Source: Candidatus Iainarchaeum sp.
Lineage (GTDB): Archaea > B1Sed10-29 > WALL01
Direction of reading: 5' to 3'
Assembly (NCBI GenBank): GCA_016939415.1
Contig: JAFGGZ010000054.1
Location: 1 to 48,306, forward strand
DNA length: 48,306 nucleotides
Shown here: one piece after another, positions 1-48,306 of the stretch
How positions within the stretch are numbered: position 1 is the first letter of the stretch
Layout of the letters: the number at the start of each line of letters is the position of its first letter
The notes under the pieces: generated by a model
The model's database searches: none
What the model was told of the DNA's origin: nothing
Seen by the model: only the letters and a program-made list of their open reading frames with translations
Position numbers and translations under genes: made by a program

Positions 1-1
1 A

Positions 2-268
2 GTCCTGTTCATAGCGTTCGCCAGCAAGCTCGTGGGGTGCGGAGTGCCGACACTCCTGAAACTCCCAGTGAGAAAAGCGCTGGTGGTCGGGGCTGGCATG
101 GTGCCGCGCATAGAGATCGCGCTAGTCATCATGGGCACGGCGCTGGCAGCGGGACGGGTCGGCCAGGACGCGTACAGCGCGTTCATCGTCGTCGCCATCG
201 CCACAGTATTCCTCACACCGTGGATCATCAACATGCTGTACGAAGGCAAGAAGAGAAAACGGTTGTGA
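2..268 (+). CDS. C-terminal fragment of a cation:proton antiporter-like membrane protein (5' end outside window)
   Basis: Frame is open from the window edge to the stop at 266-268. Hydrophobic sequence GAGMVPRIEIALVIMGTA resembles the last TM helices of CPA-type exchangers. Basic KKRKRL tail. Confidence 0.55.
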   Translation, partial: VLFIAFASKLVGCGVPTLLKLPVRKALVVGAGMVPRIEIALVIMGTALAAGRVGQDAYSAFIVVAIATVFLTPWIINMLYEGKKRKRL

Positions 269-461
269 CACGAAGACAGTAAACATTATTACTCCGGAGG
301 GGGGAGTGTTTTGAAACGTGCTTACTGAAGAAGCCCAAAAAAAAAATGTTTTGACGAAAAAGCGCTTGAGTACGACGACACAGGCAAAGAAACATTGCGG
401 ATAGTGCTCAGACAGCACGACTCGTTCAGAAAGTCCCTGAAAGGATAAGCCTTTCCCTGCC

Positions 462-1325
462 TCACGCCATAACGCCCAAGGCATACGAAGCCGCCTGGCT
501 CGCGCGCATGGGCTCGCTGCTCTTCGGCCCGAGGCGCACAACTGCTTTGCACGCCTTCTGCGTGGACAAGCGCAGGCCACGCTCCTCGTTACCGAACACC
601 AGCGCCACCGGCCCTGAAAGCTTCTTCAAGCACGACTCATCCTCCTTCCCCCACAACGAAAAAGCGATGGCATCCATATCGCCGACAGCCTGCTCGGTGG
701 TGCGGAACACCTGCACGCTCATCTTCTCATGACCCTTAACAATGCCCTTCGCTTCCTGCACAGCGTGGAGGGATCGGATGTCGCCGCCGGTACTCACACG
801 CACTTCCAAACCGAAGCATATGCCCAATCGCAGGAAGTCAGCGACCTCGAACGCAGTCTTCGGCGACTCGAGCACCAGCACGACTGAGGGACGCGCCACT
901 GACTGCGGCGCGGAAAACGTGCCAACACGCACGAGAACCGAGTCACCTGTCTTCTTCGCCTCCAGATACAAGACATTATCCTCGTTCTCAACCACCTTCT
1001 TCTTCCTCAACCGCTCCCGGATGGCCCGCAAGTGGAACGGCACGTCACCGATGAAGTTCGCCTTCACAACAAAGCCTTCGGCCGGGCCCACGCGCTTCAG
1101 CACGCTCACGACATCAGAAAGCGTTCTCGTCTTCTCCTCAGCGATGATGGGTATGGCTGCGTTCACGCCGTCCACGCGCTCATTGAACTCGCCTTCGACG
1201 AGCAGCCTGCGCACGGGCACAAGCGAGTCGCTGCGCACCCTGAAGCCTTTCCGCACAAGCTCCTGCACCAGTTGCTTCTGCTCGTCAGAGTCGATGAATC
1301 GCGAGAGCTTGAGAAGGGTCTGCAT
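462..1325 (-). CDS. SPOUT (SpoU/TrmH-like) RNA methyltransferase-like protein
   Basis: 287-aa ORF. The C-terminal half has LVFGNEERGL and a following SEPMRASQAASYALG segment, resembling SpoU motifs 2 and 3. The N-terminal domain is not recognised. Confidence 0.5.
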   Translation of the reverse strand: MQTLLKLSRFIDSDEQKQLVQELVRKGFRVRSDSLVPVRRLLVEGEFNERVDGVNAAIPIIAEEKTRTLSDVVSVLKRVGPAEGFVVKANFIGDVPFHLRAIRERLRKKKVVENEDNVLYLEAKKTGDSVLVRVGTFSAPQSVARPSVVLVLESPKTAFEVADFLRLGICFGLEVRVSTGGDIRSLHAVQEAKGIVKGHEKMSVQVFRTTEQAVGDMDAIAFSLWGKEDESCLKKLSGPVALVFGNEERGLRLSTQKACKAVVRLGPKSSEPMRASQAASYALGVMA

Positions 1326-1381
1326 GACAGTGTTTACTGCCGCAGGGTTTAAATGAGTTTCATAAAAAGAAAGATGGGGGG

Positions 1382-1732
1382 TTAGAGTGCTCTCACCAGC
1401 ATCCCTGCGAACAAGCCGAACTGCAGGAACACAAAGTGGAAAGCCACTGACTCGCTCAGGACACCAAGCAGGATCGTCACCCCGGCAAGGTATTCCGGCA
1501 CTGTCTTCAGGCAGGCCCCCACCATGAATCCTGCCACGAAGAGCCAGAACCCTGTTGAACTGGCCCAGAGGGCCACCACCGGAAAAATGGGTCCATTATA
1601 CCACCCCCCGACTCGCTTCCCAGTGCAAGACCGACTTTTTGCGACCGGGGAGACGACCCCTCTGCCGAGGCCTCTTTTTCCCCGGCCGCTACCGCGCTGC
1701 CAGCGCAGCCACACGCCCCACTGCCCAGCCAA
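1382..1732 (-). CDS. hypothetical small membrane protein
   Basis: 116-aa ORF with an Arg/Gly-rich N-terminus and two or three hydrophobic helices. It faces the AT-rich divergent promoter region. The start codon is uncertain. Confidence 0.35.
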   Translation of the reverse strand: MAGQWGVWLRWQRGSGRGKRGLGRGVVSPVAKSRSCTGKRVGGWYNGPIFPVVALWASSTGFWLFVAGFMVGACLKTVPEYLAGVTILLGVLSESVAFHFVFLQFGLFAGMLVRAL

Positions 1733-1744
1733 GACACGCTAGGC

Positions 1745-1873
1745 GCACGTAATATTATGTGTATGCTAAAACATATAGTCATACGGTGAATTATAATACA
1801 AATAGTAATCTTCACATAAAACGAATAGTACAAAAAGTAAGATATTAATACCAGAAAATGCATAAACATAGAC
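1745..1873. promoter_or_regulatory. AT-rich divergent promoter region
   Basis: About 130 nt of strongly AT-rich sequence with several TATA-like elements, lying between divergent ORFs 1382-1732 (-) and 1874-2347 (+). Confidence 0.4.
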
Positions 1874-2347
1874 ATGTTGACCATGACAGAGATGAAGGTG
1901 CTGAAAAGCATCGTGAGTGGCGCGCGCAAGAGCATCGCCGACATCGCGAGAGAGACGAAGCTTACGCGGCAGACAGTGTACAGGACACTCAAAAACCTTG
2001 AGGCAGATGGCACGATACAGGAATTCACGACAACGGTCAGGCCATCAAGGCTCAACCTCGAACTCAAGTGCTACATGCTGATCCACACATCGGCGCAAGG
2101 CGACTACACCGAACTCGAGGCAGCGGTCGCAAGCATCCCCGAAGTCTCGCAGATGCACTACATCCTGGGCAGGTACGACGTCATCATAGAGGCATGCCTC
2201 AGGAACAAGAACGAGCTGAGGTCGCTCATACAGAAGATAGAGAAAGTCAAGCAGGTCGAGAAGTCAGAGACCTTCCTCGTCGTGGACACCATGAAGTACA
2301 AGCCGAACGACCCCGCGCTCTTCGTGCTTGACAAGGAATTACAGTAG
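1874..2347 (+). CDS. Lrp/AsnC family transcriptional regulator
   Basis: N-terminal HTH (SIADIARETKLTRQTVYRTLKNLEADG) plus a C-terminal RAM-like domain (CYMLIH...VSQMHYILGRYDVII). Size of 157 aa is typical. Confidence 0.85.
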   Translation: MLTMTEMKVLKSIVSGARKSIADIARETKLTRQTVYRTLKNLEADGTIQEFTTTVRPSRLNLELKCYMLIHTSAQGDYTELEAAVASIPEVSQMHYILGRYDVIIEACLRNKNELRSLIQKIEKVKQVEKSETFLVVDTMKYKPNDPALFVLDKELQ

Positions 2348-3439
2348 GCGAGCCCTGCGCACGAACGGAATGGAAAGCAAGTAGGCAATGCCACCGACAG
2401 CGACTGCAAGCCGTGGGGTCCCCAGCAAGGCCAGCACAACAAGCGTGCCCAACACGCGGCCCGCATTCAAGGAGATCTCCCTCGCTACCATGCCATCAGT
2501 CAGATCCTCGGACGCGTCCGCAACAACCGTGAAAAGCATTGGGTCAGCAAGCTTCATGAAAAAAGACGCCACACCCATGAACACGACCCACGAAACCCAT
2601 GAACCTGAAACCCCTGCAAAAAGAAGGATGGCAGCAGTCACAAGCACCACGGGGTACGTGTATCGCTTGTGATCGAACTTTATGTCAGACATCTTCCCTA
2701 TGAATAGCGAGGCCGCAGCAGCAACCAACCCAAGATAAGAGAAGAACAACCCGAATCCGAACACGTCGCCGACAAGCGAGATCGTGACGAGGGGCACAGC
2801 CAGGCTCCACGCGCCCACGACCACCCCCTCGCACAAGGACACGCCATTAGCCCAACCCATCGCACGAAGACCTTTAAACGGCCTGAACGCGAGCGTCTTG
2901 CTGTCCCAGAAGCGGAGGATGAACACAGCCGACATGAAGAGGATGACAGCCCCCAGAACGAACAGCGGCGCATAACCGAAGCTAACGGCAATCCAGCCGC
3001 CGACGCCGGGCAGGAACACGCCCGCGATAACCCACGGGAAGTAGTACAACGAATTGAGGAACGCGCGATCGCCCTTGCTCGTCCTAAGCTCATACAACGA
3101 ATTGAACGGCACCCAATACTCGACCATGAGGACAGCGAACAGGACAGCCACTACATACGCTACAGGGGCGCTGAAGAACCACGCGAGGAGCAAGAAAGAC
3201 AACGCCCTCGCAAGAAGGCCGATAGACATGTGAGTCCTGGAGCTGACGCTGCGCGGCACAAGAATAAGCAGAATCGCCGAACTCCACCCAACGAGGAAGA
3301 ACACGCAAAGCTCGAAAGGCGTGAACCCGCCGGCAATCAGGAGGGGGACGATGAACACCCAAGCAAGGCTACTGGCGATAGCGTTCATCACATTGACTGC
3401 GGAAAACTTCCAGAACTCGCCATCCATCAACTCACTCAA
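2339..3439 (-). CDS. MFS-like polytopic transporter
   Basis: 366 aa with about 10-12 predicted TM helices and short basic loops. No specific subfamily recognised. Confidence 0.55.
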   Translation of the reverse strand: MSELMDGEFWKFSAVNVMNAIASSLAWVFIVPLLIAGGFTPFELCVFFLVGWSSAILLILVPRSVSSRTHMSIGLLARALSFLLLAWFFSAPVAYVVAVLFAVLMVEYWVPFNSLYELRTSKGDRAFLNSLYYFPWVIAGVFLPGVGGWIAVSFGYAPLFVLGAVILFMSAVFILRFWDSKTLAFRPFKGLRAMGWANGVSLCEGVVVGAWSLAVPLVTISLVGDVFGFGLFFSYLGLVAAAASLFIGKMSDIKFDHKRYTYPVVLVTAAILLFAGVSGSWVSWVVFMGVASFFMKLADPMLFTVVADASEDLTDGMVAREISLNAGRVLGTLVVLALLGTPRLAVAVGGIAYLLSIPFVRRARLL

Positions 3440-3875
3440 ACTCTTCCTCGATCTTCTCGATGATACGCTCGACAGTGATGAATCCCTTTATCCTACCCTT
3501 ATCCACCACGGGCATGGTCGTCACGCCATTATTCAGCATGACGGACGCAGCCTCCTCAACGCTCTGGTCCGGAGACAGGGAACGCCTGTGCCTGCGCATC
3601 AAGCCCTTCACATTCTCTGCGAAGTACTGCACGTCCACTCCGAACAAGCCCTGCAGCTTCATGCGCTTCGGGTCAACGAACAGCTTTATGAAGTCGCGCT
3701 CGTCCACCTCGCCCACGAAATGCCCGCGCGCATCCACTACCGGGATGCTGAATATGTACTTCTTCTTCAGGAGCTGCGCAACCCTCGAGAGCGGCTCCGA
3801 CTCCCTCACAGTCGGCATGTCCTGTATCATGATGTCCGAGACCTTCATCCTCTTAAGCTTATCAGCAACATCCAA
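3432..3875 (-). CDS. CBS domain pair protein
   Basis: 147 aa with two CBS-like repeats (VSDIMIQDMPTV...IPVVDARGHFVGEV and ...MPVVDKGRIKGFITVERI). Overlaps neighbours in the same operon. Confidence 0.8.
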   Translation of the reverse strand: MDVADKLKRMKVSDIMIQDMPTVRESEPLSRVAQLLKKKYIFSIPVVDARGHFVGEVDERDFIKLFVDPKRMKLQGLFGVDVQYFAENVKGLMRRHRRSLSPDQSVEEAASVMLNNGVTTMPVVDKGRIKGFITVERIIEKIEEEFE

Positions 3876-3876
3876 T

Positions 3877-5067
3877 TCAAACCGCCTCCTTCTTTTTGAT
3901 CAATAACCTGAGCATGATCGGCGTGGCGACAGCAGCCACGAGTATCAACAGCATTGCCGACGAATAGATCAACTGCCCTAACTCAGGGGGTACGATAGAC
4001 TCGCCGTGAATGTTCACCATAGTCAACCCGATTGTGGCGATGACCAGGTTTATGTCACCGCGCGGCAGGAGCGTGATGGCCATGAGAATGCTGTCCTCGT
4101 CAGGCATGCTGCACAACCTGCCAGCAGCATACGCGCCAATCGCGTTGGCTATCAATGCAACAGCAACCATCACGAAACTCAGCAGCGTCAAGTACTCCAG
4201 GTTCAGCAACAACCCCGTCCACACGAAGAACAACGGGATAAAAATCGCGTACGAAGCACTCGACAGCTTCTGGATGAACTCCGTGCGACCGATCTGGGAA
4301 CGCGACAGTATGACGCCCGCGAGGAACGCGCCGACAATGCCATCAAGACCGAAATGCTCCGCAACAAGCGCCAGCAGGATCATGAAGATGAACGCGAAAC
4401 TGAAATGCGCCTCCTCAACAGTCAACGAGTCCAAACGATCCACCAGCCAAGGAACTGCACGCTGCATTATGACGAAGAAAACAAGGAAAATACCCACAGA
4501 AACCAGCACATTCACCATGGGAAACACGTCAATGCCGCCAATCGAGAGGTACGTCATGATCGCAGTGAATATGATCAGCCCCACAACCCCATCAGCCACA
4601 GTCACCCCCAAAATCACCCTGCCAGCACGGGAAGCCATCCTCCCAGTGCTCGCCAGGCTCTTCAGAGTAATGCCGGAGTCAGTGGCAGAGAACACCAACG
4701 CGAAGAACAGCAGCGTGTTGAAGTCAAACCCCGCAAGCAAACCAACAACCATCACGCCGATGTACGGAAGGATGAAACCGAGAAAAGAAACGAGCGCAAT
4801 AGCCTTCTTGTTCTGCAACAGCTGCTGAATGTCACCCTGCGTGAAGCCGGTGATGAACAGGAGGAGGATGATGCCCAACTGCGCGAAGATATGGATCTCT
4901 TCCGCAGCAGTGATGTTAAGCACCATCGGCCCGGCAATCACGCCGGCAATGATGTAACCGAGAAGGCTGGGAAAGTTGATGCGCTCGCACAACTCACCCA
5001 ACACCTTCGCCGCAATCAACAGCACGATGAGGTTTATTATGAAGTCCAATTCACTTCCTCCACGCAT
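3877..5067 (-). CDS. cation:proton antiporter (CPA2/Kef-NapA-like)
   Basis: About 12 TM helices. N-terminus IINLIVLLIAAKVLGELCERINFPSLLGYIIAGVIAGP is typical of the family. Start set at ATG 5067; an alternative TTG at 5049 follows GGAGG. The 5139 start of the ORF track is an unlikely Cys/Trp-rich extension overlapping the ATPase gene. Confidence 0.8.
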   Translation of the reverse strand: MRGGSELDFIINLIVLLIAAKVLGELCERINFPSLLGYIIAGVIAGPMVLNITAAEEIHIFAQLGIILLLFITGFTQGDIQQLLQNKKAIALVSFLGFILPYIGVMVVGLLAGFDFNTLLFFALVFSATDSGITLKSLASTGRMASRAGRVILGVTVADGVVGLIIFTAIMTYLSIGGIDVFPMVNVLVSVGIFLVFFVIMQRAVPWLVDRLDSLTVEEAHFSFAFIFMILLALVAEHFGLDGIVGAFLAGVILSRSQIGRTEFIQKLSSASYAIFIPLFFVWTGLLLNLEYLTLLSFVMVAVALIANAIGAYAAGRLCSMPDEDSILMAITLLPRGDINLVIATIGLTMVNIHGESIVPPELGQLIYSSAMLLILVAAVATPIMLRLLIKKKEAV

Positions 5068-7666
5068 GCCCCAAGAACGGCAACAGACCAGCTGAAGACA
5101 ACGCGAACAGCACAGCCAAGTCCACCAGACCCAGCGCACTAGTGCCGAACAAGGACTGGAGCACCGGGACGTAGATCACAGCGGCCTGAAGCACTAACGA
5201 TAACACGACAGCCCCCAATAAATACTTATTGCTTGTCAATCCGCCGCGAAGCAGCGAGTTGCCAGCACTCCTGCAATTGAAAACGAAGAACATCTCGAAG
5301 AGGATAGTCGCAGAGAACGCCAGCGTCCTGGCCCGCGTCACGACGTCCGGAGAGAAAGACGAGAAATCCACGGCAAACCCTAAACCGTACCAGAAGGCGA
5401 GCAGCGTAACAGCCGAAGCGATCAGGCTGGCAGGCAAAAGCGTCGGCATAACCTCGGACAGCACACCCTTGCTGACGGGCCGGGGCTTGCGCTTCATCAC
5501 CTCAGAACCAGCCGAGTCAACGCCCAACGCCAGCGCAGGGAACCCATCCGTGACAAGATTCACCCAAAGGATCTGCAGCGGAAGGAACGGCAGCGGCAGG
5601 CCGGCAATAGCAGCAAAGCCAACCACGATGATCTCATCGAAATTGGACGACAACAGGTATTTGATGAAGTTGAGCACGTTGTCGAATATCTTGCGGCCCT
5701 CCTCCACAGCAGACACGATGGTGGCGAAGTTATCGTCCCGCAGCACCATGTCGCTAGCCTCACGCGCCACATCAGTACCAACCACGCCCATGGACACGCC
5801 GATATCAGCCGCGCGAAGCGCTGGAGCGTCATTCACTCCGTCACCAGTCACCGCAACCACGTTGCCCATAGCCTTCAATGCATTGACTATGCGGTGCTTA
5901 TGCTCGGGAGACACGCGAGCGAATATGCGCACGCTGCGCAGTGCGTGCCGCAACTGCTGATCGTTCATCGCATCCACATCAGAACCGACGAGCAGCTCAT
6001 CGCCCTCGGAGAACAACCCGACTTCCTCAGCCACAGCCCTCGCGGTGAGAGGGTTATCGCCAGTCACCACCTTAACATCAATCCCTGCCTCGAAGCATTT
6101 CTGTATGGCCTCACGCACCTCCAGCCTGGCGGGATCCCGCATGCCCACCAAGCCAACGAGCACCAAGTCATCCTCTTTCAGCGCATGACCCCCAGCATCC
6201 TTGTACGCGACAGCAAGCACGCGCAGAGCCTGTGACGCGAACCCGCTGTTCTTCTCCAGAAGAGCATCCTTGCCAGCCTTGGTGAGGCGCTTCACCACCC
6301 CATCCTCGAGCACGCGCGAGCACCGCTCCAGCACGACTTCCGGCGCGCCTTTCGTGAAAACGCGCAGTCCCTCGGGAGTGCGCACCAGAACGCTCATCAT
6401 CTTGCGCTTGGAATCGAACGGCACTTCATCCACGCGCTCGTAATGCGGGAAGATGCCGGCCTTCTTCGCCGCCATCAAAAGCGCGCCTTCTGTTGGGTCG
6501 CCTATGACTCCCGCTTCAGAGAGCACGGCATCGTTGCACGACACGAAAGCCTCGTACATCAAAGACGTTCCGCCGCTGGAAGGCAGCTCCCTACCATCGA
6601 GGAACAGCTTGATGACGGTCATGCGGTTCTCAGTGAGTGTGCCAGTCTTATCCGAGCATATAACAGTCGTGGAGCCAAGCGTCTCCACTGAAGAAAGCTT
6701 GCGGACGACTGCATTGCGTTTTGCCATGCGCTGCACACCCAGCGCGAGCGTGATGGTGACGACAGCCGGAAGGCCTTCAGGGATCGCGGAGACCGCGAGG
6801 CTTACCGCGACAAGGAACAAGGATATAAACTCAGGAGTCTGCCAGAAATCAGGCGCGGCCAGCACTGAAGGCGAGCTCACAAGCTCCAGCGCGAACAACG
6901 CCGCGATTATCACGACGATGATGAACCCCAACTTCTTGCTTATCTCGCGCAAGCGGATCTGCATAGGCGTTTCCTCGTCTTCAACAGCCTGAACCAGCCT
7001 CGCGACCTTGCCTATCTCTGTGCTCATGCCAGTCGAAGTGACGATGGCTTTCCCGCGGCCGCGCACAACCAGCGTGTTCATGAAAGCCATGCAAAGCTGC
7101 TCGTGAATCGCCGCCCCTTCAGCTGATGGCTCAACACTCTTGCTTTTGGGAAGGCTTTCGCCTGTGAGAGCAGACTCGTCGGCGTACAGGTTGATCTCTT
7201 CAAGCGTGCGGCAGTCTGCTGGCACGCGCTCTCCGACAGACAGGATGATTACGTCGCCGGGTACGAGCCCCCTCGCTGGAATGACCTGCTCCTTACCATC
7301 CCTGATGACGGTAGCGTGCGGCGCCGCCATCCCCTTCAAGGCTTCAATAGCTTTCTCAGCGCGGTACTCCTGCCAAGCGCCGAAGAATGCATTGAACAAG
7401 ACGATGACGAGTATCATGACCGCGTCAGCGACCTCGCCTACAGACGCGGATATGAGCGCGGCCATGAGAAGGATGTACACCATGAGGCTCTTGAACTGGC
7501 GGAAGAAGATAGCGAGCACAGTGGGCCTGCCGAACTCCTCGAGCTCGTTCGGTCCGTACTCCCCAAAGCGCTTCTCCACCTCAACCGATGAGAGGCCGCG
7601 CTTGGAGGATTTCAGGGCCTTGAGTACCGTGCGCACGTCCTGGGAGTGAGGATTCATCATCAGCAA
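5051..7666 (-). CDS. P-type cation-transporting ATPase (type II, Ca2+-ATPase-like)
   Basis: ICSDKTGTLTENRM phosphorylation motif, PEGLP in TM4, TGDGVNDAPAL hinge, 871 aa with 10 TM helices. Confidence 0.9.
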   Translation of the reverse strand: MLMMNPHSQDVRTVLKALKSSKRGLSSVEVEKRFGEYGPNELEEFGRPTVLAIFFRQFKSLMVYILLMAALISASVGEVADAVMILVIVLFNAFFGAWQEYRAEKAIEALKGMAAPHATVIRDGKEQVIPARGLVPGDVIILSVGERVPADCRTLEEINLYADESALTGESLPKSKSVEPSAEGAAIHEQLCMAFMNTLVVRGRGKAIVTSTGMSTEIGKVARLVQAVEDEETPMQIRLREISKKLGFIIVVIIAALFALELVSSPSVLAAPDFWQTPEFISLFLVAVSLAVSAIPEGLPAVVTITLALGVQRMAKRNAVVRKLSSVETLGSTTVICSDKTGTLTENRMTVIKLFLDGRELPSSGGTSLMYEAFVSCNDAVLSEAGVIGDPTEGALLMAAKKAGIFPHYERVDEVPFDSKRKMMSVLVRTPEGLRVFTKGAPEVVLERCSRVLEDGVVKRLTKAGKDALLEKNSGFASQALRVLAVAYKDAGGHALKEDDLVLVGLVGMRDPARLEVREAIQKCFEAGIDVKVVTGDNPLTARAVAEEVGLFSEGDELLVGSDVDAMNDQQLRHALRSVRIFARVSPEHKHRIVNALKAMGNVVAVTGDGVNDAPALRAADIGVSMGVVGTDVAREASDMVLRDDNFATIVSAVEEGRKIFDNVLNFIKYLLSSNFDEIIVVGFAAIAGLPLPFLPLQILWVNLVTDGFPALALGVDSAGSEVMKRKPRPVSKGVLSEVMPTLLPASLIASAVTLLAFWYGLGFAVDFSSFSPDVVTRARTLAFSATILFEMFFVFNCRSAGNSLLRGGLTSNKYLLGAVVLSLVLQAAVIYVPVLQSLFGTSALGLVDLAVLFALSSAGLLPFLGHAWRK

Positions 7667-7684
7667 GCCATACGCGAATGCTGT

Positions 7685-7894
7685 TTATAAACATTGGTCG
7701 GGGAAGAGCGTGGAGCTCAAGGCATCGAAGTCCTGCTCCGAGATGCGTTTCATGACAAACCCCATGCCGACCACGACAAAGTCGCCTGCACCAACATCCA
7801 CCATGGATTCAAGGCGCCGGGGAACTCCATTGACATCAACGACGACGGTCTTACCCTCAACACCAACGACCTTGCCAGGAACACTCAAGCACAT
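7685..7894 (-). CDS. hypC: HypC/HupF-family small OB-fold protein
   Basis: Starts MCLSVPGKVVGVEGKTVVVDVNGVPRR...GDFVVVGMGFVMKRI, the canonical HypC pattern with Cys2. Its ATG overlaps the upstream stop as TGATG. Confidence 0.7.
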   Translation of the reverse strand: MCLSVPGKVVGVEGKTVVVDVNGVPRRLESMVDVGAGDFVVVGMGFVMKRISEQDFDALSSTLFPDQCL

Positions 7895-8361
7895 CAGGGG
7901 ACACGCTCCACAGCCTTCGTATAATGGATGCGAAGCTTGTCTCCCCTCTTCGCTTCGGGCACAGTCCACTTGCTGACGCGGACCCGGCCTACAGGGCCTT
8001 CAACAGTGTACTCAGCGTGATGAACATCAACGATCGTCACCGTGTGGCAAACGCACTCGCGCGGGTCAAGATCCGGCTGGACTTCCATCTGCCGGCGGAC
8101 ATGGTCTGCATGCGATTTCGAGAAGTAGCTGCGAATCACATCCGAATCAATGTGCGGCTTGCCAAGGTTGCGCGCCTCAAGCTCAAGCATCTTGAGCGCA
8201 ACAGGGAACAGGTTCTCCACACGAGAGGAGATATCCCCCCGCTCCAGGAACTCTCGCTCTATGCTTCCCTGTTCTGATGCAGACAACTCCCCCCTGCGCA
8301 CGCGCGCTGCTAAGCAGGGAATGGCATAACTCAAGAACAGTTTCCGGTCCCGTATCTCCAT
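7894..8361 (-). CDS. hypothetical protein with a C-terminal HypC-like segment
   Basis: 155-aa ORF translationally coupled to the HypC-like gene. Its C-terminal CHTVTIVDV...GPVGRVRV...RGDKLRIHYTKAVERV follows the HypC OB-fold pattern. Confidence 0.5.
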   Translation of the reverse strand: MEIRDRKLFLSYAIPCLAARVRRGELSASEQGSIEREFLERGDISSRVENLFPVALKMLELEARNLGKPHIDSDVIRSYFSKSHADHVRRQMEVQPDLDPRECVCHTVTIVDVHHAEYTVEGPVGRVRVSKWTVPEAKRGDKLRIHYTKAVERVP

Positions 8362-8393
8362 AACTGTAGTGTAGGCACCAGGATTAATAAAAC

Positions 8394-8675
8394 CTACTGG
8401 GGCGGCGCCTCACCCTCTTCAGGCTTGCCGGTCGTGATGTCAATCACGCGCTGCTGTCCATCGGGAGTGCTGTAAATCACGTGCACGACACCGAACGCTT
8501 TCCCGGAATCAGTCAAAGCCTGCAACTGCGCGAGGACAGCAGTGTCCTTCACGCTGATACCACCCTCAAAAATGATTTCCGCAACCTTGAAATCGTTGTC
8601 CTTGAGCATCTTGTACGTCGTCCTGACCTCGTCTTCCATAGTCATCCGCAACACCCCTGAAGGCATTAAACACAC
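8394..8675 (-). CDS. hypothetical small protein
   Basis: 93-aa ORF in the same operon, with an alternative start MTMEDE at 8645. No recognisable motif. Confidence 0.45.
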   Translation of the reverse strand: MCLMPSGVLRMTMEDEVRTTYKMLKDNDFKVAEIIFEGGISVKDTAVLAQLQALTDSGKAFGVVHVIYSTPDGQQRVIDITTGKPEEGEAPPQ

Positions 8676-8680
8676 GAAGT

Positions 8681-9856
8681 TTATAAAGCTTTTGCGATCG
8701 CATCCAGCACAAACGAAGCCACATCCGATTTCGAACCGGAAAACTCGCTAATGCCCTCGCGGCACACTATCCACACGTGATTATCCACACTCCCCACCGC
8801 AGACAAGTCATTCGCAACAACGAGATCCAGGTTATCCTCAACCAACTTCTTCCTCGCCTCGCCGACCACGTCATCCTTCTCAAGCTTGAACGCGACCACC
8901 AACTTTCCGGGATACCTCTCCTTCGCAAGACGAACAAGCTTCTCAGAGCGAACAAAAGAGACAGGCAACGGCCCAGACGAGTCCACCTTCCCCTCACGCG
9001 GATTGGCAACAGAATAATCAGCGATTGCCGCAGCAGAGATCAGCGCATCAGCCCCCTCCAAAGCCTTCAGCGAGGCGCAGATCATCTCCTTCGCAGACTC
9101 CACGCGCATCACGTCCCCAACAGGCGCCGCAGTGCCAGGCCCGTACACAAGCGTCACCTCTGCGCCTCGGCGCAGCGCCTCACGCGCCAGCTCAACGCCC
9201 ATCCTGCCCGAACTCATGTTGGTAACGCCGCGCACCGCGTCAATGCGCTCGAATGTGGGGCCGGCAGTGATGACAAGCCGCTTTCCCTCCAGGGTCTTGG
9301 GGGTGAGTGCTGAAATGACTGTATCCACGACCTCATCCGTCTCCGCGACCTTGGCCTTACTCTCCTCCAAACGCGGCGAAAGCACGACAACGCCATGCTC
9401 CCTCAGCTTCTGCAAGTTCTCTGAAACGAAGGGATGCGCGTACATCGAGCCATGCATCGCAGGCACTACCACGACGGGAACGCCGTTGCCTAACGCGCAA
9501 GACACTGCGGACGTGACCGGCGTGTCATCAATGCCGCACGCCACTTTACTGATTGTGTTCGCAGTCGCAGGACACACGAGCACCACGTCAGCATACGCTG
9601 CGCGAACATGCTCCACCTTCCCGGTGAGCCTTGTCACGACCTCTCTCTCGCACGCCCACTCCATCACATCCTCCGTGATGATGCCCAACGCGCCATCACT
9701 CATGAACGGGTACACTCCAGCGCCGTGCCTGCGCAGCTCCCTCGCGATCTCGGGAGCACGCACAGCGGCAACGCTGCCCGTCACGCACAACACGACCTTC
9801 CTGCCCTTCAAGCGCCCGCTCTTAACGCAATCAATCAACGGAATGGGTATCATCAA
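8681..9856 (-). CDS. coaBC: bifunctional phosphopantothenoylcysteine decarboxylase / phosphopantothenate--cysteine ligase
   Basis: N-terminal flavoprotein half (KVVLCVTGSVAAVRAPEIARELRRHG...PAMH) plus a C-terminal ligase half (ITAGPT.E.ID.VR..TN.SSGRMG). Confidence 0.9.
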   Translation of the reverse strand: MMIPIPLIDCVKSGRLKGRKVVLCVTGSVAAVRAPEIARELRRHGAGVYPFMSDGALGIITEDVMEWACEREVVTRLTGKVEHVRAAYADVVLVCPATANTISKVACGIDDTPVTSAVSCALGNGVPVVVVPAMHGSMYAHPFVSENLQKLREHGVVVLSPRLEESKAKVAETDEVVDTVISALTPKTLEGKRLVITAGPTFERIDAVRGVTNMSSGRMGVELAREALRRGAEVTLVYGPGTAAPVGDVMRVESAKEMICASLKALEGADALISAAAIADYSVANPREGKVDSSGPLPVSFVRSEKLVRLAKERYPGKLVVAFKLEKDDVVGEARKKLVEDNLDLVVANDLSAVGSVDNHVWIVCREGISEFSGSKSDVASFVLDAIAKAL

Positions 9857-10574
9857 GCCTCGCCTTCATGACCTGCAGCGAATCGCGCAGGTTCTGCTTG
9901 TTGTCGAAGGAGCGCGTGATCTCCTCCAAGTCGTCCCTGTCCCTCAAATCCCCGACAAAACGGGTCATCAGAGGAACGCAGCGAACGATGTTGTCAACAA
10001 TCGTGATATCCGCCTTCCGGGCAGTGCGGCTCAGAGGATTCAAGTCGATCGTTACCACGAACTTCCCCGCCCTCTTCAAGGCCTCAGTCCTGTCCCCATC
10101 CTCCAGCGGAACGAGAATCACGTCAGCAACTGCCTGGCCGCGGGCATCCACTTTCCCGCGCTCCGAATCCACGCCAATGCGCGCGTCCTCATTGCACAGA
10201 AGGTTCTCACAGCCATGAGACCGCATCTGCGCCTCCATGAAGCGCATGCGCTCAGGCGTCCTATAAAACAAATTGACCTCTATGGGTGCGGGTATGGCTT
10301 TCCCGAGAGCCACGTACTCCTCCGGCACGAGGGCGGCTACATTCCCGTTCACAGAGAGCACAGGACGCTCTGCGAGCAGGAGCTGCGCAGCCGCTGCCCT
10401 GCAAGCAGCCTCCGCGACAGGAGTGGTTTCTTCTCCGAGCAAGTAATCAAACGCCTCGCCCCTCCCATGCGCTATGAGACCGACTGACGAAGTGAACCCG
10501 CTCTTAACCCCCGCAGCAACGCGCTCGCGCAACAGCAGTGACTGTCGCCTCGGATGGCTATCTGGGACGATCAT
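9831..10574 (-). CDS. 4-phosphopantoate--beta-alanine ligase (archaeal phosphopantothenate synthetase)
   Basis: Start set at MIVPDSHPRRQSL, 5 nt after the ribH stop. Segments GLIAHGRGEAFDYLLGE, PVLSVNGN, LVPLEDGDRTEAL and TIDLNPLSRTA match the archaeal PPS (COG1701) family as I recall it. Confidence 0.8.
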   Translation of the reverse strand: MIVPDSHPRRQSLLLRERVAAGVKSGFTSSVGLIAHGRGEAFDYLLGEETTPVAEAACRAAAAQLLLAERPVLSVNGNVAALVPEEYVALGKAIPAPIEVNLFYRTPERMRFMEAQMRSHGCENLLCNEDARIGVDSERGKVDARGQAVADVILVPLEDGDRTEALKRAGKFVVTIDLNPLSRTARKADITIVDNIVRCVPLMTRFVGDLRDRDDLEEITRSFDNKQNLRDSLQVMKARLDDTHSVD

Positions 10575-10581
10575 AGGATCA

Positions 10582-10980
10582 CTAAGCGTTCTCCAGCATC
10601 TTCTTCGCTGCCACAACAGCGCGCTCCGCATACTCTTCCAAACGCTCGCGCGCAACATCCAACGAAGCACTGGGGCCGATAACGCCCAAGGTCACGGGCT
10701 TCTCGAACTCCACGGCAAGATCCGCCGCCACGCGCGCAGCGTTCTCGGCGACAATAACGTCATGTGCAGTCAAGCCCTTCTTCACCACGCCCAACAGCAC
10801 CACTGCATCCACATCACTCTTGAGCAAGCGCTTTATGGACAACGGCATGTCGTACACGCCAGGCACCCACACGACCCTGTCCACTGCAAGACCCTCGCGC
10901 TCCGCTATCTTCAGCGCGGCATCAAGCATGCGCTGCGTCATCTCCTTGTTGAACTCCGCGACAATGATCCCGATCCCCAT
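10582..10980 (-). CDS. ribH: 6,7-dimethyl-8-ribityllumazine synthase
   Basis: GIIVAEFNKEMT...VWVPGVYDMPL...DAVVLLGVV...H...KPVTLGVIGP closely follows archaeal RibH. 132 aa. Confidence 0.8.
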   Translation of the reverse strand: MGIGIIVAEFNKEMTQRMLDAALKIAEREGLAVDRVVWVPGVYDMPLSIKRLLKSDVDAVVLLGVVKKGLTAHDVIVAENAARVAADLAVEFEKPVTLGVIGPSASLDVARERLEEYAERAVVAAKKMLENA

Positions 10981-11445
10981 TCACTTACCTCCGTACCGCT
11001 GCACGTACTCGTGCGGCTTAAGCACATGAATGCCCTTGGACTCCAGGTAACTCCACAACCTGCCGGTGTAGATGTGGTGCCGGTCACAGGACACGACGCC
11101 GTCGCACCCGAACCGCTCGCAGGCAGCCACCAGCACGCCATCGCTTGGGTCGGCAACGAGCTTGCGCAGCTCCTCGTCCACCAAGTCCTCGTAAGCCTTC
11201 TCCTTCCCCCACTCGCCGGGGCGCACTCCCGTGCGCACGAGCGGCACATTCCCCGCATCCACGGCCTCTTCAAGCGTCCTGCGAAACTTGTGCGAGCCCT
11301 TGAGCTCCAGCTCGTCCAACGTGAAGTCTGTGAGACCCAGCTTGTGCTCCGGTGACAGCAGCGAGGCCAGGACTGCAGCGCAACCGCCATGACGCTCCTC
11401 AAAACCGTGCAAAAGCACGCATGTGTCAACCAAGTACATGCCCAA
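10981..11445 (-). CDS. PIN-domain protein
   Basis: N-terminal MYLVDTCVLL, an internal acidic residue, and C-terminal VVSCDRHH resemble the PIN acidic quartet. It is the first gene of the cofactor operon. Confidence 0.55.
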   Translation of the reverse strand: MGMYLVDTCVLLHGFEERHGGCAAVLASLLSPEHKLGLTDFTLDELELKGSHKFRRTLEEAVDAGNVPLVRTGVRPGEWGKEKAYEDLVDEELRKLVADPSDGVLVAACERFGCDGVVSCDRHHIYTGRLWSYLESKGIHVLKPHEYVQRYGGK

Positions 11446-11491
11446 ACTTGTATAGGAAAGTACTTATAAAGCACACTGCATAACTCCCTGC

Positions 11492-12085
11492 ATGAAACGC
11501 GTTATGTTGCTTCTGACACTCGTGCTGCTGGCAGGATGCGTCAACATGCCCGAACCTGCCGTACCGAGCACTGGAAAGGTTGTCCAGGAAGCACCGCGAC
11601 CGCAAGGAGTTGTTCAAGAAATGACCGGAGACACGGTAAAAGCAGGGGACACAGTGCGCGTGGACTACCTGGGAACGCTGAGGGACGGCACAGTGTTCGA
11701 CACCAGCATGGAATCAAAAGCACGGGAAGCGGGCCTGTTCAACCCACAGAGAGCATACGAACCCATTGAATTCGTCGTGGGCGCAGGACAGATGATCCAA
11801 GGATTCGACGAAGCAGTTGTGGGCATGAAGTCCGGAGAGAAGAAGACCGTGACGCTCCCGCCCGAGAAGGCGTACGGAGAGCGCAGTGAAGATCTCATGC
11901 AAGAAGTGCCCACAGAAGACCTGAAGCTGTCCGGCATCAAGCCGGAAGAAGGCACGCAGCTCATGACATCAGCCGGTCCCGCGAGAGTAACCAGCACGAA
12001 CGAAGACGTGACGGTCCTTGACTTCAACCACGAGCTCGCAGGCGAGACCCTCATCTTCGAAATAACGCTGGTGTCCAAGGAGTAA
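11492..12085 (+). CDS. FKBP-type peptidyl-prolyl cis-trans isomerase, lipobox signal peptide
   Basis: Signal peptide MKRVMLLLTLVLLAGC followed by an FKBP core (VRVDYLGTLRDGTVFDTS...FVVGAGQMIQGFDEAVVGMKSGEKK) with a SlyD-like insert. Confidence 0.85.
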   Translation: MKRVMLLLTLVLLAGCVNMPEPAVPSTGKVVQEAPRPQGVVQEMTGDTVKAGDTVRVDYLGTLRDGTVFDTSMESKAREAGLFNPQRAYEPIEFVVGAGQMIQGFDEAVVGMKSGEKKTVTLPPEKAYGERSEDLMQEVPTEDLKLSGIKPEEGTQLMTSAGPARVTSTNEDVTVLDFNHELAGETLIFEITLVSKE

Positions 12086-12108
12086 GCCTTTTATACCGAC
12101 GCAAAGTA

Positions 12109-12816
12109 GTGGTAGCCATGCAGCTGACGCCGCTCTTCCTCACCTTCATCCTGACCACCATCCACCTGGTCGGCGAGCGATACTCGTACTACATAGAACG
12201 CATGCACCTGGACTTCCTGAGCTTCGGCGCAGGCGTTTTCATGACATTCCTGTTCATGGAGGCCCTGCCCCAACTGATTACGGGCATGAGCATCATAGGC
12301 TACAACGTGTTCCTCCTCGCGCTCATAGGATTCACGCTGTACCACATATCAGAAAAGTACCTGTACCAGCACATGAAAACAAAGGACGCGCTCATCAACG
12401 ACCTCGACAAGCTGCACGTACTTGGATTCATCATGAACCACTTCCTCATAGGGTTCTCGCTCGTCCTCATGTTCGAAGTGCCTCAAGGACCGCCATGGCT
12501 CGGCTACTTCGTGTTTCTCCCCTTCGTGCTCCACACCCTCGCATCATCCATATCCCTGAGGCACATACACGAGTACTACCGAAGCGGGAGAACAGAGAAA
12601 GTCCTCCTGGCCTGCTCGCCAGTCTTCGGCGCAGTTGCTGCGTCAGTGCTCAGGCTGCAGCACGCTCACTTCTACATCGCGCTGTGTATCGCGTTCGGAG
12701 CGCTGCTGTACATAGTGATCAGGGACATAATACCCAAGGAAGAGAAGGGAAACCCATTGTACTTCATGCTGGGAATGACCCTGTCCCTCGCGATAGTGGC
12801 GCTCACTCGGCTTTGA
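12109..12816 (+). CDS. polytopic membrane protein, divergent ZIP-like
   Basis: 235 aa with about 8 TM helices. The positions matching the ZIP metal motifs read NHFLIGF and LHTLASS, instead of HNFxDG and HExPxE as in the two canonical ZIPs of this window. Confidence 0.45.
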   Translation: MVAMQLTPLFLTFILTTIHLVGERYSYYIERMHLDFLSFGAGVFMTFLFMEALPQLITGMSIIGYNVFLLALIGFTLYHISEKYLYQHMKTKDALINDLDKLHVLGFIMNHFLIGFSLVLMFEVPQGPPWLGYFVFLPFVLHTLASSISLRHIHEYYRSGRTEKVLLACSPVFGAVAASVLRLQHAHFYIALCIAFGALLYIVIRDIIPKEEKGNPLYFMLGMTLSLAIVALTRL

Positions 12817-13741
12817 GCTCCTTCTTCTTGTTCTTCACGAACGTGCCGACATTGATGCCTGCGATAGTGCCCTCGCCGACAGCGACAGCGACCTGCAGCA
12901 CGCCCCCAGTCACGTCGCCGGCAGCGAACACGCCCGCACAGCACGTCTGCTGATCCTCACCGACCTTGACGAAGCCGTACTGGTCCAATTCAACGCCCGC
13001 ATCCTGCGCCAGCTTTGCAGTGGGGACGACGCCCACATAGATGAACACGCCGCTCACAGCGATCTCGGACAGCTCGTTCGTCTTCACGTTCTTCAGAACC
13101 ATTGACGACACAGAATCCTTGCCCCTCACCTCTTCGAGCACGCTGTCCCAGTGAATCGCCACGTTCTGTTTCGCAGCCAGCTCGCCGCCAAGCCGTTCCT
13201 CGCCGCGGAACTCGTCCCTGCGGTGCACGATGTGCACCCTGCTGCACACGTCAATCAGATACAAAGCAGCGCTCAGCGCGGAATTGCCTCCGCCAACAAC
13301 CGCCACTTCCTTCCCGCGGAAGAACAATGCATCGCACGTCGCGCAATAGGAAACGCCTTTGCCAGCGAACGCGTCCTCGCCCTTCGCACCCAGCTTCCTG
13401 TGCGCCGCCCCAGTGGCGATGACCACGCCGTAGCAGTGATACTCAGCGCTCTCGGTCCGGACGACGAACGAGCCATCATCCTTCTTCTGCAGCGCGTTGA
13501 CTGTCTCGTACTTCAACTCAGCGCCGAAGCGGTCGGCTTGCTTGGCCATGCGCTCACCGAGAGCCATGCCACCCACTTTCTCGACTCCCGGGTAGTTCTC
13601 TATCTCGTTGGTTGCGGCCATCTGGCCGCCGGCCACTCCCGACTCCAGGATCAGGGTATTTAGTGCGCGCCGAGCCGCGTAAATCGCTGCGGATAAGCCT
13701 GCCGGACCGGCTCCGATCACCACGACGTCGTATTCCTGCAT
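12803..13741 (-). CDS. trxB: thioredoxin-disulfide reductase
   Basis: YDVVVIGAGPAGLSAAIYAAR, redox-active CATCD, second Rossmann VAVVGGGNSA, C-terminal GVFAAGDV. Start set at MQEYDVV. Confidence 0.85.
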   Translation of the reverse strand: MQEYDVVVIGAGPAGLSAAIYAARRALNTLILESGVAGGQMAATNEIENYPGVEKVGGMALGERMAKQADRFGAELKYETVNALQKKDDGSFVVRTESAEYHCYGVVIATGAAHRKLGAKGEDAFAGKGVSYCATCDALFFRGKEVAVVGGGNSALSAALYLIDVCSRVHIVHRRDEFRGEERLGGELAAKQNVAIHWDSVLEEVRGKDSVSSMVLKNVKTNELSEIAVSGVFIYVGVVPTAKLAQDAGVELDQYGFVKVGEDQQTCCAGVFAAGDVTGGVLQVAVAVGEGTIAGINVGTFVKNKKKELKAE

Positions 13742-13795
13742 TCGATCACCGATACACATATAAACGCACTCGGTATAAAAAACGTGGTGATGTCA

Positions 13796-14029
13796 ATGGC
13801 AAAAGTGATCGTTTATTCCACGCAAACATGCCCGTGGTGCCACCGCGCAAAGGATTACATGAAGAGCATCGGGCAGGAATTCACGGACTACAACGTCGGC
13901 GAGGACAGGGAAAAAGCCCAGGAAATGATCAAGAAGAGCGGGCAAATGGGCGTGCCGGTAATTGACATAGACGGCAAGATACTCATCGGCTTCGACAAAG
14001 AAGCCATCGACGAAGCGCTCAGTCACTGA
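13796..14029 (+). CDS. glutaredoxin/NrdH-like small redoxin
   Basis: MAKVIVYSTQTCPWCHRAKDYM...GVPVIDIDGKILIGF has a CPWC active site and a thioredoxin fold pattern. Divergent from trxB. Confidence 0.8.
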   Translation: MAKVIVYSTQTCPWCHRAKDYMKSIGQEFTDYNVGEDREKAQEMIKKSGQMGVPVIDIDGKILIGFDKEAIDEALSH

Positions 14030-15296
14030 ACTCCTTGAAACCCGTGTTGAACGGGCATGCATTCTCTCCGCTCACCAGCCGGTGATCGTACCTGCACTTC
14101 TGGCACACATCACTGTACTTGCTTATGACGCTCGAGTCAGAAGCCACGCAGTCAACACGGTAATCCACGAACACAGACGGCTCAACAAACCACTCAGAGC
14201 CATCCACTGTGTTCGCCGCCAGCCACGAAGCCAGTTCCTTCGCGCCGACGCCATGCGTAACGCAATAGTTCGTCAGCACATGCGATCGAGAGAACGAGGA
14301 CAAGTAACCCGTCGATTGCACGCCTTCCAGCACGTGCCGCAAGCACTCCAAGCCGCACTCTGCCGGAACGGAAAAAAAGCCGGGCACTGGACCGCCGCTG
14401 GGAACGGAAACCCCTCCGTGCCAATAAAGACCGTTGCAGAACTCCCTGAACAGCAAACGCCTCACGAAAAACTCGACGCTGTTGATCGGAGCGAACCCGC
14501 GCTTGTACGCGGCTTCCACGGCACGAACCAGGTCAACCGGCCTGACAAGACCAGCATCCAGCACAGGGAACACGGCGGGCTCGAAAGCGAACGGGTTGCC
14601 GCGCACGAGGATGTTCTGACACACGCCGAACTTCGACAGTTTCTTGGTCATGAAATCCTGCACCCACAACCTCGCCTGCTGCACAGTAACCGGCCAGTTG
14701 AACCCAAAAGCGCCCACGTCTCTCACAACAGCCTGCGTCCCGTCATCGTAGTACATCACAGGCAACAACGGCACCTTCTCGCCGCGCTTCAACCCACGCC
14801 TCGCCAGCGTGTTGAACTCCCACCTGCCGCCGAGCGGCTGCCCGCGCTTGTTCGCAAGTAGGTTGTGGGCCTCGCGCATATCCCTGCAGAAGACATCGAA
14901 GGGGGCGTTTTTGTTCCGGTCACGCCAGGCAGCGAACTCCTGACGCGAGCAGAGGAACAGGTTGTCATCAGTGAATGATAGCTCAACGCCCGCCGCTGAC
15001 GCCGCCGCCTCCACGCGTGCCTGCGCAGGCCTCGTCGAAGGCTGCATGACCACGAGCCTGTCGATGCCGTGCTCGCTCACGTGCTCGGCAACGCACGCAC
15101 CGAAATCGCCGCGGCGGTAATCCGTTGCCATGCCCGCTGCTTGGCGCATGGCAGCCAGGCGAAGCGCTGCCCTGTGCGGGTGCACTCCCCGGAACAACTG
15201 CCTGTCCTCAACCATGAGCACATGGTCGTGCTTAACTCCAAGCGAGGAAACTGAAGGATTCAGCTGATCCTCCAGGACAATGACGGTAGTAGCCAT
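14019..15296 (-). CDS. cryptochrome/photolyase family protein, FeS-BCP (PhrB/CryB-like)
   Basis: VIVLEDQLNPS, GGRWEFN and APINSVEFFVRRLLFREF segments, plus the C-terminal DVCQKCRYD...ENACPFN with an upstream Cys (ECLRHV). Together these match the four-Cys [4Fe-4S] signature of the PhrB-type family as recalled. Confidence 0.7.
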   Translation of the reverse strand: MATTVIVLEDQLNPSVSSLGVKHDHVLMVEDRQLFRGVHPHRAALRLAAMRQAAGMATDYRRGDFGACVAEHVSEHGIDRLVVMQPSTRPAQARVEAAASAAGVELSFTDDNLFLCSRQEFAAWRDRNKNAPFDVFCRDMREAHNLLANKRGQPLGGRWEFNTLARRGLKRGEKVPLLPVMYYDDGTQAVVRDVGAFGFNWPVTVQQARLWVQDFMTKKLSKFGVCQNILVRGNPFAFEPAVFPVLDAGLVRPVDLVRAVEAAYKRGFAPINSVEFFVRRLLFREFCNGLYWHGGVSVPSGGPVPGFFSVPAECGLECLRHVLEGVQSTGYLSSFSRSHVLTNYCVTHGVGAKELASWLAANTVDGSEWFVEPSVFVDYRVDCVASDSSVISKYSDVCQKCRYDHRLVSGENACPFNTGFKEFSD

Positions 15297-15346
15297 AAGA
15301 CCACTTAGGCAGCGGCTTTATTAATAACCTTTGTGTAACCGCAACC

Positions 15347-16375
15347 ATGGCACTCCTTGACCTCATTAAGGGATTGGGTGGCACTTACGGCGTTTCCGGA
15401 GACGAGGACAGAGTCGCTAACATGATCAAGAGAGAGCTCAAGCCATACGCAGACGAACTCATCCAGGACTCATCCGGCAATGTCATCGCCCACAAGAATG
15501 GGAGCGGCCTGCGTATACTGCTGTCAGCACACATGGACGAGATAGGCCTCATGGTGAAGAGCATCAACGAAGACCACATGATACGGATCTCGCCGGTGGG
15601 CGGCATCGAGCCCGAAACGCTCCTCGCCCAGCAGGTCCACATCGACACTAGGAAGGGCATAGTGCACGGCGTGATCTCCTGCAAGGAACTCCATCGTGGC
15701 GAGGAGATCAGTGACTTCCCTAAAGTGAGCGAGATGTACGTCGACATCGGCGCGAAAAGCAAGGAAGACATAATCAAAGCAGGCGTCGCAGTAGGCGACT
15801 ACATCGTGCCGCGAAGATCGTTCGCCACTCTCGGGAACAAGCGCGTCATCTCAGGCAAAGCACTCGACAACAGGGTAGGCTGCGCCGTAGTGCTAGAAAC
15901 TGCAAAGAAGCTCAGGAACTCGAAAGCGGACGTGTACTACATGTTCACTGTGGAAGAAGAGATGGGCTTGTACGGCGCCAGGACGTCGGTCTCACGAGTC
16001 AGCCCGGACGTCGTCATAAACATGGACACCACGGTCGCGCTGGACACAGAGAAGAACGTGAAGGGCATCGGCGACGGCCCCGTCATAATACTGAAGGACA
16101 GCGAGTTCATCTCAGAGCGCAAGCTGAACGAAATAATAAAGTGCACTGCGAAGCGCATTCACGTGCCGCTTCAGTTCGAAGTGTCGGACGTCGGAACGAC
16201 CGACGCCCTCGCGATATACCTGAACCACGGCGGAGTGCCCACAACCGCGGTATCCGTGCCCGTGCGGAACATCCACTCAACGATCAGCATAGCGCACATG
16301 GACGACGTGGAGAATGCTGTGAAGCTGTTGAACGCAGCAGTCAGGGACTTGAGCAAGAAAAAGGTGATTAAATGA
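15347..16375 (+). CDS. M42 family metallopeptidase (TET/FrvX-like aminopeptidase)
   Basis: GVSGDEDRV, SAHMDEIGLMV, ALDNRVGC, FTVEEEMGLYGA and the C-terminal IHS...A pattern are typical of M42. Confidence 0.85.
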   Translation: MALLDLIKGLGGTYGVSGDEDRVANMIKRELKPYADELIQDSSGNVIAHKNGSGLRILLSAHMDEIGLMVKSINEDHMIRISPVGGIEPETLLAQQVHIDTRKGIVHGVISCKELHRGEEISDFPKVSEMYVDIGAKSKEDIIKAGVAVGDYIVPRRSFATLGNKRVISGKALDNRVGCAVVLETAKKLRNSKADVYYMFTVEEEMGLYGARTSVSRVSPDVVINMDTTVALDTEKNVKGIGDGPVIILKDSEFISERKLNEIIKCTAKRIHVPLQFEVSDVGTTDALAIYLNHGGVPTTAVSVPVRNIHSTISIAHMDDVENAVKLLNAAVRDLSKKKVIK

Positions 16376-17613
16376 AGACGATAACCCCGTTCCAGGCAAT
16401 GCTTAAGCAGCTGGATACAGCCGCAGGAGAAGCAAGGCTGGATCCGGCGATCCACGCAGCGCTGAGGCAGCCGATGCGCACTCTCATCGCATCAATACCG
16501 ATAAAGACGTGCAGCGGCGAACTCCAGGTGTTCACGGCGTACAGGTGCCAGTACAACAACGCGTTGGGGCCGACAAAAGGCGGGATCCGCTACAATCCGA
16601 ACGTCGACTTGGACGAAGTGGAAGCGCTCGCGGGGTGGATGACATGGAAGTGCGCTGCACTCGGCCTGCCGTACGGCGGCGCGAAAGGCGGCGTGCAATG
16701 CGACCCGAAAGCGCTGGGAGCGAGAGAAGTAGAGAGCATAAGCCGCGGGTACGTGAGGGCGATGGCGGAGTGGATAGGGCCTGACGAGGACATTCCCGCT
16801 CCGGACATGAACACGAACGAGCAGACCATGGCGTGGATGATGGACGAGTACAGCAAGATCGAGGGCAAGCTCGTGCCGGGCGTGGTAACAGGGAAGCCGG
16901 TCAGCCTGCAGGGCAGTCACGGCAGGAAAAGCGCGACAGGGAGGGGCGGCATGTTCACGACGCTTAAGGCCTGCGCCGCTTTCAGGATGAAGCCGAGCGG
17001 TTCCACGGTTGCAGTGCAGGGCTTCGGAAACGTCGGGTCGTTCGCTGCGCAACTCTTGCACGACAAGCGGTGCAAGGTCGTAGCAGTCAGCGATTCCAGG
17101 GGCGGGGCGTACAACCCGAAGGGACTGGACCCGTACAAGGTCGCTGAGCACAAGGAAAAGACGGGGTCTGTGCTGGGTTTCAAGGGCGCGAAGGACATCA
17201 CGAACAAAGACCTTCTTGAGCTAAAGTGCGACGTGCTCGTGCCGGCAGCGCTCGAGAACCAGATAACGAGGGAGAACGCGGGCAACGTTCGCGCAAGGAT
17301 GGTTGTGGAACTCGCTAACGGCCCGACAACGCCTGACGCTGACAGGGTGCTGCACGAGAAAGGCATTCCCGTCGTGCCGGACATTCTCGCTAACGCAGGC
17401 GGTGTGACAGTCTCGTACTTCGAATGGCTGCAGAACCGCGTGGGTGAGTACTGGGGCGAAGACGAAGTGAATTGCAGGCTGAAGCAGAAGATGGAAAACG
17501 CTTTCGACGCAGTGCTGCGCGTATCGAAGCAGAGGGAGATACCCATGCGCACGGCAGCGTACTACATCGCGTTGAAGCGCATCGAAGAAGCAATGCTTAT
17601 GAGAGGCTCGTAG
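16372..17613 (+). CDS. gdhA: glutamate dehydrogenase
   Basis: GPTKGGIRYNPNV, LGLPYGGAKGGV, Rossmann VQGFGNVGS. 413 aa; ATGA overlap with the M42 gene. Confidence 0.9.
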   Translation: MKTITPFQAMLKQLDTAAGEARLDPAIHAALRQPMRTLIASIPIKTCSGELQVFTAYRCQYNNALGPTKGGIRYNPNVDLDEVEALAGWMTWKCAALGLPYGGAKGGVQCDPKALGAREVESISRGYVRAMAEWIGPDEDIPAPDMNTNEQTMAWMMDEYSKIEGKLVPGVVTGKPVSLQGSHGRKSATGRGGMFTTLKACAAFRMKPSGSTVAVQGFGNVGSFAAQLLHDKRCKVVAVSDSRGGAYNPKGLDPYKVAEHKEKTGSVLGFKGAKDITNKDLLELKCDVLVPAALENQITRENAGNVRARMVVELANGPTTPDADRVLHEKGIPVVPDILANAGGVTVSYFEWLQNRVGEYWGEDEVNCRLKQKMENAFDAVLRVSKQREIPMRTAAYYIALKRIEEAMLMRGS

Positions 17614-17614
17614 G

Positions 17615-18214
17615 TCAGCGACTGCACAGAACGCCGTTCTGCCACATGCCGGATACGTGCGCTAGCACGGTCAGTCCGGCGTCCTCGCACTCTGTCTTTA
17701 GCTGGGAGAGTTGCATTGGCTCTTCGTAGCCGAAGAACCAGTTGCCGGACCGTCTCATGAGTTCAGAGGCGGCTTCGTACTGCGGTGATGGCTTTGGCGC
17801 GAAGATGATGACGTACTTCTTGGAGGCATCCCTGTGCTTTTTGATGAGTTCAGCCCGCTTGTCTTGTTGGAAGTGCTCTATCAGACCGTCTGAGAACACG
17901 AGGTCGTAGCGCTTGGGGAGCTCGACGGTGAACACGTCTCCGACTATGTACGTGAAGCCGTTGGCTTTCGGGTTCGCGGACGTGAACAGCTCCTTGGCTT
18001 CGTGGCTTATGTCGACGAGCGTTGATGAACCGCCAAAGCGCTTGTGCATCTTGGCGGAGAGCATGCCGGACCCGCCGCCGAACTCGAGGATGTCCGGGCT
18101 CATTAAGTCTGTGCGGGCGAGCAGCTTCTCGTAGCGGCGCCAGTGGCTTGCTTGCACGACTGAGTAGAACGGCGTCGCGCCGGACATTCTGTCCCAGTAC
18201 TCGTTCCATGTCAT
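17615..18214 (-). CDS. class I SAM-dependent methyltransferase
   Basis: ILEFGGGSGMLS motif I and DLVFSDGLIEHF motif. Convergent with gdhA, with 1 nt between the stops. Confidence 0.7.
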   Translation of the reverse strand: MTWNEYWDRMSGATPFYSVVQASHWRRYEKLLARTDLMSPDILEFGGGSGMLSAKMHKRFGGSSTLVDISHEAKELFTSANPKANGFTYIVGDVFTVELPKRYDLVFSDGLIEHFQQDKRAELIKKHRDASKKYVIIFAPKPSPQYEAASELMRRSGNWFFGYEEPMQLSQLKTECEDAGLTVLAHVSGMWQNGVLCSR

Positions 18215-18224
18215 TGTAGGTCAC

Positions 18225-18830
18225 TCAGCAGGGGTTCTCGGTTGATGTGAAGCAATCGTTCTTCCAGACCCGGTCCGTGGCTGAGAGCAGTTGGCCGTCT
18301 TCAACGATTGCAGTGCACACTTCGGTCTTGAAGTGGCCGTTTTCGGGCATTGATGCCACGCCGGTGTTCTTGACGCGTATTTGCCCTGTCCGGCGTTCGG
18401 AGCGTTCGATGGGGAATGATGAGGTGATGCCGTCACTGATGTCTGAGAGTTGACTTGACTGGGAGAACCATGGGGTCTGCGAAATTACGTCGCCTGCGGC
18501 GTTGTACACTGTGATGCGGGCGTGAGGAAAGATGGTTGCGGCATCGTACTCGTTTTCGATCGTGTATCCGACGTCGACGCTGTTTTCGAAGTCGCGTCTC
18601 GTGCATCCCACGCTCTGCGTGTAGAGCTGGTAAGTGGTTGTTGGCGGCGCGGGTTCTTGAGGAGCGGGCGCGGAGTCTTCGGGGATCGCGCTTTCTGCTG
18701 GTGGTTGTGTGGCGGGGGCGTCGGCAGCTTGCTGTTGGATCGGAGCGGGGGTTGCGGGTGGTGCTGGCTGTTCTTCCGGGGCTATGCAACCAAAGAGGAG
18801 GATGATAAGGATGAGGGGTATGAATTTCAA
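18225..18830 (-). CDS. hypothetical secreted lipobox protein
   Basis: MKFIPLILIILLFGC signal/lipobox, then a Pro/Ala/Gln-rich linker and a Cys-containing globular domain. Confidence 0.55.
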   Translation of the reverse strand: MKFIPLILIILLFGCIAPEEQPAPPATPAPIQQQAADAPATQPPAESAIPEDSAPAPQEPAPPTTTYQLYTQSVGCTRRDFENSVDVGYTIENEYDAATIFPHARITVYNAAGDVISQTPWFSQSSQLSDISDGITSSFPIERSERRTGQIRVKNTGVASMPENGHFKTEVCTAIVEDGQLLSATDRVWKNDCFTSTENPC

Positions 18831-18886
18831 GTAATCACCGTTGGATACAATGAAGGAAAGTTCTTATAATCTTTTGCTTATATGGC

Positions 18887-19165
18887 ATGTTCATGAAGCG
18901 TTACACTATCACCGTGCGTGGGAGGGTGCAGGGCGTGTTTTTCAGGGACTTCGCGCGTTCTTTGGCTCGTAGGATGAATGTGTTTGGTTATGTGAGGAAT
19001 GCGCGTGATGGCAGCGTGGAGATCGTGGCGGAGGCGGGGGAGGAGGTTTTGAGGGCGTTTGTCGGAGCGTTGAGGGGCGCTGAGTACCCGCGTAGGGTGG
19101 ATTCCGTGGATGTCAGTGAGTCCGAGGCCACGAACGAGTTCGGTGGGTTCAGCATAAGGTACTGA
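18887..19165 (+). CDS. acyP: acylphosphatase
   Basis: VRGRVQGVFFRDFA...GYVRNARDGSVEIVAEG...F are classical acylphosphatase motifs. About 90 aa. Confidence 0.85.
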   Translation: MFMKRYTITVRGRVQGVFFRDFARSLARRMNVFGYVRNARDGSVEIVAEAGEEVLRAFVGALRGAEYPRRVDSVDVSESEATNEFGGFSIRY

Positions 19166-19297
19166 TTGGCTGCATCGATCCACCCGTAAATCTGCCTTGT
19201 GCAACCCCTTTTCCCCGAGATTTTTGCTGAGCGCAGAATCAAAGGCCGGTGCGCTAGCGCGGAGCGCTACGCACGCCTTTTTCTTTGAACCCCAGGG

Positions 19298-19323
19298 CCT
19301 TTCTTTTTCGCGAAAAAGAAAGG
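19298..19323. terminator. perfect 26-nt palindrome with T-runs, candidate bidirectional terminator
   Basis: CCTTTCTTTTTCGCGAAAAAGAAAGG equals its own reverse complement. It lies 3 nt beyond the tRNA 3' end and downstream of acyP, and is preceded by a second imperfect GC hairpin around 19248-19275. Confidence 0.45.
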
Positions 19324-19326
19324 GGC

Positions 19327-19444
19327 TGGTGCAGGGGAAGGGAGTCGAACCCTCGAAGGCACTAAGCCAATGGATCTTGAGTCCATTCCATTTCTGCGGA
19401 CGGAGGCGAAAAGCCGTGCCCGTTGACCACTCTGGAACCCCTGC
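19327..19444 (-). tRNA. tRNA-Leu: tRNA-Leu(CAA) with about 30-nt intron in the D-loop and encoded CCA
   Basis: The reverse complement reads GCAGGGG-TT-CCA-GAGTGGTCAA[CGGGCACGGCTTTTCGCCTCCGTCCGCAGA]AA-TGG-A-ATGGA-CTCAAGA-TCCAT-TGGCTTAGTGCCTTC-GAGGG-TTCGACT-CCCTT-CCCCTGC-ACCA. It has a 7-bp acceptor stem, a 5-bp anticodon stem with a CAA anticodon, a long variable arm and a T-arm. Confidence 0.8.
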
Positions 19445-19468
19445 AACGCAGTGATTATGCCAGCCGAG

Positions 19469-19476
19469 TATTAAAA
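19469..19476 (-). promoter_or_regulatory. TATA box for tRNA-Leu
   Basis: TTTTAATA on the minus strand, with about 24 nt between its end and the tRNA 5' end. Confidence 0.45.
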
Positions 19477-19486
19477 TGCTTTGCGC

Positions 19487-19597
19487 TCAACGCTCGTAAT
19501 CAGTGCAGTACTTGATTATTGTGCGGGCTTCGTCGTGCCGCATGCAGTACCAATCCTTCCGGTACTTGCAGTCAGCACAAAACCAATCCTCCAACAC
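19487..19597 (-). CDS. possible 36-aa Cys/His-rich micro-protein
   Basis: Hand-translated, below the ORF-track cutoff: (GTG)LEDWFCADCKYRKDWYCMRHDEARTIIKYCTDYER. CxxC-x8-CxxH spacing; a G-rich stretch lies upstream. Confidence 0.25.
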   Translation of the reverse strand: MLEDWFCADCKYRKDWYCMRHDEARTIIKYCTDYER

Positions 19598-19654
19598 CAA
19601 AACCCCCAAAAAGTCCGAACTAATTACGGCAACACCGTACTTAAAGATTTGGGT

Positions 19655-19951
19655 TCAATCGAACAACGCAATGCCTGCGGCGACGCCTGCTTCCTCTGCC
19701 TCGAAAGCGTTCTTCACGTTGTCGAACTCTTGGCCGGAAACCTCTTCCACGCCCTCGATCTCCAACTCCTTGCTGTGTTCCTCAAAAAACTCGTCAGAAG
19801 CGTTCACGTAAAGAAAGTACGCGTCCACGTTGATACCCATCGTCTTCGCATCCTGGAACTTGTATTCTATGCGAGCGAACGGGTCAGTCGCGATGACTGC
19901 CCTGACCTTGTGCTGGGCACTACCTAACACCTTGTATATCTTGACTGCCAT
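19655..19951 (-). CDS. hypothetical 98-aa protein with an acidic, ribosomal-stalk-like C-terminal tail
   Basis: ORF ends ...FEAEEAGVAAGIALFD. No family recognised for the N-terminal about 75 aa. Confidence 0.6.
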   Translation of the reverse strand: MAVKIYKVLGSAQHKVRAVIATDPFARIEYKFQDAKTMGINVDAYFLYVNASDEFFEEHSKELEIEGVEEVSGQEFDNVKNAFEAEEAGVAAGIALFD

Positions 19952-19992
19952 GCTGATCCCCGAACGATTGTCACCAAATTCATTAATAAGCT

Positions 19993-20358
19993 TTAGGGTT
20001 TTTCAATACCTGTCGGCTTGCGCACGCCCTCGCGCTTCCACGAATCCCCTGCGTACCGCGGGATCAAGTGGACGTGCACGTGAAAGATGCCCTGGCCGGC
20101 AGCGCGGCCGTTGTTCACGCCGACATTGAATCCTGCAGGAGCATACTCCCTGTCAATCAATTGCTTCGCTTCAACAAGCAGCGAGTAAATGCCACGCACT
20201 TCATCGCCGGAAAGCTCGAAGAAGTCCGTAACATGCCGCTTGGGAATGACGAGCATGTGCCCCCGAGTCACAGGGTTTATATCACGCACAGCGAACGCCA
20301 AGTCATTCTCCAAAACAACTTCTTCGTCCAGATCACAGAACGGACACGCCACGCGCAT
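19993..20358 (-). CDS. HIT family (histidine triad) protein
   Basis: CPFCD zinc motif and HVHVHLIPR histidine triad. Start MRVACPFC overlaps the ZIP stop as TGATG. Confidence 0.85.
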   Translation of the reverse strand: MRVACPFCDLDEEVVLENDLAFAVRDINPVTRGHMLVIPKRHVTDFFELSGDEVRGIYSLLVEAKQLIDREYAPAGFNVGVNNGRAAGQGIFHVHVHLIPRYAGDSWKREGVRKPTGIEKP

Positions 20359-21110
20359 CAACCCCCGATGACGGCGCGCATGACCCACATGAAGGCAATG
20401 CCAGCCAGGAAAAGGACCATGATAGGCAAGGATTTGCGCAACTCCTTCTCCTTGTGCAGCTCGGGGATCAAGTCAGACGAAGCAATGTAGATGAAGCCTC
20501 CCGCAGCGAACGGCAGGAGCATGAACTCGATCCCGCTCACAATCCCGGAAGAATAGTAACCCACCAGCGCCCCGACCACTGCAGTCAAAGCAGACAAGAA
20601 ATTGAACACGAGCGCCTTCCGCAAGGAAAAGCCGCCGTACACGAGGACGCCGAAGTCACCCAGCTCCTGCGGGACCTCGTGCGCGACGACAGCGAACGTG
20701 GTTGCCACGCCGAGAGGGATGCTCGTCAAATAACTGGCTGCGATTATCAAGCCGTCTATGAAATTGTGCACGCTGTCGCCCACAAGGCTGAGGTAAGTGA
20801 ACGCGTGCACGTCACACGCCTCCTTGTGACAATGACGCCAATGGATAATTTTCTCAAGAAAGAAGAAAAAGACAATGCCGCCTATCACCAGCAGCGACAC
20901 AGAGTCCGACGAAGAAGCGTCAAGGGACTCGGGAATCAGGTGCAGGAAAGCGCCTCCCAGCAACGACCCGCTCGCGAATGCGACAAGCCACAGCAAGACA
21001 CTCCGGATAGTGGCCTTTCCCAGAACCAGCGTGGTGACGCCGACAAGCGACAGCGCACTCACAGCAAAAACGCTGATGAGTATGTACGATAAGGTCTCCA
21101 TGAGAATCAA
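20358..21110 (-). CDS. ZIP family metal (zinc) transporter
   Basis: HNFIDGLIIAASY and HEVPQELGDFGVLV motifs, 8 TM helices, His-rich loop (HWRHCHKEACDVH). Confidence 0.85.
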   Translation of the reverse strand: MILMETLSYILISVFAVSALSLVGVTTLVLGKATIRSVLLWLVAFASGSLLGGAFLHLIPESLDASSSDSVSLLVIGGIVFFFFLEKIIHWRHCHKEACDVHAFTYLSLVGDSVHNFIDGLIIAASYLTSIPLGVATTFAVVAHEVPQELGDFGVLVYGGFSLRKALVFNFLSALTAVVGALVGYYSSGIVSGIEFMLLPFAAGGFIYIASSDLIPELHKEKELRKSLPIMVLFLAGIAFMWVMRAVIGG

Positions 21111-21154
21111 CGGTAATACGCGAACCGCTTATTTAACCCTGCCGAAAGACAGCG

Positions 21155-21499
21155 CTATTGCCGCTCCTCCTGACTCATCTCCTTGAACAGGTGGTACAGC
21201 TCGTTCCATGCAGCAAGGTACTGGTCCACAGCCTCTGCCCCAACCTCTGTCAGCTTGTACTCCTTCCTCCCGCCAACAACCCTTGCTGTCACAAGACCCT
21301 TCTTCTGCATGCGTCTCAGCAAAGGATAAAGACTGCCTGACTTGGCAGTCCACACGCCAGGCATCTTCCTCGTCAGCTTCTTCATCACGGCGTAACCATG
21401 CATCGGACCCTTCCGCAGGCTGAGCAGGACCAGGAACTCAAGGCGGCTTATCTTATGGGTGGGTTTGGACCTGACGAGGGATAGTATATCAAATTTCAT
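21155..21499 (-). CDS. PadR family transcriptional regulator
   Basis: LLSLRKGPMHGYAVMKKL...SGSLYPLLRRMQKKGLV...EYKLTEVG is the canonical PadR wHTH. Confidence 0.85.
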   Translation of the reverse strand: MKFDILSLVRSKPTHKISRLEFLVLLSLRKGPMHGYAVMKKLTRKMPGVWTAKSGSLYPLLRRMQKKGLVTARVVGGRKEYKLTEVGAEAVDQYLAAWNELYHLFKEMSQEERQ

Positions 21500-21642
21500 G
21501 GAAAAACCTACACATGTATTTTGTCTATATGTAGATACACTACACTTATAAATAGCCGATGGTTGGTATGGTAAATCACTAGAAACAACGCACCCACAGA
21601 GCGGGACGTGGTTTCATGTATTTCACAAGAGGTGTATCACCA

Positions 21643-21669
21643 ATGAAGCCAAAGGCAAAGAAGGAGTAA
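21643..21669 (+). CDS. 7-codon Lys-rich micro-ORF A1 (MKPKAKKE)
   Basis: AAGAGGTG SD-like site 9 nt upstream, overlapping the palindrome GGTGTATCACC. Duplicated in module B. Confidence 0.35.
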   Translation: MKPKAKKE

Positions 21670-21684
21670 TTTTCATCTGAAAAC

Positions 21685-21703
21685 GGGGGCGCTAGGCGCC
21701 CCC
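21685..21703 (+). other. 8-bp all-GC hairpin between micro-ORFs A1 and A2
   Basis: GGGGGCGC-TAG-GCGCCCCC, a perfect inverted repeat. Confidence 0.5.
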
Positions 21704-21726
21704 CAATCTTCTATTGAAGTAGTTAT

Positions 21727-21810
21727 ATGTTCGACGGCGACGATTGGGATGACACAGACGACGGCCAAAAAGAGTTGCCGAAAAGAAATGTGGTTATGTA
21801 TCTTTTTTAG
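21727..21810 (+). CDS. 27-aa acidic micro-ORF A2 (MFDGDDWDDTDDGQKELPKRNVVMYLF)
   Basis: Shares the D-[DN]-W-D-D-T-D-D core with B2. No clear SD. Confidence 0.3.
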   Translation: MFDGDDWDDTDDGQKELPKRNVVMYLF

Positions 21811-21926
21811 AGATAGGTACACCATATTTATAAATATCCCTTATTAGGTATCATATGCACGCCGGAAACACGCACTCCCGAAAGAGTGCATGATTCAGCG
21901 TAATCCTGAAAGAGGTGTGACACCAA

Positions 21927-21953
21927 ATGAAACCAGCAAAGAAGAAGAAGTAA
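21927..21953 (+). CDS. 7-codon Lys-rich micro-ORF B1 (MKPAKKKK)
   Basis: AAGAGGTG SD-like site overlapping the palindrome GGTGTGACACC. Paralogous to A1. Confidence 0.35.
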   Translation: MKPAKKKK

Positions 21954-22005
21954 TCCTAATAAACCACAAGAACAACAAACAAAGCCACCATCTTGAGGTG
22001 ATATC

Positions 22006-22083
22006 ATGACCAAGATGTACATTAAGAATTACGACGATGACGACGATGATGACAATTGGGACGACACAGACGATGATGACTAA
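22006..22083 (+). CDS. 25-aa poly-Asp micro-ORF B2 (MTKMYIKNYDDDDDDDNWDDTDDDD)
   Basis: GAGGTGA lies 4 nt upstream of the ATG. Followed by an A-run and a GC hairpin. Confidence 0.4.
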   Translation: MTKMYIKNYDDDDDDDNWDDTDDDD

Positions 22084-22095
22084 TAAAAAAAACAC

Positions 22096-22115
22096 GGCGG
22101 CCGGCAGAGGCCGCC
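22096..22115 (+). terminator. GC hairpin after micro-ORF B2
   Basis: GGCGGCC-GGCAGA-GGCCGCC, a 7-bp stem. Confidence 0.4.
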
Positions 22116-22170
22116 CATTCCCTCCTTCTGAAGAGAACGCTTTTATTCTCTGGCTCAGTAACATGCATGG

Positions 22171-23526
22171 ATGAAGAAAGGGTTATCTGAGATCATTGCA
22201 GTAGTAATACTCGTAGCAATAGCAGTGATCGGCTCTGTCGCAGCATACTACTGGCTCGGCGGCATGTTCTCAAAGCAGCCTGCTCCCAGGATACCGACAC
22301 CGCTTTCAGCAGTCCCTGCGGACGCGCACGCAGGATACCTGTACGTCATCCTCGTCAATTTGGGGAACCAGCAGATCCCGGTAGGCAGCACGCTCCTGGT
22401 CGCGGAGAATAGCGCTGAAGCAATCCTCTCCGAACCGATTCTACCCGGAAACCAGCAGCTGATCGTGTTCTGGGGGAGGTACGACAAGCAGGACGGGTAC
22501 AAGGGGTTCGAGAAGCAGGCAACCATCTACGAGCTGACAACAGGCTCTTCCTCCCCGCCGATCGCGCTCTCCACAGTCGAGGCGCACGAGGCAACAGCCT
22601 ACGAAGTCGGCAGCGCCGAAGGGTTCGAGCCAAGCATGAGCACGGTCGAAGACAACAACAATGTCTTGTGGATAGCGTTCACGTCAAACCAGTCCATCGG
22701 CAGCCACGACATATGGATAATGAACTCCACGGACGGCATGAACTGGAACACGCCGTACCAGATAGCGACGCAGGGTATTCTCGTGCAAGAGGACTCGCCT
22801 TACCTAGAGTACAACGGAACGTTCTACGTCCTGTACAGGTCAGCGTACGCAGGGAACAAGCTGCGGATGACAAAATCCAACAACGGCCAAACATGGACAA
22901 CGCCCGCACAGACGAACGTGCCGTGGACTGACCCGGACCCGAATGATTACGAGTACACGCCTGAGAACAAGCGAGGATTCTCATTCATCATCAATGACGA
23001 GGGACTGTTCTGGCTCGCGTACATAAACGGCAGCAGCGTGGTTGTTAGGAACTCGACAGACGCAGTGACGTGGAATCCGGAGATCACTGTGAACGACTCC
23101 GCCAGCCCCGGAAAAGTCTCGCTCATGCAAGACAATTCAGGGACGTACTGGGTTGCGTACGTCGGCGCTGACAACACGACGATAGAAGTAAGCAGCTCGG
23201 GCGACGCGCACTCGTGGAGCGCTTCGGCAATAGTCTCTGATGAGGACTTCGGCGAGGCATGCACTGGACCGGCAATCATCCAGGACAGCAACAGCAACTA
23301 TTTCCTGTTCACCGACCAGAGCGGCTCGTGCACAGACATGTTCGTGCAGGCATCGCGGGACGGAGTGCAGTGGAGCAGGGCTTCCTGGCTGCCGAACGCA
23401 ACCGCATCAGACCGCCACCCATCAGCAATGCAGGACTCTCAAGGCGTTTACCGCATGGCTTTCGCTGACGCTGACAGCATCCACGTGCGCAGCAGCACAG
23501 ACCCGATGATATGGGCCAGCACGTGA
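22171..23526 (+). CDS. BNR/Asp-box repeat (sialidase-like beta-propeller) protein with archaeal type IV pilin-like N-terminus
   Basis: MKKG/LSEIIAVVILVAIAVIG is a class III signal peptide pattern. There are at least six Asp-box-like repeats: NSTDGMNW, SNNGQTW, NSTDAVTW, SSSGDAHSW, ASRDGVQW, SSTDPMIW. Confidence 0.75.
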   Translation: MKKGLSEIIAVVILVAIAVIGSVAAYYWLGGMFSKQPAPRIPTPLSAVPADAHAGYLYVILVNLGNQQIPVGSTLLVAENSAEAILSEPILPGNQQLIVFWGRYDKQDGYKGFEKQATIYELTTGSSSPPIALSTVEAHEATAYEVGSAEGFEPSMSTVEDNNNVLWIAFTSNQSIGSHDIWIMNSTDGMNWNTPYQIATQGILVQEDSPYLEYNGTFYVLYRSAYAGNKLRMTKSNNGQTWTTPAQTNVPWTDPDPNDYEYTPENKRGFSFIINDEGLFWLAYINGSSVVVRNSTDAVTWNPEITVNDSASPGKVSLMQDNSGTYWVAYVGADNTTIEVSSSGDAHSWSASAIVSDEDFGEACTGPAIIQDSNSNYFLFTDQSGSCTDMFVQASRDGVQWSRASWLPNATASDRHPSAMQDSQGVYRMAFADADSIHVRSSTDPMIWAST

Positions 23527-23530
23527 GGCG

Positions 23531-23767
23531 ATGGATTGGATGGACGTTTTCCCGAAACACGCGAACAAGGAAGAGCGCGGCGTCATGGCTTTCCTAGCGT
23601 TTCTCGCGGCCGCAGTGCTTTCTGCGGAAGTCGTGTTCGTCCTGTTCTTCGAGACCGACGCGCTGACAGCGCTTCACTTCTTCATCGCGAGCATCGCCGT
23701 CCTCTTCGCGGTGCTCACTGCCATGCTGGCCATCGTGGTGAGGATTCTCTTGAGGCGCGGCAGATGA
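23531..23767 (+). CDS. hypothetical small membrane protein
   Basis: 78 aa with two hydrophobic helices. Starts 5 nt after the BNR gene stop. Confidence 0.45.
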   Translation: MDWMDVFPKHANKEERGVMAFLAFLAAAVLSAEVVFVLFFETDALTALHFFIASIAVLFAVLTAMLAIVVRILLRRGR

Positions 23768-23803
23768 ATGGCAGCTATTAATACACTACATGAGTGATGA
23801 CGC

Positions 23804-24799
23804 ATGATGGGCAGCACAATTGTGGAAATCCGGTCGCTCACGAAGCGGTTCGGCAAGCTCACTGCAGTGGACGCAATGAACCTGGACATACAGGAGGGAG
23901 AGATATTCGGCTTGCTGGGGCCTAATGGCGCTGGGAAGACCACGACCATATCCATGCTGTCCACAACCCTCGCGCCCACCTCAGGGAAAGCGCTTGTCGC
24001 CAGACACGATGTCGTCAGGGAGCAGGATGCTGTGCGCGGCGCGATAGGTATAGTGTTCCAGGGCCAGTCACTCGACACGGAGCTGACGGCCTACGAAAAC
24101 CTCGATTTCCACGCGCGATTGTATGCAGTGGGGGATAAGGAAACGAGGATCAAGGAGATGCTGGAACTGGTCGGCCTGCACAAGAACCGCGATACCCTGG
24201 TCAAAAACTTTTCCGGAGGGATGAAGCGCAGGCTCGAGATCGCGAGAGGACTCCTGCACAAGCCGAAAGTCCTGTTCCTCGACGAGCCAACCTTGGGCTT
24301 GGATCCGCAGACACGCAGGCACATATGGGAATACGTGAAAAGGATAAACAGAGAGGATGGAGTAACCATCCTGCTGACAACCCATTACATGGAAGAAGCC
24401 GACTATCTCTGCGGCGGGGTGGCGATCATAGACTACGGAAGGATAATATCGTTGGATGAGCCGCAGAAGCTGAAGTCCCGGCTCGGCGAGACTGTTCTCG
24501 ACTTCCATGTGTCTGACGCTGACGCATTCTGCGGACTACTCAAGAAAAACAAGTGCAAGACAAAGAAGTCTGCTGTAGGCGGGCGCGTGCAGGTCGTGTC
24601 ATCTGACGGCGAGGAACTCCTGCCGAAGCTCGTGTCGCTAGCTGAGAGGAACGGCGTTCAGGTGAAGGGCGTCTCCATGCACTCGTCAACGCTGGAAGAC
24701 GTGTTCATGCAACTCACAGGGCGGACCATACGCGATGAGGCAGGCAACGAGAAGGAAACGCTTAGGCAGCGTTTCAGGGCCATGGAGGCGAAACGATGA
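23804..24799 (+). CDS. ABC transporter ATP-binding protein (ABC-2/DrrA-like)
   Basis: Walker A GPNGAGKTT, signature FSGGMKRRL, Walker B VLFLDEPT, plus a C-terminal regulatory extension. Confidence 0.9.
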   Translation: MMGSTIVEIRSLTKRFGKLTAVDAMNLDIQEGEIFGLLGPNGAGKTTTISMLSTTLAPTSGKALVARHDVVREQDAVRGAIGIVFQGQSLDTELTAYENLDFHARLYAVGDKETRIKEMLELVGLHKNRDTLVKNFSGGMKRRLEIARGLLHKPKVLFLDEPTLGLDPQTRRHIWEYVKRINREDGVTILLTTHYMEEADYLCGGVAIIDYGRIISLDEPQKLKSRLGETVLDFHVSDADAFCGLLKKNKCKTKKSAVGGRVQVVSSDGEELLPKLVSLAERNGVQVKGVSMHSSTLEDVFMQLTGRTIRDEAGNEKETLRQRFRAMEAKR

Positions 24800-25542
24800 G
24801 GGGAGTGTATACTATATGGCTGCGGGAGACGCTGAGGTTCGTCCGCAACAAGAGCAGGCTCGTCGGCAGCATGGGCATGCCGCTGTTCTTCCTGCTGTTC
24901 ATGGGGACTGGCATCGGATCAGTTATCGGGGACAGTGCCGGGGGAGGTTACACGCAGTTCATGGCGCCGGGCGTGCTCGGGATGATGCTGCTGTTCGGCT
25001 CCGTGTTCTCCGGCCTGAACGTCGTGTTCGACAAGCAGTTCGGCTTCATGAAGGAGATGCTTGTCGCGCCCATCTCGCGCGAGGCCATCGTCCTCGGCAA
25101 GGCCTTGGGCGGCGCTACTGCAGCCATGCTCCAGGCAGTGATCCTGCTCGCGCTCGTGTACGCGTTCGGCGTCCTGGAATTCAACGTTGTTTCCCTGGCA
25201 CTGCTCATTCCTGTAATGTTCCTCATTTCCGTGGGATTCGTGTGCGTGGGAGTGGCCTTCGCGAGCAAGCTGGATGATCCGCACGGGTTCCAGCTCATCA
25301 TGAACTTCCTCATCATGCCCTTGTTCTTCCTGTCGACAGCGTTCTTCCCGCTGGATAACCTGCCGCCATGGCTGAAGACGCTGTCCCTGCTCGACCCGCT
25401 GACGTACGGCGTGGACGCCATGAGAAGCATCCTCGTGGGGCAAGCAGCGTTCCCGCTATGGGTCGACGTGGCAGTGCTGGCCGGGTTCAGCACCCTCGCT
25501 GTATTAGTGGGGGCGCGCCTGTTCAAGGACATGAAACTGTAA
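24796..25542 (+). CDS. ABC-2 type transporter permease
   Basis: ATGA overlap with the ATPase gene. Six TM helices, typical ABC-2 length and pattern. Confidence 0.85.
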   Translation: MRGVYTIWLRETLRFVRNKSRLVGSMGMPLFFLLFMGTGIGSVIGDSAGGGYTQFMAPGVLGMMLLFGSVFSGLNVVFDKQFGFMKEMLVAPISREAIVLGKALGGATAAMLQAVILLALVYAFGVLEFNVVSLALLIPVMFLISVGFVCVGVAFASKLDDPHGFQLIMNFLIMPLFFLSTAFFPLDNLPPWLKTLSLLDPLTYGVDAMRSILVGQAAFPLWVDVAVLAGFSTLAVLVGARLFKDMKL

Positions 25543-25583
25543 GAACCTGCAAAAGCTTTTTATGCTAAAGCCGAGAAGACCAT

Positions 25584-25976
25584 GTGATGAAACCGGAGCA
25601 GAAGACAGCCGAAAGCGAAAAAGAAGAGAACGACAACTACGTGTTCATCGTGCTGGTGTTCGTGCTCGCACTCTCGTTCGTATTCCTGTTCCTCGCGTAC
25701 CAGCCGAGCGACCAGCCGCAAGACACAGAAAACGTCACAGTCAAGGAGCCGCCAGCCAGGATCGAGGATATCGTGATCAAGCCCATCGAGCAGATTATCT
25801 TGCCTCAGGAAAAGCAGCGCATTGAAACACGGCTGACGTGCAGCGGACAGGTTCATGACAGCAAGACCTACGCAGAGCACGAGTGCCTGGCAAAGTGCGC
25901 GGACAACGGCATGGCAGTGGAACTGGTTTCGTGCAACCTGGACACTGGGCTGTGGCTCTGCCACTGCACGGGATGA
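25584..25976 (+). CDS. hypothetical membrane-anchored Cys-rich protein
   Basis: Single N-terminal TM helix (YVFIVLVFVLALSFVFLFLAY), then an about 75-aa ectodomain with six Cys (TCSG...ECLAKC...SCN...LCHC). Confidence 0.5.
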   Translation: MMKPEQKTAESEKEENDNYVFIVLVFVLALSFVFLFLAYQPSDQPQDTENVTVKEPPARIEDIVIKPIEQIILPQEKQRIETRLTCSGQVHDSKTYAEHECLAKCADNGMAVELVSCNLDTGLWLCHCTG

Positions 25977-26014
25977 AGCAACGCTTATTTACGTCAAGGC
26001 ACAGAAACAGTGGC

Positions 26015-26716
26015 ATGCGATTGGGCTCATTGTTCTCCGGAGGCAAGGACTCTGCGTTCGCTGCGTGGAAAGCCATGCAGGACCACGATGTCGTGTGCCT
26101 CGTATCCATCGTGTCCGGGAACAGGTTCAGCTACATGTTCCACACCCCCAACATACACCTCACAGGACTACAAGCTGAGGCCGCCGGACTGCCCCTCGTT
26201 CGCGGCAGCACAAGAGGCGTGAAAGAAGAAGAGCTTGAAGACCTCAAGGACGCGATCAGGAAAGCGATGGAAGAGTTCGGCATAGAAGGCGTCGTCACCG
26301 GAGCAGTCGCTTCCAACTACCAGGCCCAGCGCATCCAGCGCATCTGCGACGAGCTGGGGTTGGAGTGCGTGAACCCGTTGTGGATGATGGATCAGGAGAA
26401 GGTCTTGATGGGCGTGATTGAGAACGGCTTCGAGGCCATCATAACCGGCATCTTCGCAGAACCCCTAACAGAAGAGTGGTTGGGGAGAAGGCTCGACAAA
26501 AGCGCTGCGAGAGACCTTTTGAAGCTCAGGGCGAGCCACAGCGTGAGCCCGACCGGCGAGGGAGGGGAGTTCGAGACCACTGTCCTGGATGCGCCGTTCT
26601 TCAGGAAGCGCATCGAAGTCATTGAAGCCGAGAAGCAGATGATCGGCGAGAACAGCGGCGTGTTCGTGATAAAGAAAGCGCGGCTGGCCATAGCACGCTC
26701 AGAGCGGAAGATTTAA
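26015..26716 (+). CDS. diphthine--ammonia ligase-like PP-loop ATPase (Dph6/MJ0570 family)
   Basis: Start at MRLGSLFSGGKDS (SGGKDS PP-loop); later GAVASNYQAQRIQRICDELGL and GEGGEFET. The ORF-track start at 25883 is an unlikely extension. Confidence 0.75.
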   Translation: MRLGSLFSGGKDSAFAAWKAMQDHDVVCLVSIVSGNRFSYMFHTPNIHLTGLQAEAAGLPLVRGSTRGVKEEELEDLKDAIRKAMEEFGIEGVVTGAVASNYQAQRIQRICDELGLECVNPLWMMDQEKVLMGVIENGFEAIITGIFAEPLTEEWLGRRLDKSAARDLLKLRASHSVSPTGEGGEFETTVLDAPFFRKRIEVIEAEKQMIGENSGVFVIKKARLAIARSERKI

Positions 26717-26838
26717 ATACTATCTCGCCAGAAATCTGGTTATAAGGTAGATTCTTTTTGAAACCTACTGAGGGCAGCTTTACTGCTTCTCCCGGTTTTT
26801 TCAAAAAGCCATTACCGAGTTTAATAAGAGGTGAACAT

Positions 26839-27045
26839 ATGAGTTACGGAGAGAGGAACTACGACCAACCCCGCGAGATGTACAAGACAACGTGCTCTGA
26901 ATGCGGCAAGGAATGCGAAGTTCCCTTCAAGCCCACCGAAGGTAGGCCCGTCTACTGCAAGGACTGCTACGCAAAACACAGACCTCCGCGCAGGCAAGGC
27001 GGCGGCGGTGGCGGCGGACACAGGCACAGACGAGAAGATTACTAA
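26839..27045 (+). CDS. CxxC-x17-CxxC zinc-ribbon protein with Gly7 and His/Arg tail
   Basis: GAGGTGA lies 5 nt upstream. TCSECGKECEVPFKPTEGRPVYCKDCY followed by RRQGGGGGGGHRHRREDY. Confidence 0.75.
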   Translation: MSYGERNYDQPREMYKTTCSECGKECEVPFKPTEGRPVYCKDCYAKHRPPRRQGGGGGGGHRHRREDY

Positions 27046-27073
27046 AGACTTGGGAATGGCTTGTAACTAAACC

Positions 27074-27117
27074 GGGGGAGTGGGAAAAACCCTTCCCCCC
27101 AAAAAAACTCAATTTTT
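27074..27117. terminator. imperfect GC hairpin plus A/T runs between convergent genes
   Basis: GGGGGAGTGGG-AAAAA-CCCTTCCCCC followed by A7 and T5 runs. Confidence 0.3.
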
Positions 27118-27156
27118 CGGCGTAGAGCGTCAGCGCTCTCACAATGCTCTTGTGTC

Positions 27157-27501
27157 TCACCGATGCCGGTTCCTGCTCTCCAGATCCTCAAGCTTCTCCT
27201 TCAGATCCACGATGCGCATCTCCCTGCCCAAGAGGAACTTGTTGAGCTTCTCGACCTCGCTGAGCTTTTCCTTCAACTGCTCTTCGGCATGCTTCCCTCT
27301 CTCTATGTCTGCCTTCAGCTTGCGGTTGAGTGCCATGAACTCATCCGATATGAGTTCAAGGGAGCGCTCAACCATCGCGCGGTCTTTGTCAGCCTGCTTG
27401 TACGCCTCGTCAATGGCCTTGATGAATTGCTTCAGGTCTTCGGGCACGTTTGGGTACGCTGATAGATACTTCTTGAGTTGCCGCTCCAGCAACCGGTGCA
27501 T
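27157..27501 (-). CDS. coiled-coil signalling-linker-like protein
   Basis: 114 aa, almost entirely heptad-like. HRLLERQLKKY...VERSLELISDEF and GREMRIVDLKEKL resemble linker segments of multidomain sensor proteins. Starts 2 nt after the FIST stop. Confidence 0.6.
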   Translation of the reverse strand: MHRLLERQLKKYLSAYPNVPEDLKQFIKAIDEAYKQADKDRAMVERSLELISDEFMALNRKLKADIERGKHAEEQLKEKLSEVEKLNKFLLGREMRIVDLKEKLEDLESRNRHR

Positions 27502-27502
27502 A

Positions 27503-28642
27503 TTACCTTGTCTCCGAAAAGACTGTGATGGTCATGGTCTGGTTGTGCAGTTCTGAGCAGGGACTTGAATCGGACGGGCATATCTCGCCATACGAATAAA
27601 ACCCTGTGATCACTGCTTTCTTGCCGAGCACGCTGCGGACACCCTCCACCTCATCCTCAACCCTCTGCTTGAGCACGAGTTTCCTGCCGACGCAACTGAC
27701 GAGGAGTGCGAGTTCAGGCGCTGCCTTCAGGATATTGCGGGCCTTTTCAGCTGCGCCGTGAGCGCCGTCCACGAGCCGGTCCATGTTTGCTTTCATGAAC
27801 TGGGCGTAGTAGCCTTCCGGAACATCGCCTGCGAACGTCATGCTCTGATCTTTTTCACTGACGTTCAGGATTGTCCGGACCAGTTTGGTCTTTCCGTCCG
27901 GAGACCTGATGCTCAGCGGGAAGAAGAGTCCTGTGGCAGGCAAGCCCTTGGCTTCCCTGCCCAGGTATTTCTTGTACAGCTCCAGCGCGGAATTGCCGTC
28001 GAGCTCGTACAACACATTGCCGTCCGACTTCGTGATCTCCCGCTCAGGGCCGAACGCGTCCCAGCCACCAAGCGAGCCGTAGCCGACCCGCAGGTGCTTG
28101 CCGTAAAAACCGATGACAACGATGTTGCCTTCAGCCACCTCACCATCAGCGAACACCAGCGTCTGCTTGAATCTCGCGCCGTCGCCTGCCAACCCGCCTG
28201 TCACTGCAACATTCTTCGGCAAGGCCTTCAGCATGCCTGCTGTAAGCTCGCTGCCGTTCACTTTCTGGCCGTCAGAAAGCACGAACACGTGCACCAAGTC
28301 CTTGAAAGGCAGCTGCTTCACGAGTTTCTCGCCAGCGTCAAAGCTGTTCTTGGCCTGCTTGATGTTGATCTTGGCGCACTTCACCTGCGTCTTGTCGAAA
28401 TGCACTGCCGTGGAAACGATGGTGCCATCGCAAACAGTAACGCCGCAGATCTCTCCTGCGGTCGAGCACCCGATCACACAGGCCTTGGGGTATGCCTTGA
28501 CCACTTCTGAGACCTGCTTCTTCTTTTTGAGCGTGTCCGTATCACCGAACATGAGCACCAACTGAGCGGTCTTCCCCAGACCCCCCCAAGCTTTTTTTGA
28601 CCAGCCGTTCTCTTTTGACCATGAGACTTGTTCGACCTGCAT
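27503..28642 (-). CDS. FIST domain (FIST_N + FIST_C) sensor protein
   Basis: Pattern LVLMFGD..., IGCSTAGEI, VTGGLAGDG, GFYSYGEI is typical of FIST N and C domains. Start set at the ATG preceded by GGAGTTGGTG. Confidence 0.75.
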   Translation of the reverse strand: MQVEQVSWSKENGWSKKAWGGLGKTAQLVLMFGDTDTLKKKKQVSEVVKAYPKACVIGCSTAGEICGVTVCDGTIVSTAVHFDKTQVKCAKINIKQAKNSFDAGEKLVKQLPFKDLVHVFVLSDGQKVNGSELTAGMLKALPKNVAVTGGLAGDGARFKQTLVFADGEVAEGNIVVIGFYGKHLRVGYGSLGGWDAFGPEREITKSDGNVLYELDGNSALELYKKYLGREAKGLPATGLFFPLSIRSPDGKTKLVRTILNVSEKDQSMTFAGDVPEGYYAQFMKANMDRLVDGAHGAAEKARNILKAAPELALLVSCVGRKLVLKQRVEDEVEGVRSVLGKKAVITGFYSYGEICPSDSSPCSELHNQTMTITVFSETR

Positions 28643-28691
28643 GACACCAACTCCGGATACTAACAACTATTCGAAGGGGGTTAATAAAGAT

Positions 28692-28889
28692 TCACTCGAA
28701 GAGGAACAGGCGCTCAATGCTCGCGCCCAGCTCTTTCGCGATTTTGTAAGCCAGTTGCAGCGAGGGGTTATACTTGCCTTTCTCGAGGAAGATGATTGTC
28801 TGCCGCGTCACGCCCACCCTGTCAGCCAGCTCTTCCTGGGTGAGGCCCTTCTTCTGCCGAAATGCCTTGATCCGCGTCCTGAATGCCAT
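28692..28889 (-). CDS. XRE-family HTH transcriptional regulator (65 aa)
   Basis: [49 protein letters not shown]. The ATG overlaps the upstream stop as TGATG. Confidence 0.85.
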
Positions 28890-29254
28890 CAGTCGCCCTT
28901 CTGCTTGTAGTAAGCGTAAGAGCCTAGGTACGAGATCGTGCCCAGGGCGAACACGGGCATGATTGTGGTTGAGACAGGCCAGACGGCTCCGGTGCCTTCT
29001 GCGTATATGACCAGGAAGGCTATGGTGAACATCATTGCCACGAAGCCGTTCCGCGCAGAGCGGTTGTACACTGACCAGAGCCGCTCGTCTTCGTACGCCT
29101 TTGTCTTGCGCATCCCCCATAGCTTGACGAGGCTTGATGCGACTGCCACGGCCAGCAGTGCGGGTATTATGCTATACGCCCTGACATACACAGCCCAACC
29201 CAAGATCACTGCCAAGAAAACGATTTTGAGAGCGAACCTCCTTGTCTTTTCCAT
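28889..29254 (-). CDS. membrane protein partner of the small XRE regulator (DUF2178-like topology)
   Basis: 121 aa with four TM helices. GGTGGTG SD-like site before the ATG at 29254. Confidence 0.55.
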
Positions 29255-29352
29255 AACACCACCATGTAAAACATTTCTAACGTAATATATTTTTAACATT
29301 CATGTATTAAAGGCTTTCGGGCGGAACAGATAAATACACACGCGCCGAAGTG

Positions 29353-29508
29353 ATGCTCGTGAGAGACAGGTCCAGGAATGAGGGGGTTCTGGCAGTCGTC
29401 GCGGCGCTGGTCGTGCTGTTCACTGCCGTACTCGACCCGATGGTGTCGGTAGCGCTCTCTGCTTCCTTGCTTGCGTTGTGGGGCGCGCACAAGCTCTTGA
29501 GGAGATAG
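29353..29508 (+). CDS. possible 51-aa two-TM micro-protein
   Basis: Hand-translated: MLVRDRSRNEGVLAVVAALVVLFTAVLDPMVSVALSASLLALWGAHKLLRR. ATAAATA lies upstream. The competing minus-strand ORFs look like GC-shadow ORFs. Confidence 0.3.
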   Translation: MLVRDRSRNEGVLAVVAALVVLFTAVLDPMVSVALSASLLALWGAHKLLRR

Positions 29509-29542
29509 GAACGAACCGCCAGGGCTCTTGAAACGCTTGCGA

Positions 29543-30601
29543 TTACACGCCCAGTATTACCCACAAGCCAAGCGCAAGCATCACCAACCCTGCGACAAGG
29601 TGCAGGTGCCTTATGCGCTCATCCTTCCACTTCTGCATCTCTTCAATGCGCTTGTACCCAAAGTAAAATAATCCATTAATGACAAGGAGTGGGACGACGA
29701 ACACCACGTTGTAGTAGAGCAGGAGCGGGATTGCCGCATCACGCGTTGACTTCTCAGCCAAAAGACCGAGAATGAACAAGTACGGCCCGCCCGTGCACGG
29801 CAGCTCGAACAAACAGACAACGAAACCCGCCAGGAAAGCGCCGATGGGAGTCGTGGCCTTCTCAAGTATCGCCTTCAACCTCGGCCGCCAGCAGCGCGGA
29901 ATTTCCATGACGAAGCCACCACAGCCATACCAGAAGAAATCCTTTATGTTGGCAAGGCCTATCAGAATCGCAAGTATGCCGACCGCCTGGTAGAAAATAT
30001 AAGACAGCCCGGAGACTTTTATTGCCGAGAACAGCCCCAACCCGAAGAGGAAATAAGCGATATAAAGAGCCGCTGTGAAAGCGAGGCCCGCGGTCAACGC
30101 CCGTTTTCGACCGCCTGCCGCGAGCAAAGCCGCCAGAAGGATCAGCAGGACAGCCATCGCACACGGATTGATCGAGTCGACGAGCGCCGCCCCCGTGAGC
30201 AGCCACAACGATACCGTTTCCCTCTCGAGTTCAGATATCTCGCCTGCAAGACCTGAGCTAACCATGCGAGCGTCAAGCGATGGACACTCCTCCCTGAGCT
30301 GGGACTCCAGCTGATTGATTATCGGCGAGTCCCCAACAAGGTAGTAATCCCCTGTGAAGGCTACGGGCACCCCCCTCATAGCCATTGGCACGCTATAGGC
30401 ATTGAAGTACTGCCGGAGCAGCGCCAGATTCGTGGAATTGTCATAAACCTCGAAGCGGTGCACCTCAACGCCTTTCGCCTCGAGCATGTCGATTGTTGAC
30501 TCCGCCCTCGCGCAGTGAGGACACCCATTTCCGTAGAAGAAATACGCGCATTGCGCTGACGCAAGCGACAGCAAAAGCAGGGATATCAATGCCTTCCTCA
30601 T
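29543..30601 (-). CDS. secreted thioredoxin-like domain fused to CcdA/DsbD-type thiol:disulfide transporter
   Basis: Signal peptide, CPHC redox motif, then a 6-TM CcdA core with DSINPCAM and ELPCTGGPYL. Confidence 0.8.
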   Translation of the reverse strand: MRKALISLLLLSLASAQCAYFFYGNGCPHCARAESTIDMLEAKGVEVHRFEVYDNSTNLALLRQYFNAYSVPMAMRGVPVAFTGDYYLVGDSPIINQLESQLREECPSLDARMVSSGLAGEISELERETVSLWLLTGAALVDSINPCAMAVLLILLAALLAAGGRKRALTAGLAFTAALYIAYFLFGLGLFSAIKVSGLSYIFYQAVGILAILIGLANIKDFFWYGCGGFVMEIPRCWRPRLKAILEKATTPIGAFLAGFVVCLFELPCTGGPYLFILGLLAEKSTRDAAIPLLLYYNVVFVVPLLVINGLFYFGYKRIEEMQKWKDERIRHLHLVAGLVMLALGLWVILGV

Positions 30602-31455
30602 CTCATAACCCCTTCGAGTATCTTCCGGAAAACCGGTTCAAGCCCTGGCTTACGGACGATCACCGGCTTCAACAAGACAAGCGCCTCAACAAAAGCCATG
30701 TCATAGGGTATTTCTGCGAGGACATTTAAGTTCTTTTTTGTCGCGAAAGAGCGGATTTCTTCAGTCATCCTCGGATTCAAATCCGCTTTATTGATAACAA
30801 TACCTGCGGGTATACCGAAGTGCTCCACGACGCCAAGCGCACGGCTCAAGTCCCACAAAGCAGCGGGCGTCGGCTCGGTCACTGCCACAACAAAATCACA
30901 GCCCTGCACAGATGCAACAACAGGGCAGCCGATGCCGGCAGCGCAATCGATGACGAGCACATCAGCCCCAATGCTCTCGGCAAGCCGCTTCACCTCGAAA
31001 ACAACTTTCCCGGAACTCGCTTCACCCATCTTCAACTGCGCAGAAACAACGGGAAAGCCGTACGGCGTAACAGCCGTGCCGATGGTCGCATTCTGCACTG
31101 GCTTGAGCACAATCGCCTCCGAAGGGCACGCGATTACACACGCTCCGCATCCCTCACAAAGAGCGTCGTTGAACACAGGCAACCCATTAACCATCTTAAC
31201 GGCGCCGAAAACACACACTTCCGCGCACCTTCCACAGCCAGTGCACTTGCCCGGAACCAAGCGGGCTTTTTCGCTCACAGAAAGGCTTTTTTCCTCATCG
31301 AGCTGCTTAACGCCCAAAACCAGCGCCAGGTTGGCGGCATCCACATCGCAATCAGCAGCAACGACGCTATGATCACGCGCAAGCAGGACAGCCAAAGAAG
31401 CAGCTATACTACTTTTGCCCACACCTCCCTTACCTGACAAAACCGCCAGTTTCAC
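30598..31455 (-). CDS. MinD/ParA-superfamily P-loop ATPase with inserted 2x[4Fe-4S] ferredoxin domain
   Basis: SGKGGVGKSS deviant Walker A, plus CTGCGRCAEVC and CEGCGACVIACP. Confidence 0.85.
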   Translation of the reverse strand: MKLAVLSGKGGVGKSSIAASLAVLLARDHSVVAADCDVDAANLALVLGVKQLDEEKSLSVSEKARLVPGKCTGCGRCAEVCVFGAVKMVNGLPVFNDALCEGCGACVIACPSEAIVLKPVQNATIGTAVTPYGFPVVSAQLKMGEASSGKVVFEVKRLAESIGADVLVIDCAAGIGCPVVASVQGCDFVVAVTEPTPAALWDLSRALGVVEHFGIPAGIVINKADLNPRMTEEIRSFATKKNLNVLAEIPYDMAFVEALVLLKPVIVRKPGLEPVFRKILEGVMR

Positions 31456-32210
31456 AATTCAGGCCTCCTCTTCCTCGTTTCTTGTAGATCCAGCGGGACA
31501 GCATCCTGACTCTTGGCATCATACACCATTACGGTATTAAGGCCAGCGAACTCTGTCTTTATCCGATCCATCTCCGCGCGCCCAAGTGGTTTGCAACCGC
31601 ACGGCCTCAGAGGGGTGTCCAAGAAGATGTCATTGGGTTTTATCTGTCTCGCAAGCTCTGCCATATCTCCAGCACAGTCTTTGTTCTTGTCGATGAACAT
31701 CATCTGAAGGTCAAACTCCCCGCGAAACTCGTTTCTCATCGCCTTGATGCCGTCAACAATCTCCTCAAAACGTATTCCAGCAACAGGCCGGTTTATCTCC
31801 TCGAACAACTCCTGACCAGGCGCATCAAGCTTTGCGTGTATAACATCGAAATACATCAAGCTCTCCCTGACCTCAGGCAGGTAAAGGAGAGAGGAATTGG
31901 TTAGTATCGCCATAGGCACGCTAATGACATGCTTCACAACAGCAGCAATCTTGTCGATATTGCTCGCAAGCGTGGGCTCACCCATCCCAGAAAACGTGAC
32001 AATGTCCGGCGCCGCTCTCGCGAAGGCTGATTCCAGCTCCTCCCCGACGACTGCTGCATCAACAAACCTTTTCCTTTCGGTGGTCTTCAAGCGTGTCGGG
32101 CCGAGCTGGCAGTAAACACAATCAAAAGAACAGACGTTGATGCATACTGGATCTACGCCCAAAGATCGTCCGAGCCGCCAAGAAGGAACGGGCCCGTAAA
32201 CCGTTTTCAC
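31452..32210 (-). CDS. radical SAM protein
   Basis: YGPVPSWRLGRSLGV...CSFDCVYCQ contains the CxxxCxxC cluster motif. Also has a GMGEPTL SAM-binding-like motif. Confidence 0.8.
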   Translation of the reverse strand: MKTVYGPVPSWRLGRSLGVDPVCINVCSFDCVYCQLGPTRLKTTERKRFVDAAVVGEELESAFARAAPDIVTFSGMGEPTLASNIDKIAAVVKHVISVPMAILTNSSLLYLPEVRESLMYFDVIHAKLDAPGQELFEEINRPVAGIRFEEIVDGIKAMRNEFRGEFDLQMMFIDKNKDCAGDMAELARQIKPNDIFLDTPLRPCGCKPLGRAEMDRIKTEFAGLNTVMVYDAKSQDAVPLDLQETRKRRPEL

Positions 32211-33055
32211 TTCATTCCCTCCACACGTTCAGCCAGAGATATTATTGCCGGCACCTTCACTGGCTCTCCAAGCGAATAGGCCTTGAACACCTCTTCGCTG
32301 TAAGGTATTTCCACCGCCACTTCAGCGCCAAAGCGCTCGGCAATCCGCTTGATGCCATACGGCGGCGCAATGCCAGCGCGGTTGAGCACGACTTTTGCGG
32401 GCACGTCAAGCTTTCCGAGCAACTCCAGTATCAGAGAAAGGTCATGTTCACCCAAGGGGGTCGGCTCGGTCACTGCGAAAGCCAGCTTAACGCCTTCCAG
32501 AGCGGATATCACATCACAGTGAGTCCCAGCCGCGGTGTCGATTACCACGTAATCGAATCCGCTCTCTATCTTTTTGAGGTGACGCTTCAAGGCATTCACC
32601 ACGAACTCAGAAACCACTTCAGAAACCTTCAACTCCCCGCTGAGAAGACGCACGCCTCTCCCCTCACCCTCAAAAATGAACCCGATTTCCTTGCTCGCCT
32701 TGCCAATCGCACCCACCGGGCATGCGAGCATGCACGCGCCGCACCCGCTGCACTGCTCCTCGATGAACACAGGATGATCACCACGGCGATGAATAACCGC
32801 ACTCATCTTGCATACCTCAGCGCACCTGCCGCAGCGGGTGCAGAGATTCTTGTCGAGCACGGGGATGGTTTTGGTGACTGTGTCGACCTTACTGCGCTTT
32901 ATCGCTAAGATCAAGTGGTCGTCAGGACAGTCCACGTCCGCATCCACCAGCAGCACCTTATGTCTTTTAGCGAGCTCGAAAGCCAGCGCAGTCGCTACAG
33001 TGGACTTCCCCGTCCCCCCCTTGCCGCCGGTAACCGCGATCCTCAATGCCCACAC
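32207..33055 (-). CDS. MinD/ParA-superfamily P-loop ATPase with inserted 2x[4Fe-4S] ferredoxin domain (second copy)
   Basis: TGGKGGTGKST, plus CTRCGRCAEVC and CSGCGACMLACP. Confidence 0.85.
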   Translation of the reverse strand: MWALRIAVTGGKGGTGKSTVATALAFELAKRHKVLLVDADVDCPDDHLILAIKRSKVDTVTKTIPVLDKNLCTRCGRCAEVCKMSAVIHRRGDHPVFIEEQCSGCGACMLACPVGAIGKASKEIGFIFEGEGRGVRLLSGELKVSEVVSEFVVNALKRHLKKIESGFDYVVIDTAAGTHCDVISALEGVKLAFAVTEPTPLGEHDLSLILELLGKLDVPAKVVLNRAGIAPPYGIKRIAERFGAEVAVEIPYSEEVFKAYSLGEPVKVPAIISLAERVEGMK

Positions 33056-33378
33056 CCTTCTTCCAAACTTTTCAAAGACGGGAGATTACTAATGACCTCC
33101 CTCACCGTCGAGTACGGGCCGGTCAAGGCTTTCAGACCGAGTTCGGAAAGCGCCTCGATCGCCCTGGATCCGATGCCGTGAACAAACACAGCGGCAACTC
33201 CCTCCCGTACCAAAACATCAACAGGTGTGCACCTCTCATGCTCGTGCTCCTCGCACTCGAAAAATGCCGAGCTTTTGTCGTTGGTGTCGTACACGAAGAA
33301 GAAACTCACGTGACCGAAGTGGCTGCTCACCCTCGACTCCAAGCCATTTTTTTCAGTGACTGGGATTGCGATCTTCAC
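33043..33378 (-). CDS. NifB/NifX-type (dinitrogenase FeMo-cofactor-binding fold) protein
   Basis: MKIAIPV......V..HFGH...F.VYD and V.AV...GIG..A...L...G pattern. 111 aa. Confidence 0.75.
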   Translation of the reverse strand: MKIAIPVTEKNGLESRVSSHFGHVSFFFVYDTNDKSSAFFECEEHEHERCTPVDVLVREGVAAVFVHGIGSRAIEALSELGLKALTGPYSTVREVISNLPSLKSLEEGCGH

Positions 33379-33387
33379 GTTAGCGCC

Positions 33388-33735
33388 TCACTCAATTATT
33401 TTACTTAGTTCACCAGCAGCAAGCTTTTGTACATTCTCTTCAACATTCCCGCTCACAGCAGCATACATTTCCACGCCGAACTGATTAAGCACTGAGGACG
33501 CCCTCGGACCGATTGCACCAGAGATCACTGCATCAACCTTCTCATTGACGATCAACTCTGCAGCAGCGATTCCGGCGCCACCGCGCTGGTCGATGGCCGG
33601 GTTCTTGACTGCTTTGACGAAACTGATTCCCTCACCGCTTACCTCCATTATGACGAAATAGGGGCAGCGACCGAAAACATTGCTCACTTCAGAATCTTTT
33701 CCCTCTCCTGTTGCTGTTACTGCTACTCTCATCAA
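33388..33735 (-). CDS. NifB/NifX-type protein (second copy)
   Basis: RVAV...G...S.V...FGRCPYFVI and VDAVISGAIGPRA pattern. 115 aa. Confidence 0.75.
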   Translation of the reverse strand: MMRVAVTATGEGKDSEVSNVFGRCPYFVIMEVSGEGISFVKAVKNPAIDQRGGAGIAAAELIVNEKVDAVISGAIGPRASSVLNQFGVEMYAAVSGNVEENVQKLAAGELSKIIE

Positions 33736-33736
33736 A

Positions 33737-34177
33737 TCACCTCACCATTTTTGCTCCGCACTTCGGACACTTCATCTCATAGCACGGCACGCCGCGCTGG
33801 TGCGGGGATTTAGTGCCGCACTTCGGGCAGACGCACTCGCCGCCAGGGCCGAGCGCCCTCCCGCTCATCCTGCCTCTTCCTCCAATCATATAATCACCTC
33901 CTTCGATGCGGATTGCCTTCCCGCTGATCAATGCATCGCTTACCTTATGCCGGGCTGAACCGAGAAGACGGTTGAAGGTCGGCTGCGAAATCCTCATCTT
34001 CTCTGCTGCTTTCTCCTGGGGCATGTTCTCCGAGTCCGCGAGCCGCAGCGCTTCATACTCATCAACAGTCAGGACTACTTCGTCCAGATCGCTGATCGGC
34101 ACGCCGCGCGGCTTGAAGTACGTTATCCCCGGTTCGCTTCCGACCCACCGCCTCTTCCTCGGTCGTGGCATACTCAA
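33737..34177 (-). CDS. DUF134 (UPF0251) DNA-binding protein with C-terminal double CxxC zinc ribbon
   Basis: [10 protein letters not shown]...YFKPRG...[13 protein letters not shown]...Q.EAA..M.ISQPTF.R.L, then CPKCG...CPKCG. Confidence 0.8.
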
Positions 34178-34437
34178 TCATGCTCTTCGAAAGCCTTGTC
34201 CTGCTCGGCATCGTTCTTCCTGATCCATTCCATCAGCATGGCTGCGTGCTCCTTCTCCTCATCCCGGTTATGCTCAAGGATTCTCTTCAGCCCTGCATCC
34301 GAAACATTCTCAACCCGTTCCTGATACCAGTTTATCGCTTCCAGTTCCTCTACCAGCGATTGCCTCGCTCGTTCCAGATCCTTGGTCTCCTGCGAAAGGT
34401 TTTCTCTTCCTTCATGCTCTCCTGTCATTTCACTCAC
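34174..34437 (-). CDS. encapsulated-ferritin-like (EncFtn-type) small ferritin-like protein
   Basis: [13 protein letters not shown] and [21 protein letters not shown] match the EncFtn ferroxidase-centre segments as I recall them. 87 aa with no obvious C-terminal targeting peptide. Confidence 0.7.
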
Positions 34438-34717
34438 TCAATTCCTTCAGCTTTTTTGCTATACCCTGTCTTGCGGCTTCAAGCTCTTCAAGCTCTGCTT
34501 CCATGACCTTCTTTTCCTCTTCAAGTATACTTACTTGCTGGTCCTTGGTAAGCTCCACCTGTCGCGCTGGCGCAAAACCCAAAAATCGTCTTCCGCGACC
34601 CATTCCACGGCCAAAGCCCATTCCGAAAGCTACTGAGCTGAAGCCCGGGCAATTGCCCAAACCTCTTCCGGTTCTAGGTCCATGACCCATGGGTCCGGTT
34701 CCATCTCCATACGGCAT
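34430..34717 (-). CDS. DUF5320-like protein
   Basis: MPYGDGTGPMGHGPRTGRGLGNCPG N-terminus plus a C-terminal coiled coil. AGAGGTGA SD upstream. First gene of the operon. Confidence 0.7.
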   Translation of the reverse strand: MPYGDGTGPMGHGPRTGRGLGNCPGFSSVAFGMGFGRGMGRGRRFLGFAPARQVELTKDQQVSILEEEKKVMEAELEELEAARQGIAKKLKELSE

Positions 34718-34795
34718 TTTTACATCACCTCTTTTTGTTTATAGAGTTATGAATAATTATTCACTAACTACTATTTAAAGGTAACGGATTATGAT
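34718..34795 (-). promoter_or_regulatory. promoter region of the nine-gene operon with a perfect 14-nt palindrome TGAATAATTATTCA (34750-34763)
   Basis: On the minus strand the order is CTTTAAATAG TATA-like box, palindrome, CTATAAAC, AGAGGTGA, ATG. Confidence 0.45.
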
Positions 34796-35527
34796 TCAAA
34801 ACCCCGTTATGATGGACGAGAGAGCAGCGTAAGAGACCATGCCAAACAACAGGCCGAGCGACGCGAAATCCATGCCGCCATACCTCTGGGCGAGTGGCAG
34901 GAGCTCATCCAGGGAAACGAAGATCATGGCCCCCGCCGCAAAAGCGAGCATAAGCGGGTTCAATGCAGGGACCCACGCGAACAAGGCCAGACCCATCAAA
35001 GCCCCCGCAGGCTCTGCGAGAGCAGAGAGAAACGCAAGCCAAAACAGTTCCTTCTTTTTCTTTGCCATAACGAGCGGTATCCCTAGCGCGAATTCTTCAG
35101 GGATGTTGTGCAGGCCTATGCCAATAGCAACAGCAGTGCCTGCAAGGGGATTGACCATGAACGCTGTGGCCATGGCGAATCCTTCAGGGAAGTCGTGGAT
35201 TATGAGACCGAGCGCCACCATATGCCCGGTCTTGAGTTCTCTGGCTTTTTTCGCGGACTCTTTGATGAAGTGTATGTGGGGGTAGAGGAAGTCGAATGAC
35301 CAGACCACTAGGAAGCCAGTGGCGAACACGGCCAGGACGAGCAGCTCGTCCGCTTCGGATATGGCTAATGGGAATAGCTCGAAGAATGAGATCGAGATCA
35401 TGACGCCCGAAGAGAACCCTATGCCGACGCTGGCCAGCTTCTTGGTTTTAGTGCAGCACGTGGCGAGGAGCACGCCAACGAAGGTAGTGAGTCCGGACAG
35501 CAACGCTATGAAGACTATTTCTAGCAC
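34796..35527 (-). CDS. ZIP family metal transporter
   Basis: HDFPEGFAMATAF and HNIPEEFALGIPL motifs. GTG start, 243 aa. Confidence 0.85.
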   Translation of the reverse strand: MLEIVFIALLSGLTTFVGVLLATCCTKTKKLASVGIGFSSGVMISISFFELFPLAISEADELLVLAVFATGFLVVWSFDFLYPHIHFIKESAKKARELKTGHMVALGLIIHDFPEGFAMATAFMVNPLAGTAVAIGIGLHNIPEEFALGIPLVMAKKKKELFWLAFLSALAEPAGALMGLALFAWVPALNPLMLAFAAGAMIFVSLDELLPLAQRYGGMDFASLGLLFGMVSYAALSSIITGF

Positions 35528-35584
35528 GAGGAGATAGTTCTCGCTGGCAGTATTTAAGCTTTCTCACGGCGTTGCGTTCAGCAC

Positions 35585-36178
35585 TCAGCCAAAGAGCTTC
35601 TCAAGCTTTTTCTTGTTTTCCTGCGGTCCCTTGAACAGGAGCACGTCGCCTGCGTTCACGACCTCGTCCGCGCTCAGCAGGTACTTCCACTCCTTTTTCT
35701 TGATGGCTATCAAGTGCATGCCTGTCGCGCTCACGACGTCCAGCGCCTGGAACGGCTTGCCGACTGATGCTGACTCTGGCTTGACCTCGACCTTTACGAT
35801 GGCCGCCCTGCCCTGCGACACCACTTCACGGAGGAGGGAGTGCTTCTTCACGCCTTTCCGCACCATGGCCGCTATGTGCCTCGCGCTGTTCGCTATGTCT
35901 TCCGTGTTCTTGGCGACTTCGAGCACTGCGACCATGCCTTCTGCGTCTGCTGGCGGCACCCTGCTGAGTATGGTCTTCAGGTTGACTTCCCGCTCGAGCC
36001 TCCGCACGCTCTCGTACAACGACTCCACGTCCTCGGCGAGTGCTTTGTCGTCTGTCAGCAGCGAGCTGTAAGCCAAGTCGACCATGAGGCTGGACAGGTC
36101 GCGCATGCTTATCAGGTAGTCGAGCACGCCCCTGTCGTTCTCAAGGACTTTTTCCGCGAATTTTTTGTTCATATACAA
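35585..36178 (-). CDS. PhoU-like helical domain + TrkA-C/RCK_C-type ligand-binding domain regulatory protein
   Basis: N-terminal helical repeats and a C-terminal VKPESASVGKPFQALDV...GMHLIAIKK...AGDVLLFKG. Directly downstream (3') of the MgtE-like pair on the minus strand. Confidence 0.6.
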   Translation of the reverse strand: MYMNKKFAEKVLENDRGVLDYLISMRDLSSLMVDLAYSSLLTDDKALAEDVESLYESVRRLEREVNLKTILSRVPPADAEGMVAVLEVAKNTEDIANSARHIAAMVRKGVKKHSLLREVVSQGRAAIVKVEVKPESASVGKPFQALDVVSATGMHLIAIKKKEWKYLLSADEVVNAGDVLLFKGPQENKKKLEKLFG

Positions 36179-36187
36179 TCACCCTTT

Positions 36188-36742
36188 TCACAAACTTATT
36201 ACGAATCCTACGAATGAAATGAATATCATGATGCCGACCACGTCGCTGAACGTGGTGAGGAACGGCGCTTCGAAGTTGTCGGGGTCGAGCCGCGCCATCG
36301 TGGTCGCAACGCTGACTGCGACTGCTATGGCAAGGTCAAGCGTCACCACAACGACTGCTGAGGCCATCACCGCGGCGAGGAACTTCAACAGCGGCGGCAT
36401 GGCCAGGCCCAGCACGGCGGAGAAGGCGAATGCTAGCAGCGCCATCACGATGAAGAAGAGGATTGTCGTGACGTACGTGCCGGCGACATTGTCCCTGAAC
36501 CTCTTGCTGCGCAGCGACGCCCTGCCAGTGCCGAGGTGGAGCGACGTGGTGAGTCTGGAGGCGAAGCTGCTGGATATGTCGCCGCACGAGTCGATGAATG
36601 CCGGTATCATGAGCAGCACGCCGGGGTACGTGGCCAGGAACGCGGCGTTCGTCTCGAGGGTGAGTCCTGCGAACATGCTGAGGAAGGTAAACGCAACGAG
36701 TGGTGGCGCGCTCTCGAGGATGATGCGCTTCGCAGAATACAT
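36188..36742 (-). CDS. MgtE-like divalent cation transporter, membrane domain only (half-size, copy 2)
   Basis: Start MYSAKRII overlaps the upstream stop (TGATG). PAFIDSCGDISS and LDPDNFEAPFLTTFSDVVG resemble the MgtE TM-domain motifs. Confidence 0.7.
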   Translation of the reverse strand: MYSAKRIILESAPPLVAFTFLSMFAGLTLETNAAFLATYPGVLLMIPAFIDSCGDISSSFASRLTTSLHLGTGRASLRSKRFRDNVAGTYVTTILFFIVMALLAFAFSAVLGLAMPPLLKFLAAVMASAVVVVTLDLAIAVAVSVATTMARLDPDNFEAPFLTTFSDVVGIMIFISFVGFVISL

Positions 36743-37314
36743 CAGCCAGCCACCCCCAGGTAAGCGAGGACGGACAAGTACACTGCCACGACGACGATGA
36801 CGTCGCCAGTCGTGGTGAGGGTGGGGATGACGACGCTGGACGGGTCGAGCCTGTGCTTTCGCGCGTAGAACGACAGCCACACAGTGAAGAGGGATTGGAT
36901 TGCGGCGACTGTTGTGAGCGACAGCAGGGAGATGAACGCGAAGCCCCATAATGGCACGTGCGGGATGCCCGCTGCCTCTCTTACGACGTACCCAGAGAGC
37001 GCTGCGACGACCGCGACTATGATCGCTACTGCGACAGTGCCTGCGACGTTTTCGCTGACTTCTTTGTTCTGCCGTGACTTGATGACGCCGAGGTGCATGG
37101 CAGTGGATATCCGCGCTGCGAGAGCGCTGTCCAAGGCATTGCGGACATTCATGAGCGCTGGCACGAGCACGAACACGCCGGGGACGAGGGGGAGTATTTC
37201 AAGGTAGTGGCTGAGGAAGTAGCCGCCGAACAGCTCGCCGATGCCGGATAGTATCATGAAGGGAAGTGATTGCGAGATGATTTTCCTGAAACTCCAGTAC
37301 GGCTCCATTTCCAT
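36742..37314 (-). CDS. MgtE-like divalent cation transporter, membrane domain only (half-size, copy 1)
   Basis: Start MEMEPYW. PALMNVRNALDS and LDPSSVVIPTLTTTGDVI motifs, 5 TM helices. Confidence 0.7.
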   Translation of the reverse strand: MEMEPYWSFRKIISQSLPFMILSGIGELFGGYFLSHYLEILPLVPGVFVLVPALMNVRNALDSALAARISTAMHLGVIKSRQNKEVSENVAGTVAVAIIVAVVAALSGYVVREAAGIPHVPLWGFAFISLLSLTTVAAIQSLFTVWLSFYARKHRLDPSSVVIPTLTTTGDVIVVVAVYLSVLAYLGVAG

Positions 37315-37575
37315 GAAAACAAAACGAGCAGGGTTTAAAAGCCTTGTACTCGCGTGGTGGAACGCTGCTCTCTCTCGTTGAGCTGGCAAGTAACGAAGCG
37401 CTTGATTGGGGTCTGGAGGACGTTGCTTTGCACATCCGTATGTTATTATATGCGCGTTCGCATAAGTTTCGCTCATGAATCATACGGAAAGAAATGCGGC
37501 GACCCGGAGGGCCGTGGCGAGAACGCTCATCAAAGCCCACAAACAGGCAAAAGCGCCGTGACCCGGCTTTGCGCG

Positions 37576-38766
37576 TCAGTAAATGTGCTCCTGGCCGTCA
37601 GTCGTTGGCGCTGTCCACAACACGTGGTCGTCGGCAGGCAGTTGCTGCAGGTTGCTCATCTCGTAGTCGTCGCGGTGCAGGTTGTATGAATCGTAGAAGC
37701 CGTTGTAGATTTCGAACACTTCTCCTGTGTCCGGGTTGTACACCCGTTCCCTGTCCAGCATTGCGTCACTCCTCTTCTCGGAGATTATGTCGTCTGATTT
37801 CTGGCGGGCGTTCCAGGAATCGATTATCACGTCGCTTGTCTCGCTCAGGGTCCGGCCGAGCTCCAGGGATGCTTGGAGTTGGGCTTGCTGGTTCCTGAGG
37901 CACTGCGAGATGTAAGCGTCTGAGAACGCCATGGTTTGCAGTGATTGCGTCAGCACGGGCTCGTACTGGTCGAAAGAGTCTTTTTCGGCGGTGACTCCTG
38001 TGAAGCTGAACGCGTACGAGATGCCGCCTCCCGGCATGCCGTAGCTGGGCAGCACTTCCGCGACTGCGACGTAGAAAACGCCTTCGCCGACTTCGTTTCC
38101 GGCGCTGAAGAGGGCTCGCATGGTTTCAGCGTTCGCGCCGGTGATTATCGAGCTCTCCAGCTGTGAAGAAACCACTTCGGCGTCGTTGAGTTGCGGCCAC
38201 GAGCTCGTGAATGCTTTGGACAACGCCATTTGCGTGAGTTGCGGGTATATGCCCAGGAATTTTTGCGGCGTGGTCGGGTTCAGTACGGGCGCGTCCTGCC
38301 AGAGTAGTTGGTAGCCGCCCATGGCCATGTAGTCCTGATCCACTTGAATCTGCTGTTGGTTCGAGTACATGGGACCGAGCTCGTTGAAGTAAAAGATTGC
38401 GTTAGCGGGGTTGGCCGGGTCTTTGACTATCACGGCGAGCGTTTCGCAGTCCCCTGCTTTCGTGACCTGCCAGCCGACTGGCTTCTGCATTGCGAACACT
38501 TCACTCGCGTGATTCTCGAGCTGCAACGCTTGTATGGGAGTAGGCGTAGGAGTGGGGGTGGGCGTTGGAGTCGGCGTCGGAGTGGGAGTAGGCGCGGGCG
38601 TTGGAGTGGGTGTGGGTGCGGATGTGTTTATTATTTGTATTGCTTGCGGCGAGCAGTCTTGCGGGCAGTTTTGTTCGTCTTCCGGGTATTCGCAGATGCC
38701 GTCGCCGCATTCTGTGATGCATCCTGCGAGGATGGCGAGTGCGATGAGGAGTGCAAAGCGTTTCAT
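37576..38766 (-). CDS. secreted lipobox protein with Cys-rich module and (Thr-Pro)n linker
   Basis: MKRFALLIALAILAGC, then CGDGICEYPEDEQNCPQDC, a 28-residue A/TP repeat, and an about 320-aa globular domain of unknown family. Confidence 0.7.
   Translation of the reverse strand: MKRFALLIALAILAGCITECGDGICEYPEDEQNCPQDCSPQAIQIINTSAPTPTPTPAPTPTPTPTPTPTPTPTPTPIQALQLENHASEVFAMQKPVGWQVTKAGDCETLAVIVKDPANPANAIFYFNELGPMYSNQQQIQVDQDYMAMGGYQLLWQDAPVLNPTTPQKFLGIYPQLTQMALSKAFTSSWPQLNDAEVVSSQLESSIITGANAETMRALFSAGNEVGEGVFYVAVAEVLPSYGMPGGGISYAFSFTGVTAEKDSFDQYEPVLTQSLQTMAFSDAYISQCLRNQQAQLQASLELGRTLSETSDVIIDSWNARQKSDDIISEKRSDAMLDRERVYNPDTGEVFEIYNGFYDSYNLHRDDYEMSNLQQLPADDHVLWTAPTTDGQEHIY
38536..38619 (-). repeat. 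imperfect hexanucleotide repeat encoding (Thr-Pro)13-like linker
   Basis: The plus strand reads GGNGTN repeats with varied third positions, so it is coding low complexity and not a spacer-repeat array. Confidence 0.8.
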
Positions 38767-38837
38767 GCGGAAAATAATCCCGTCGGGGTTAAAAAATGTT
38801 CGCTCCATCTTGTGTGGCGTGCATGCCCTGACAAGCA

Positions 38838-39083
38838 TTGAATATGCTTTCCGATACAATGAAGCGCATGGAGATCGCGGACAAGAGTCTTTTCGCGAAG
38901 TATGTCGTGCCTGCGGAGTACTTGGGGGAAGGAATCGCGCTGACGCCGTACGGCAGAAGAAAGGTTAATATAGATTTCTTGCCTAATGTGGGGGTTGGAC
39001 AGCACGTGATCGTGCACTACAATTACGTTGTTGAGGGGATTGATGGGAAACAGTTCGAGGAGTTGCGGGTGAAGAAGGCATGA
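38838..39083 (+). CDS. HypC-like OB-fold small protein lacking the N-terminal Cys
   Basis: AKYVVPAEYLGEG...VGVGQHVIVHYNYVVEGIDGKQFEEL parallels the HypC pattern (MCxxVPG...GDxVLVHxGFA). Start ambiguous: TTG 38838, or ATG 38844, 38859 or 38868. Confidence 0.45.
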   Translation: MNMLSDTMKRMEIADKSLFAKYVVPAEYLGEGIALTPYGRRKVNIDFLPNVGVGQHVIVHYNYVVEGIDGKQFEELRVKKA

Positions 39084-39970
39084 ATGCGTACTTGTTCGTC
39101 GTCGCTACTGCAGTGATTTCTGGAGTGTCCATCTTTCTCAACAAGTTCGGCGTGAGCGGCATGGACCCGTTCGTGTTCACGTCGCTGAAGAACGCTTTGG
39201 TTGCTACTGTGTTGTTGTCTGGCCTGGCGCTGGTCGCGAGGCTTGATGTGTTGCGCAATCTGTCTGAAGATGCGTGGAAGAAGCTCATCCTCCTCGGATT
39301 GGTTGGGGGGAGCGTTCCTTTCTTGTTGTTTTTCTGGGGTTTGAGCGGGGCGAGTGCTGCGTCGGCGGCGTTCATTCACAAGACGATGTTCGTGTGGGTG
39401 GGTTTGCTGGCGTTTTTTTTCTTGGGCGAGCGGTTGACGCGCGTGCAGGTGCTGGCGTCCGGACTGCTGTTCGCTGGGGTCGCGCTTTTTTCGGCGCCTT
39501 CATTGTCGTTGGGGTTGCCTGAGCTCGCGATTCTCGCTGCGACATTGTTGTGGTCGGCGGAGGTCGTCATCGCGAAGAAGGCGTTGAAGGAAGTGCCTGC
39601 CAGCGTCGTGGCGTGGGGGAGGATGTTTTTCGGTTCGTTGGTGCTTACTGGCTTCTTGTTATTGACTGGCGGGATTGGTTCTATCGCGTCCCTTGGTTTG
39701 AGTGAGTGGTGCTGGATTGCGGTGACGAGCGTGTTGTTGTGCGGGTATGTCTTCACGTGGTACTCCGGGTTGGCGGGCATTCCTGCGACTCATGCTGCGG
39801 CTGTACTTGTTGTGGGGTCTGTTATCACGACAGCGTTGTCTGCGGTGCTCCTGGGGACGGCTGTTCCCGCGACCGAGCTGGCGGGTTACGTGATGGTGTT
39901 AATGAGCGTGGTTCTGATCACCGTGCATGTGTGGGCGGGGTCTGCGAACAGGGTGGTTGCATGTGCTTGA
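39080..39970 (+). CDS. EamA/DMT family transporter
   Basis: 10 TM helices in two EamA-like halves. ATGA overlap with the upstream ORF. Confidence 0.8.
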   Translation: MNAYLFVVATAVISGVSIFLNKFGVSGMDPFVFTSLKNALVATVLLSGLALVARLDVLRNLSEDAWKKLILLGLVGGSVPFLLFFWGLSGASAASAAFIHKTMFVWVGLLAFFFLGERLTRVQVLASGLLFAGVALFSAPSLSLGLPELAILAATLLWSAEVVIAKKALKEVPASVVAWGRMFFGSLVLTGFLLLTGGIGSIASLGLSEWCWIAVTSVLLCGYVFTWYSGLAGIPATHAAAVLVVGSVITTALSAVLLGTAVPATELAGYVMVLMSVVLITVHVWAGSANRVVACA

Positions 39971-40155
39971 CTGTTCCTGCGAGGGTGTTGTCTGTTGACG
40001 GGGAGAGTGTTCGTGTTGAGGTGAGGGGCGTTGAGAGGCAGGCGAAGTGCTTCGTGAGCGTGAGTGAAGGGGATTTTGTGGAAGTTGGGATGGGCGTTGT
40101 TTTGGGCAGGATTTCGAGGGAGAGGTTCGACGAACTCGCTAGTTTTTCTGTTTGA
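39961..40155 (+). CDS. hypC: HypC/HupF-family small OB-fold protein
   Basis: MCLTVPARVLSVDGESVRVEVRGVERQ...EGDFVEVGMGVVLGRI. Overlaps the EamA gene end by 10 nt. Confidence 0.7.
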   Translation: MCLTVPARVLSVDGESVRVEVRGVERQAKCFVSVSEGDFVEVGMGVVLGRISRERFDELASFSV

Positions 40156-40194
40156 AGAGTTGTGCTGCTGGGCAACGAATCTTTGGAGGGCGCT

Positions 40195-40437
40195 TCATTC
40201 TTCGCCGTAAAACAACTGCCGGGCGTTTTCCTCGAACTTTGCCCATGAGGGTAGGAAATTGGATATTTTTGATTCCATCGCCTTCTGGGTGAGGAGGGAT
40301 TGAATTGCAGCGCTTTCGAGGTCCAGCCTGCTTTGCGTCTCTACGTATACTGGTTCATCGCTTTCCGCTGCCGCGCCCTCTGAAGGAGCCGGGCTTTTCG
40401 CGGCACGCACAAGCACGCTGAAGGTCTCCAAGTTCAC
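40195..40437 (-). CDS. hypothetical protein
   Basis: 80-aa ORF with a 4-nt overlap to the upstream ORF. No motif recognised. Confidence 0.4.
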   Translation of the reverse strand: MNLETFSVLVRAAKSPAPSEGAAAESDEPVYVETQSRLDLESAAIQSLLTQKAMESKISNFLPSWAKFEENARQLFYGEE

Positions 40438-40835
40438 GGGGTGGGGTCTGTGTCCGGTTTCTGTATTCGTCCTTCGATGTACTTACTGCGCATAAGTTCC
40501 TCGATTTCTTCGAGGGCCGCGTGCTTTTCGATGCCGCGGTTTTCGAGCGATTCGAGTATGCTGCCGAGAGAGGCTTCGCCCGCCGACCTTGTCGCGTTGA
40601 GGACTGCGTACTGGGTCGGCGTCAAGTACTTCCTGGCGTTGAATTTCTTGTCCGAGAGGAGCTGTTCCACCGCCCGATTGATCGCTTCCTTCATCCCCTC
40701 GTTCGGCGGCTGGAACCGCGGGAGTCCCCTGCCGCTCGCAAGGCTTTTCTTCATTAAGTCCAGGCGTTTGTCAGTCCAGAAATCTACGTACTTCTTCGTC
40801 CAGTACGTTTTTGGGCTGGGCGGCTTCTTTTCCAT
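40434..40835 (-). CDS. hypothetical protein, possible winged-helix C-terminal half
   Basis: 133-aa ORF. LTPTQYAVLNATRSAGEASLGSILESLENRG is HTH-like. Confidence 0.45.
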   Translation of the reverse strand: MEKKPPSPKTYWTKKYVDFWTDKRLDLMKKSLASGRGLPRFQPPNEGMKEAINRAVEQLLSDKKFNARKYLTPTQYAVLNATRSAGEASLGSILESLENRGIEKHAALEEIEELMRSKYIEGRIQKPDTDPTP

Positions 40836-40880
40836 GAGAATGACTATGCATTAACTCATTAAAAAGGCTGCGGGGGGGGA

Positions 40881-41147
40881 TCAGAACCGCATCAAGGCGA
40901 ATCCGATCACGATGATGGCGAGCTGCCATAACTCCACGCCGGCGAGGTATCCCATGGAGGAGAGCGCCCACAGCACGCCGATGATGAATATGAGCCTTCC
41001 CGGAAACCCTGACGGGCCATCGTGGTGCATGTGCCAGGGCGGGCAGCCTTTCTCCCAGTCCTTGCTCTTGAATTCCTTCTCTATCTTGCGGCCGATCAGC
41101 TCGCCGATCTCGTCCCAACTATGTTCTTTTTTCTTTTGAGTGGCCAT
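40881..41147 (-). CDS. hypothetical small membrane protein
   Basis: Start MATQKKKEHSW. Basic/acidic cytoplasmic head followed by two TM helices. Confidence 0.45.
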   Translation of the reverse strand: MATQKKKEHSWDEIGELIGRKIEKEFKSKDWEKGCPPWHMHHDGPSGFPGRLIFIIGVLWALSSMGYLAGVELWQLAIIVIGFALMRF

Positions 41148-41229
41148 GAAAAAACACCTAATCAAAGTAGGTGAAAGAAATATAAAAAAGCCCCGGGAGG
41201 ACAGCTCGACCACGTCAAGTGTCCCCTAA

Positions 41230-41769
41230 TCACGTTTCACCCCACTCCTTGATAAATCCCTTGAGTTTGTCCACTTCAATGACAAAAATCCCATATTCTG
41301 TTTTAATCTCGACGGCGTAGGCTTTGAAGTGGCGGTCGTTTGATAGTATGAAGGATTTACTAAATGTATCTTTTTTTGAAATTGTTTTGGTGAGTAACTC
41401 TTTATCTTCCCCTTCAGGTAGATTCTCTTTGTTTTCTCCGAGTTCTTTCTCATTTGATTTAAAGAAGGCGTCTACTTTGGAGCATAATTGCTCATCAAGC
41501 GCTTGATTTTCGACTATTATCCGTTTAAACAGCTCAGCTAGTCTCTCCCGTATCTTTTCTTTACAATCTAATATCCAATCCTCTGGGAGGTAGTTCATTA
41601 TTGGATACTTGGCGGCCCCCATAGCGTTTAAGAACTCTGACGAGACATGTTTTTCCGTCCAATACTTCTGTTCCTCGAAAATTACTAGGCTAAGGCCCTG
41701 TTTCTCCCCTAAGTCCATGAATTTATCTAAGTCTTCTTTATACCTTGATTTTAATGGCTTTAGCCCCAA
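41230..41769 (-). CDS. hypothetical protein, possible PD-(D/E)xK-like C-terminal core
   Basis: 179-aa AT-rich ORF. C-terminal FILSNDRHFKAYAVEIK has hydrophobic-strand-D ... hydrophobic-strand-ExK spacing. Confidence 0.55.
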   Translation of the reverse strand: MGLKPLKSRYKEDLDKFMDLGEKQGLSLVIFEEQKYWTEKHVSSEFLNAMGAAKYPIMNYLPEDWILDCKEKIRERLAELFKRIIVENQALDEQLCSKVDAFFKSNEKELGENKENLPEGEDKELLTKTISKKDTFSKSFILSNDRHFKAYAVEIKTEYGIFVIEVDKLKGFIKEWGET

Positions 41770-41837
41770 TACTTTCCCTAGACCTTTTGGCGGTTGGAAA
41801 TCAATACAAGAATAGATACAAGCATTAGCATCAAATA

Positions 41838-42743
41838 CTACGAGAGAATCGTTAGGGACGGGTGTTGCGCTTTCAGTGATTTTAACTCCTCCTTAGTCAA
41901 ATTCTCCAGAAAATTCATTTCTCCGAGAGGTTCAATTATGTCATACAGGTAAGCGATTCGTTTTATGTCCTCATAACTCATCCTCAAGTCATTCAAATTT
42001 ATCTGATCTAATGACTTTTTCTTCATTTTAGAAGCAATACCCCCAAGCTCTTCCAAAAACTCACTGATTAGTTCACTCTCGTAATACTTACCCATGCTTA
42101 CCCCCTCAATAAACATGGTCCAACTCGTTTTTTCGGTTTCCTCCCGCTTAGCGATTGCGTTTATGACTCTTTGGATTAGTTTAATCATTCCAAGGATGTC
42201 CATTATCTGCTCGTTTCGAATGTCTTTTTTCTTGGACCAAAACGAATAAGATTTAGCTAACTCCTTGTTTAGCCCGCCTACTCTTTCTTTAAAACTCTTG
42301 TCGTCATCAAGTAACAGCGTTTTGTGTTCTTTTTTACTAATTCCACTGGAACTGATTCTCTCAAGTCCTGGAATTTTTCTATCTATCCGTTCCATCCTCT
42401 CCAAAAATCGTTTGTTAGTTTGTAAGATTGGGAGGATATTTTTTTCAACGAGCTCTACGCCTTTTTTTGATAAGTAGTAATCTTCTCGCGTATACTCTTT
42501 CCCTGGAAACGAAACTTCCTTTAGTGTAATCAAACCCTCTTCTTGGCAAGCTTCAAGTTGTGGTTTTACCATCACTGAGAAGGAGCCCCTATCCTTCTTT
42601 GTGAATATCCACTCAAGAGGTAAACCCCTTACTTCTGAGTAGGCTAAGATTTTCTGGAGAACAGTAGCTCCGCGAATTGAGTGATTTGGCGCCCTATGTA
42701 GCACATACAAAATAGGCCAATATTGCGGTAATCCCTCCATCAA
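41838..42743 (-). CDS. hypothetical protein with N-terminal winged-helix-like domain
   Basis: 301-aa AT-rich ORF. WPILYVLHRAPNHSIRGATVLQKILAY...GSFSVMVKPQLEACQEEGLI is wHTH-like. The remainder is helical and Lys/Glu-rich. Confidence 0.55.
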   Translation of the reverse strand: MMEGLPQYWPILYVLHRAPNHSIRGATVLQKILAYSEVRGLPLEWIFTKKDRGSFSVMVKPQLEACQEEGLITLKEVSFPGKEYTREDYYLSKKGVELVEKNILPILQTNKRFLERMERIDRKIPGLERISSSGISKKEHKTLLLDDDKSFKERVGGLNKELAKSYSFWSKKKDIRNEQIMDILGMIKLIQRVINAIAKREETEKTSWTMFIEGVSMGKYYESELISEFLEELGGIASKMKKKSLDQINLNDLRMSYEDIKRIAYLYDIIEPLGEMNFLENLTKEELKSLKAQHPSLTILS

Positions 42744-42858
42744 GCTACCTCCATTACAGGATATGAATGGTCTCTTTTTAATTGTTTCACTAATTCCTAT
42801 AGGTTTATTGCACCCCTAGAATAAATACACAGCTGCTTACAATATGCCGAGAACGAGC

Positions 42859-45657
42859 TCATCTCCCGCTTTTCTCGACTATCTCGCGCTCTTCCTTCGT
42901 GAGGCCGTACAAGCCATAGACCAACCCGTCAATCTTGGCATCGGTTTCCGCGATTTCTTTCTCCAACCGCTTCCGCTCATCCGTCTGCTTGTCACCCATC
43001 CCAACCAAGCGCTTGTTCAAAGAGAGCATTTTCTTGGCCAGCTTCTCCAGCTCAGGCGACTCCTTCTTCGCTATCGGCACGTTCCCGAAGTACTTCCATA
43101 TCAATTGGTACCCGCCGCGGATTTGCGTGCAGGTGTTTGAGATGAGGAACCAACCCAGCTTCGAGTTTAGGATAGCCAAGAGCTTCAAGTCTTCAGTCGG
43201 AATGAAGAAATTCGCGTTATTGGCGAAATAACCGTCAGTATCAAGAGTGAAGCGTGGTCCAGTAGTTATGGCGCCGTAAATCAGCTTGGGTTTTTTGAAT
43301 TTGTCGTAATAGTCACAAGCCCTTAGCTCATACCAATGCTCGCCTTTATCCCATCTTTTTTCAAGCTCCGGTTTGAACTGCTTGAGCCAGTTATACACTG
43401 CGGGATAGCGTTGGATGTCAACACCGATTTTCGTTAAAATTATGTACTTCTCATCAAAATGAATCACGTACGGACGGACTTCCTTACCCATCAAAAATGG
43501 ATAGATTATTTCTTTTGATGCCGAATCCTCTTTAGTCAGTTGATTCTTTGTTTCTTTACTGATTACAAACGCTTTCGTAAGACCTGTCTTTATACCAAAA
43601 TACGCTTTGTCTGAGATATATCTACTTAACGGCAAACTATCTTTTCTTGTTTTTTCTAATACCTTTGTTACTCCCTCCGGCTGGAAGTTCCATCCGCTTT
43701 TGTCTAGGTTCTTTTGGTTCATGGTGAACGAGTTCTTTTTCACGTATTCCTCTAACGAGTCGAAGTTGAGGTCCCGCACTAGGCACACTTTTGTCTTGGG
43801 GTTCTGCTTTTTCTTGTTGCGGATTACGATTATGCAGGGGTAGGTCGTGGCGTCCTCAAAGACTTTGAGGTCCCCGAAGTCGATGAACTCTTCCACCCAG
43901 TAGTTGCCAAGGAACTCGCGCAGGCGCTCGCCGTAGCCTGCCTTGAGCCACTTGTTGGAAACAATCATGCCGAAGTAACCCCCTTCTTTGAGGAGCTTCA
44001 GCTCGCGCTCGAAGAAGTAGACGAACAAGTCGGCCATGCTATGGTACACTTCGTACCCCTTCTCAAGGAAAGGCTTTATGGGTAGGAGCTCTTCCTGCCT
44101 CACGTAAGGCGGGTTCCCGATGACCACGTCGAAGCCGCCGTCTTTCATCACGTTTTTGAACTCTTTGTTCCAGTCGAAGGCCTTGTCGCCCGCTACTTTG
44201 GGGTCGTCTATGAGGGAGTTGCCGCACTTGATGCTGCTCTCCAGCGACGGCAGCAGGTGCCTCTTCTCAGCCATTTTCAGCAAGAGGTTCAGTTGCGCGA
44301 TTTCAACGGCCTTCTCGTCCAGGTCGACGCCGTGGATGTTGTTCTTCAGAATCTCGATTTTCTTCGTGATGCGCGCGCCGTCGCCCCCGAGCTTGGCCTG
44401 GGCGTAATCCTTGTCGTTCTTCGCGTAGTACTCGTCCAGCACGTCAAACGCCTTTATCAAGAAAGAGCCTGAGCCGCATGCGGGGTCCAGCACGCGAATT
44501 TTGTCCACGTCCGCAGGCTTCTTCTTCTTGATTAGCTCGCCCAGCGTGTTCTTGACGATGTAGTCCACGATGTACGTGGGCGTGTAGTAGATGCCCTGCT
44601 CCTTGCGGTGCGACTTGCCTTCCGAGAGTTTCGCGCGCTTGGCAGTGGTCTGCAGGACAGTGCCCAGGTACTGTTCGTAAATGTTGCCGAGCACGTCAGA
44701 ATCGATAAGGGCGAAGTCGTAGCGCACGTTCCCGTCCGTGGAGTAGTAAAGGGCGTCGATGACACCGTCAAGGATCCTGTCGCTGACCTTGACCTTGTCA
44801 GCCTCGTGCTCCTCGTCGGCCGTTCTCCCGAAGAGCTTGCTGTCGTAGTGCTCGCGGTAATAATCAAAGATTTCGTTGAGCTCGCGGGACAGGCTCCTGC
44901 CCTTCTCGCGGTGCGCGTTCAGCGCCTCTTTCAGCTTGTTGCCCTCTATCTGCCTGTCCTCGCACGCGCGGATGAAAATCAATCGGTCGATCACGCGCTG
45001 GACTATCTCGTCAATCTCTTCCTGCAAGTACTTGTCCGGGTGCGCCTTCTTGATGTCCTTGGACAACGCCTCGCGCCACACAAGAAGCTCCTTGAGCAGT
45101 AGCTCGGCAACGCTTTTCCTCGGCGTCCTTTTCCCGACGGTGCTCGCGTAGTCGCCCAAAGCGTTCTTGTCGAAGCTTTCCTTGCTGAGGAGCCAGAGCT
45201 TGTCGAACTCGTTGAGGAACTGGGTGTACCTTAGCTCGAAGACTTGGTTGCGCCAGATGTTCGCTTCGTTCCACTCGCAGTTGAACACCTTCAAGCCCTC
45301 GAAGTCCGTGAGCACCGCCCACGTGACTCCTTTGTTGAACCCGTAGGAAATGGCTTGCTTGGCGAACTCTGTGTCGTCGAGGTTTACTTTCGCGCCCTTT
45401 GCCTCCACGAAGAACCGTATCACGCCGCCGAGCCGGAACGCGTAGTCCGCTCTTCCGCGGAGGACGCGCTGTTCCTTGATTACTTCGTCGTCCGTGCGCT
45501 CGTTGCGCATGTCCCAGCCTAATGCCTCGAACAAGGGCTCTATGAACTCGTTTTTGGTGCGCTCCTCTGAGTAGGTCTTGAGCTTGCCCTCGTCCATGAC
45601 CCTCTGGAACTTGTCCACGAGGCCCTGGACCCTCTGCTGCGCCGCTTCACTAGACAA
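42859..45657 (-). CDS. Type IIG restriction-modification enzyme (PD-ExK nuclease + gamma-class N6-adenine methyltransferase + TRD)
   Basis: N-terminal GRADYAF...FFVEAK (HsdR_N/Mrr-like), VLDPACGSGSFL (motif I), VIGNPPYV (motif IV), and a TaqI_C-like YFGIKTGLTKAFVI specificity domain. 932 aa. Confidence 0.85.
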   Translation of the reverse strand: MSSEAAQQRVQGLVDKFQRVMDEGKLKTYSEERTKNEFIEPLFEALGWDMRNERTDDEVIKEQRVLRGRADYAFRLGGVIRFFVEAKGAKVNLDDTEFAKQAISYGFNKGVTWAVLTDFEGLKVFNCEWNEANIWRNQVFELRYTQFLNEFDKLWLLSKESFDKNALGDYASTVGKRTPRKSVAELLLKELLVWREALSKDIKKAHPDKYLQEEIDEIVQRVIDRLIFIRACEDRQIEGNKLKEALNAHREKGRSLSRELNEIFDYYREHYDSKLFGRTADEEHEADKVKVSDRILDGVIDALYYSTDGNVRYDFALIDSDVLGNIYEQYLGTVLQTTAKRAKLSEGKSHRKEQGIYYTPTYIVDYIVKNTLGELIKKKKPADVDKIRVLDPACGSGSFLIKAFDVLDEYYAKNDKDYAQAKLGGDGARITKKIEILKNNIHGVDLDEKAVEIAQLNLLLKMAEKRHLLPSLESSIKCGNSLIDDPKVAGDKAFDWNKEFKNVMKDGGFDVVIGNPPYVRQEELLPIKPFLEKGYEVYHSMADLFVYFFERELKLLKEGGYFGMIVSNKWLKAGYGERLREFLGNYWVEEFIDFGDLKVFEDATTYPCIIVIRNKKKQNPKTKVCLVRDLNFDSLEEYVKKNSFTMNQKNLDKSGWNFQPEGVTKVLEKTRKDSLPLSRYISDKAYFGIKTGLTKAFVISKETKNQLTKEDSASKEIIYPFLMGKEVRPYVIHFDEKYIILTKIGVDIQRYPAVYNWLKQFKPELEKRWDKGEHWYELRACDYYDKFKKPKLIYGAITTGPRFTLDTDGYFANNANFFIPTEDLKLLAILNSKLGWFLISNTCTQIRGGYQLIWKYFGNVPIAKKESPELEKLAKKMLSLNKRLVGMGDKQTDERKRLEKEIAETDAKIDGLVYGLYGLTKEEREIVEKSGR

Positions 45658-45744
45658 CCAAGTTCACCTGAAGCGTATTAACCGCCCTGTTTATTTAAGG
45701 CTTTTCACGAGCCCTCGGCAACCCACAGCCCTTTCCGGTTAAAT

Positions 45745-45873
45745 ATGGTGGGTCGCATAATACGCGCCATGGAAGAGCTTGTGAAAGGCGGTCTCGTGCT
45801 CGGGGCGGGCTGGGTTATCGTGAAAGCGGTATGCATAGCCTTCAACCTAAGCCTCGGGGTCCTGTGGCTGTGA
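45745..45873 (+). CDS. possible 42-aa membrane micro-protein
   Basis: Hand-translated: MVGRIIRAMEELVKGGLVLGAGWVIVKAVCIAFNLSLGVLWL. Its stop lies 5 nt before the next ATG. Confidence 0.25.
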   Translation: MVGRIIRAMEELVKGGLVLGAGWVIVKAVCIAFNLSLGVLWL

Positions 45874-45878
45874 TAGTG

Positions 45879-46103
45879 ATGGGCACGTTCATCGCGATAG
45901 AAGTAGGCGACTCCGCGTACACGGAGCTCAAAACCAAAGCCGGAGGCTTCGAACAAACCGATGACGGCGTTTACTTGGGGGAATACAACGCGATTAACGA
46001 GCAGGAGGCAAGAAAAGCCGTCCACAACCAATACCCCGACAAGCAATTCGACTGCCTCGTCCTGAAAAAAATGCGCCCCCCGAACAACAGCACGCGGCAG
46101 TAA
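45879..46103 (+). CDS. hypothetical 74-aa protein
   Basis: MGTFIAIEVGDSAYTELKTKAGGFEQTDDGVYLGEYNAINEQEARKAVHNQYPDKQFDCLVLKK has a balanced composition, unlike the antisense 171-aa ORF. Confidence 0.35.
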   Translation: MGTFIAIEVGDSAYTELKTKAGGFEQTDDGVYLGEYNAINEQEARKAVHNQYPDKQFDCLVLKKMRPPNNSTRQ

Positions 46104-46298
46104 CAGCCCCAACACAAGAAACCGAATTTTTTCGTAATACAGAACCCCCATCAGGGACCGCAATGGCTCCTGAGCCTTGCTCCGCATATACTTTTGCTCA
46201 ATTGCAATTCCTAATTGCACGGGTAGTACGCCCTAGCAACACCTTAGAATTCGAGCGCGAAATCACTCAATAAATACAACAACCCCAAGCGAAAAGGG

Positions 46299-47465
46299 TT
46301 AATGATTCTCTTTCTGGAGCGCGGCCAACCGCTCCATTAATAGTTGCTTCACGTGGTCGTCCTTCATGACGTACTCCATGAACTCATCAGCCTCCTTCCT
46401 CTTGTCGTCTGCCTCAAGCGCTGTTGCGAGGTCGAGCGCGCTGCCGCAACGCGAGCAATACTTGCTAGCAGGAGAATTAGCCTCCTTGCAACGTGGGCAA
46501 GCCCTAAGCACAAACCGCTCCTTCTTGCTGTCCTCGGGTGGCTTCACGCCATAAATGCCTAGCAAGGCGTCGTCCACGTCCCTACCGGACAGGTGGACGT
46601 AAATGCTCGCCATTTCAGAGGATTGCGCCCAGCCGAAGTATTCCTTCATTTGGGCTTCTGTGAGCTTGTTTGCAAGCGACGTTGCCCTCGCGTGCCTGAA
46701 ACTATGAGGATTAACCCTTTTTGTAATGCCTGCTTTCTTAGCCAGCTTTCGAAGTAGCACGTTGATTGTTGAATAATTGACGCTTGAGCCGTCCAGCGAG
46801 CAGAACAAGTGCCCCTTGCTTGTGGGGTGGTTGTCGAGCCACAACGCGATGGCCGGAGCCGCGGAAATCACGCGCACGCGGCGGTCGCCGGTCTTCCCGG
46901 TCACGCGGAGAATGCCGCCGTGCTCGTCAAACTTCACGTTCTTGACCTGCAGTGTCAGGAGTTCGCTTATTCGGCATCCGCTTTCGTAAAGCGTGAGGAC
47001 GAAGGCTTTGTCGCGCGGGTTCGTGCACGCCGTTACCAAGGCGCGGATGTCTTCCTCGGTCAGCAATTCTTCGGGCAGCTTGTGGCTCCCGTTTTTCATG
47101 CTCGTCTTGACCCACGAAACCATCACGGGGTACTCGCCGTTGTTCAGCCACTTGTAGAACGACTTCAAAATGACTTTGTAGTCGTGCTTCGTCCACTCCT
47201 TGAAACCCGTGGCCTCAAGCCACGAGAGCAGTTGAATAACGTCGCCCTTGGCTGCCTCGTTGAAGGGTTTTCCGAGTTGGGAGCCGAGCCTGCTCAGCGT
47301 GCTTAGGTATTTGAGGCAGCGCTTTTCCGAGAGGCCGCGAGCGATGGCTTCGGCGTGGAACTCGAGAATTAGCTTTTTGTTCGCCTCACACAGGTCAGGC
47401 GATTGCCTAACCCGCTCCAGGCAATTCGCCAGCTTCGTATTCGTGTTGTAAGGGTCGGTCCTCAT
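46299..47465 (-). CDS. tyrosine recombinase / integrase with C-terminal zinc ribbon
   Basis: N-terminal SAM-like domain, catalytic ...ESGCRISELL..., HSFRHARATSL, ASIYVHLS (Tyr), then CPRCKEANSPASKYCSRCG. A TATA-like box (TCTATAAATAG) lies about 25 nt upstream of the ATG. Confidence 0.9.
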   Translation of the reverse strand: MRTDPYNTNTKLANCLERVRQSPDLCEANKKLILEFHAEAIARGLSEKRCLKYLSTLSRLGSQLGKPFNEAAKGDVIQLLSWLEATGFKEWTKHDYKVILKSFYKWLNNGEYPVMVSWVKTSMKNGSHKLPEELLTEEDIRALVTACTNPRDKAFVLTLYESGCRISELLTLQVKNVKFDEHGGILRVTGKTGDRRVRVISAAPAIALWLDNHPTSKGHLFCSLDGSSVNYSTINVLLRKLAKKAGITKRVNPHSFRHARATSLANKLTEAQMKEYFGWAQSSEMASIYVHLSGRDVDDALLGIYGVKPPEDSKKERFVLRACPRCKEANSPASKYCSRCGSALDLATALEADDKRKEADEFMEYVMKDDHVKQLLMERLAALQKENH

Positions 47466-47508
47466 GCTCCCGAGGCTCTGCTCAAACGACTATTTATAGA
47501 CTGGTGCG

Positions 47509-48276
47509 TTAATGGCTAGGCCAACTCATGATTGGTTCTTGGCGTAAGTAAAAGCCCTTCAGAACCGTTTCTGCAACTCGCTTGGGATCTTTGGAGTTCT
47601 TTTGGATTTCTTCTGCTATTGCTTTTATCCCCTTAGTAATATTCTCAATACACTCGCTTAGATGGGCGTAGTTACAGACGAGTATCGGCTGGTGATATAA
47701 TTCGTTTAACACTTGTGAGTACCTATCAAATGTTGAGGGAGTATGCAAATAGACGCAGGAAGGGATTTCCACTAACTCCTTCACCTTCCACTCATCGTCT
47801 AGTACTACTTTGGTCAAACGAGTGTTCTCATCAAAAATTAGTAATGGCACGAGTATGTTTATTGTGAGGTGGCCGGAGAGGTATGTTTTATTGATGTCTT
47901 TTAAGATGGTCTCAATTGCCTTTTTGGAATAGTACTCATCAAACTTTCCTTGCTCTTCCTTTCTAAACTGATTTGTTGCCTCGGCAAACTTCTCAAAAAG
48001 GCTATTTTGCTGTAAAAAATTGTAGTAGTCTGTTTTTACGTGGTCCATGTTCCGTTCAAGGTAGTGTGCGAGAGCTGGCATTACCTGCTCACAGGCGGGG
48101 TATATGTCATTGTCGCTTCTTTTAGGCGTATTGTTTTCTGGAGGGCGGAATACTAGTATCTTATCCGAGTATTCTGAAGTGCCTACAAGTTTGGTGCAGT
48201 TTGCTTCGGAGATTGTTTTGTTGTGCATGAAGCTGTAGAGGTAGCTGCCATTAACGAAATGGGGCAATCTTAGCAT
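47509..48276 (-). CDS. hypothetical protein (AT-rich)
   Basis: 255-aa ORF with lower GC than the core genome by eye. No motif recognised. Confidence 0.5.
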   Translation of the reverse strand: MLRLPHFVNGSYLYSFMHNKTISEANCTKLVGTSEYSDKILVFRPPENNTPKRSDNDIYPACEQVMPALAHYLERNMDHVKTDYYNFLQQNSLFEKFAEATNQFRKEEQGKFDEYYSKKAIETILKDINKTYLSGHLTINILVPLLIFDENTRLTKVVLDDEWKVKELVEIPSCVYLHTPSTFDRYSQVLNELYHQPILVCNYAHLSECIENITKGIKAIAEEIQKNSKDPKRVAETVLKGFYLRQEPIMSWPSH

Positions 48277-48306
48277 TAGGTTTCCGTGCTTTTTTTCGTC
48301 AACCTC

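Follow-up and report, generated by a model that had tools for sequence, protein, structure and literature searches.

A PadR-linked pair of basic and acidic micro-ORFs, tandemly duplicated in an archaeal contig, is a candidate micropeptide operon

In a 48,306-nt stretch of DNA from Candidatus Iainarchaeum sp. (contig JAFGGZ010000054.1), analysed here as a whole and called the window, two tandem modules of ~283 nt lie between a PadR-family gene and a pilin-like gene. In each module a TATA box and a leader with a hairpin precede a Lys-rich ORF of 8 codons with its Shine-Dalgarno (SD) site; an acidic, Trp-containing ORF comes last. By comparison between loci, both ORFs are shown to behave as coding sequences that go together with PadR and not with any gene downstream. 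The favoured reading, given moderate confidence, is that the unit would be a micro-operon under PadR control that stands alone, encodes one polycationic and one polyanionic micropeptide, and has undergone tandem duplication in this genome. No known family fits the unit in Pfam, in Rfam or in the literature on PadR/DPANN, charged small archaeal ORFs and polylysine/polyaspartate microproteins, and such a PadR-linked basic/acidic micro-gene pair seems to have no earlier description. If both micro-ORFs are translated, they form a conserved pair of 7-35-codon genes that annotation pipelines miss, and comparative context can validate ORFs lying well under calling cutoffs. DPANN archaea have small genomes with much coding capacity unexplained; one relative with the unit (L007) is labelled Nanobdellati (DPANN), a placement that is tentative for the window itself. 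The reach of the finding is limited by a tiny PadR clade and uncultured organisms.

Arrangement of the two modules

The TATA boxes, SD sites, four ORFs and GC hairpins listed in an earlier note on this DNA were all found at the positions it gave (Table 1), with two lengths to be adjusted. The Lys-rich ORFs, correctly placed, comprise 8 sense codons and not 7. The leader of ~90 nt corresponds to the distance from TATA box to start codon, and the transcribed leader is probably ~65 nt, the start of module A being placed by the usual archaeal TATA-to-start spacing. The modules align in register at a spacing of 282-284 nt (300 nt for the core of the acidic ORF), with blocks that are 63-88% identical. 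The duplication may be decaying in part, as suggested by the acidic ORF of copy A, which has no SD, and by the degenerate operator of copy B. The element at the end of module B is a minus-strand terminator by pattern scan and would presumably serve the plus strand.

Table 1. Positions of the features between the PadR gene and the end of module B
Feature	Position	Strand	Remarks
PadR-family regulator gene	21155..21499	-	114 aa, short PadR-s2 type; divergent from the micro-ORF unit
Shared control region with two overlapping PadR-operator-like dyads	21514..21545	.	between PadR start and module A TATA box
Dyad 1 of module A, ATGT-N9-ATAT	21514-21530		
Dyad 2 of module A, ATGT-N9-ACAC	21529-21545		
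Module A TATA box, CTTATAAATA	21545..21554	+	(T/A)TAAATA-type equivalent in all 14 modules
Module A 5' UTR (putative)	21577..21642	+	5'-proximal hairpin, unstructured linker, SD
Module A 5' UTR hairpin	about 21582-21615	+	RNA fold prediction
Module A SD site, AAGAGGTG	21627-21634	+	inside GGTG..CACC mini-palindrome
Basic micro-ORF A, MKPKAKKE	21643..21669	+	
Module A inter-ORF hairpin	21685..21703	+	8-bp, all GC
Acidic micro-ORF A, MFDGDDWDDTDDGQKELPKRNVVMYLF	21727..21810	+	without SD; tail non-acidic
T6 run at end of acidic micro-ORF A	21803-21808	+	probably terminates module A
Module B promoter	21797..21836	+	two dyads as degenerate copies, and TATA box
Module B TATA box, TTTATAAATA	21827-21836	+	
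Module B 5'-proximal leader hairpin	21859..21901	+	z = -2.9 vs shuffles
Module B SD site, AAGAGGTG	21910-21917	+	inside GGTG..CACC mini-palindrome
Basic micro-ORF B, MKPAKKKK	21927-21953	+	
Module B acidic-ORF SD site, GAGGTGA	21995-22001	+	
Acidic micro-ORF B, MTKMYIKNYDDDDDDDNWDDTDDDD	22006-22083	+	
Module B end	22085..22115	.	A8 run, then 7-bp GC hairpin (hairpin itself 22096-22115)

Conservation beside PadR and evidence for coding

The same charged micro-ORF unit, divergent from PadR, is present at 12 of 12 independent loci examined from the PadR clade, whose PadR proteins are 49-66% identical (the window, L002, L004, L005, L007, L167, L169, L170, L172, L173, L177 and L179; L175 is the same locus type as L007 from another assembly, and L008 equals L004). 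Both ORFs occur at nine loci, the basic ORF only at two (L179, L007) and the acidic ORF only at one (L177), so each ORF must be more than a leader for the other. Like the window, L005 carries two tandem modules, and a (T/A)TAAATA-type TATA box aligns in 14/14 modules of the 12 loci. Between loci the nucleotide sequence, ORF length and codon choice change, and the SD, start, stop and amino acid composition are kept. This pattern lends comparative support to a paired basic/acidic peptide system, one of the options raised in the earlier note.

PadR is the sole neighbour of the unit conserved at every locus, and this PadR clade in turn has no conserved partner other than the unit. Downstream, the gene is pilin-like, HU, a secreted 255-aa protein, HIT, or none, depending on the locus; HU is co-transcribed with the micro-ORF pair in L002 only, the one locus that would link the unit to nucleoid proteins. 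In a scan of the genome collection, close PadR proteins were found in two species representatives only, L007 ('Nanobdellati archaeon') and L008, and the other 78 loci became negative controls. A metagenome scan with the PadR profile yielded only distant PadR (<=40% identity) among the matches listed, with no new loci. Searches of PadR and its neighbours with NCBIfam and PADLOC gave generic PadR matches only and no defence-system link.

An SD stands 4-18 nt upstream of 24/25 micro-ORF starts; taking every ATG/GTG of these loci as background, the share is 7.5% (P about 3e-26). The nine close loci with both ORFs carry, beside PadR, an SD-led basic ORF followed by an SD-led acidic ORF; the two basic-only loci and the acidic-only locus cannot count as pairs. 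On both strands of unrelated control DNA (1.33 Mb + 2.21 Mb, ~3.5 Mb), this pair occurs 0 times and SD-led acidic micro-ORFs do not occur at all. The 2.2 Mb control consists of viral contigs from a scan for operator-like motifs, which gave chance hits only. Judged by these counts, the pair is not due to chance.

Synonymous codons are mixed within the ORFs (AAG 70 / AAA 35, GAC 59 / GAT 37, GAA 28 / GAG 13). Indels inside the ORFs, like the length differences of the ORFs among homologues, are multiples of 3. L004 and L170 are the only closely related pair; their basic ORFs differ by an aligned gap of 9 nt and their acidic ORFs by 6 nt, and aligned gaps outside the ORFs measure 1, 2, 4 and 1 nt. 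L005a is longer through an in-frame 27-nt repeat. In-frame upstream extensions proposed by a gene-finder (33 aa in L002, 58 aa in L170, 41 aa in L179) are not conserved between loci and were rejected.

In L004 and L170, the ORFs are conserved no better than the leader and promoter. Such a leader would suit a ~250-nt RNA as the product, a PadR-controlled small RNA with purine-rich tracts in which the ORFs are incidental, and in every module a predicted 5' hairpin leads into an unstructured, purine-rich stretch closed by a terminator. This RNA reading is nevertheless improbable. The SDs before 24 of the 25 ORFs are strong and correctly spaced, the charged runs are bracketed by start and stop codons, codons vary under a constant amino acid composition, and ORF lengths differ in steps of 3. 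The nucleotide sequence, for its part, is not conserved between loci and has no Rfam match: the whole 48-kb window contains no match at gathering score, and at E<=1 the interval 21450-22200 gives a single one, to isrD on the minus strand, with a chance-level 18 bits (gathering score 37).

The opposite strand provides a further candidate. Reverse-complemented, Asp, Glu and Lys codons become Val, Ile, Phe and Leu codons, and the antisense frame is open over most charged runs and callable, as in an 89-aa ORF at 21895-22164 on the minus strand, so the real genes might be small hydrophobic peptides antisense to the charged ORFs. However, none of the antisense ORFs is preceded by an SD, in the scan most lack a usable start, and stops fall in the antisense frame of four charged ORFs at three loci (L167, L172, L179). 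With the promoter, SD sites and T-run terminators all on the sense strand, the antisense ORFs deserve almost no credence and were rejected.

Control region, leader and peptides

The window PadR matches Pfam PF03551 (E=1.7e-18, residues 24-91 of 114 aa), and its profile aligns over residues 12-106 with short PadR-s2 structures in the PDB, including 5h20, 4esb and LmrR (3f8b). It is a winged-helix protein with one C-terminal helix, the feature that marks subfamily 2. Its clade comprises 22 clusters at 90% identity among ~15 billion proteins, with 3 representatives at 50%, and is sharply set apart from other PadR proteins, scores dropping from 199 bits to 110 and then to <95.

The PadR gene and the unit are separated by an intergenic control region of ~45 bp. 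The operator consensus of the PadR family is ATGT/ACAT with a spacer of 8-10 nt (PMC3506622). Two dyads of ATGT-N9-ACAT type, 15 bp apart, lie directly upstream of the TATA box in most homologous loci, exact in 6 modules and with one mismatch in most others. Exact sites number 7 in 104 kb of close loci, and 6/7 are at unit promoters; beyond the module itself, the 48-kb window has no further operator-like site. The suggestion of the earlier note that PadR binds at 21500-21560 is strengthened by these conserved dyads. The dyads abut the TATA box of the unit, and since one of them overlaps the position of the TFB-recognition element (BRE), bound PadR would probably repress both the unit and padR itself.

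The same pairing of regulator and unit invites the proposal that the acidic Trp peptide, or both peptides, serve as ligands of the adjacent PadR, with the acidic one mimicking DNA to act as an anti-repressor and the polycation antagonising it. PadR and the unit are each other's only conserved partner, the separation of the clade is as sharp as expected of a co-evolving pair, and the PadR is rich in Lys and Arg. The empty operator scan of the window and the analogy with regulators divergent from signalling-peptide genes point the same way. W98, in the C-terminal helix, is invariant across the clade and its equivalent forms the LmrR ligand site, but this Trp is conserved in PadR-s2 generally, even without a ligand pore (PMC3506622). 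A circuit without other output would be odd, and the operator scan covers 48 kb of the genome. The ligand proposal is considered unlikely.

A 5' hairpin is predicted in 14/14 modules, unrelated in sequence and weak in L173; in comparison with shuffled sequence, a better fold is obtained for only about half of the leaders. The placing of the SD inside a palindrome, as the earlier note described it, holds for both window copies; among relatives it recurs only in L005 and L179, and the idea of a conserved translational switch was dropped. In most loci the last ORF is succeeded by an oligo-T run or a hairpin, and the pilin-like gene carries a separate TATA-like box ~27 nt ahead of its ATG. Because oligo-T terminators follow the unit and the downstream genes differ, the unit appears to be a stand-alone operon and not the leader of a surface-protein gene. 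Two other options of the earlier note, a Lys-codon leader-peptide attenuator and a structured RNA controlling the surface protein, are not supported: these terminators, the varied downstream genes, the TATA-like box of the pilin-like gene and the loci with a single ORF speak against both, and the empty Rfam search also against the second.

A possible, though doubtful, alternative retains translation of the ORFs and makes the peptides something other than the product. As cis-acting sensors, the Lys runs, by poly-lysine slowing, and the N-terminal Asp/Glu runs, by ribosome destabilisation sensitive to Mg2+ and polycations, would let ribosome progress report on ionic state or charged tRNA and so set the fate of the mRNA, read-through or whether the second ORF is translated. 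N-terminal D/E-rich stretches are the highest-risk context for translation abortion, which bulky residues ahead of them counteract (bioRxiv 10.1101/2021.02.02.429294), and mycobacterial polycysteine short ORFs act as attenuators (bioRxiv 10.1101/834739). The acidic ORFs are indeed D/E-rich near the N-terminus and begin with MF, MY or W. In shortness the basic ORFs equal classical leader peptides, and a GC hairpin comes after them in roughly half the loci. Conservation of the peptide sequences is poor, composition and being translated being all that is kept. Yet no conserved regulated gene comes after the unit, which ends in terminators ahead of differing genes, and either ORF can be the sole cargo. 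Inter-ORF hairpins like that of module A occur in L002, L004, L170 and L172 but are missing in L005, L167, L169 and L173, and a conserved alternative pairing was not found among the few alignable sequences. The near-invariant Trp with its acidic run suggests recognition of the peptide, although contact of Trp with the tunnel would fit too.

The basic ORFs encode 7-35 aa with 40-85% Lys. This five-fold range in length looks more like selection for composition, or for translation as such, than selection for a folded product. The acidic ORFs encode 15-27 aa with 40-70% Asp + Glu and a near-invariant W-[DE] run. They are confined to a narrow range of length and charge (net -8 to -11; -5 in window copy A), with W in 11/12, 2-4 aromatic residues and varied C-termini (D, W, Y, F, E). 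Basic and acidic peptides alike are highly charged and devoid of any signal-like segment, and Pfam returned nothing for ten of them. Net charges of paired peptides are uncorrelated (rho = -0.02), which argues against simple stoichiometric neutralisation. The shortest basic peptides, at 7-9 residues (MKPAKKKK, MAKKKKK), are very short for a trans-acting product.

In the favoured micro-operon, a strong archaeal TATA promoter under PadR control would drive a hairpin-led 5' UTR of ~60 nt, an SD with the basic ORF, a second SD with the acidic ORF, and an oligo-T terminator. The output of the switch would be two oppositely charged, disordered micropeptides acting in trans. The polycation probably binds nucleic acid, as H1 or HupB tails do. 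The acidic aromatic peptide, the more constrained of the two, probably docks on basic protein surfaces, with a DNA-binding protein (PadR included) or the polycation as candidate partners, in the manner of DSS1/Sem1 and DNA-mimic proteins. Binding to nucleic acid or protein, and feedback of the peptides on PadR, are what we infer only. A bolder version, of low probability, is a self-contained peptide switch of a new kind in which the acidic Trp peptide, as a DNA-mimicking anti-repressor, would titrate the basic PadR or other nucleoid proteins as a minimal prokaryotic DSS1/Sem1 analogue, and the polylysine peptide would be its antagonist or a nucleic-acid-condensing partner. This would be the smallest known polycation/polyanion regulatory pair, encoded wholly below gene-calling cutoffs in a tentative DPANN lineage.

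Comparison with known systems

In Rgg/SHP, PrgX/prgQ and other RRNPP systems, a regulator and a micro-ORF below gene-calling cutoffs are divergent and share a control region. The present unit is likewise divergent from its regulator and consists of sub-cutoff micro-ORFs, but the regulator is a PadR wHTH where those systems have a TPR protein, its peptides are highly charged instead of hydrophobic and carry no export signal, no Opp-type importer is linked, and the organisms are archaeal. With neither a TPR receptor nor a secreted hydrophobic propeptide, the unit was not assigned to RRNPP. The hisL/trpL leaders, mycobacterial polycysteine ORFs, MgtL and D/E-run sensors share with it very short, SD-led ORFs dominated by one or two amino acids, some with a hairpin after them, and D/E runs near the N-terminus. 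Attenuators differ in leading a conserved, functionally related operon, whereas here no regulated gene lies downstream, terminators and separate promoters intervene before differing genes, and each ORF can stand alone.

A type II toxin-antitoxin system, in which an autoregulating DNA-binding antitoxin and a folded toxin of a known family are co-transcribed, was rejected, both products here being low-complexity peptides of 7-35 aa without a Pfam hit and the regulator a separate, divergent PadR. The LysW/ArgW carriers combine a zinc-ribbon core, a C-terminal EDWGE ending in Glu and linked LysX-type ATP-grasp genes; the acidic peptides have no Cys-rich core and varied C-termini, and a RimK-type ATP-grasp gene lies near one locus only (L002, 3.4 kb off), so this assignment was rejected as well.

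DSS1/Sem1 (PF05160), a small, disordered, acidic eukaryotic protein with Trp/Phe anchors that acts as a DNA mimic, is matched in character by the acidic peptides, and its motif EDNWDDD resembles the DDNWDD of window copy B. The peptides here are archaeal and one third of its length, and the likeness is one of analogy only: homology was rejected, with no PF05160 hit at E<=10 and an hhalign probability of 2% in which only WDD aligned.

Histone H1 and prothymosin-alpha form a disordered polycation-polyanion pair, and the C-terminal tail of mycobacterial HupB is a Lys/Ala/Pro-rich DNA binder. The longer basic peptides, e.g. MAAKKKAVKKTATKTKAKTKPKAKAKPAKKAKKKK, share the composition of H1 or HupB tails, and their partners are oppositely charged. 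Unlike those systems, the peptides here are free-standing, some are only 7-9 residues long, and their charges are unmatched. The unit would be a natural prokaryotic example of a polycation/polyanion peptide pair.

The closest parallels for the regulator are LmrR/lmrCD of Lactococcus lactis and bcPadR1/BC4207 of Bacillus cereus. As in these, a wHTH regulator of ~110 aa with a single C-terminal helix and a conserved Trp adjoins its target, and an ATGT/ACAT dyad lies at the promoter, which makes autoregulation likely. Here the promoter is of the archaeal TATA/BRE type, the PadR clade is tiny and sharply separated, and the target is two micro-ORFs of 7-35 aa rather than a transporter or membrane protein. 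Micropeptides of opposite charge would give PadR regulators a new type of output.

Tandem modules in the window

Region 20800-22800, read with its ORFs listed, holds at 21530-22116 every element of the two tandem modules described in the earlier note, flanked as it had stated by the PadR gene and the pilin-BNR gene. The positions and peptides of the Lys-rich ORFs stand, but each has 8 sense codons rather than the 7 reported. By repeat finder and pairwise alignment, copies A and B are in register at an offset of 282-284 nt, which widens to 300 nt at the core of the acidic ORFs, with conserved blocks at the promoter, the Shine-Dalgarno (SD) site with the basic ORF, and the D-W-D-D-T-D-D core. 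Across the module region, Logan contig L001 does not differ from the window.

Elsewhere in the window, a 98-aa ORF, conserved next to the HIT gene in L001, has no Pfam, NCBIfam or PADLOC match; its C-terminal sequence (..EAEEAGVAAGIALFD) is like the acidic, hydrophobic C-terminal tail of archaeal/eukaryotic ribosomal stalk proteins. A segment of low GC (0.42 vs about 0.56) is probably an integrated mobile element.

Coordinates of features in the window and in loci with PadR homologues (L numbers)
Feature	Position	Strand	Remark
98-aa ORF	19655-19951	-	
PadR gene	21155-21499	-	flanks modules
AAACCTAC	21500-21512		just upstream of PadR start
Dyads, copy A	21514-21530; 21529-21545		one mismatch each
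TATA-like boxes, copies A, B	21545-21554; 21827-21836	+	sequence reading
SD sites AAGAGGTG, copies A, B	21627-21634; 21910-21917	+	inside GGTG..CACC mini-palindromes
Lys-rich ORF, copy A	21643-21669	+	MKPKAKKE; ORF listing
Lys-rich ORF, copy B	21927-21953	+	MKPAKKKK; ORF listing
GC hairpins	21685-21703; 22096-22115		sequence reading
Acidic ORFs, copies A, B	21727-21810; 22006-22083	+	ORF listing
End of copy A	21803-21808		T6
End of copy B	22085-22115		A8 run and GC hairpin
Gene with archaeal pilin N-terminus and BNR domain	22171-23526		flanks modules
DrrA-type ABC ATPase, ABC-2 permease	23804-25542		2.3 kb downstream of modules
Low-GC segment	41000-47500		
Eco57I/MmeI-like restriction-modification methylase	42859-45657	-	low-GC segment or its 3' flank
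Tyrosine integrase with zinc ribbon	46299-47465	-	low-GC segment or its 3' flank
L002 HU gene	3701-3429	-	Bac_DNA_binding
L005 module a basic ORF	3884-3800	-	28 aa
L007 hydrophobic ORF MKMISTLILILFLFLYCY	2330-2275	-	also in L175
L179 DrrA-type ABC ATPase, ABC-2 permease	2023-3758		immediately adjoining PadR

The charged micro-ORFs across PadR loci

DNA was fetched around twelve independent members of the PadR clade and the region upstream of PadR was read in each. In all twelve loci a unit diverges from PadR, running from a (T/A)TAAATA box through a leader to SD-led charged micro-ORFs. L005, like the window, carries two tandem modules, and at the level of sequence the comparison shows the duplication to be independent in the two lineages. 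The basic and acidic ORFs of L167 overlap. After the basic ORF of L007 and L175, a small hydrophobic ORF takes the place of the acidic one.

Micro-ORF peptides of the loci
Locus	Basic	Acidic	Remark
L002	MAKKKGKKKKEKK	MFCKKFRDEEDDEDYEEYEDDDE	
L004	MAAKKKAVKKTATKTKAKTKPKAKAKPAKKAKKKK	MDRMYDEDWDENDED	
L170	MAAKKKAATKTATKAKAKTKAKPAKKKAKKKK	MYRMYDEDEDWEDEEYD	
L005 module a	MVNKKTKKKTKPTKTKKKTKPTKTKKKR	MFGPWDDDDDDEGDYDY	
L005 module b	MAKKKKK	MFGPEWDDDEGDEDWY	
L167	MAKNKKGATRILLNMEVVVC	MLKWAEDDTDEDNQEDNSDDDW	
L169	MAKKKKAKEKSKKKK	MFAQKWDDDEEEEEDEEY	
L172	MAKKKKKSE	MEVKWNSDWDDDDDKDDEDF	
L173	MGKKKKPAK	MVGFKNYDRDRDGDDDDDWDEDDDW	
L007	MAPRRKPKPKPKDE		basic only; L175 is the same locus type, another assembly
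L179	MAGKKKKKESEKSV		basic only
L177		MPKNEFDDDEDDEWDDDEDEDEDEDE	acidic only; most distant PadR of the set

An SD motif lies 4-18 nt upstream of 24 of the 25 micro-ORFs, vs 7.5% of all ATG/GTG in the same loci (P about 3e-26); only the acidic ORF of window copy A lacks one. The charged runs are tightly enclosed by start and stop codons. Both synonymous codons are in free use (Lys AAG 70, AAA 35; Asp GAC 59, GAT 37; Glu GAA 28, GAG 13), so that amino-acid composition persists although the nucleotide sequence varies. In L004 and L170, the one closely related pair for indel comparison, ORF lengths differ by 9 nt (basic, an aligned gap) and 6 nt (acidic), the multiples of 3 by which the earlier note had proposed to judge frame preservation; aligned gaps in leader, spacer and terminator measure 1, 2, 4 and 1 nt. 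How basic ORFs change length is illustrated by L005 module a, where a 27-nt stretch encoding TKKKTKPTK occurs twice in tandem and in frame.

A scan that required an acidic micro-ORF no more than 120 nt after a basic one, each with its own SD, detects the pair PadR-proximally in the close loci with both ORFs, and nowhere in 1.33 Mb and 2.21 Mb of control loci, which hold no SD-led acidic micro-ORF whatever. The antisense frames of the charged ORFs are hydrophobic strings, mostly open, as composition predicts. That these are the real genes is a weak explanation: the antisense ORFs have no SD site, most have no usable start in the scan, and stops fall in the antisense frame of four charged ORFs (L167, L172, L179).

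Control region and stand-alone architecture

When all modules are anchored on the TATA box, a conserved block, CCTACATATATGTAT-T-rich-TATGTAGATACNCTACAT, appears directly upstream. It comprises two ATGT-N9-ACAT dyads offset by 15 bp, the proximal one abutting the TATA box at the expected position of the TFB-recognition element (BRE) and the distal one on the PadR-start side. Six of the seven exact occurrences in 104 kb of close loci are at unit promoters. Window copy B has degenerate versions, and the 48-kb window has no additional site beyond the modules. In the operator motif published for both PadR subfamilies, ATGT and ACAT are separated by 8-10 nt (PMC3506622). We infer that PadR binds these operator-like dyads; repression, through occlusion of BRE and TATA box, would be likelier than activation. 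The AAACCTAC element, also conserved in homologous loci, reads GTAGGTTT on the PadR strand. Placed 5-9 nt ahead of the ATG, it probably serves as the SD site of PadR itself, in which case the PadR leader is short and the transcript may begin inside the dyads or adjoining them.

A 5'-terminal hairpin is predicted in 14 of 14 5' UTRs, with unrelated sequences; an A-rich linker then leads to the SD. The hairpin is weak in L173, and only about half of the 14 leaders fold better than shuffled sequence. The predicted fold resembles a stem that stabilises the 5' end more than it does a riboswitch, and a purely RNA product is a weak reading of a unit with such coding signatures.

In most loci the last micro-ORF is followed by an oligo-T run, in many cases together with a GC hairpin. 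The A8 run and hairpin of copy B score as a minus-strand intrinsic terminator (hairpin, then U run); no minus-strand gene ends there. In L004 and L170 a new TATA box follows the terminator, ahead of the next gene, and the pilin-like gene of the window likewise has a separate TATA-like box, about 27 nt before its ATG. Downstream genes vary from locus to locus: pilin-like (window, L169), HU (L002), a secreted 255-aa protein with archease and RtcB (L004, L170, L177) or HIT (L173). L002 alone has another gene joined to the unit, which is tricistronic there because HU starts 9 nt past the acidic stop with its own SD; no other locus has HU near the unit. The ABC exporter genes in L179 and the window may reflect a conserved but loose association.

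Since some units have the basic ORF alone and one has the acidic ORF alone, either can be sole cargo, and neither serves only as a leader to its partner or to a gene downstream. Of the options in the earlier note, the Lys-codon attenuator finds no support in a stand-alone unit with variable downstream genes and either ORF as sole cargo. The riboswitch for the surface protein fares no better, given this architecture, the pilin-like gene's own box and the lack of an Rfam match for unit or leader. The paired basic/acidic peptide system is supported by conservation and coding signatures across the loci.

Distribution, peptides and proposed role

The PadR protein search returns just a few close homologues, at 55-66% identity, and the profile search 22 clusters among 5.8 billion sequences. 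Among 1.84 billion representatives at 50% identity, just three homologues match (P0007, 199 bits; P0022, 110; P0023, 106) before scores drop to generic PadR proteins, which delimits a small, sharply bounded clade. A close PadR occurs in only 2 of 185,579 species-representative genomes. The record title of one, 'Nanobdellati archaeon', tentatively places the clade in DPANN, and the micro-ORF pair is so far confined to this very small clade of uncultured archaea.

The acidic peptides (15-27 aa, 2-4 aromatic residues) are more constrained than their basic partners, with a nearly invariant Trp, an acidic run after it and, in most, an MF or MY start; net charge is -8 to -11, except -5 in window copy A. 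The basic peptides measure 7-35 aa and carry charges of +3 to +18, and the charges of partners are uncorrelated (rho = -0.02).

In conclusion, comparison across loci establishes, as sequence features, the conservation, coding signatures, stand-alone architecture and operator-like dyads of the unit. The reading with the best support is a micro-operon under PadR control, whose ORFs would be translated in vivo into polycationic and polyanionic micropeptides. As to molecular role, the favoured proposal is that the peptides would work in trans, with nucleic acids or basic proteins as targets and possibly with feedback on PadR. The main rival makes the micro-ORFs cis-acting ribosome sensors, through poly-Lys slowing or ribosome destabilisation by D/E runs; it agrees with how weakly the sequences are constrained and with how short the basic ORFs are, but there is no conserved regulated target.

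No such basic/acidic pair is described in the literature searched. The longer basic peptides have the Lys/Ala/Pro/Thr make-up of H1 or HupB tails. The acidic motif DDNWDD is similar to EDNWDDD of DSS1/Sem1, a likeness that is analogy only, with 2% probability in profile comparison and no Pfam match. Because it qualifies for none of the known families considered in the membership tests, the micro-ORF pair is rated a new kind of element.

Follow-up and report, generated by a model that had tools for sequence, protein, structure and literature searches.

Described relatives of the locus studied here are the ORP (orange protein) complex of Desulfovibrio and IssA, the iron-sulfur store of Pyrococcus. 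The orp operons of Desulfovibrio vulgaris encode two ATPases, Orp3 and Orp4, each with two [4Fe-4S] ferredoxin motifs, and the NifX-like proteins Orp5 and Orp8 (PMC6345978, PMC8359166); Orp3 and Orp4 co-purify with Orp8 (PMC6345978). [quoted passage not shown] In IssA, a NifX-like domain bears a Gly/Arg-rich tail of cationic and aromatic character that contains one Cys, and MTH1175 has been placed in the IssA clade (PMC5524996). It has also been reported that a CDF protein with an MTH1175-like C-terminal signature is encoded in a candidate Fur-regulated operon (PMC1874648).

The window (the whole 48,306-nt stretch of Candidatus Iainarchaeum sp. DNA that was analyzed) contains nine co-directional ORFs at 29543–34717 on the minus strand, as originally predicted, and the family assignments proposed for all nine were reproduced by profile searches, alignments and sequence reading. 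The core, consisting of two MinD/ferredoxin ATPases, two NifX-like proteins and a DUF134 protein, is the ORP cluster of Desulfovibrio, and it also resembles the Pyrococcus store. The original prediction described this core as recurring in anaerobes without an assigned function and did not recognize ORP; in D. vulgaris this core has a name and has been studied in part, and the function of the published cluster is indeed unsolved. Because the ORP complex has no defined product, the core does not fall into a characterized pathway with such a product. Compared with ORP, the window operon adds a predicted ferritin-like iron oxidase that has no shell and a predicted membrane protein for the export of thiol reductant; neither an Mrp/NBP35 carrier (Orp9) nor IscU is present. 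With starts taken from the longest ORFs, the junctions in gene order are overlaps of 8 and 4 nt, gaps of 1 and 9 nt, and overlaps of 13, 4, 4 and 4 nt. The tight spacing that had been described is therefore real (overlaps 4–13 nt, gaps 1–9 nt), while no overlap reached the 26 nt given earlier as the upper figure. Since a metatranscriptome of the same study gave no contigs on the operon, it is from this packing of nine same-strand genes that we infer co-transcription as one real operon. One contig from the source sediment metagenome covers the whole stretch with zero differences.

NifX-like protein A (33388–33735; 115 aa), of the MTH1175/ORP type, matches Pfam PF02579 (Nitro_FeMo-Co; E 1e-23), and its PDB sequence matches include MTH1175 (1EO1; E 2.4e-23) and, over the full length, the D. 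gigas orange protein (2WFB; E 3e-9). NifX-like protein B (33043–33378; 111 aa), of the TM1816/PH0822 type, matches the same family (PF02579; E 1e-18) as well as 1T3V/1O13 and 2YX6 (E about 1e-12). [quoted passage not shown] IssA carries its tail on the NifX-like protein, whereas neither window NifX-like protein has an IssA-type tail. ATPase A (32207–33055; 282 aa) and ATPase B (30598–31455; 285 aa) are MinD/ParA-type P-loop proteins with an inserted 2x[4Fe-4S] ferredoxin domain, both matching Pfam CbiA/ParA plus two Fer4 motifs. The former has the deviant Walker A motif GKGGTGKS and CxxCxxCxxxC at residues 72 and 102; the latter has GKGGVGKS and Cys motifs at residues 71 and 100. They are ancient paralogues: the tree of these proteins splits into two deep clades of 39 sequences each (support 99/99), every locus contributes one member to each, and window ATPases A and B fall in clades A and B, respectively.

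The DUF5320 protein (34430–34717; 95 aa; Pfam PF17253, E 9e-22) has two dissimilar halves. The N-terminal one is rich in Gly, Arg and aromatic residues and cationic (residues 1–52: pI 11.9; 16 Gly, 7 Arg, 6 aromatic, 5 Pro and a single Cys), the same make-up as the IssA tail; the C-terminal one (residues 53–95, pI 4.7) is acidic and helical. In one related locus (L004) DUF5320 is fused to NifX-like domains. The EncFtn-like ferritin-like protein follows at 34174–34437 (87 aa, though probably 84 aa from ATG 34428, a homologue-based start that would leave a 1-nt gap to DUF5320 instead of the overlap). It matches Pfam PF22277 (E 4e-32) and scores 93 bits against TIGR04535, whose cut-off is 125, covering profile positions 2–80 of 114. 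Aligned to Rhodospirillum rubrum EncFtn (5DA5; E 1e-20), its E31, Y38, E61 and H64 match the positions of the ferroxidase residues, and it ends in ...FEEHD with no C-terminal encapsulin-targeting tail. Of its 80 closest metagenomic relatives, 52 lie in loci with ORP-type core genes, and loci picked by EncFtn often show the order DUF5320-EncFtn-DUF134 and often also the fuller DUF5320-EncFtn-DUF134-NifX-NifX-MinDFd-TrxCcdA.

The last gene (29543–30601; 352 aa) encodes a predicted fusion in which a signal peptide is followed by a thioredoxin/glutaredoxin-like domain (CPHC) outside the cytoplasm and by a membrane domain of the CcdA/DsbD type with six helices. Profile matches are to Pfam SfLAP and, weakly, to Glutaredoxin and DsbD; homologues (55%–73% identical), common in DPANN archaea, are named CcdA/glutaredoxin and carry PF02683/PF13386. 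There is one N-terminal hydrophobic segment and six others, and C27, H29, C30, C106, C147 and C269 are invariant, C147 lying in NPC (membrane-domain helix 1) and C269 in ELPCTGGPY (membrane-domain helix 4). The gene adjoins DUF134/DUF5320 in all three DPANN contexts (L086, L087 and L088).

These families co-occur well beyond this genome. Among 80 species-representative loci retrieved with the radical SAM protein as query, 48 combine, on the same strand, a NifX-like gene with one or more of the other core families. NifX-like genes are found in 53 of these loci, MinD/ferredoxin ATPases in 45, DUF134-model matches in 43, DUF5320 in 42 and Mrp-like genes in 43; NifX-like, MinD/ferredoxin, DUF134 and DUF5320 genes are always on the strand of the radical SAM gene. 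Trx-CcdA (9/80) and EncFtn (3/80) are each missing from most related clusters. Hence the joining of the core to radical SAM, EncFtn-like, Trx-CcdA and DUF5320 genes, which had been noted for this operon, recurs elsewhere. Accessory genes in 99 related clusters include IscU (25), Fur (14), thioredoxin (12), disulfide oxidoreductase (19) and DsrE (7); class I methyltransferases occur in 31 loci and TrmO-like genes in 17. Mrp/NBP35, CDF::NifX fusions and ZIP transporters are also found. The IscU, Fur, Mrp/NBP35, thioredoxin and CDF::NifX neighbors point to iron-sulfur storage or trafficking rather than to an exotic cofactor.

On balance, and with moderate confidence, we favor the view that the operon is an archaeal (DPANN, Iainarchaeota/Diapherotrites-like) form of the ORP/IssA-type metal-sulfur cluster, which is specific to anaerobes, and that it stores iron and sulfide as inorganic iron-sulfur species and hands them on. 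NifX-like proteins A and B would hold iron-sulfur or metal-sulfide species, and DUF5320 would provide in trans a cationic Gly/Arg/aromatic segment in the role of the IssA tail (anionic thioferrate binding), its helical half oligomerizing. The tail-less EncFtn-like protein would bind Fe2+ and oxidize it at the conserved di-iron site, the Fe3+ going to the store or the iron being detoxified, with no encapsulin shell. ATPases A and B may form an Orp3/Orp4-like heterodimer that couples ATP either to the transfer of electrons or to the loading and release of clusters, while the radical SAM enzyme might act on the cargo or be reduced or loaded by the ATPases. Trx-CcdA could move reducing equivalents across the membrane to its outward-facing CPHC domain and so connect the system with redox reactions of thiols or sulfur outside the cytoplasm. 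Several points count against storage: a strict anaerobe offers no evident oxidant for a ferroxidase, Orp proteins have been linked to cell morphology, the orange protein holds Mo-Cu-S, Orp9 and IscU are missing, the NifX-like proteins are tail-less, the radical SAM chemistry is unassigned, and Trx-CcdA and EncFtn have a patchy distribution. The methyltransferase and TrmO-like neighbors fit cofactor chemistry as well as storage.

The radical SAM protein (31452–32210; 252 aa) bears most directly on the principal alternative, a special, split-NifB-like metallocofactor assembly line in which it, perhaps together with further SAM-dependent enzymes, would build or modify a complex cluster for the NifX-like proteins to carry and for the NifH-like MinD/ferredoxin ATPases to insert into a target enzyme. 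NifB itself consists of a radical SAM half and a NifX-like half (PMC8351635), the Desulfovibrio orange protein offers a precedent for an unusual cluster (Mo-Cu-S; PMC6345978), genes for SAM methyltransferases and TrmO-like proteins recur in related clusters, and the radical SAM gene is ancestrally linked to the cluster, its tree following taxonomy with the in-cluster state present in all major clades. The protein itself matches Pfam PF04055 (Radical_SAM; E 2e-14), with CSFDCVYC at residues 27–34, and has more than 7,700 database matches, relatives being filed under COG0731 in JGI annotation; no NCBIfam model comes near its cut-off, and PDB sequences give zero matches. The AF2 model (pLDDT 95.7) finds by Foldseek only generic cores (TYW1, viperins, NifB, PFL-AE; TM 0.62–0.70, 11%–19% identity). 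NifB is among the top matches (7BI7, 6Y1X; TM 0.65), but it scores no better than TYW1, viperin or PFL-AE, and the NifB model TIGR01290 does not match the protein. Besides an N-terminal YGPxxSWR...SLGxD motif, the only invariant Cys are C27, C31 and C34; since these are the three SAM-cluster Cys, ligands for extra clusters are lacking. It is a minimal enzyme of an uncharacterized family. Moreover, the related clusters hold no conserved candidate target enzyme, the genes that recur beside them belong to general iron and iron-sulfur metabolism (IscU, Fur, Mrp, ZIP, CDF), and the cluster spans bacteria and archaea, including very small DPANN and CPR genomes that encode few enzymes it could supply. 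The dedicated cofactor line of the original prediction is weakened by these results, although its operon and families stand, and we regard it as unlikely and as less likely than general iron-sulfur storage and trafficking. The prediction was right to set nitrogen fixation aside, as nifHDK/EN and NifB-type enzymes are absent among the window ORFs scanned. The radical SAM gene sits between the two ATPase genes.

The DUF134 protein (33737–34177; 146 aa; Pfam PF02001, E 4e-27) raises the question of regulation. Residues about 38–85 of its AF2 model (pLDDT 89.5) superpose on the DeoR DNA-binding domain and sigma-70 region 4 (rmsd 0.6–0.9 Å over 40–50 residues, with weak E-values), which supports a predicted helix-turn-helix fold. 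Its tail contains CxCPxCG...CPxCG, in agreement with the double zinc ribbon proposed earlier, within a Gly/Arg module with six Cys and one His (residues about 99–146). This module has a gene of its own (50–77 aa) in 36 of 80 loci; fusions to DUF134 are confined to the window and to L001, L008, L025 and L033. Upstream of the operon lie a Shine-Dalgarno-like AGGTGAT ahead of the DUF5320 start codon (34724–34730, minus strand), a perfect 14-bp palindrome, TGAATAATTATTCA, at 34750–34763, and, farther upstream at 8 nt from the palindrome and 55 nt from the first ATG, TTTAAATA (34772–34779, minus strand), a putative TATA box by the archaeal promoter consensus. TGAATAATTATTCA belongs to a conserved TGAAY-N4-RTTCA site family and is the sole match to it in the window. 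In 84 loci picked by radical SAM there are 23 such sites, at least 14 of them no more than 250 nt ahead of cluster genes; an independent set of 80 loci picked by EncFtn has 24, of which 22 lie at most 250 nt upstream of DUF5320, EncFtn or DUF134 starts, zones that make up only 12.9% of bases (binomial p 6e-18). The palindrome is a candidate operator and DUF134 a candidate autoregulator, which with its fused module would bind TGAATAATTATTCA and switch the operon by metal or cluster status.

Such a regulator, as a metal or redox sensor, might also simply control the co-transcription of separate modules: EncFtn for iron detoxification, the ORP complex, and Trx-CcdA for extracytoplasmic thiol reduction. 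DUF134 and DUF5320 do head varied cargo elsewhere, as in L087 (DUF5320-DUF134-TrxCcdA alone), L088 (ZnuABC upstream) and L101 and L114 (DUF5320-EncFtn-DUF134 without an adjacent ORP core); several loci have separate operators before DUF5320 and before EncFtn, and Trx-CcdA and EncFtn each occur in a minority of clusters. However, the 4-nt overlaps through the operon suggest stoichiometric co-production, the same gene order recurs in unrelated metagenomes (e.g., L112 and L104), and the parts are linked by a Gly/Arg motif that DUF5320 and the six-Cys module have in common with NifX tails, so that this explanation, too, seems improbable.

Handling or detoxification of molybdenum- or tungsten-copper-sulfide, after the [S2MoS2CuS2MoS2] cluster of the Desulfovibrio orange protein, would fit the homology of NifX-like protein A to the D. 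gigas protein. Orp8 homologues hold a Mo-Cu cluster non-covalently (PMC6345978), and the Acidithiobacillus operon with the MTH1175-like-signature CDF also encodes a ModA-like binding protein (PMC1874648). Yet MTH1175 is a far better match to NifX-like protein A than the orange protein is (E 2e-23 versus 3e-9), molybdate/tungstate transporter and pterin genes are absent among the window ORFs scanned and the top 20 accessory families, and the ZIP, Fur, IscU and EncFtn neighbors indicate iron and zinc; we consider this very unlikely. Least credible is a role of the MinD-like ATPases in cell division or positioning with the metal centers as redox sensors, as the morphological defects of an orpR mutant, the polar location of MrpORP and likeness of ORP to Mrp/ParA/MinD ATPases (PMC8359166, PMC6345978, PMC4672049) might suggest, since that phenotype is indirect and its authors call the role unclear (PMC8359166), division genes do not recur in the 99 clusters, and the cluster is kept across bacteria and archaea, groups with differing division machinery.

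Directly upstream of the promoter, and forming a unit separate from the operon, is a gene for a ZIP-family divalent-metal transporter (34796–35527, minus strand; Pfam PF02535, E 2e-25). Such transporters recur near these clusters, with homologues in 7 of 84 and 5 of 80 related loci; those of L101 and L090 immediately precede DUF5320/EncFtn, and one is also noted for L086.

The nine minus-strand ORFs that fill positions 29543–34717 encode, in order, a DUF5320 protein, an EncFtn-like protein, a DUF134 protein, two NifX-like proteins (A and B), a MinD-ferredoxin ATPase (A), a radical SAM enzyme, a second such ATPase (B), and a Trx-CcdA fusion. Every domain call of the original prediction was reproduced by Pfam and NCBIfam. 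The tight packing that it described also stands, with overlaps of 8, 4, 13, 4, 4, and 4 nt and gaps of 1 and 9 nt between longest ORFs; the 26-nt overlap that it included does not, as the largest overlap measured is 13 nt. Homologues suggest that the EncFtn gene starts at the ATG at 34428 (84 aa), leaving a 1-nt gap to the DUF5320 gene. In the source sediment metagenome a single contig spans the whole stretch with zero differences; one RNA run of the same study gave no RNA contigs on the operon, and Rfam and tRNA scans of the window found nothing. Among named sequences, those closest to the operon proteins come from Diapherotrites/Iainarchaeota and other DPANN archaea, and genes for an archaeal-type phosphopantothenate synthetase (PPS_PS, PF02006) and a diphthamide synthase are likewise present in the window; together with the promoter, these features identify the host as an archaeon.

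When the co-localization check proposed with the original prediction was run, all nine families proved to be recurrent partners in the loci of other genomes, the exact nine-gene set not being seen in the other loci compared. The nine window proteins served to bootstrap family profiles for searching six-frame ORFs of related loci (numbered L001 onward), taken as longest ORFs, so that some starts are over-extended. The radical SAM set, obtained by alignment query with one genome per species, comprises 80 loci at 44%–56% identity from DPANN archaea, Methanophagales, Halobacteriota, Thermoplasmatota, Chloroflexota, Omnitrophota, Planctomycetota, Saganbacteria, Armatimonadota, and others. At distances of up to 10 kb from the radical SAM gene, NifX-like proteins are found in 53 of the 80 loci, MinD-ferredoxin proteins in 45, DUF134-model matches in 43 (the helix-turn-helix part in 24, a six-Cys module in 36), Mrp/NBP35-like proteins in 43, DUF5320 in 42, Trx-CcdA-like proteins in nine, and EncFtn-like proteins in three. 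All NifX-like, MinD-ferredoxin, DUF134-model, and DUF5320 matches lie on the same strand as the radical SAM gene; a few Mrp-like and Trx-CcdA-like matches lie on the opposite one. NifX-like genes are joined by at least one other core family (the MinD-ferredoxin pair or DUF134) in 48/80 loci, and 21/80 have no core family at all, these being mostly short contigs or members of one Thermoplasmata clade. The radical SAM tree tracks taxonomy, and the in-cluster state occurs in every major clade, which indicates that the linkage is old. The placement of the radical SAM gene between two MinD-ferredoxin genes, as in the window, is also seen in L001, L022, L023, L055, and L063. A lone radical SAM gene, without ORP-type genes in its flanks, is found in loci of the Thermoplasmata clade (L003, L014, L016, L017, L024, L026, and L040), and in L003 it adjoins nrdR-nrdD-nrdG.

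The same association emerges from the 80 closest metagenomic relatives of the EncFtn-like protein (56%–86% identity). At least one core family is present in 52/80 of these loci and at least two in 40/80; where at least 3 kb is available on both sides, core genes are found in 14 of 21. The order DUF5320-EncFtn-DUF134 (with six-Cys module)-NifX-NifX-MinD-ferredoxin-Trx-CcdA is repeated, for instance, in L112, L104, L115, and L118. In the set picked with Trx-CcdA, DUF134 lies within 3 kb on all three long DPANN contigs, and L087 carries DUF5320, DUF134, and Trx-CcdA genes in this order, overlapping one another.

The core of the operon resembles the ORP (orange protein) cluster of Desulfovibrio, which was reportedly described by Fievet et al. 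in 2011 in J Bacteriol 193:3207, and whose orp7 gene in Desulfovibrio vulgaris we take to encode a DUF134 protein. The layout in D. vulgaris Hildenborough is orp3-orp4-orp5 / orpR / orp7-orp8-orp9, and the two orp operons depend on sigma-54 and the redox-sensing activator OrpR (PMC6345978, PMC8359166). Orp3 and Orp4 have two [4Fe-4S] ferredoxin motifs each, Orp5 and Orp8 are NifX-like, with a Mo-Cu-S cluster on Orp8 homologues, and Orp9 (MrpORP) is an Mrp/NBP35::NifX fusion that transfers an iron-sulfur cluster to Orp3/Orp4 in vitro (PMC6345978). Like this cluster, the window operon has a paralogous pair of P-loop ATPases with two [4Fe-4S] ferredoxin motifs each and small single-domain NifX-like ("Di-Nase") proteins, and its kind is confined to anaerobes. 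Unlike it, the operon has no Mrp/NBP35::NifX carrier; the NF041136 model finds only parts of the NifX-like and ATPase proteins, at 35–56 bits versus a cut-off of 450. There is one operon here versus two divergent ones in Desulfovibrio, and a probable archaeal TATA promoter with a TGAAY-N4-RTTCA palindrome takes the place of sigma-54 and OrpR, no OrpR-like gene being found among the genes that flank the operon. The window's DUF5320, EncFtn-like, radical SAM, and Trx-CcdA proteins and its DUF134-fused six-Cys module are undescribed for Desulfovibrio. A limited literature search, in which absence is no proof, returned no paper that ties ORP clusters to DUF5320, EncFtn, CcdA, or the radical SAM family found here.

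ATPases A and B both match CbiA/ParA and Fer4 in Pfam, with a deviant Walker A and two CxxCxxCxxxC motifs each. The MinD-ferredoxin tree resolves two clades, each of 39 sequences (support 99/99), to both of which every locus contributes one member; of the two ATPases in the window, the first belongs to clade A and the second to clade B. By analogy with Orp3 and Orp4, which co-purify, this pairing fits an obligate heterodimer (PMC6345978).

Both NifX-like proteins match PF02579, and neither has a C-terminal tail. NifX-like A is nearest MTH1175 (E 2.4e-23) and matches the D. gigas orange protein (2WFB) over its full length (E 3e-9), while NifX-like B is of the TM1816/PH0822 type and is rich in His and Cys. 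MTH1175, which has no tail, belongs to the clade of IssA, an iron-sulfur storage protein of Pyrococcus furiosus that forms thioferrate nanoparticles and joins a NifX-like domain to a cationic tail rich in Gly and aromatic residues and containing one Cys (PMC5524996). The operon shares with IssA the IPR003731 NifX-like domain and a cationic, Gly/Arg/aromatic-rich segment with one Cys, encoded as the N-terminal half of the DUF5320 protein (pI 11.9, 31% Gly). In IssA the tail is part of the same chain, whereas here the tail-like segment is on a separate protein, whose C-terminal half is acidic, helical, and coiled-coil-like; the segment is fused in some related loci, NifX::DUF5320 fusions being present in L004. 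The IssA paper names no ATPases, radical SAM enzyme, or regulator as IssA partners (PMC5524996).

The EncFtn-like protein (PF22277, E 4e-32) has a two-helix ferritin-like core and matches solved encapsulated ferritin structures at E 1e-20 to 2e-21. That core and all the ferroxidase-centre residues are shared with encapsulated ferritins such as R. rubrum EncFtn (5DA5) and the protein NE0167 (3K6C); E31, Y38, E61, and H64 align to ferroxidase-centre positions of 5DA5, and all four are invariant among the homologues compared (alignment A2). In contrast to those proteins, it ends at FEEHD (residue 87), and no encapsulin localization sequence was found on its C-terminus; TIGR04535 scores 93 bits versus a cut-off of 125 and covers profile positions 2–80 of 114 only. 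The encapsulin family has zero Pfam matches among the 49 window ORFs scanned. Also in contrast, the clade ending in EHD sits inside ORP-type clusters in most related loci, beside DUF5320 and DUF134, and nearly all relatives in ORP-type gene order share this C-terminal ending. A second EncFtn-like clade (L153, L156, and L160–L168), 94–118 aa in length and with a longer C-terminus (...KELKDYLFT..PIAH), hardly ever adjoins ORP-type genes, in which it differs from the clade ending in EHD.

Among the accessory genes of 99 related clusters, those with iron, iron-sulfur, and thiol-redox functions predominate. Those counted encode an MBL-fold hydrolase (31/99), a class I SAM methyltransferase (31/99), IscU (25/99), a pyridine-nucleotide disulfide oxidoreductase (19/99), a TrmO-like protein (17/99), Fur (14/99), thioredoxin (12/99), DsrE (7/99), and peroxiredoxin (5/99); further genes encode Mrp/NBP35, CDF::NifX fusions, and ZIP transporters. 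On the strength of these neighbors we take the operon for a unit that stores or traffics iron-sulfur material, and give somewhat better than even chances to such a unit controlled by a DUF134 regulator that senses metal or redox state. What we observe is homology, linkage, paralogy, residue conservation, and the operator pattern; from these we infer each functional step. The NifX-like proteins would be carriers, with DUF5320 supplying the function of the IssA tail in trans. EncFtn would be the entry point, oxidizing or buffering iron, and the A/B ATPases a loader or unloader coupled to ATP and electrons. The radical SAM enzyme would be a partner in the unit, and Trx-CcdA may provide a thiol-redox link outward, parallel to the soluble thioredoxin and disulfide-reductase genes of bacterial clusters.

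The radical SAM enzyme invites a different reading, a split-NifB-like line for a special cofactor. The protein is a minimal core of 252 aa, in which the only Cys invariant across 30 homologues are C27, C31, and C34, together with an N-terminal YGPxxSWR..SLGxD motif. Its AF2 model (pLDDT 95.7) matches TYW1, viperins, NifB, SuiB, and PFL-AE about equally (TM 0.62–0.70, 11%–19% identity), so the subfamily is not assignable from the fold; it has no match to PDB sequences at E 0.01, and none of the NCBIfam models comes near its cut-off. A NifB-like identity was rejected (no TIGR01290 match, three invariant Cys only, a fold without NifB preference), as was TYW1, the JGI name of the homologues (TIGR03972, 22 bits versus a cut-off of 318, residues 66–161 only). 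The operon resembles the NifB system in encoding a radical SAM core with NifX-like carrier domains and NifH-class (SIMIBI) ATPases, and both the ancient radical SAM linkage and the recurring SAM-using neighbors speak for a cofactor line. However, the protein lacks extra-cluster (K-cluster) ligands and a match to the NifB family model, and no target enzyme is apparent in the clusters, which makes this reading improbable. The original prediction had set nitrogen fixation aside, and indeed nifHDK/EN were not found among the window ORFs scanned.

The Trx-CcdA protein has an N-terminal signal segment, a CPHC domain, and then six membrane helices (hydrophobic segments); C27-x-H29-C30, C147 (NPC, first helix), and C269 (LPC, fourth helix) are invariant in 28 homologues. 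These homologues (55%–73% identity) are common in DPANN archaea, are named CcdA/glutaredoxin, and carry PF02683/PF13386. The six helices, the invariant NPC and LPC Cys, and an outward-facing CxxC redox domain are as in the CcdA/DsbD transmembrane thiol-disulfide transporters, a group that has thioredoxin-fused members; unlike CcdA/DsbD, the fusion is not beside cytochrome c maturation genes and is linked in DPANN archaea to DUF134, DUF5320, and ORP-type genes. A Pyr_redox_2 thioredoxin-reductase-like flavoprotein of 318 aa is encoded at 12803–13759 (minus strand), 16 kb from the operon, and could be a cytoplasmic electron source for Trx-CcdA.

The 78-nt spacer 5′ of the operon holds three elements: a TATA-like element (TTTAAATA, 34779–34772, minus strand), a perfect palindrome in the promoter (TGAATAATTATTCA, 34763–34750) 8 nt downstream of the TATA-like box, and AGGTGAT ahead of the first ATG of the operon. 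To judge from this spacing, a protein bound at the palindrome would block initiation. In many archaeal loci TGAAY-N4-RTTCA palindromes occur just 5′ of operons that begin with DUF134 or DUF5320, and the window has exactly one match, the one in the operon promoter. Of the 24 sites in independent loci picked with EncFtn, 22 lie no more than 250 nt ahead of the start of a DUF5320, EncFtn, or DUF134 gene, against an expected share of 13% (p 6e-18). DUF134 is the probable binder of the site, since it is the sole DNA-binding protein that travels with the clusters. Its AF2 model has a pLDDT of 89.5; the three-helix (helix-turn-helix) part superposes locally on the DeoR DNA-binding domain and on sigma-70 region 4, and in a fold search of the PDB this part alone matches, the whole protein finding no match. 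One might regard the operon as a DUF134 regulon of separate modules, with DUF134/DUF5320 standing at the head of varied cargo; we hold this to be distinctly improbable.

The C-terminal 48 residues of the window DUF134 protein form the six-Cys module, GRGRM..GPGG-CxCPxCG-x5-H-x3-GxPC-x4-CPxCG, which in most related loci is a separate gene of 50–77 aa, often starting MPRGDGTGP..GRG, as DUF5320 does. This small family (MP(R/G)GDGTGP..GRG..GPGG-CxCPxCG-x5-H-x3-GxPC-x4-CPxCG) matched the DUF134 profile solely through the C-terminal module of the window protein; it is a separate gene in 36/80 loci, in both archaea and bacteria (for example, L006:4304–4462, L007:1843–2001, L012:8097–8267, L034:7674–7829, L036:3969–4121, and ~30 more loci). 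Chloroflexota DUF134 proteins (L019:2930–3418, L031:1052–1525, L043:3406–3876, L066:3216–3692, and others) end differently, in another type of zinc ribbon (RCxxxGHEWxVPFE...CPxC) and, after it, a tail rich in Gly, Arg, and Trp. Given these differing zinc ribbons, DUF134 regulators seem to pair the helix-turn-helix part with interchangeable Cys modules.

Two further readings fare worse. Handling of Mo/W-Cu-sulfide, suggested by the Mo-Cu-S cluster on the Desulfovibrio orange protein, is very improbable, no molybdate/tungstate genes being found among the 49 window ORFs scanned. A cell-division role, to which the morphology of an orpR mutant would point, deserves hardly any credence.

A more daring and rather unlikely possibility is a shell-free iron-sulfur store in strict anaerobes, genome-reduced DPANN archaea included, built of DUF5320, NifX-like proteins, and the tail-less EHD-ending EncFtn. 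Fe2+ would be oxidized at the EncFtn di-iron site. NifX-like domains would nucleate an anionic thioferrate-like polymer, to be wrapped by the cationic Gly/Arg stretches that DUF5320 and the six-Cys module provide. The store would be mobilized by the ancient A/B MinD-ferredoxin ATPase pair and the minimal radical SAM enzyme, its filling state being sensed by DUF134 through the fused Cys module at the TGAAY-N4-RTTCA operator. Such a store, if it exists, would provide EncFtn-type ferroxidases with a second partner system, one independent of encapsulin, and would assign a function to the ORP complex.

The operon is of a kind already known from the ORP cluster and IssA; the variant in the window stands out by three features, namely an encapsulin-free EncFtn from a clade living inside such clusters, the terminal Trx-CcdA fusion, and the DUF134::six-Cys module. 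The ORP cluster is spread over anaerobic bacteria and archaea, very small genomes included, and in 2021 its role was still called unclear (PMC8359166). The window and its relatives make the question concrete: the cluster accompanies IscU, Fur, Mrp, ZIP, and CDF::NifX, ORP-type clusters carry IssA-like cationic segments as separate proteins, and in one lineage the cluster has taken in an EncFtn ferroxidase without encapsulin, along with a membrane exporter of thiol reductant. DUF134, an uncharacterized regulator family, now has a recognizable candidate operator. If the storage reading is right, it would describe the way in which many anaerobes lay up iron and sulfide in the absence of ferritin cages, and it would supply a second cellular context for EncFtn-like proteins.

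Several neighboring genes deserve mention. The upstream MgtE pair and PhoU/TrkA-C gene and the downstream DUF6442 gene were considered as parts of the system and rejected, with homologues in 0/164 related loci. At 35585–37476 (minus strand) the gene for a PhoU plus TrkA-C protein precedes two genes for half-size MgtE-type membrane proteins, with a 208-nt overlap between the longest ORFs of this pair. At 28692–29299 (minus strand), 243 nt downstream of the operon, a DUF6442 membrane protein ORF overlaps an HTH_3 (Xre-type) regulator ORF by 232 nt, and this pair is absent from related loci. [quoted passage not shown] A ZIP gene lies directly 5′ of the window operon, with the same placement in L101 and L090, and a distant paralogue of it is encoded in the window at 20358–21110 (minus strand; PF02535, E 2e-45). 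L101, the locus whose EncFtn is nearest to that of the window (86% identity), has its ZIP gene 5′ of DUF5320-EncFtn-DUF134 in two fragments (6675–7210), a split that may reflect a frameshift or an assembly error.
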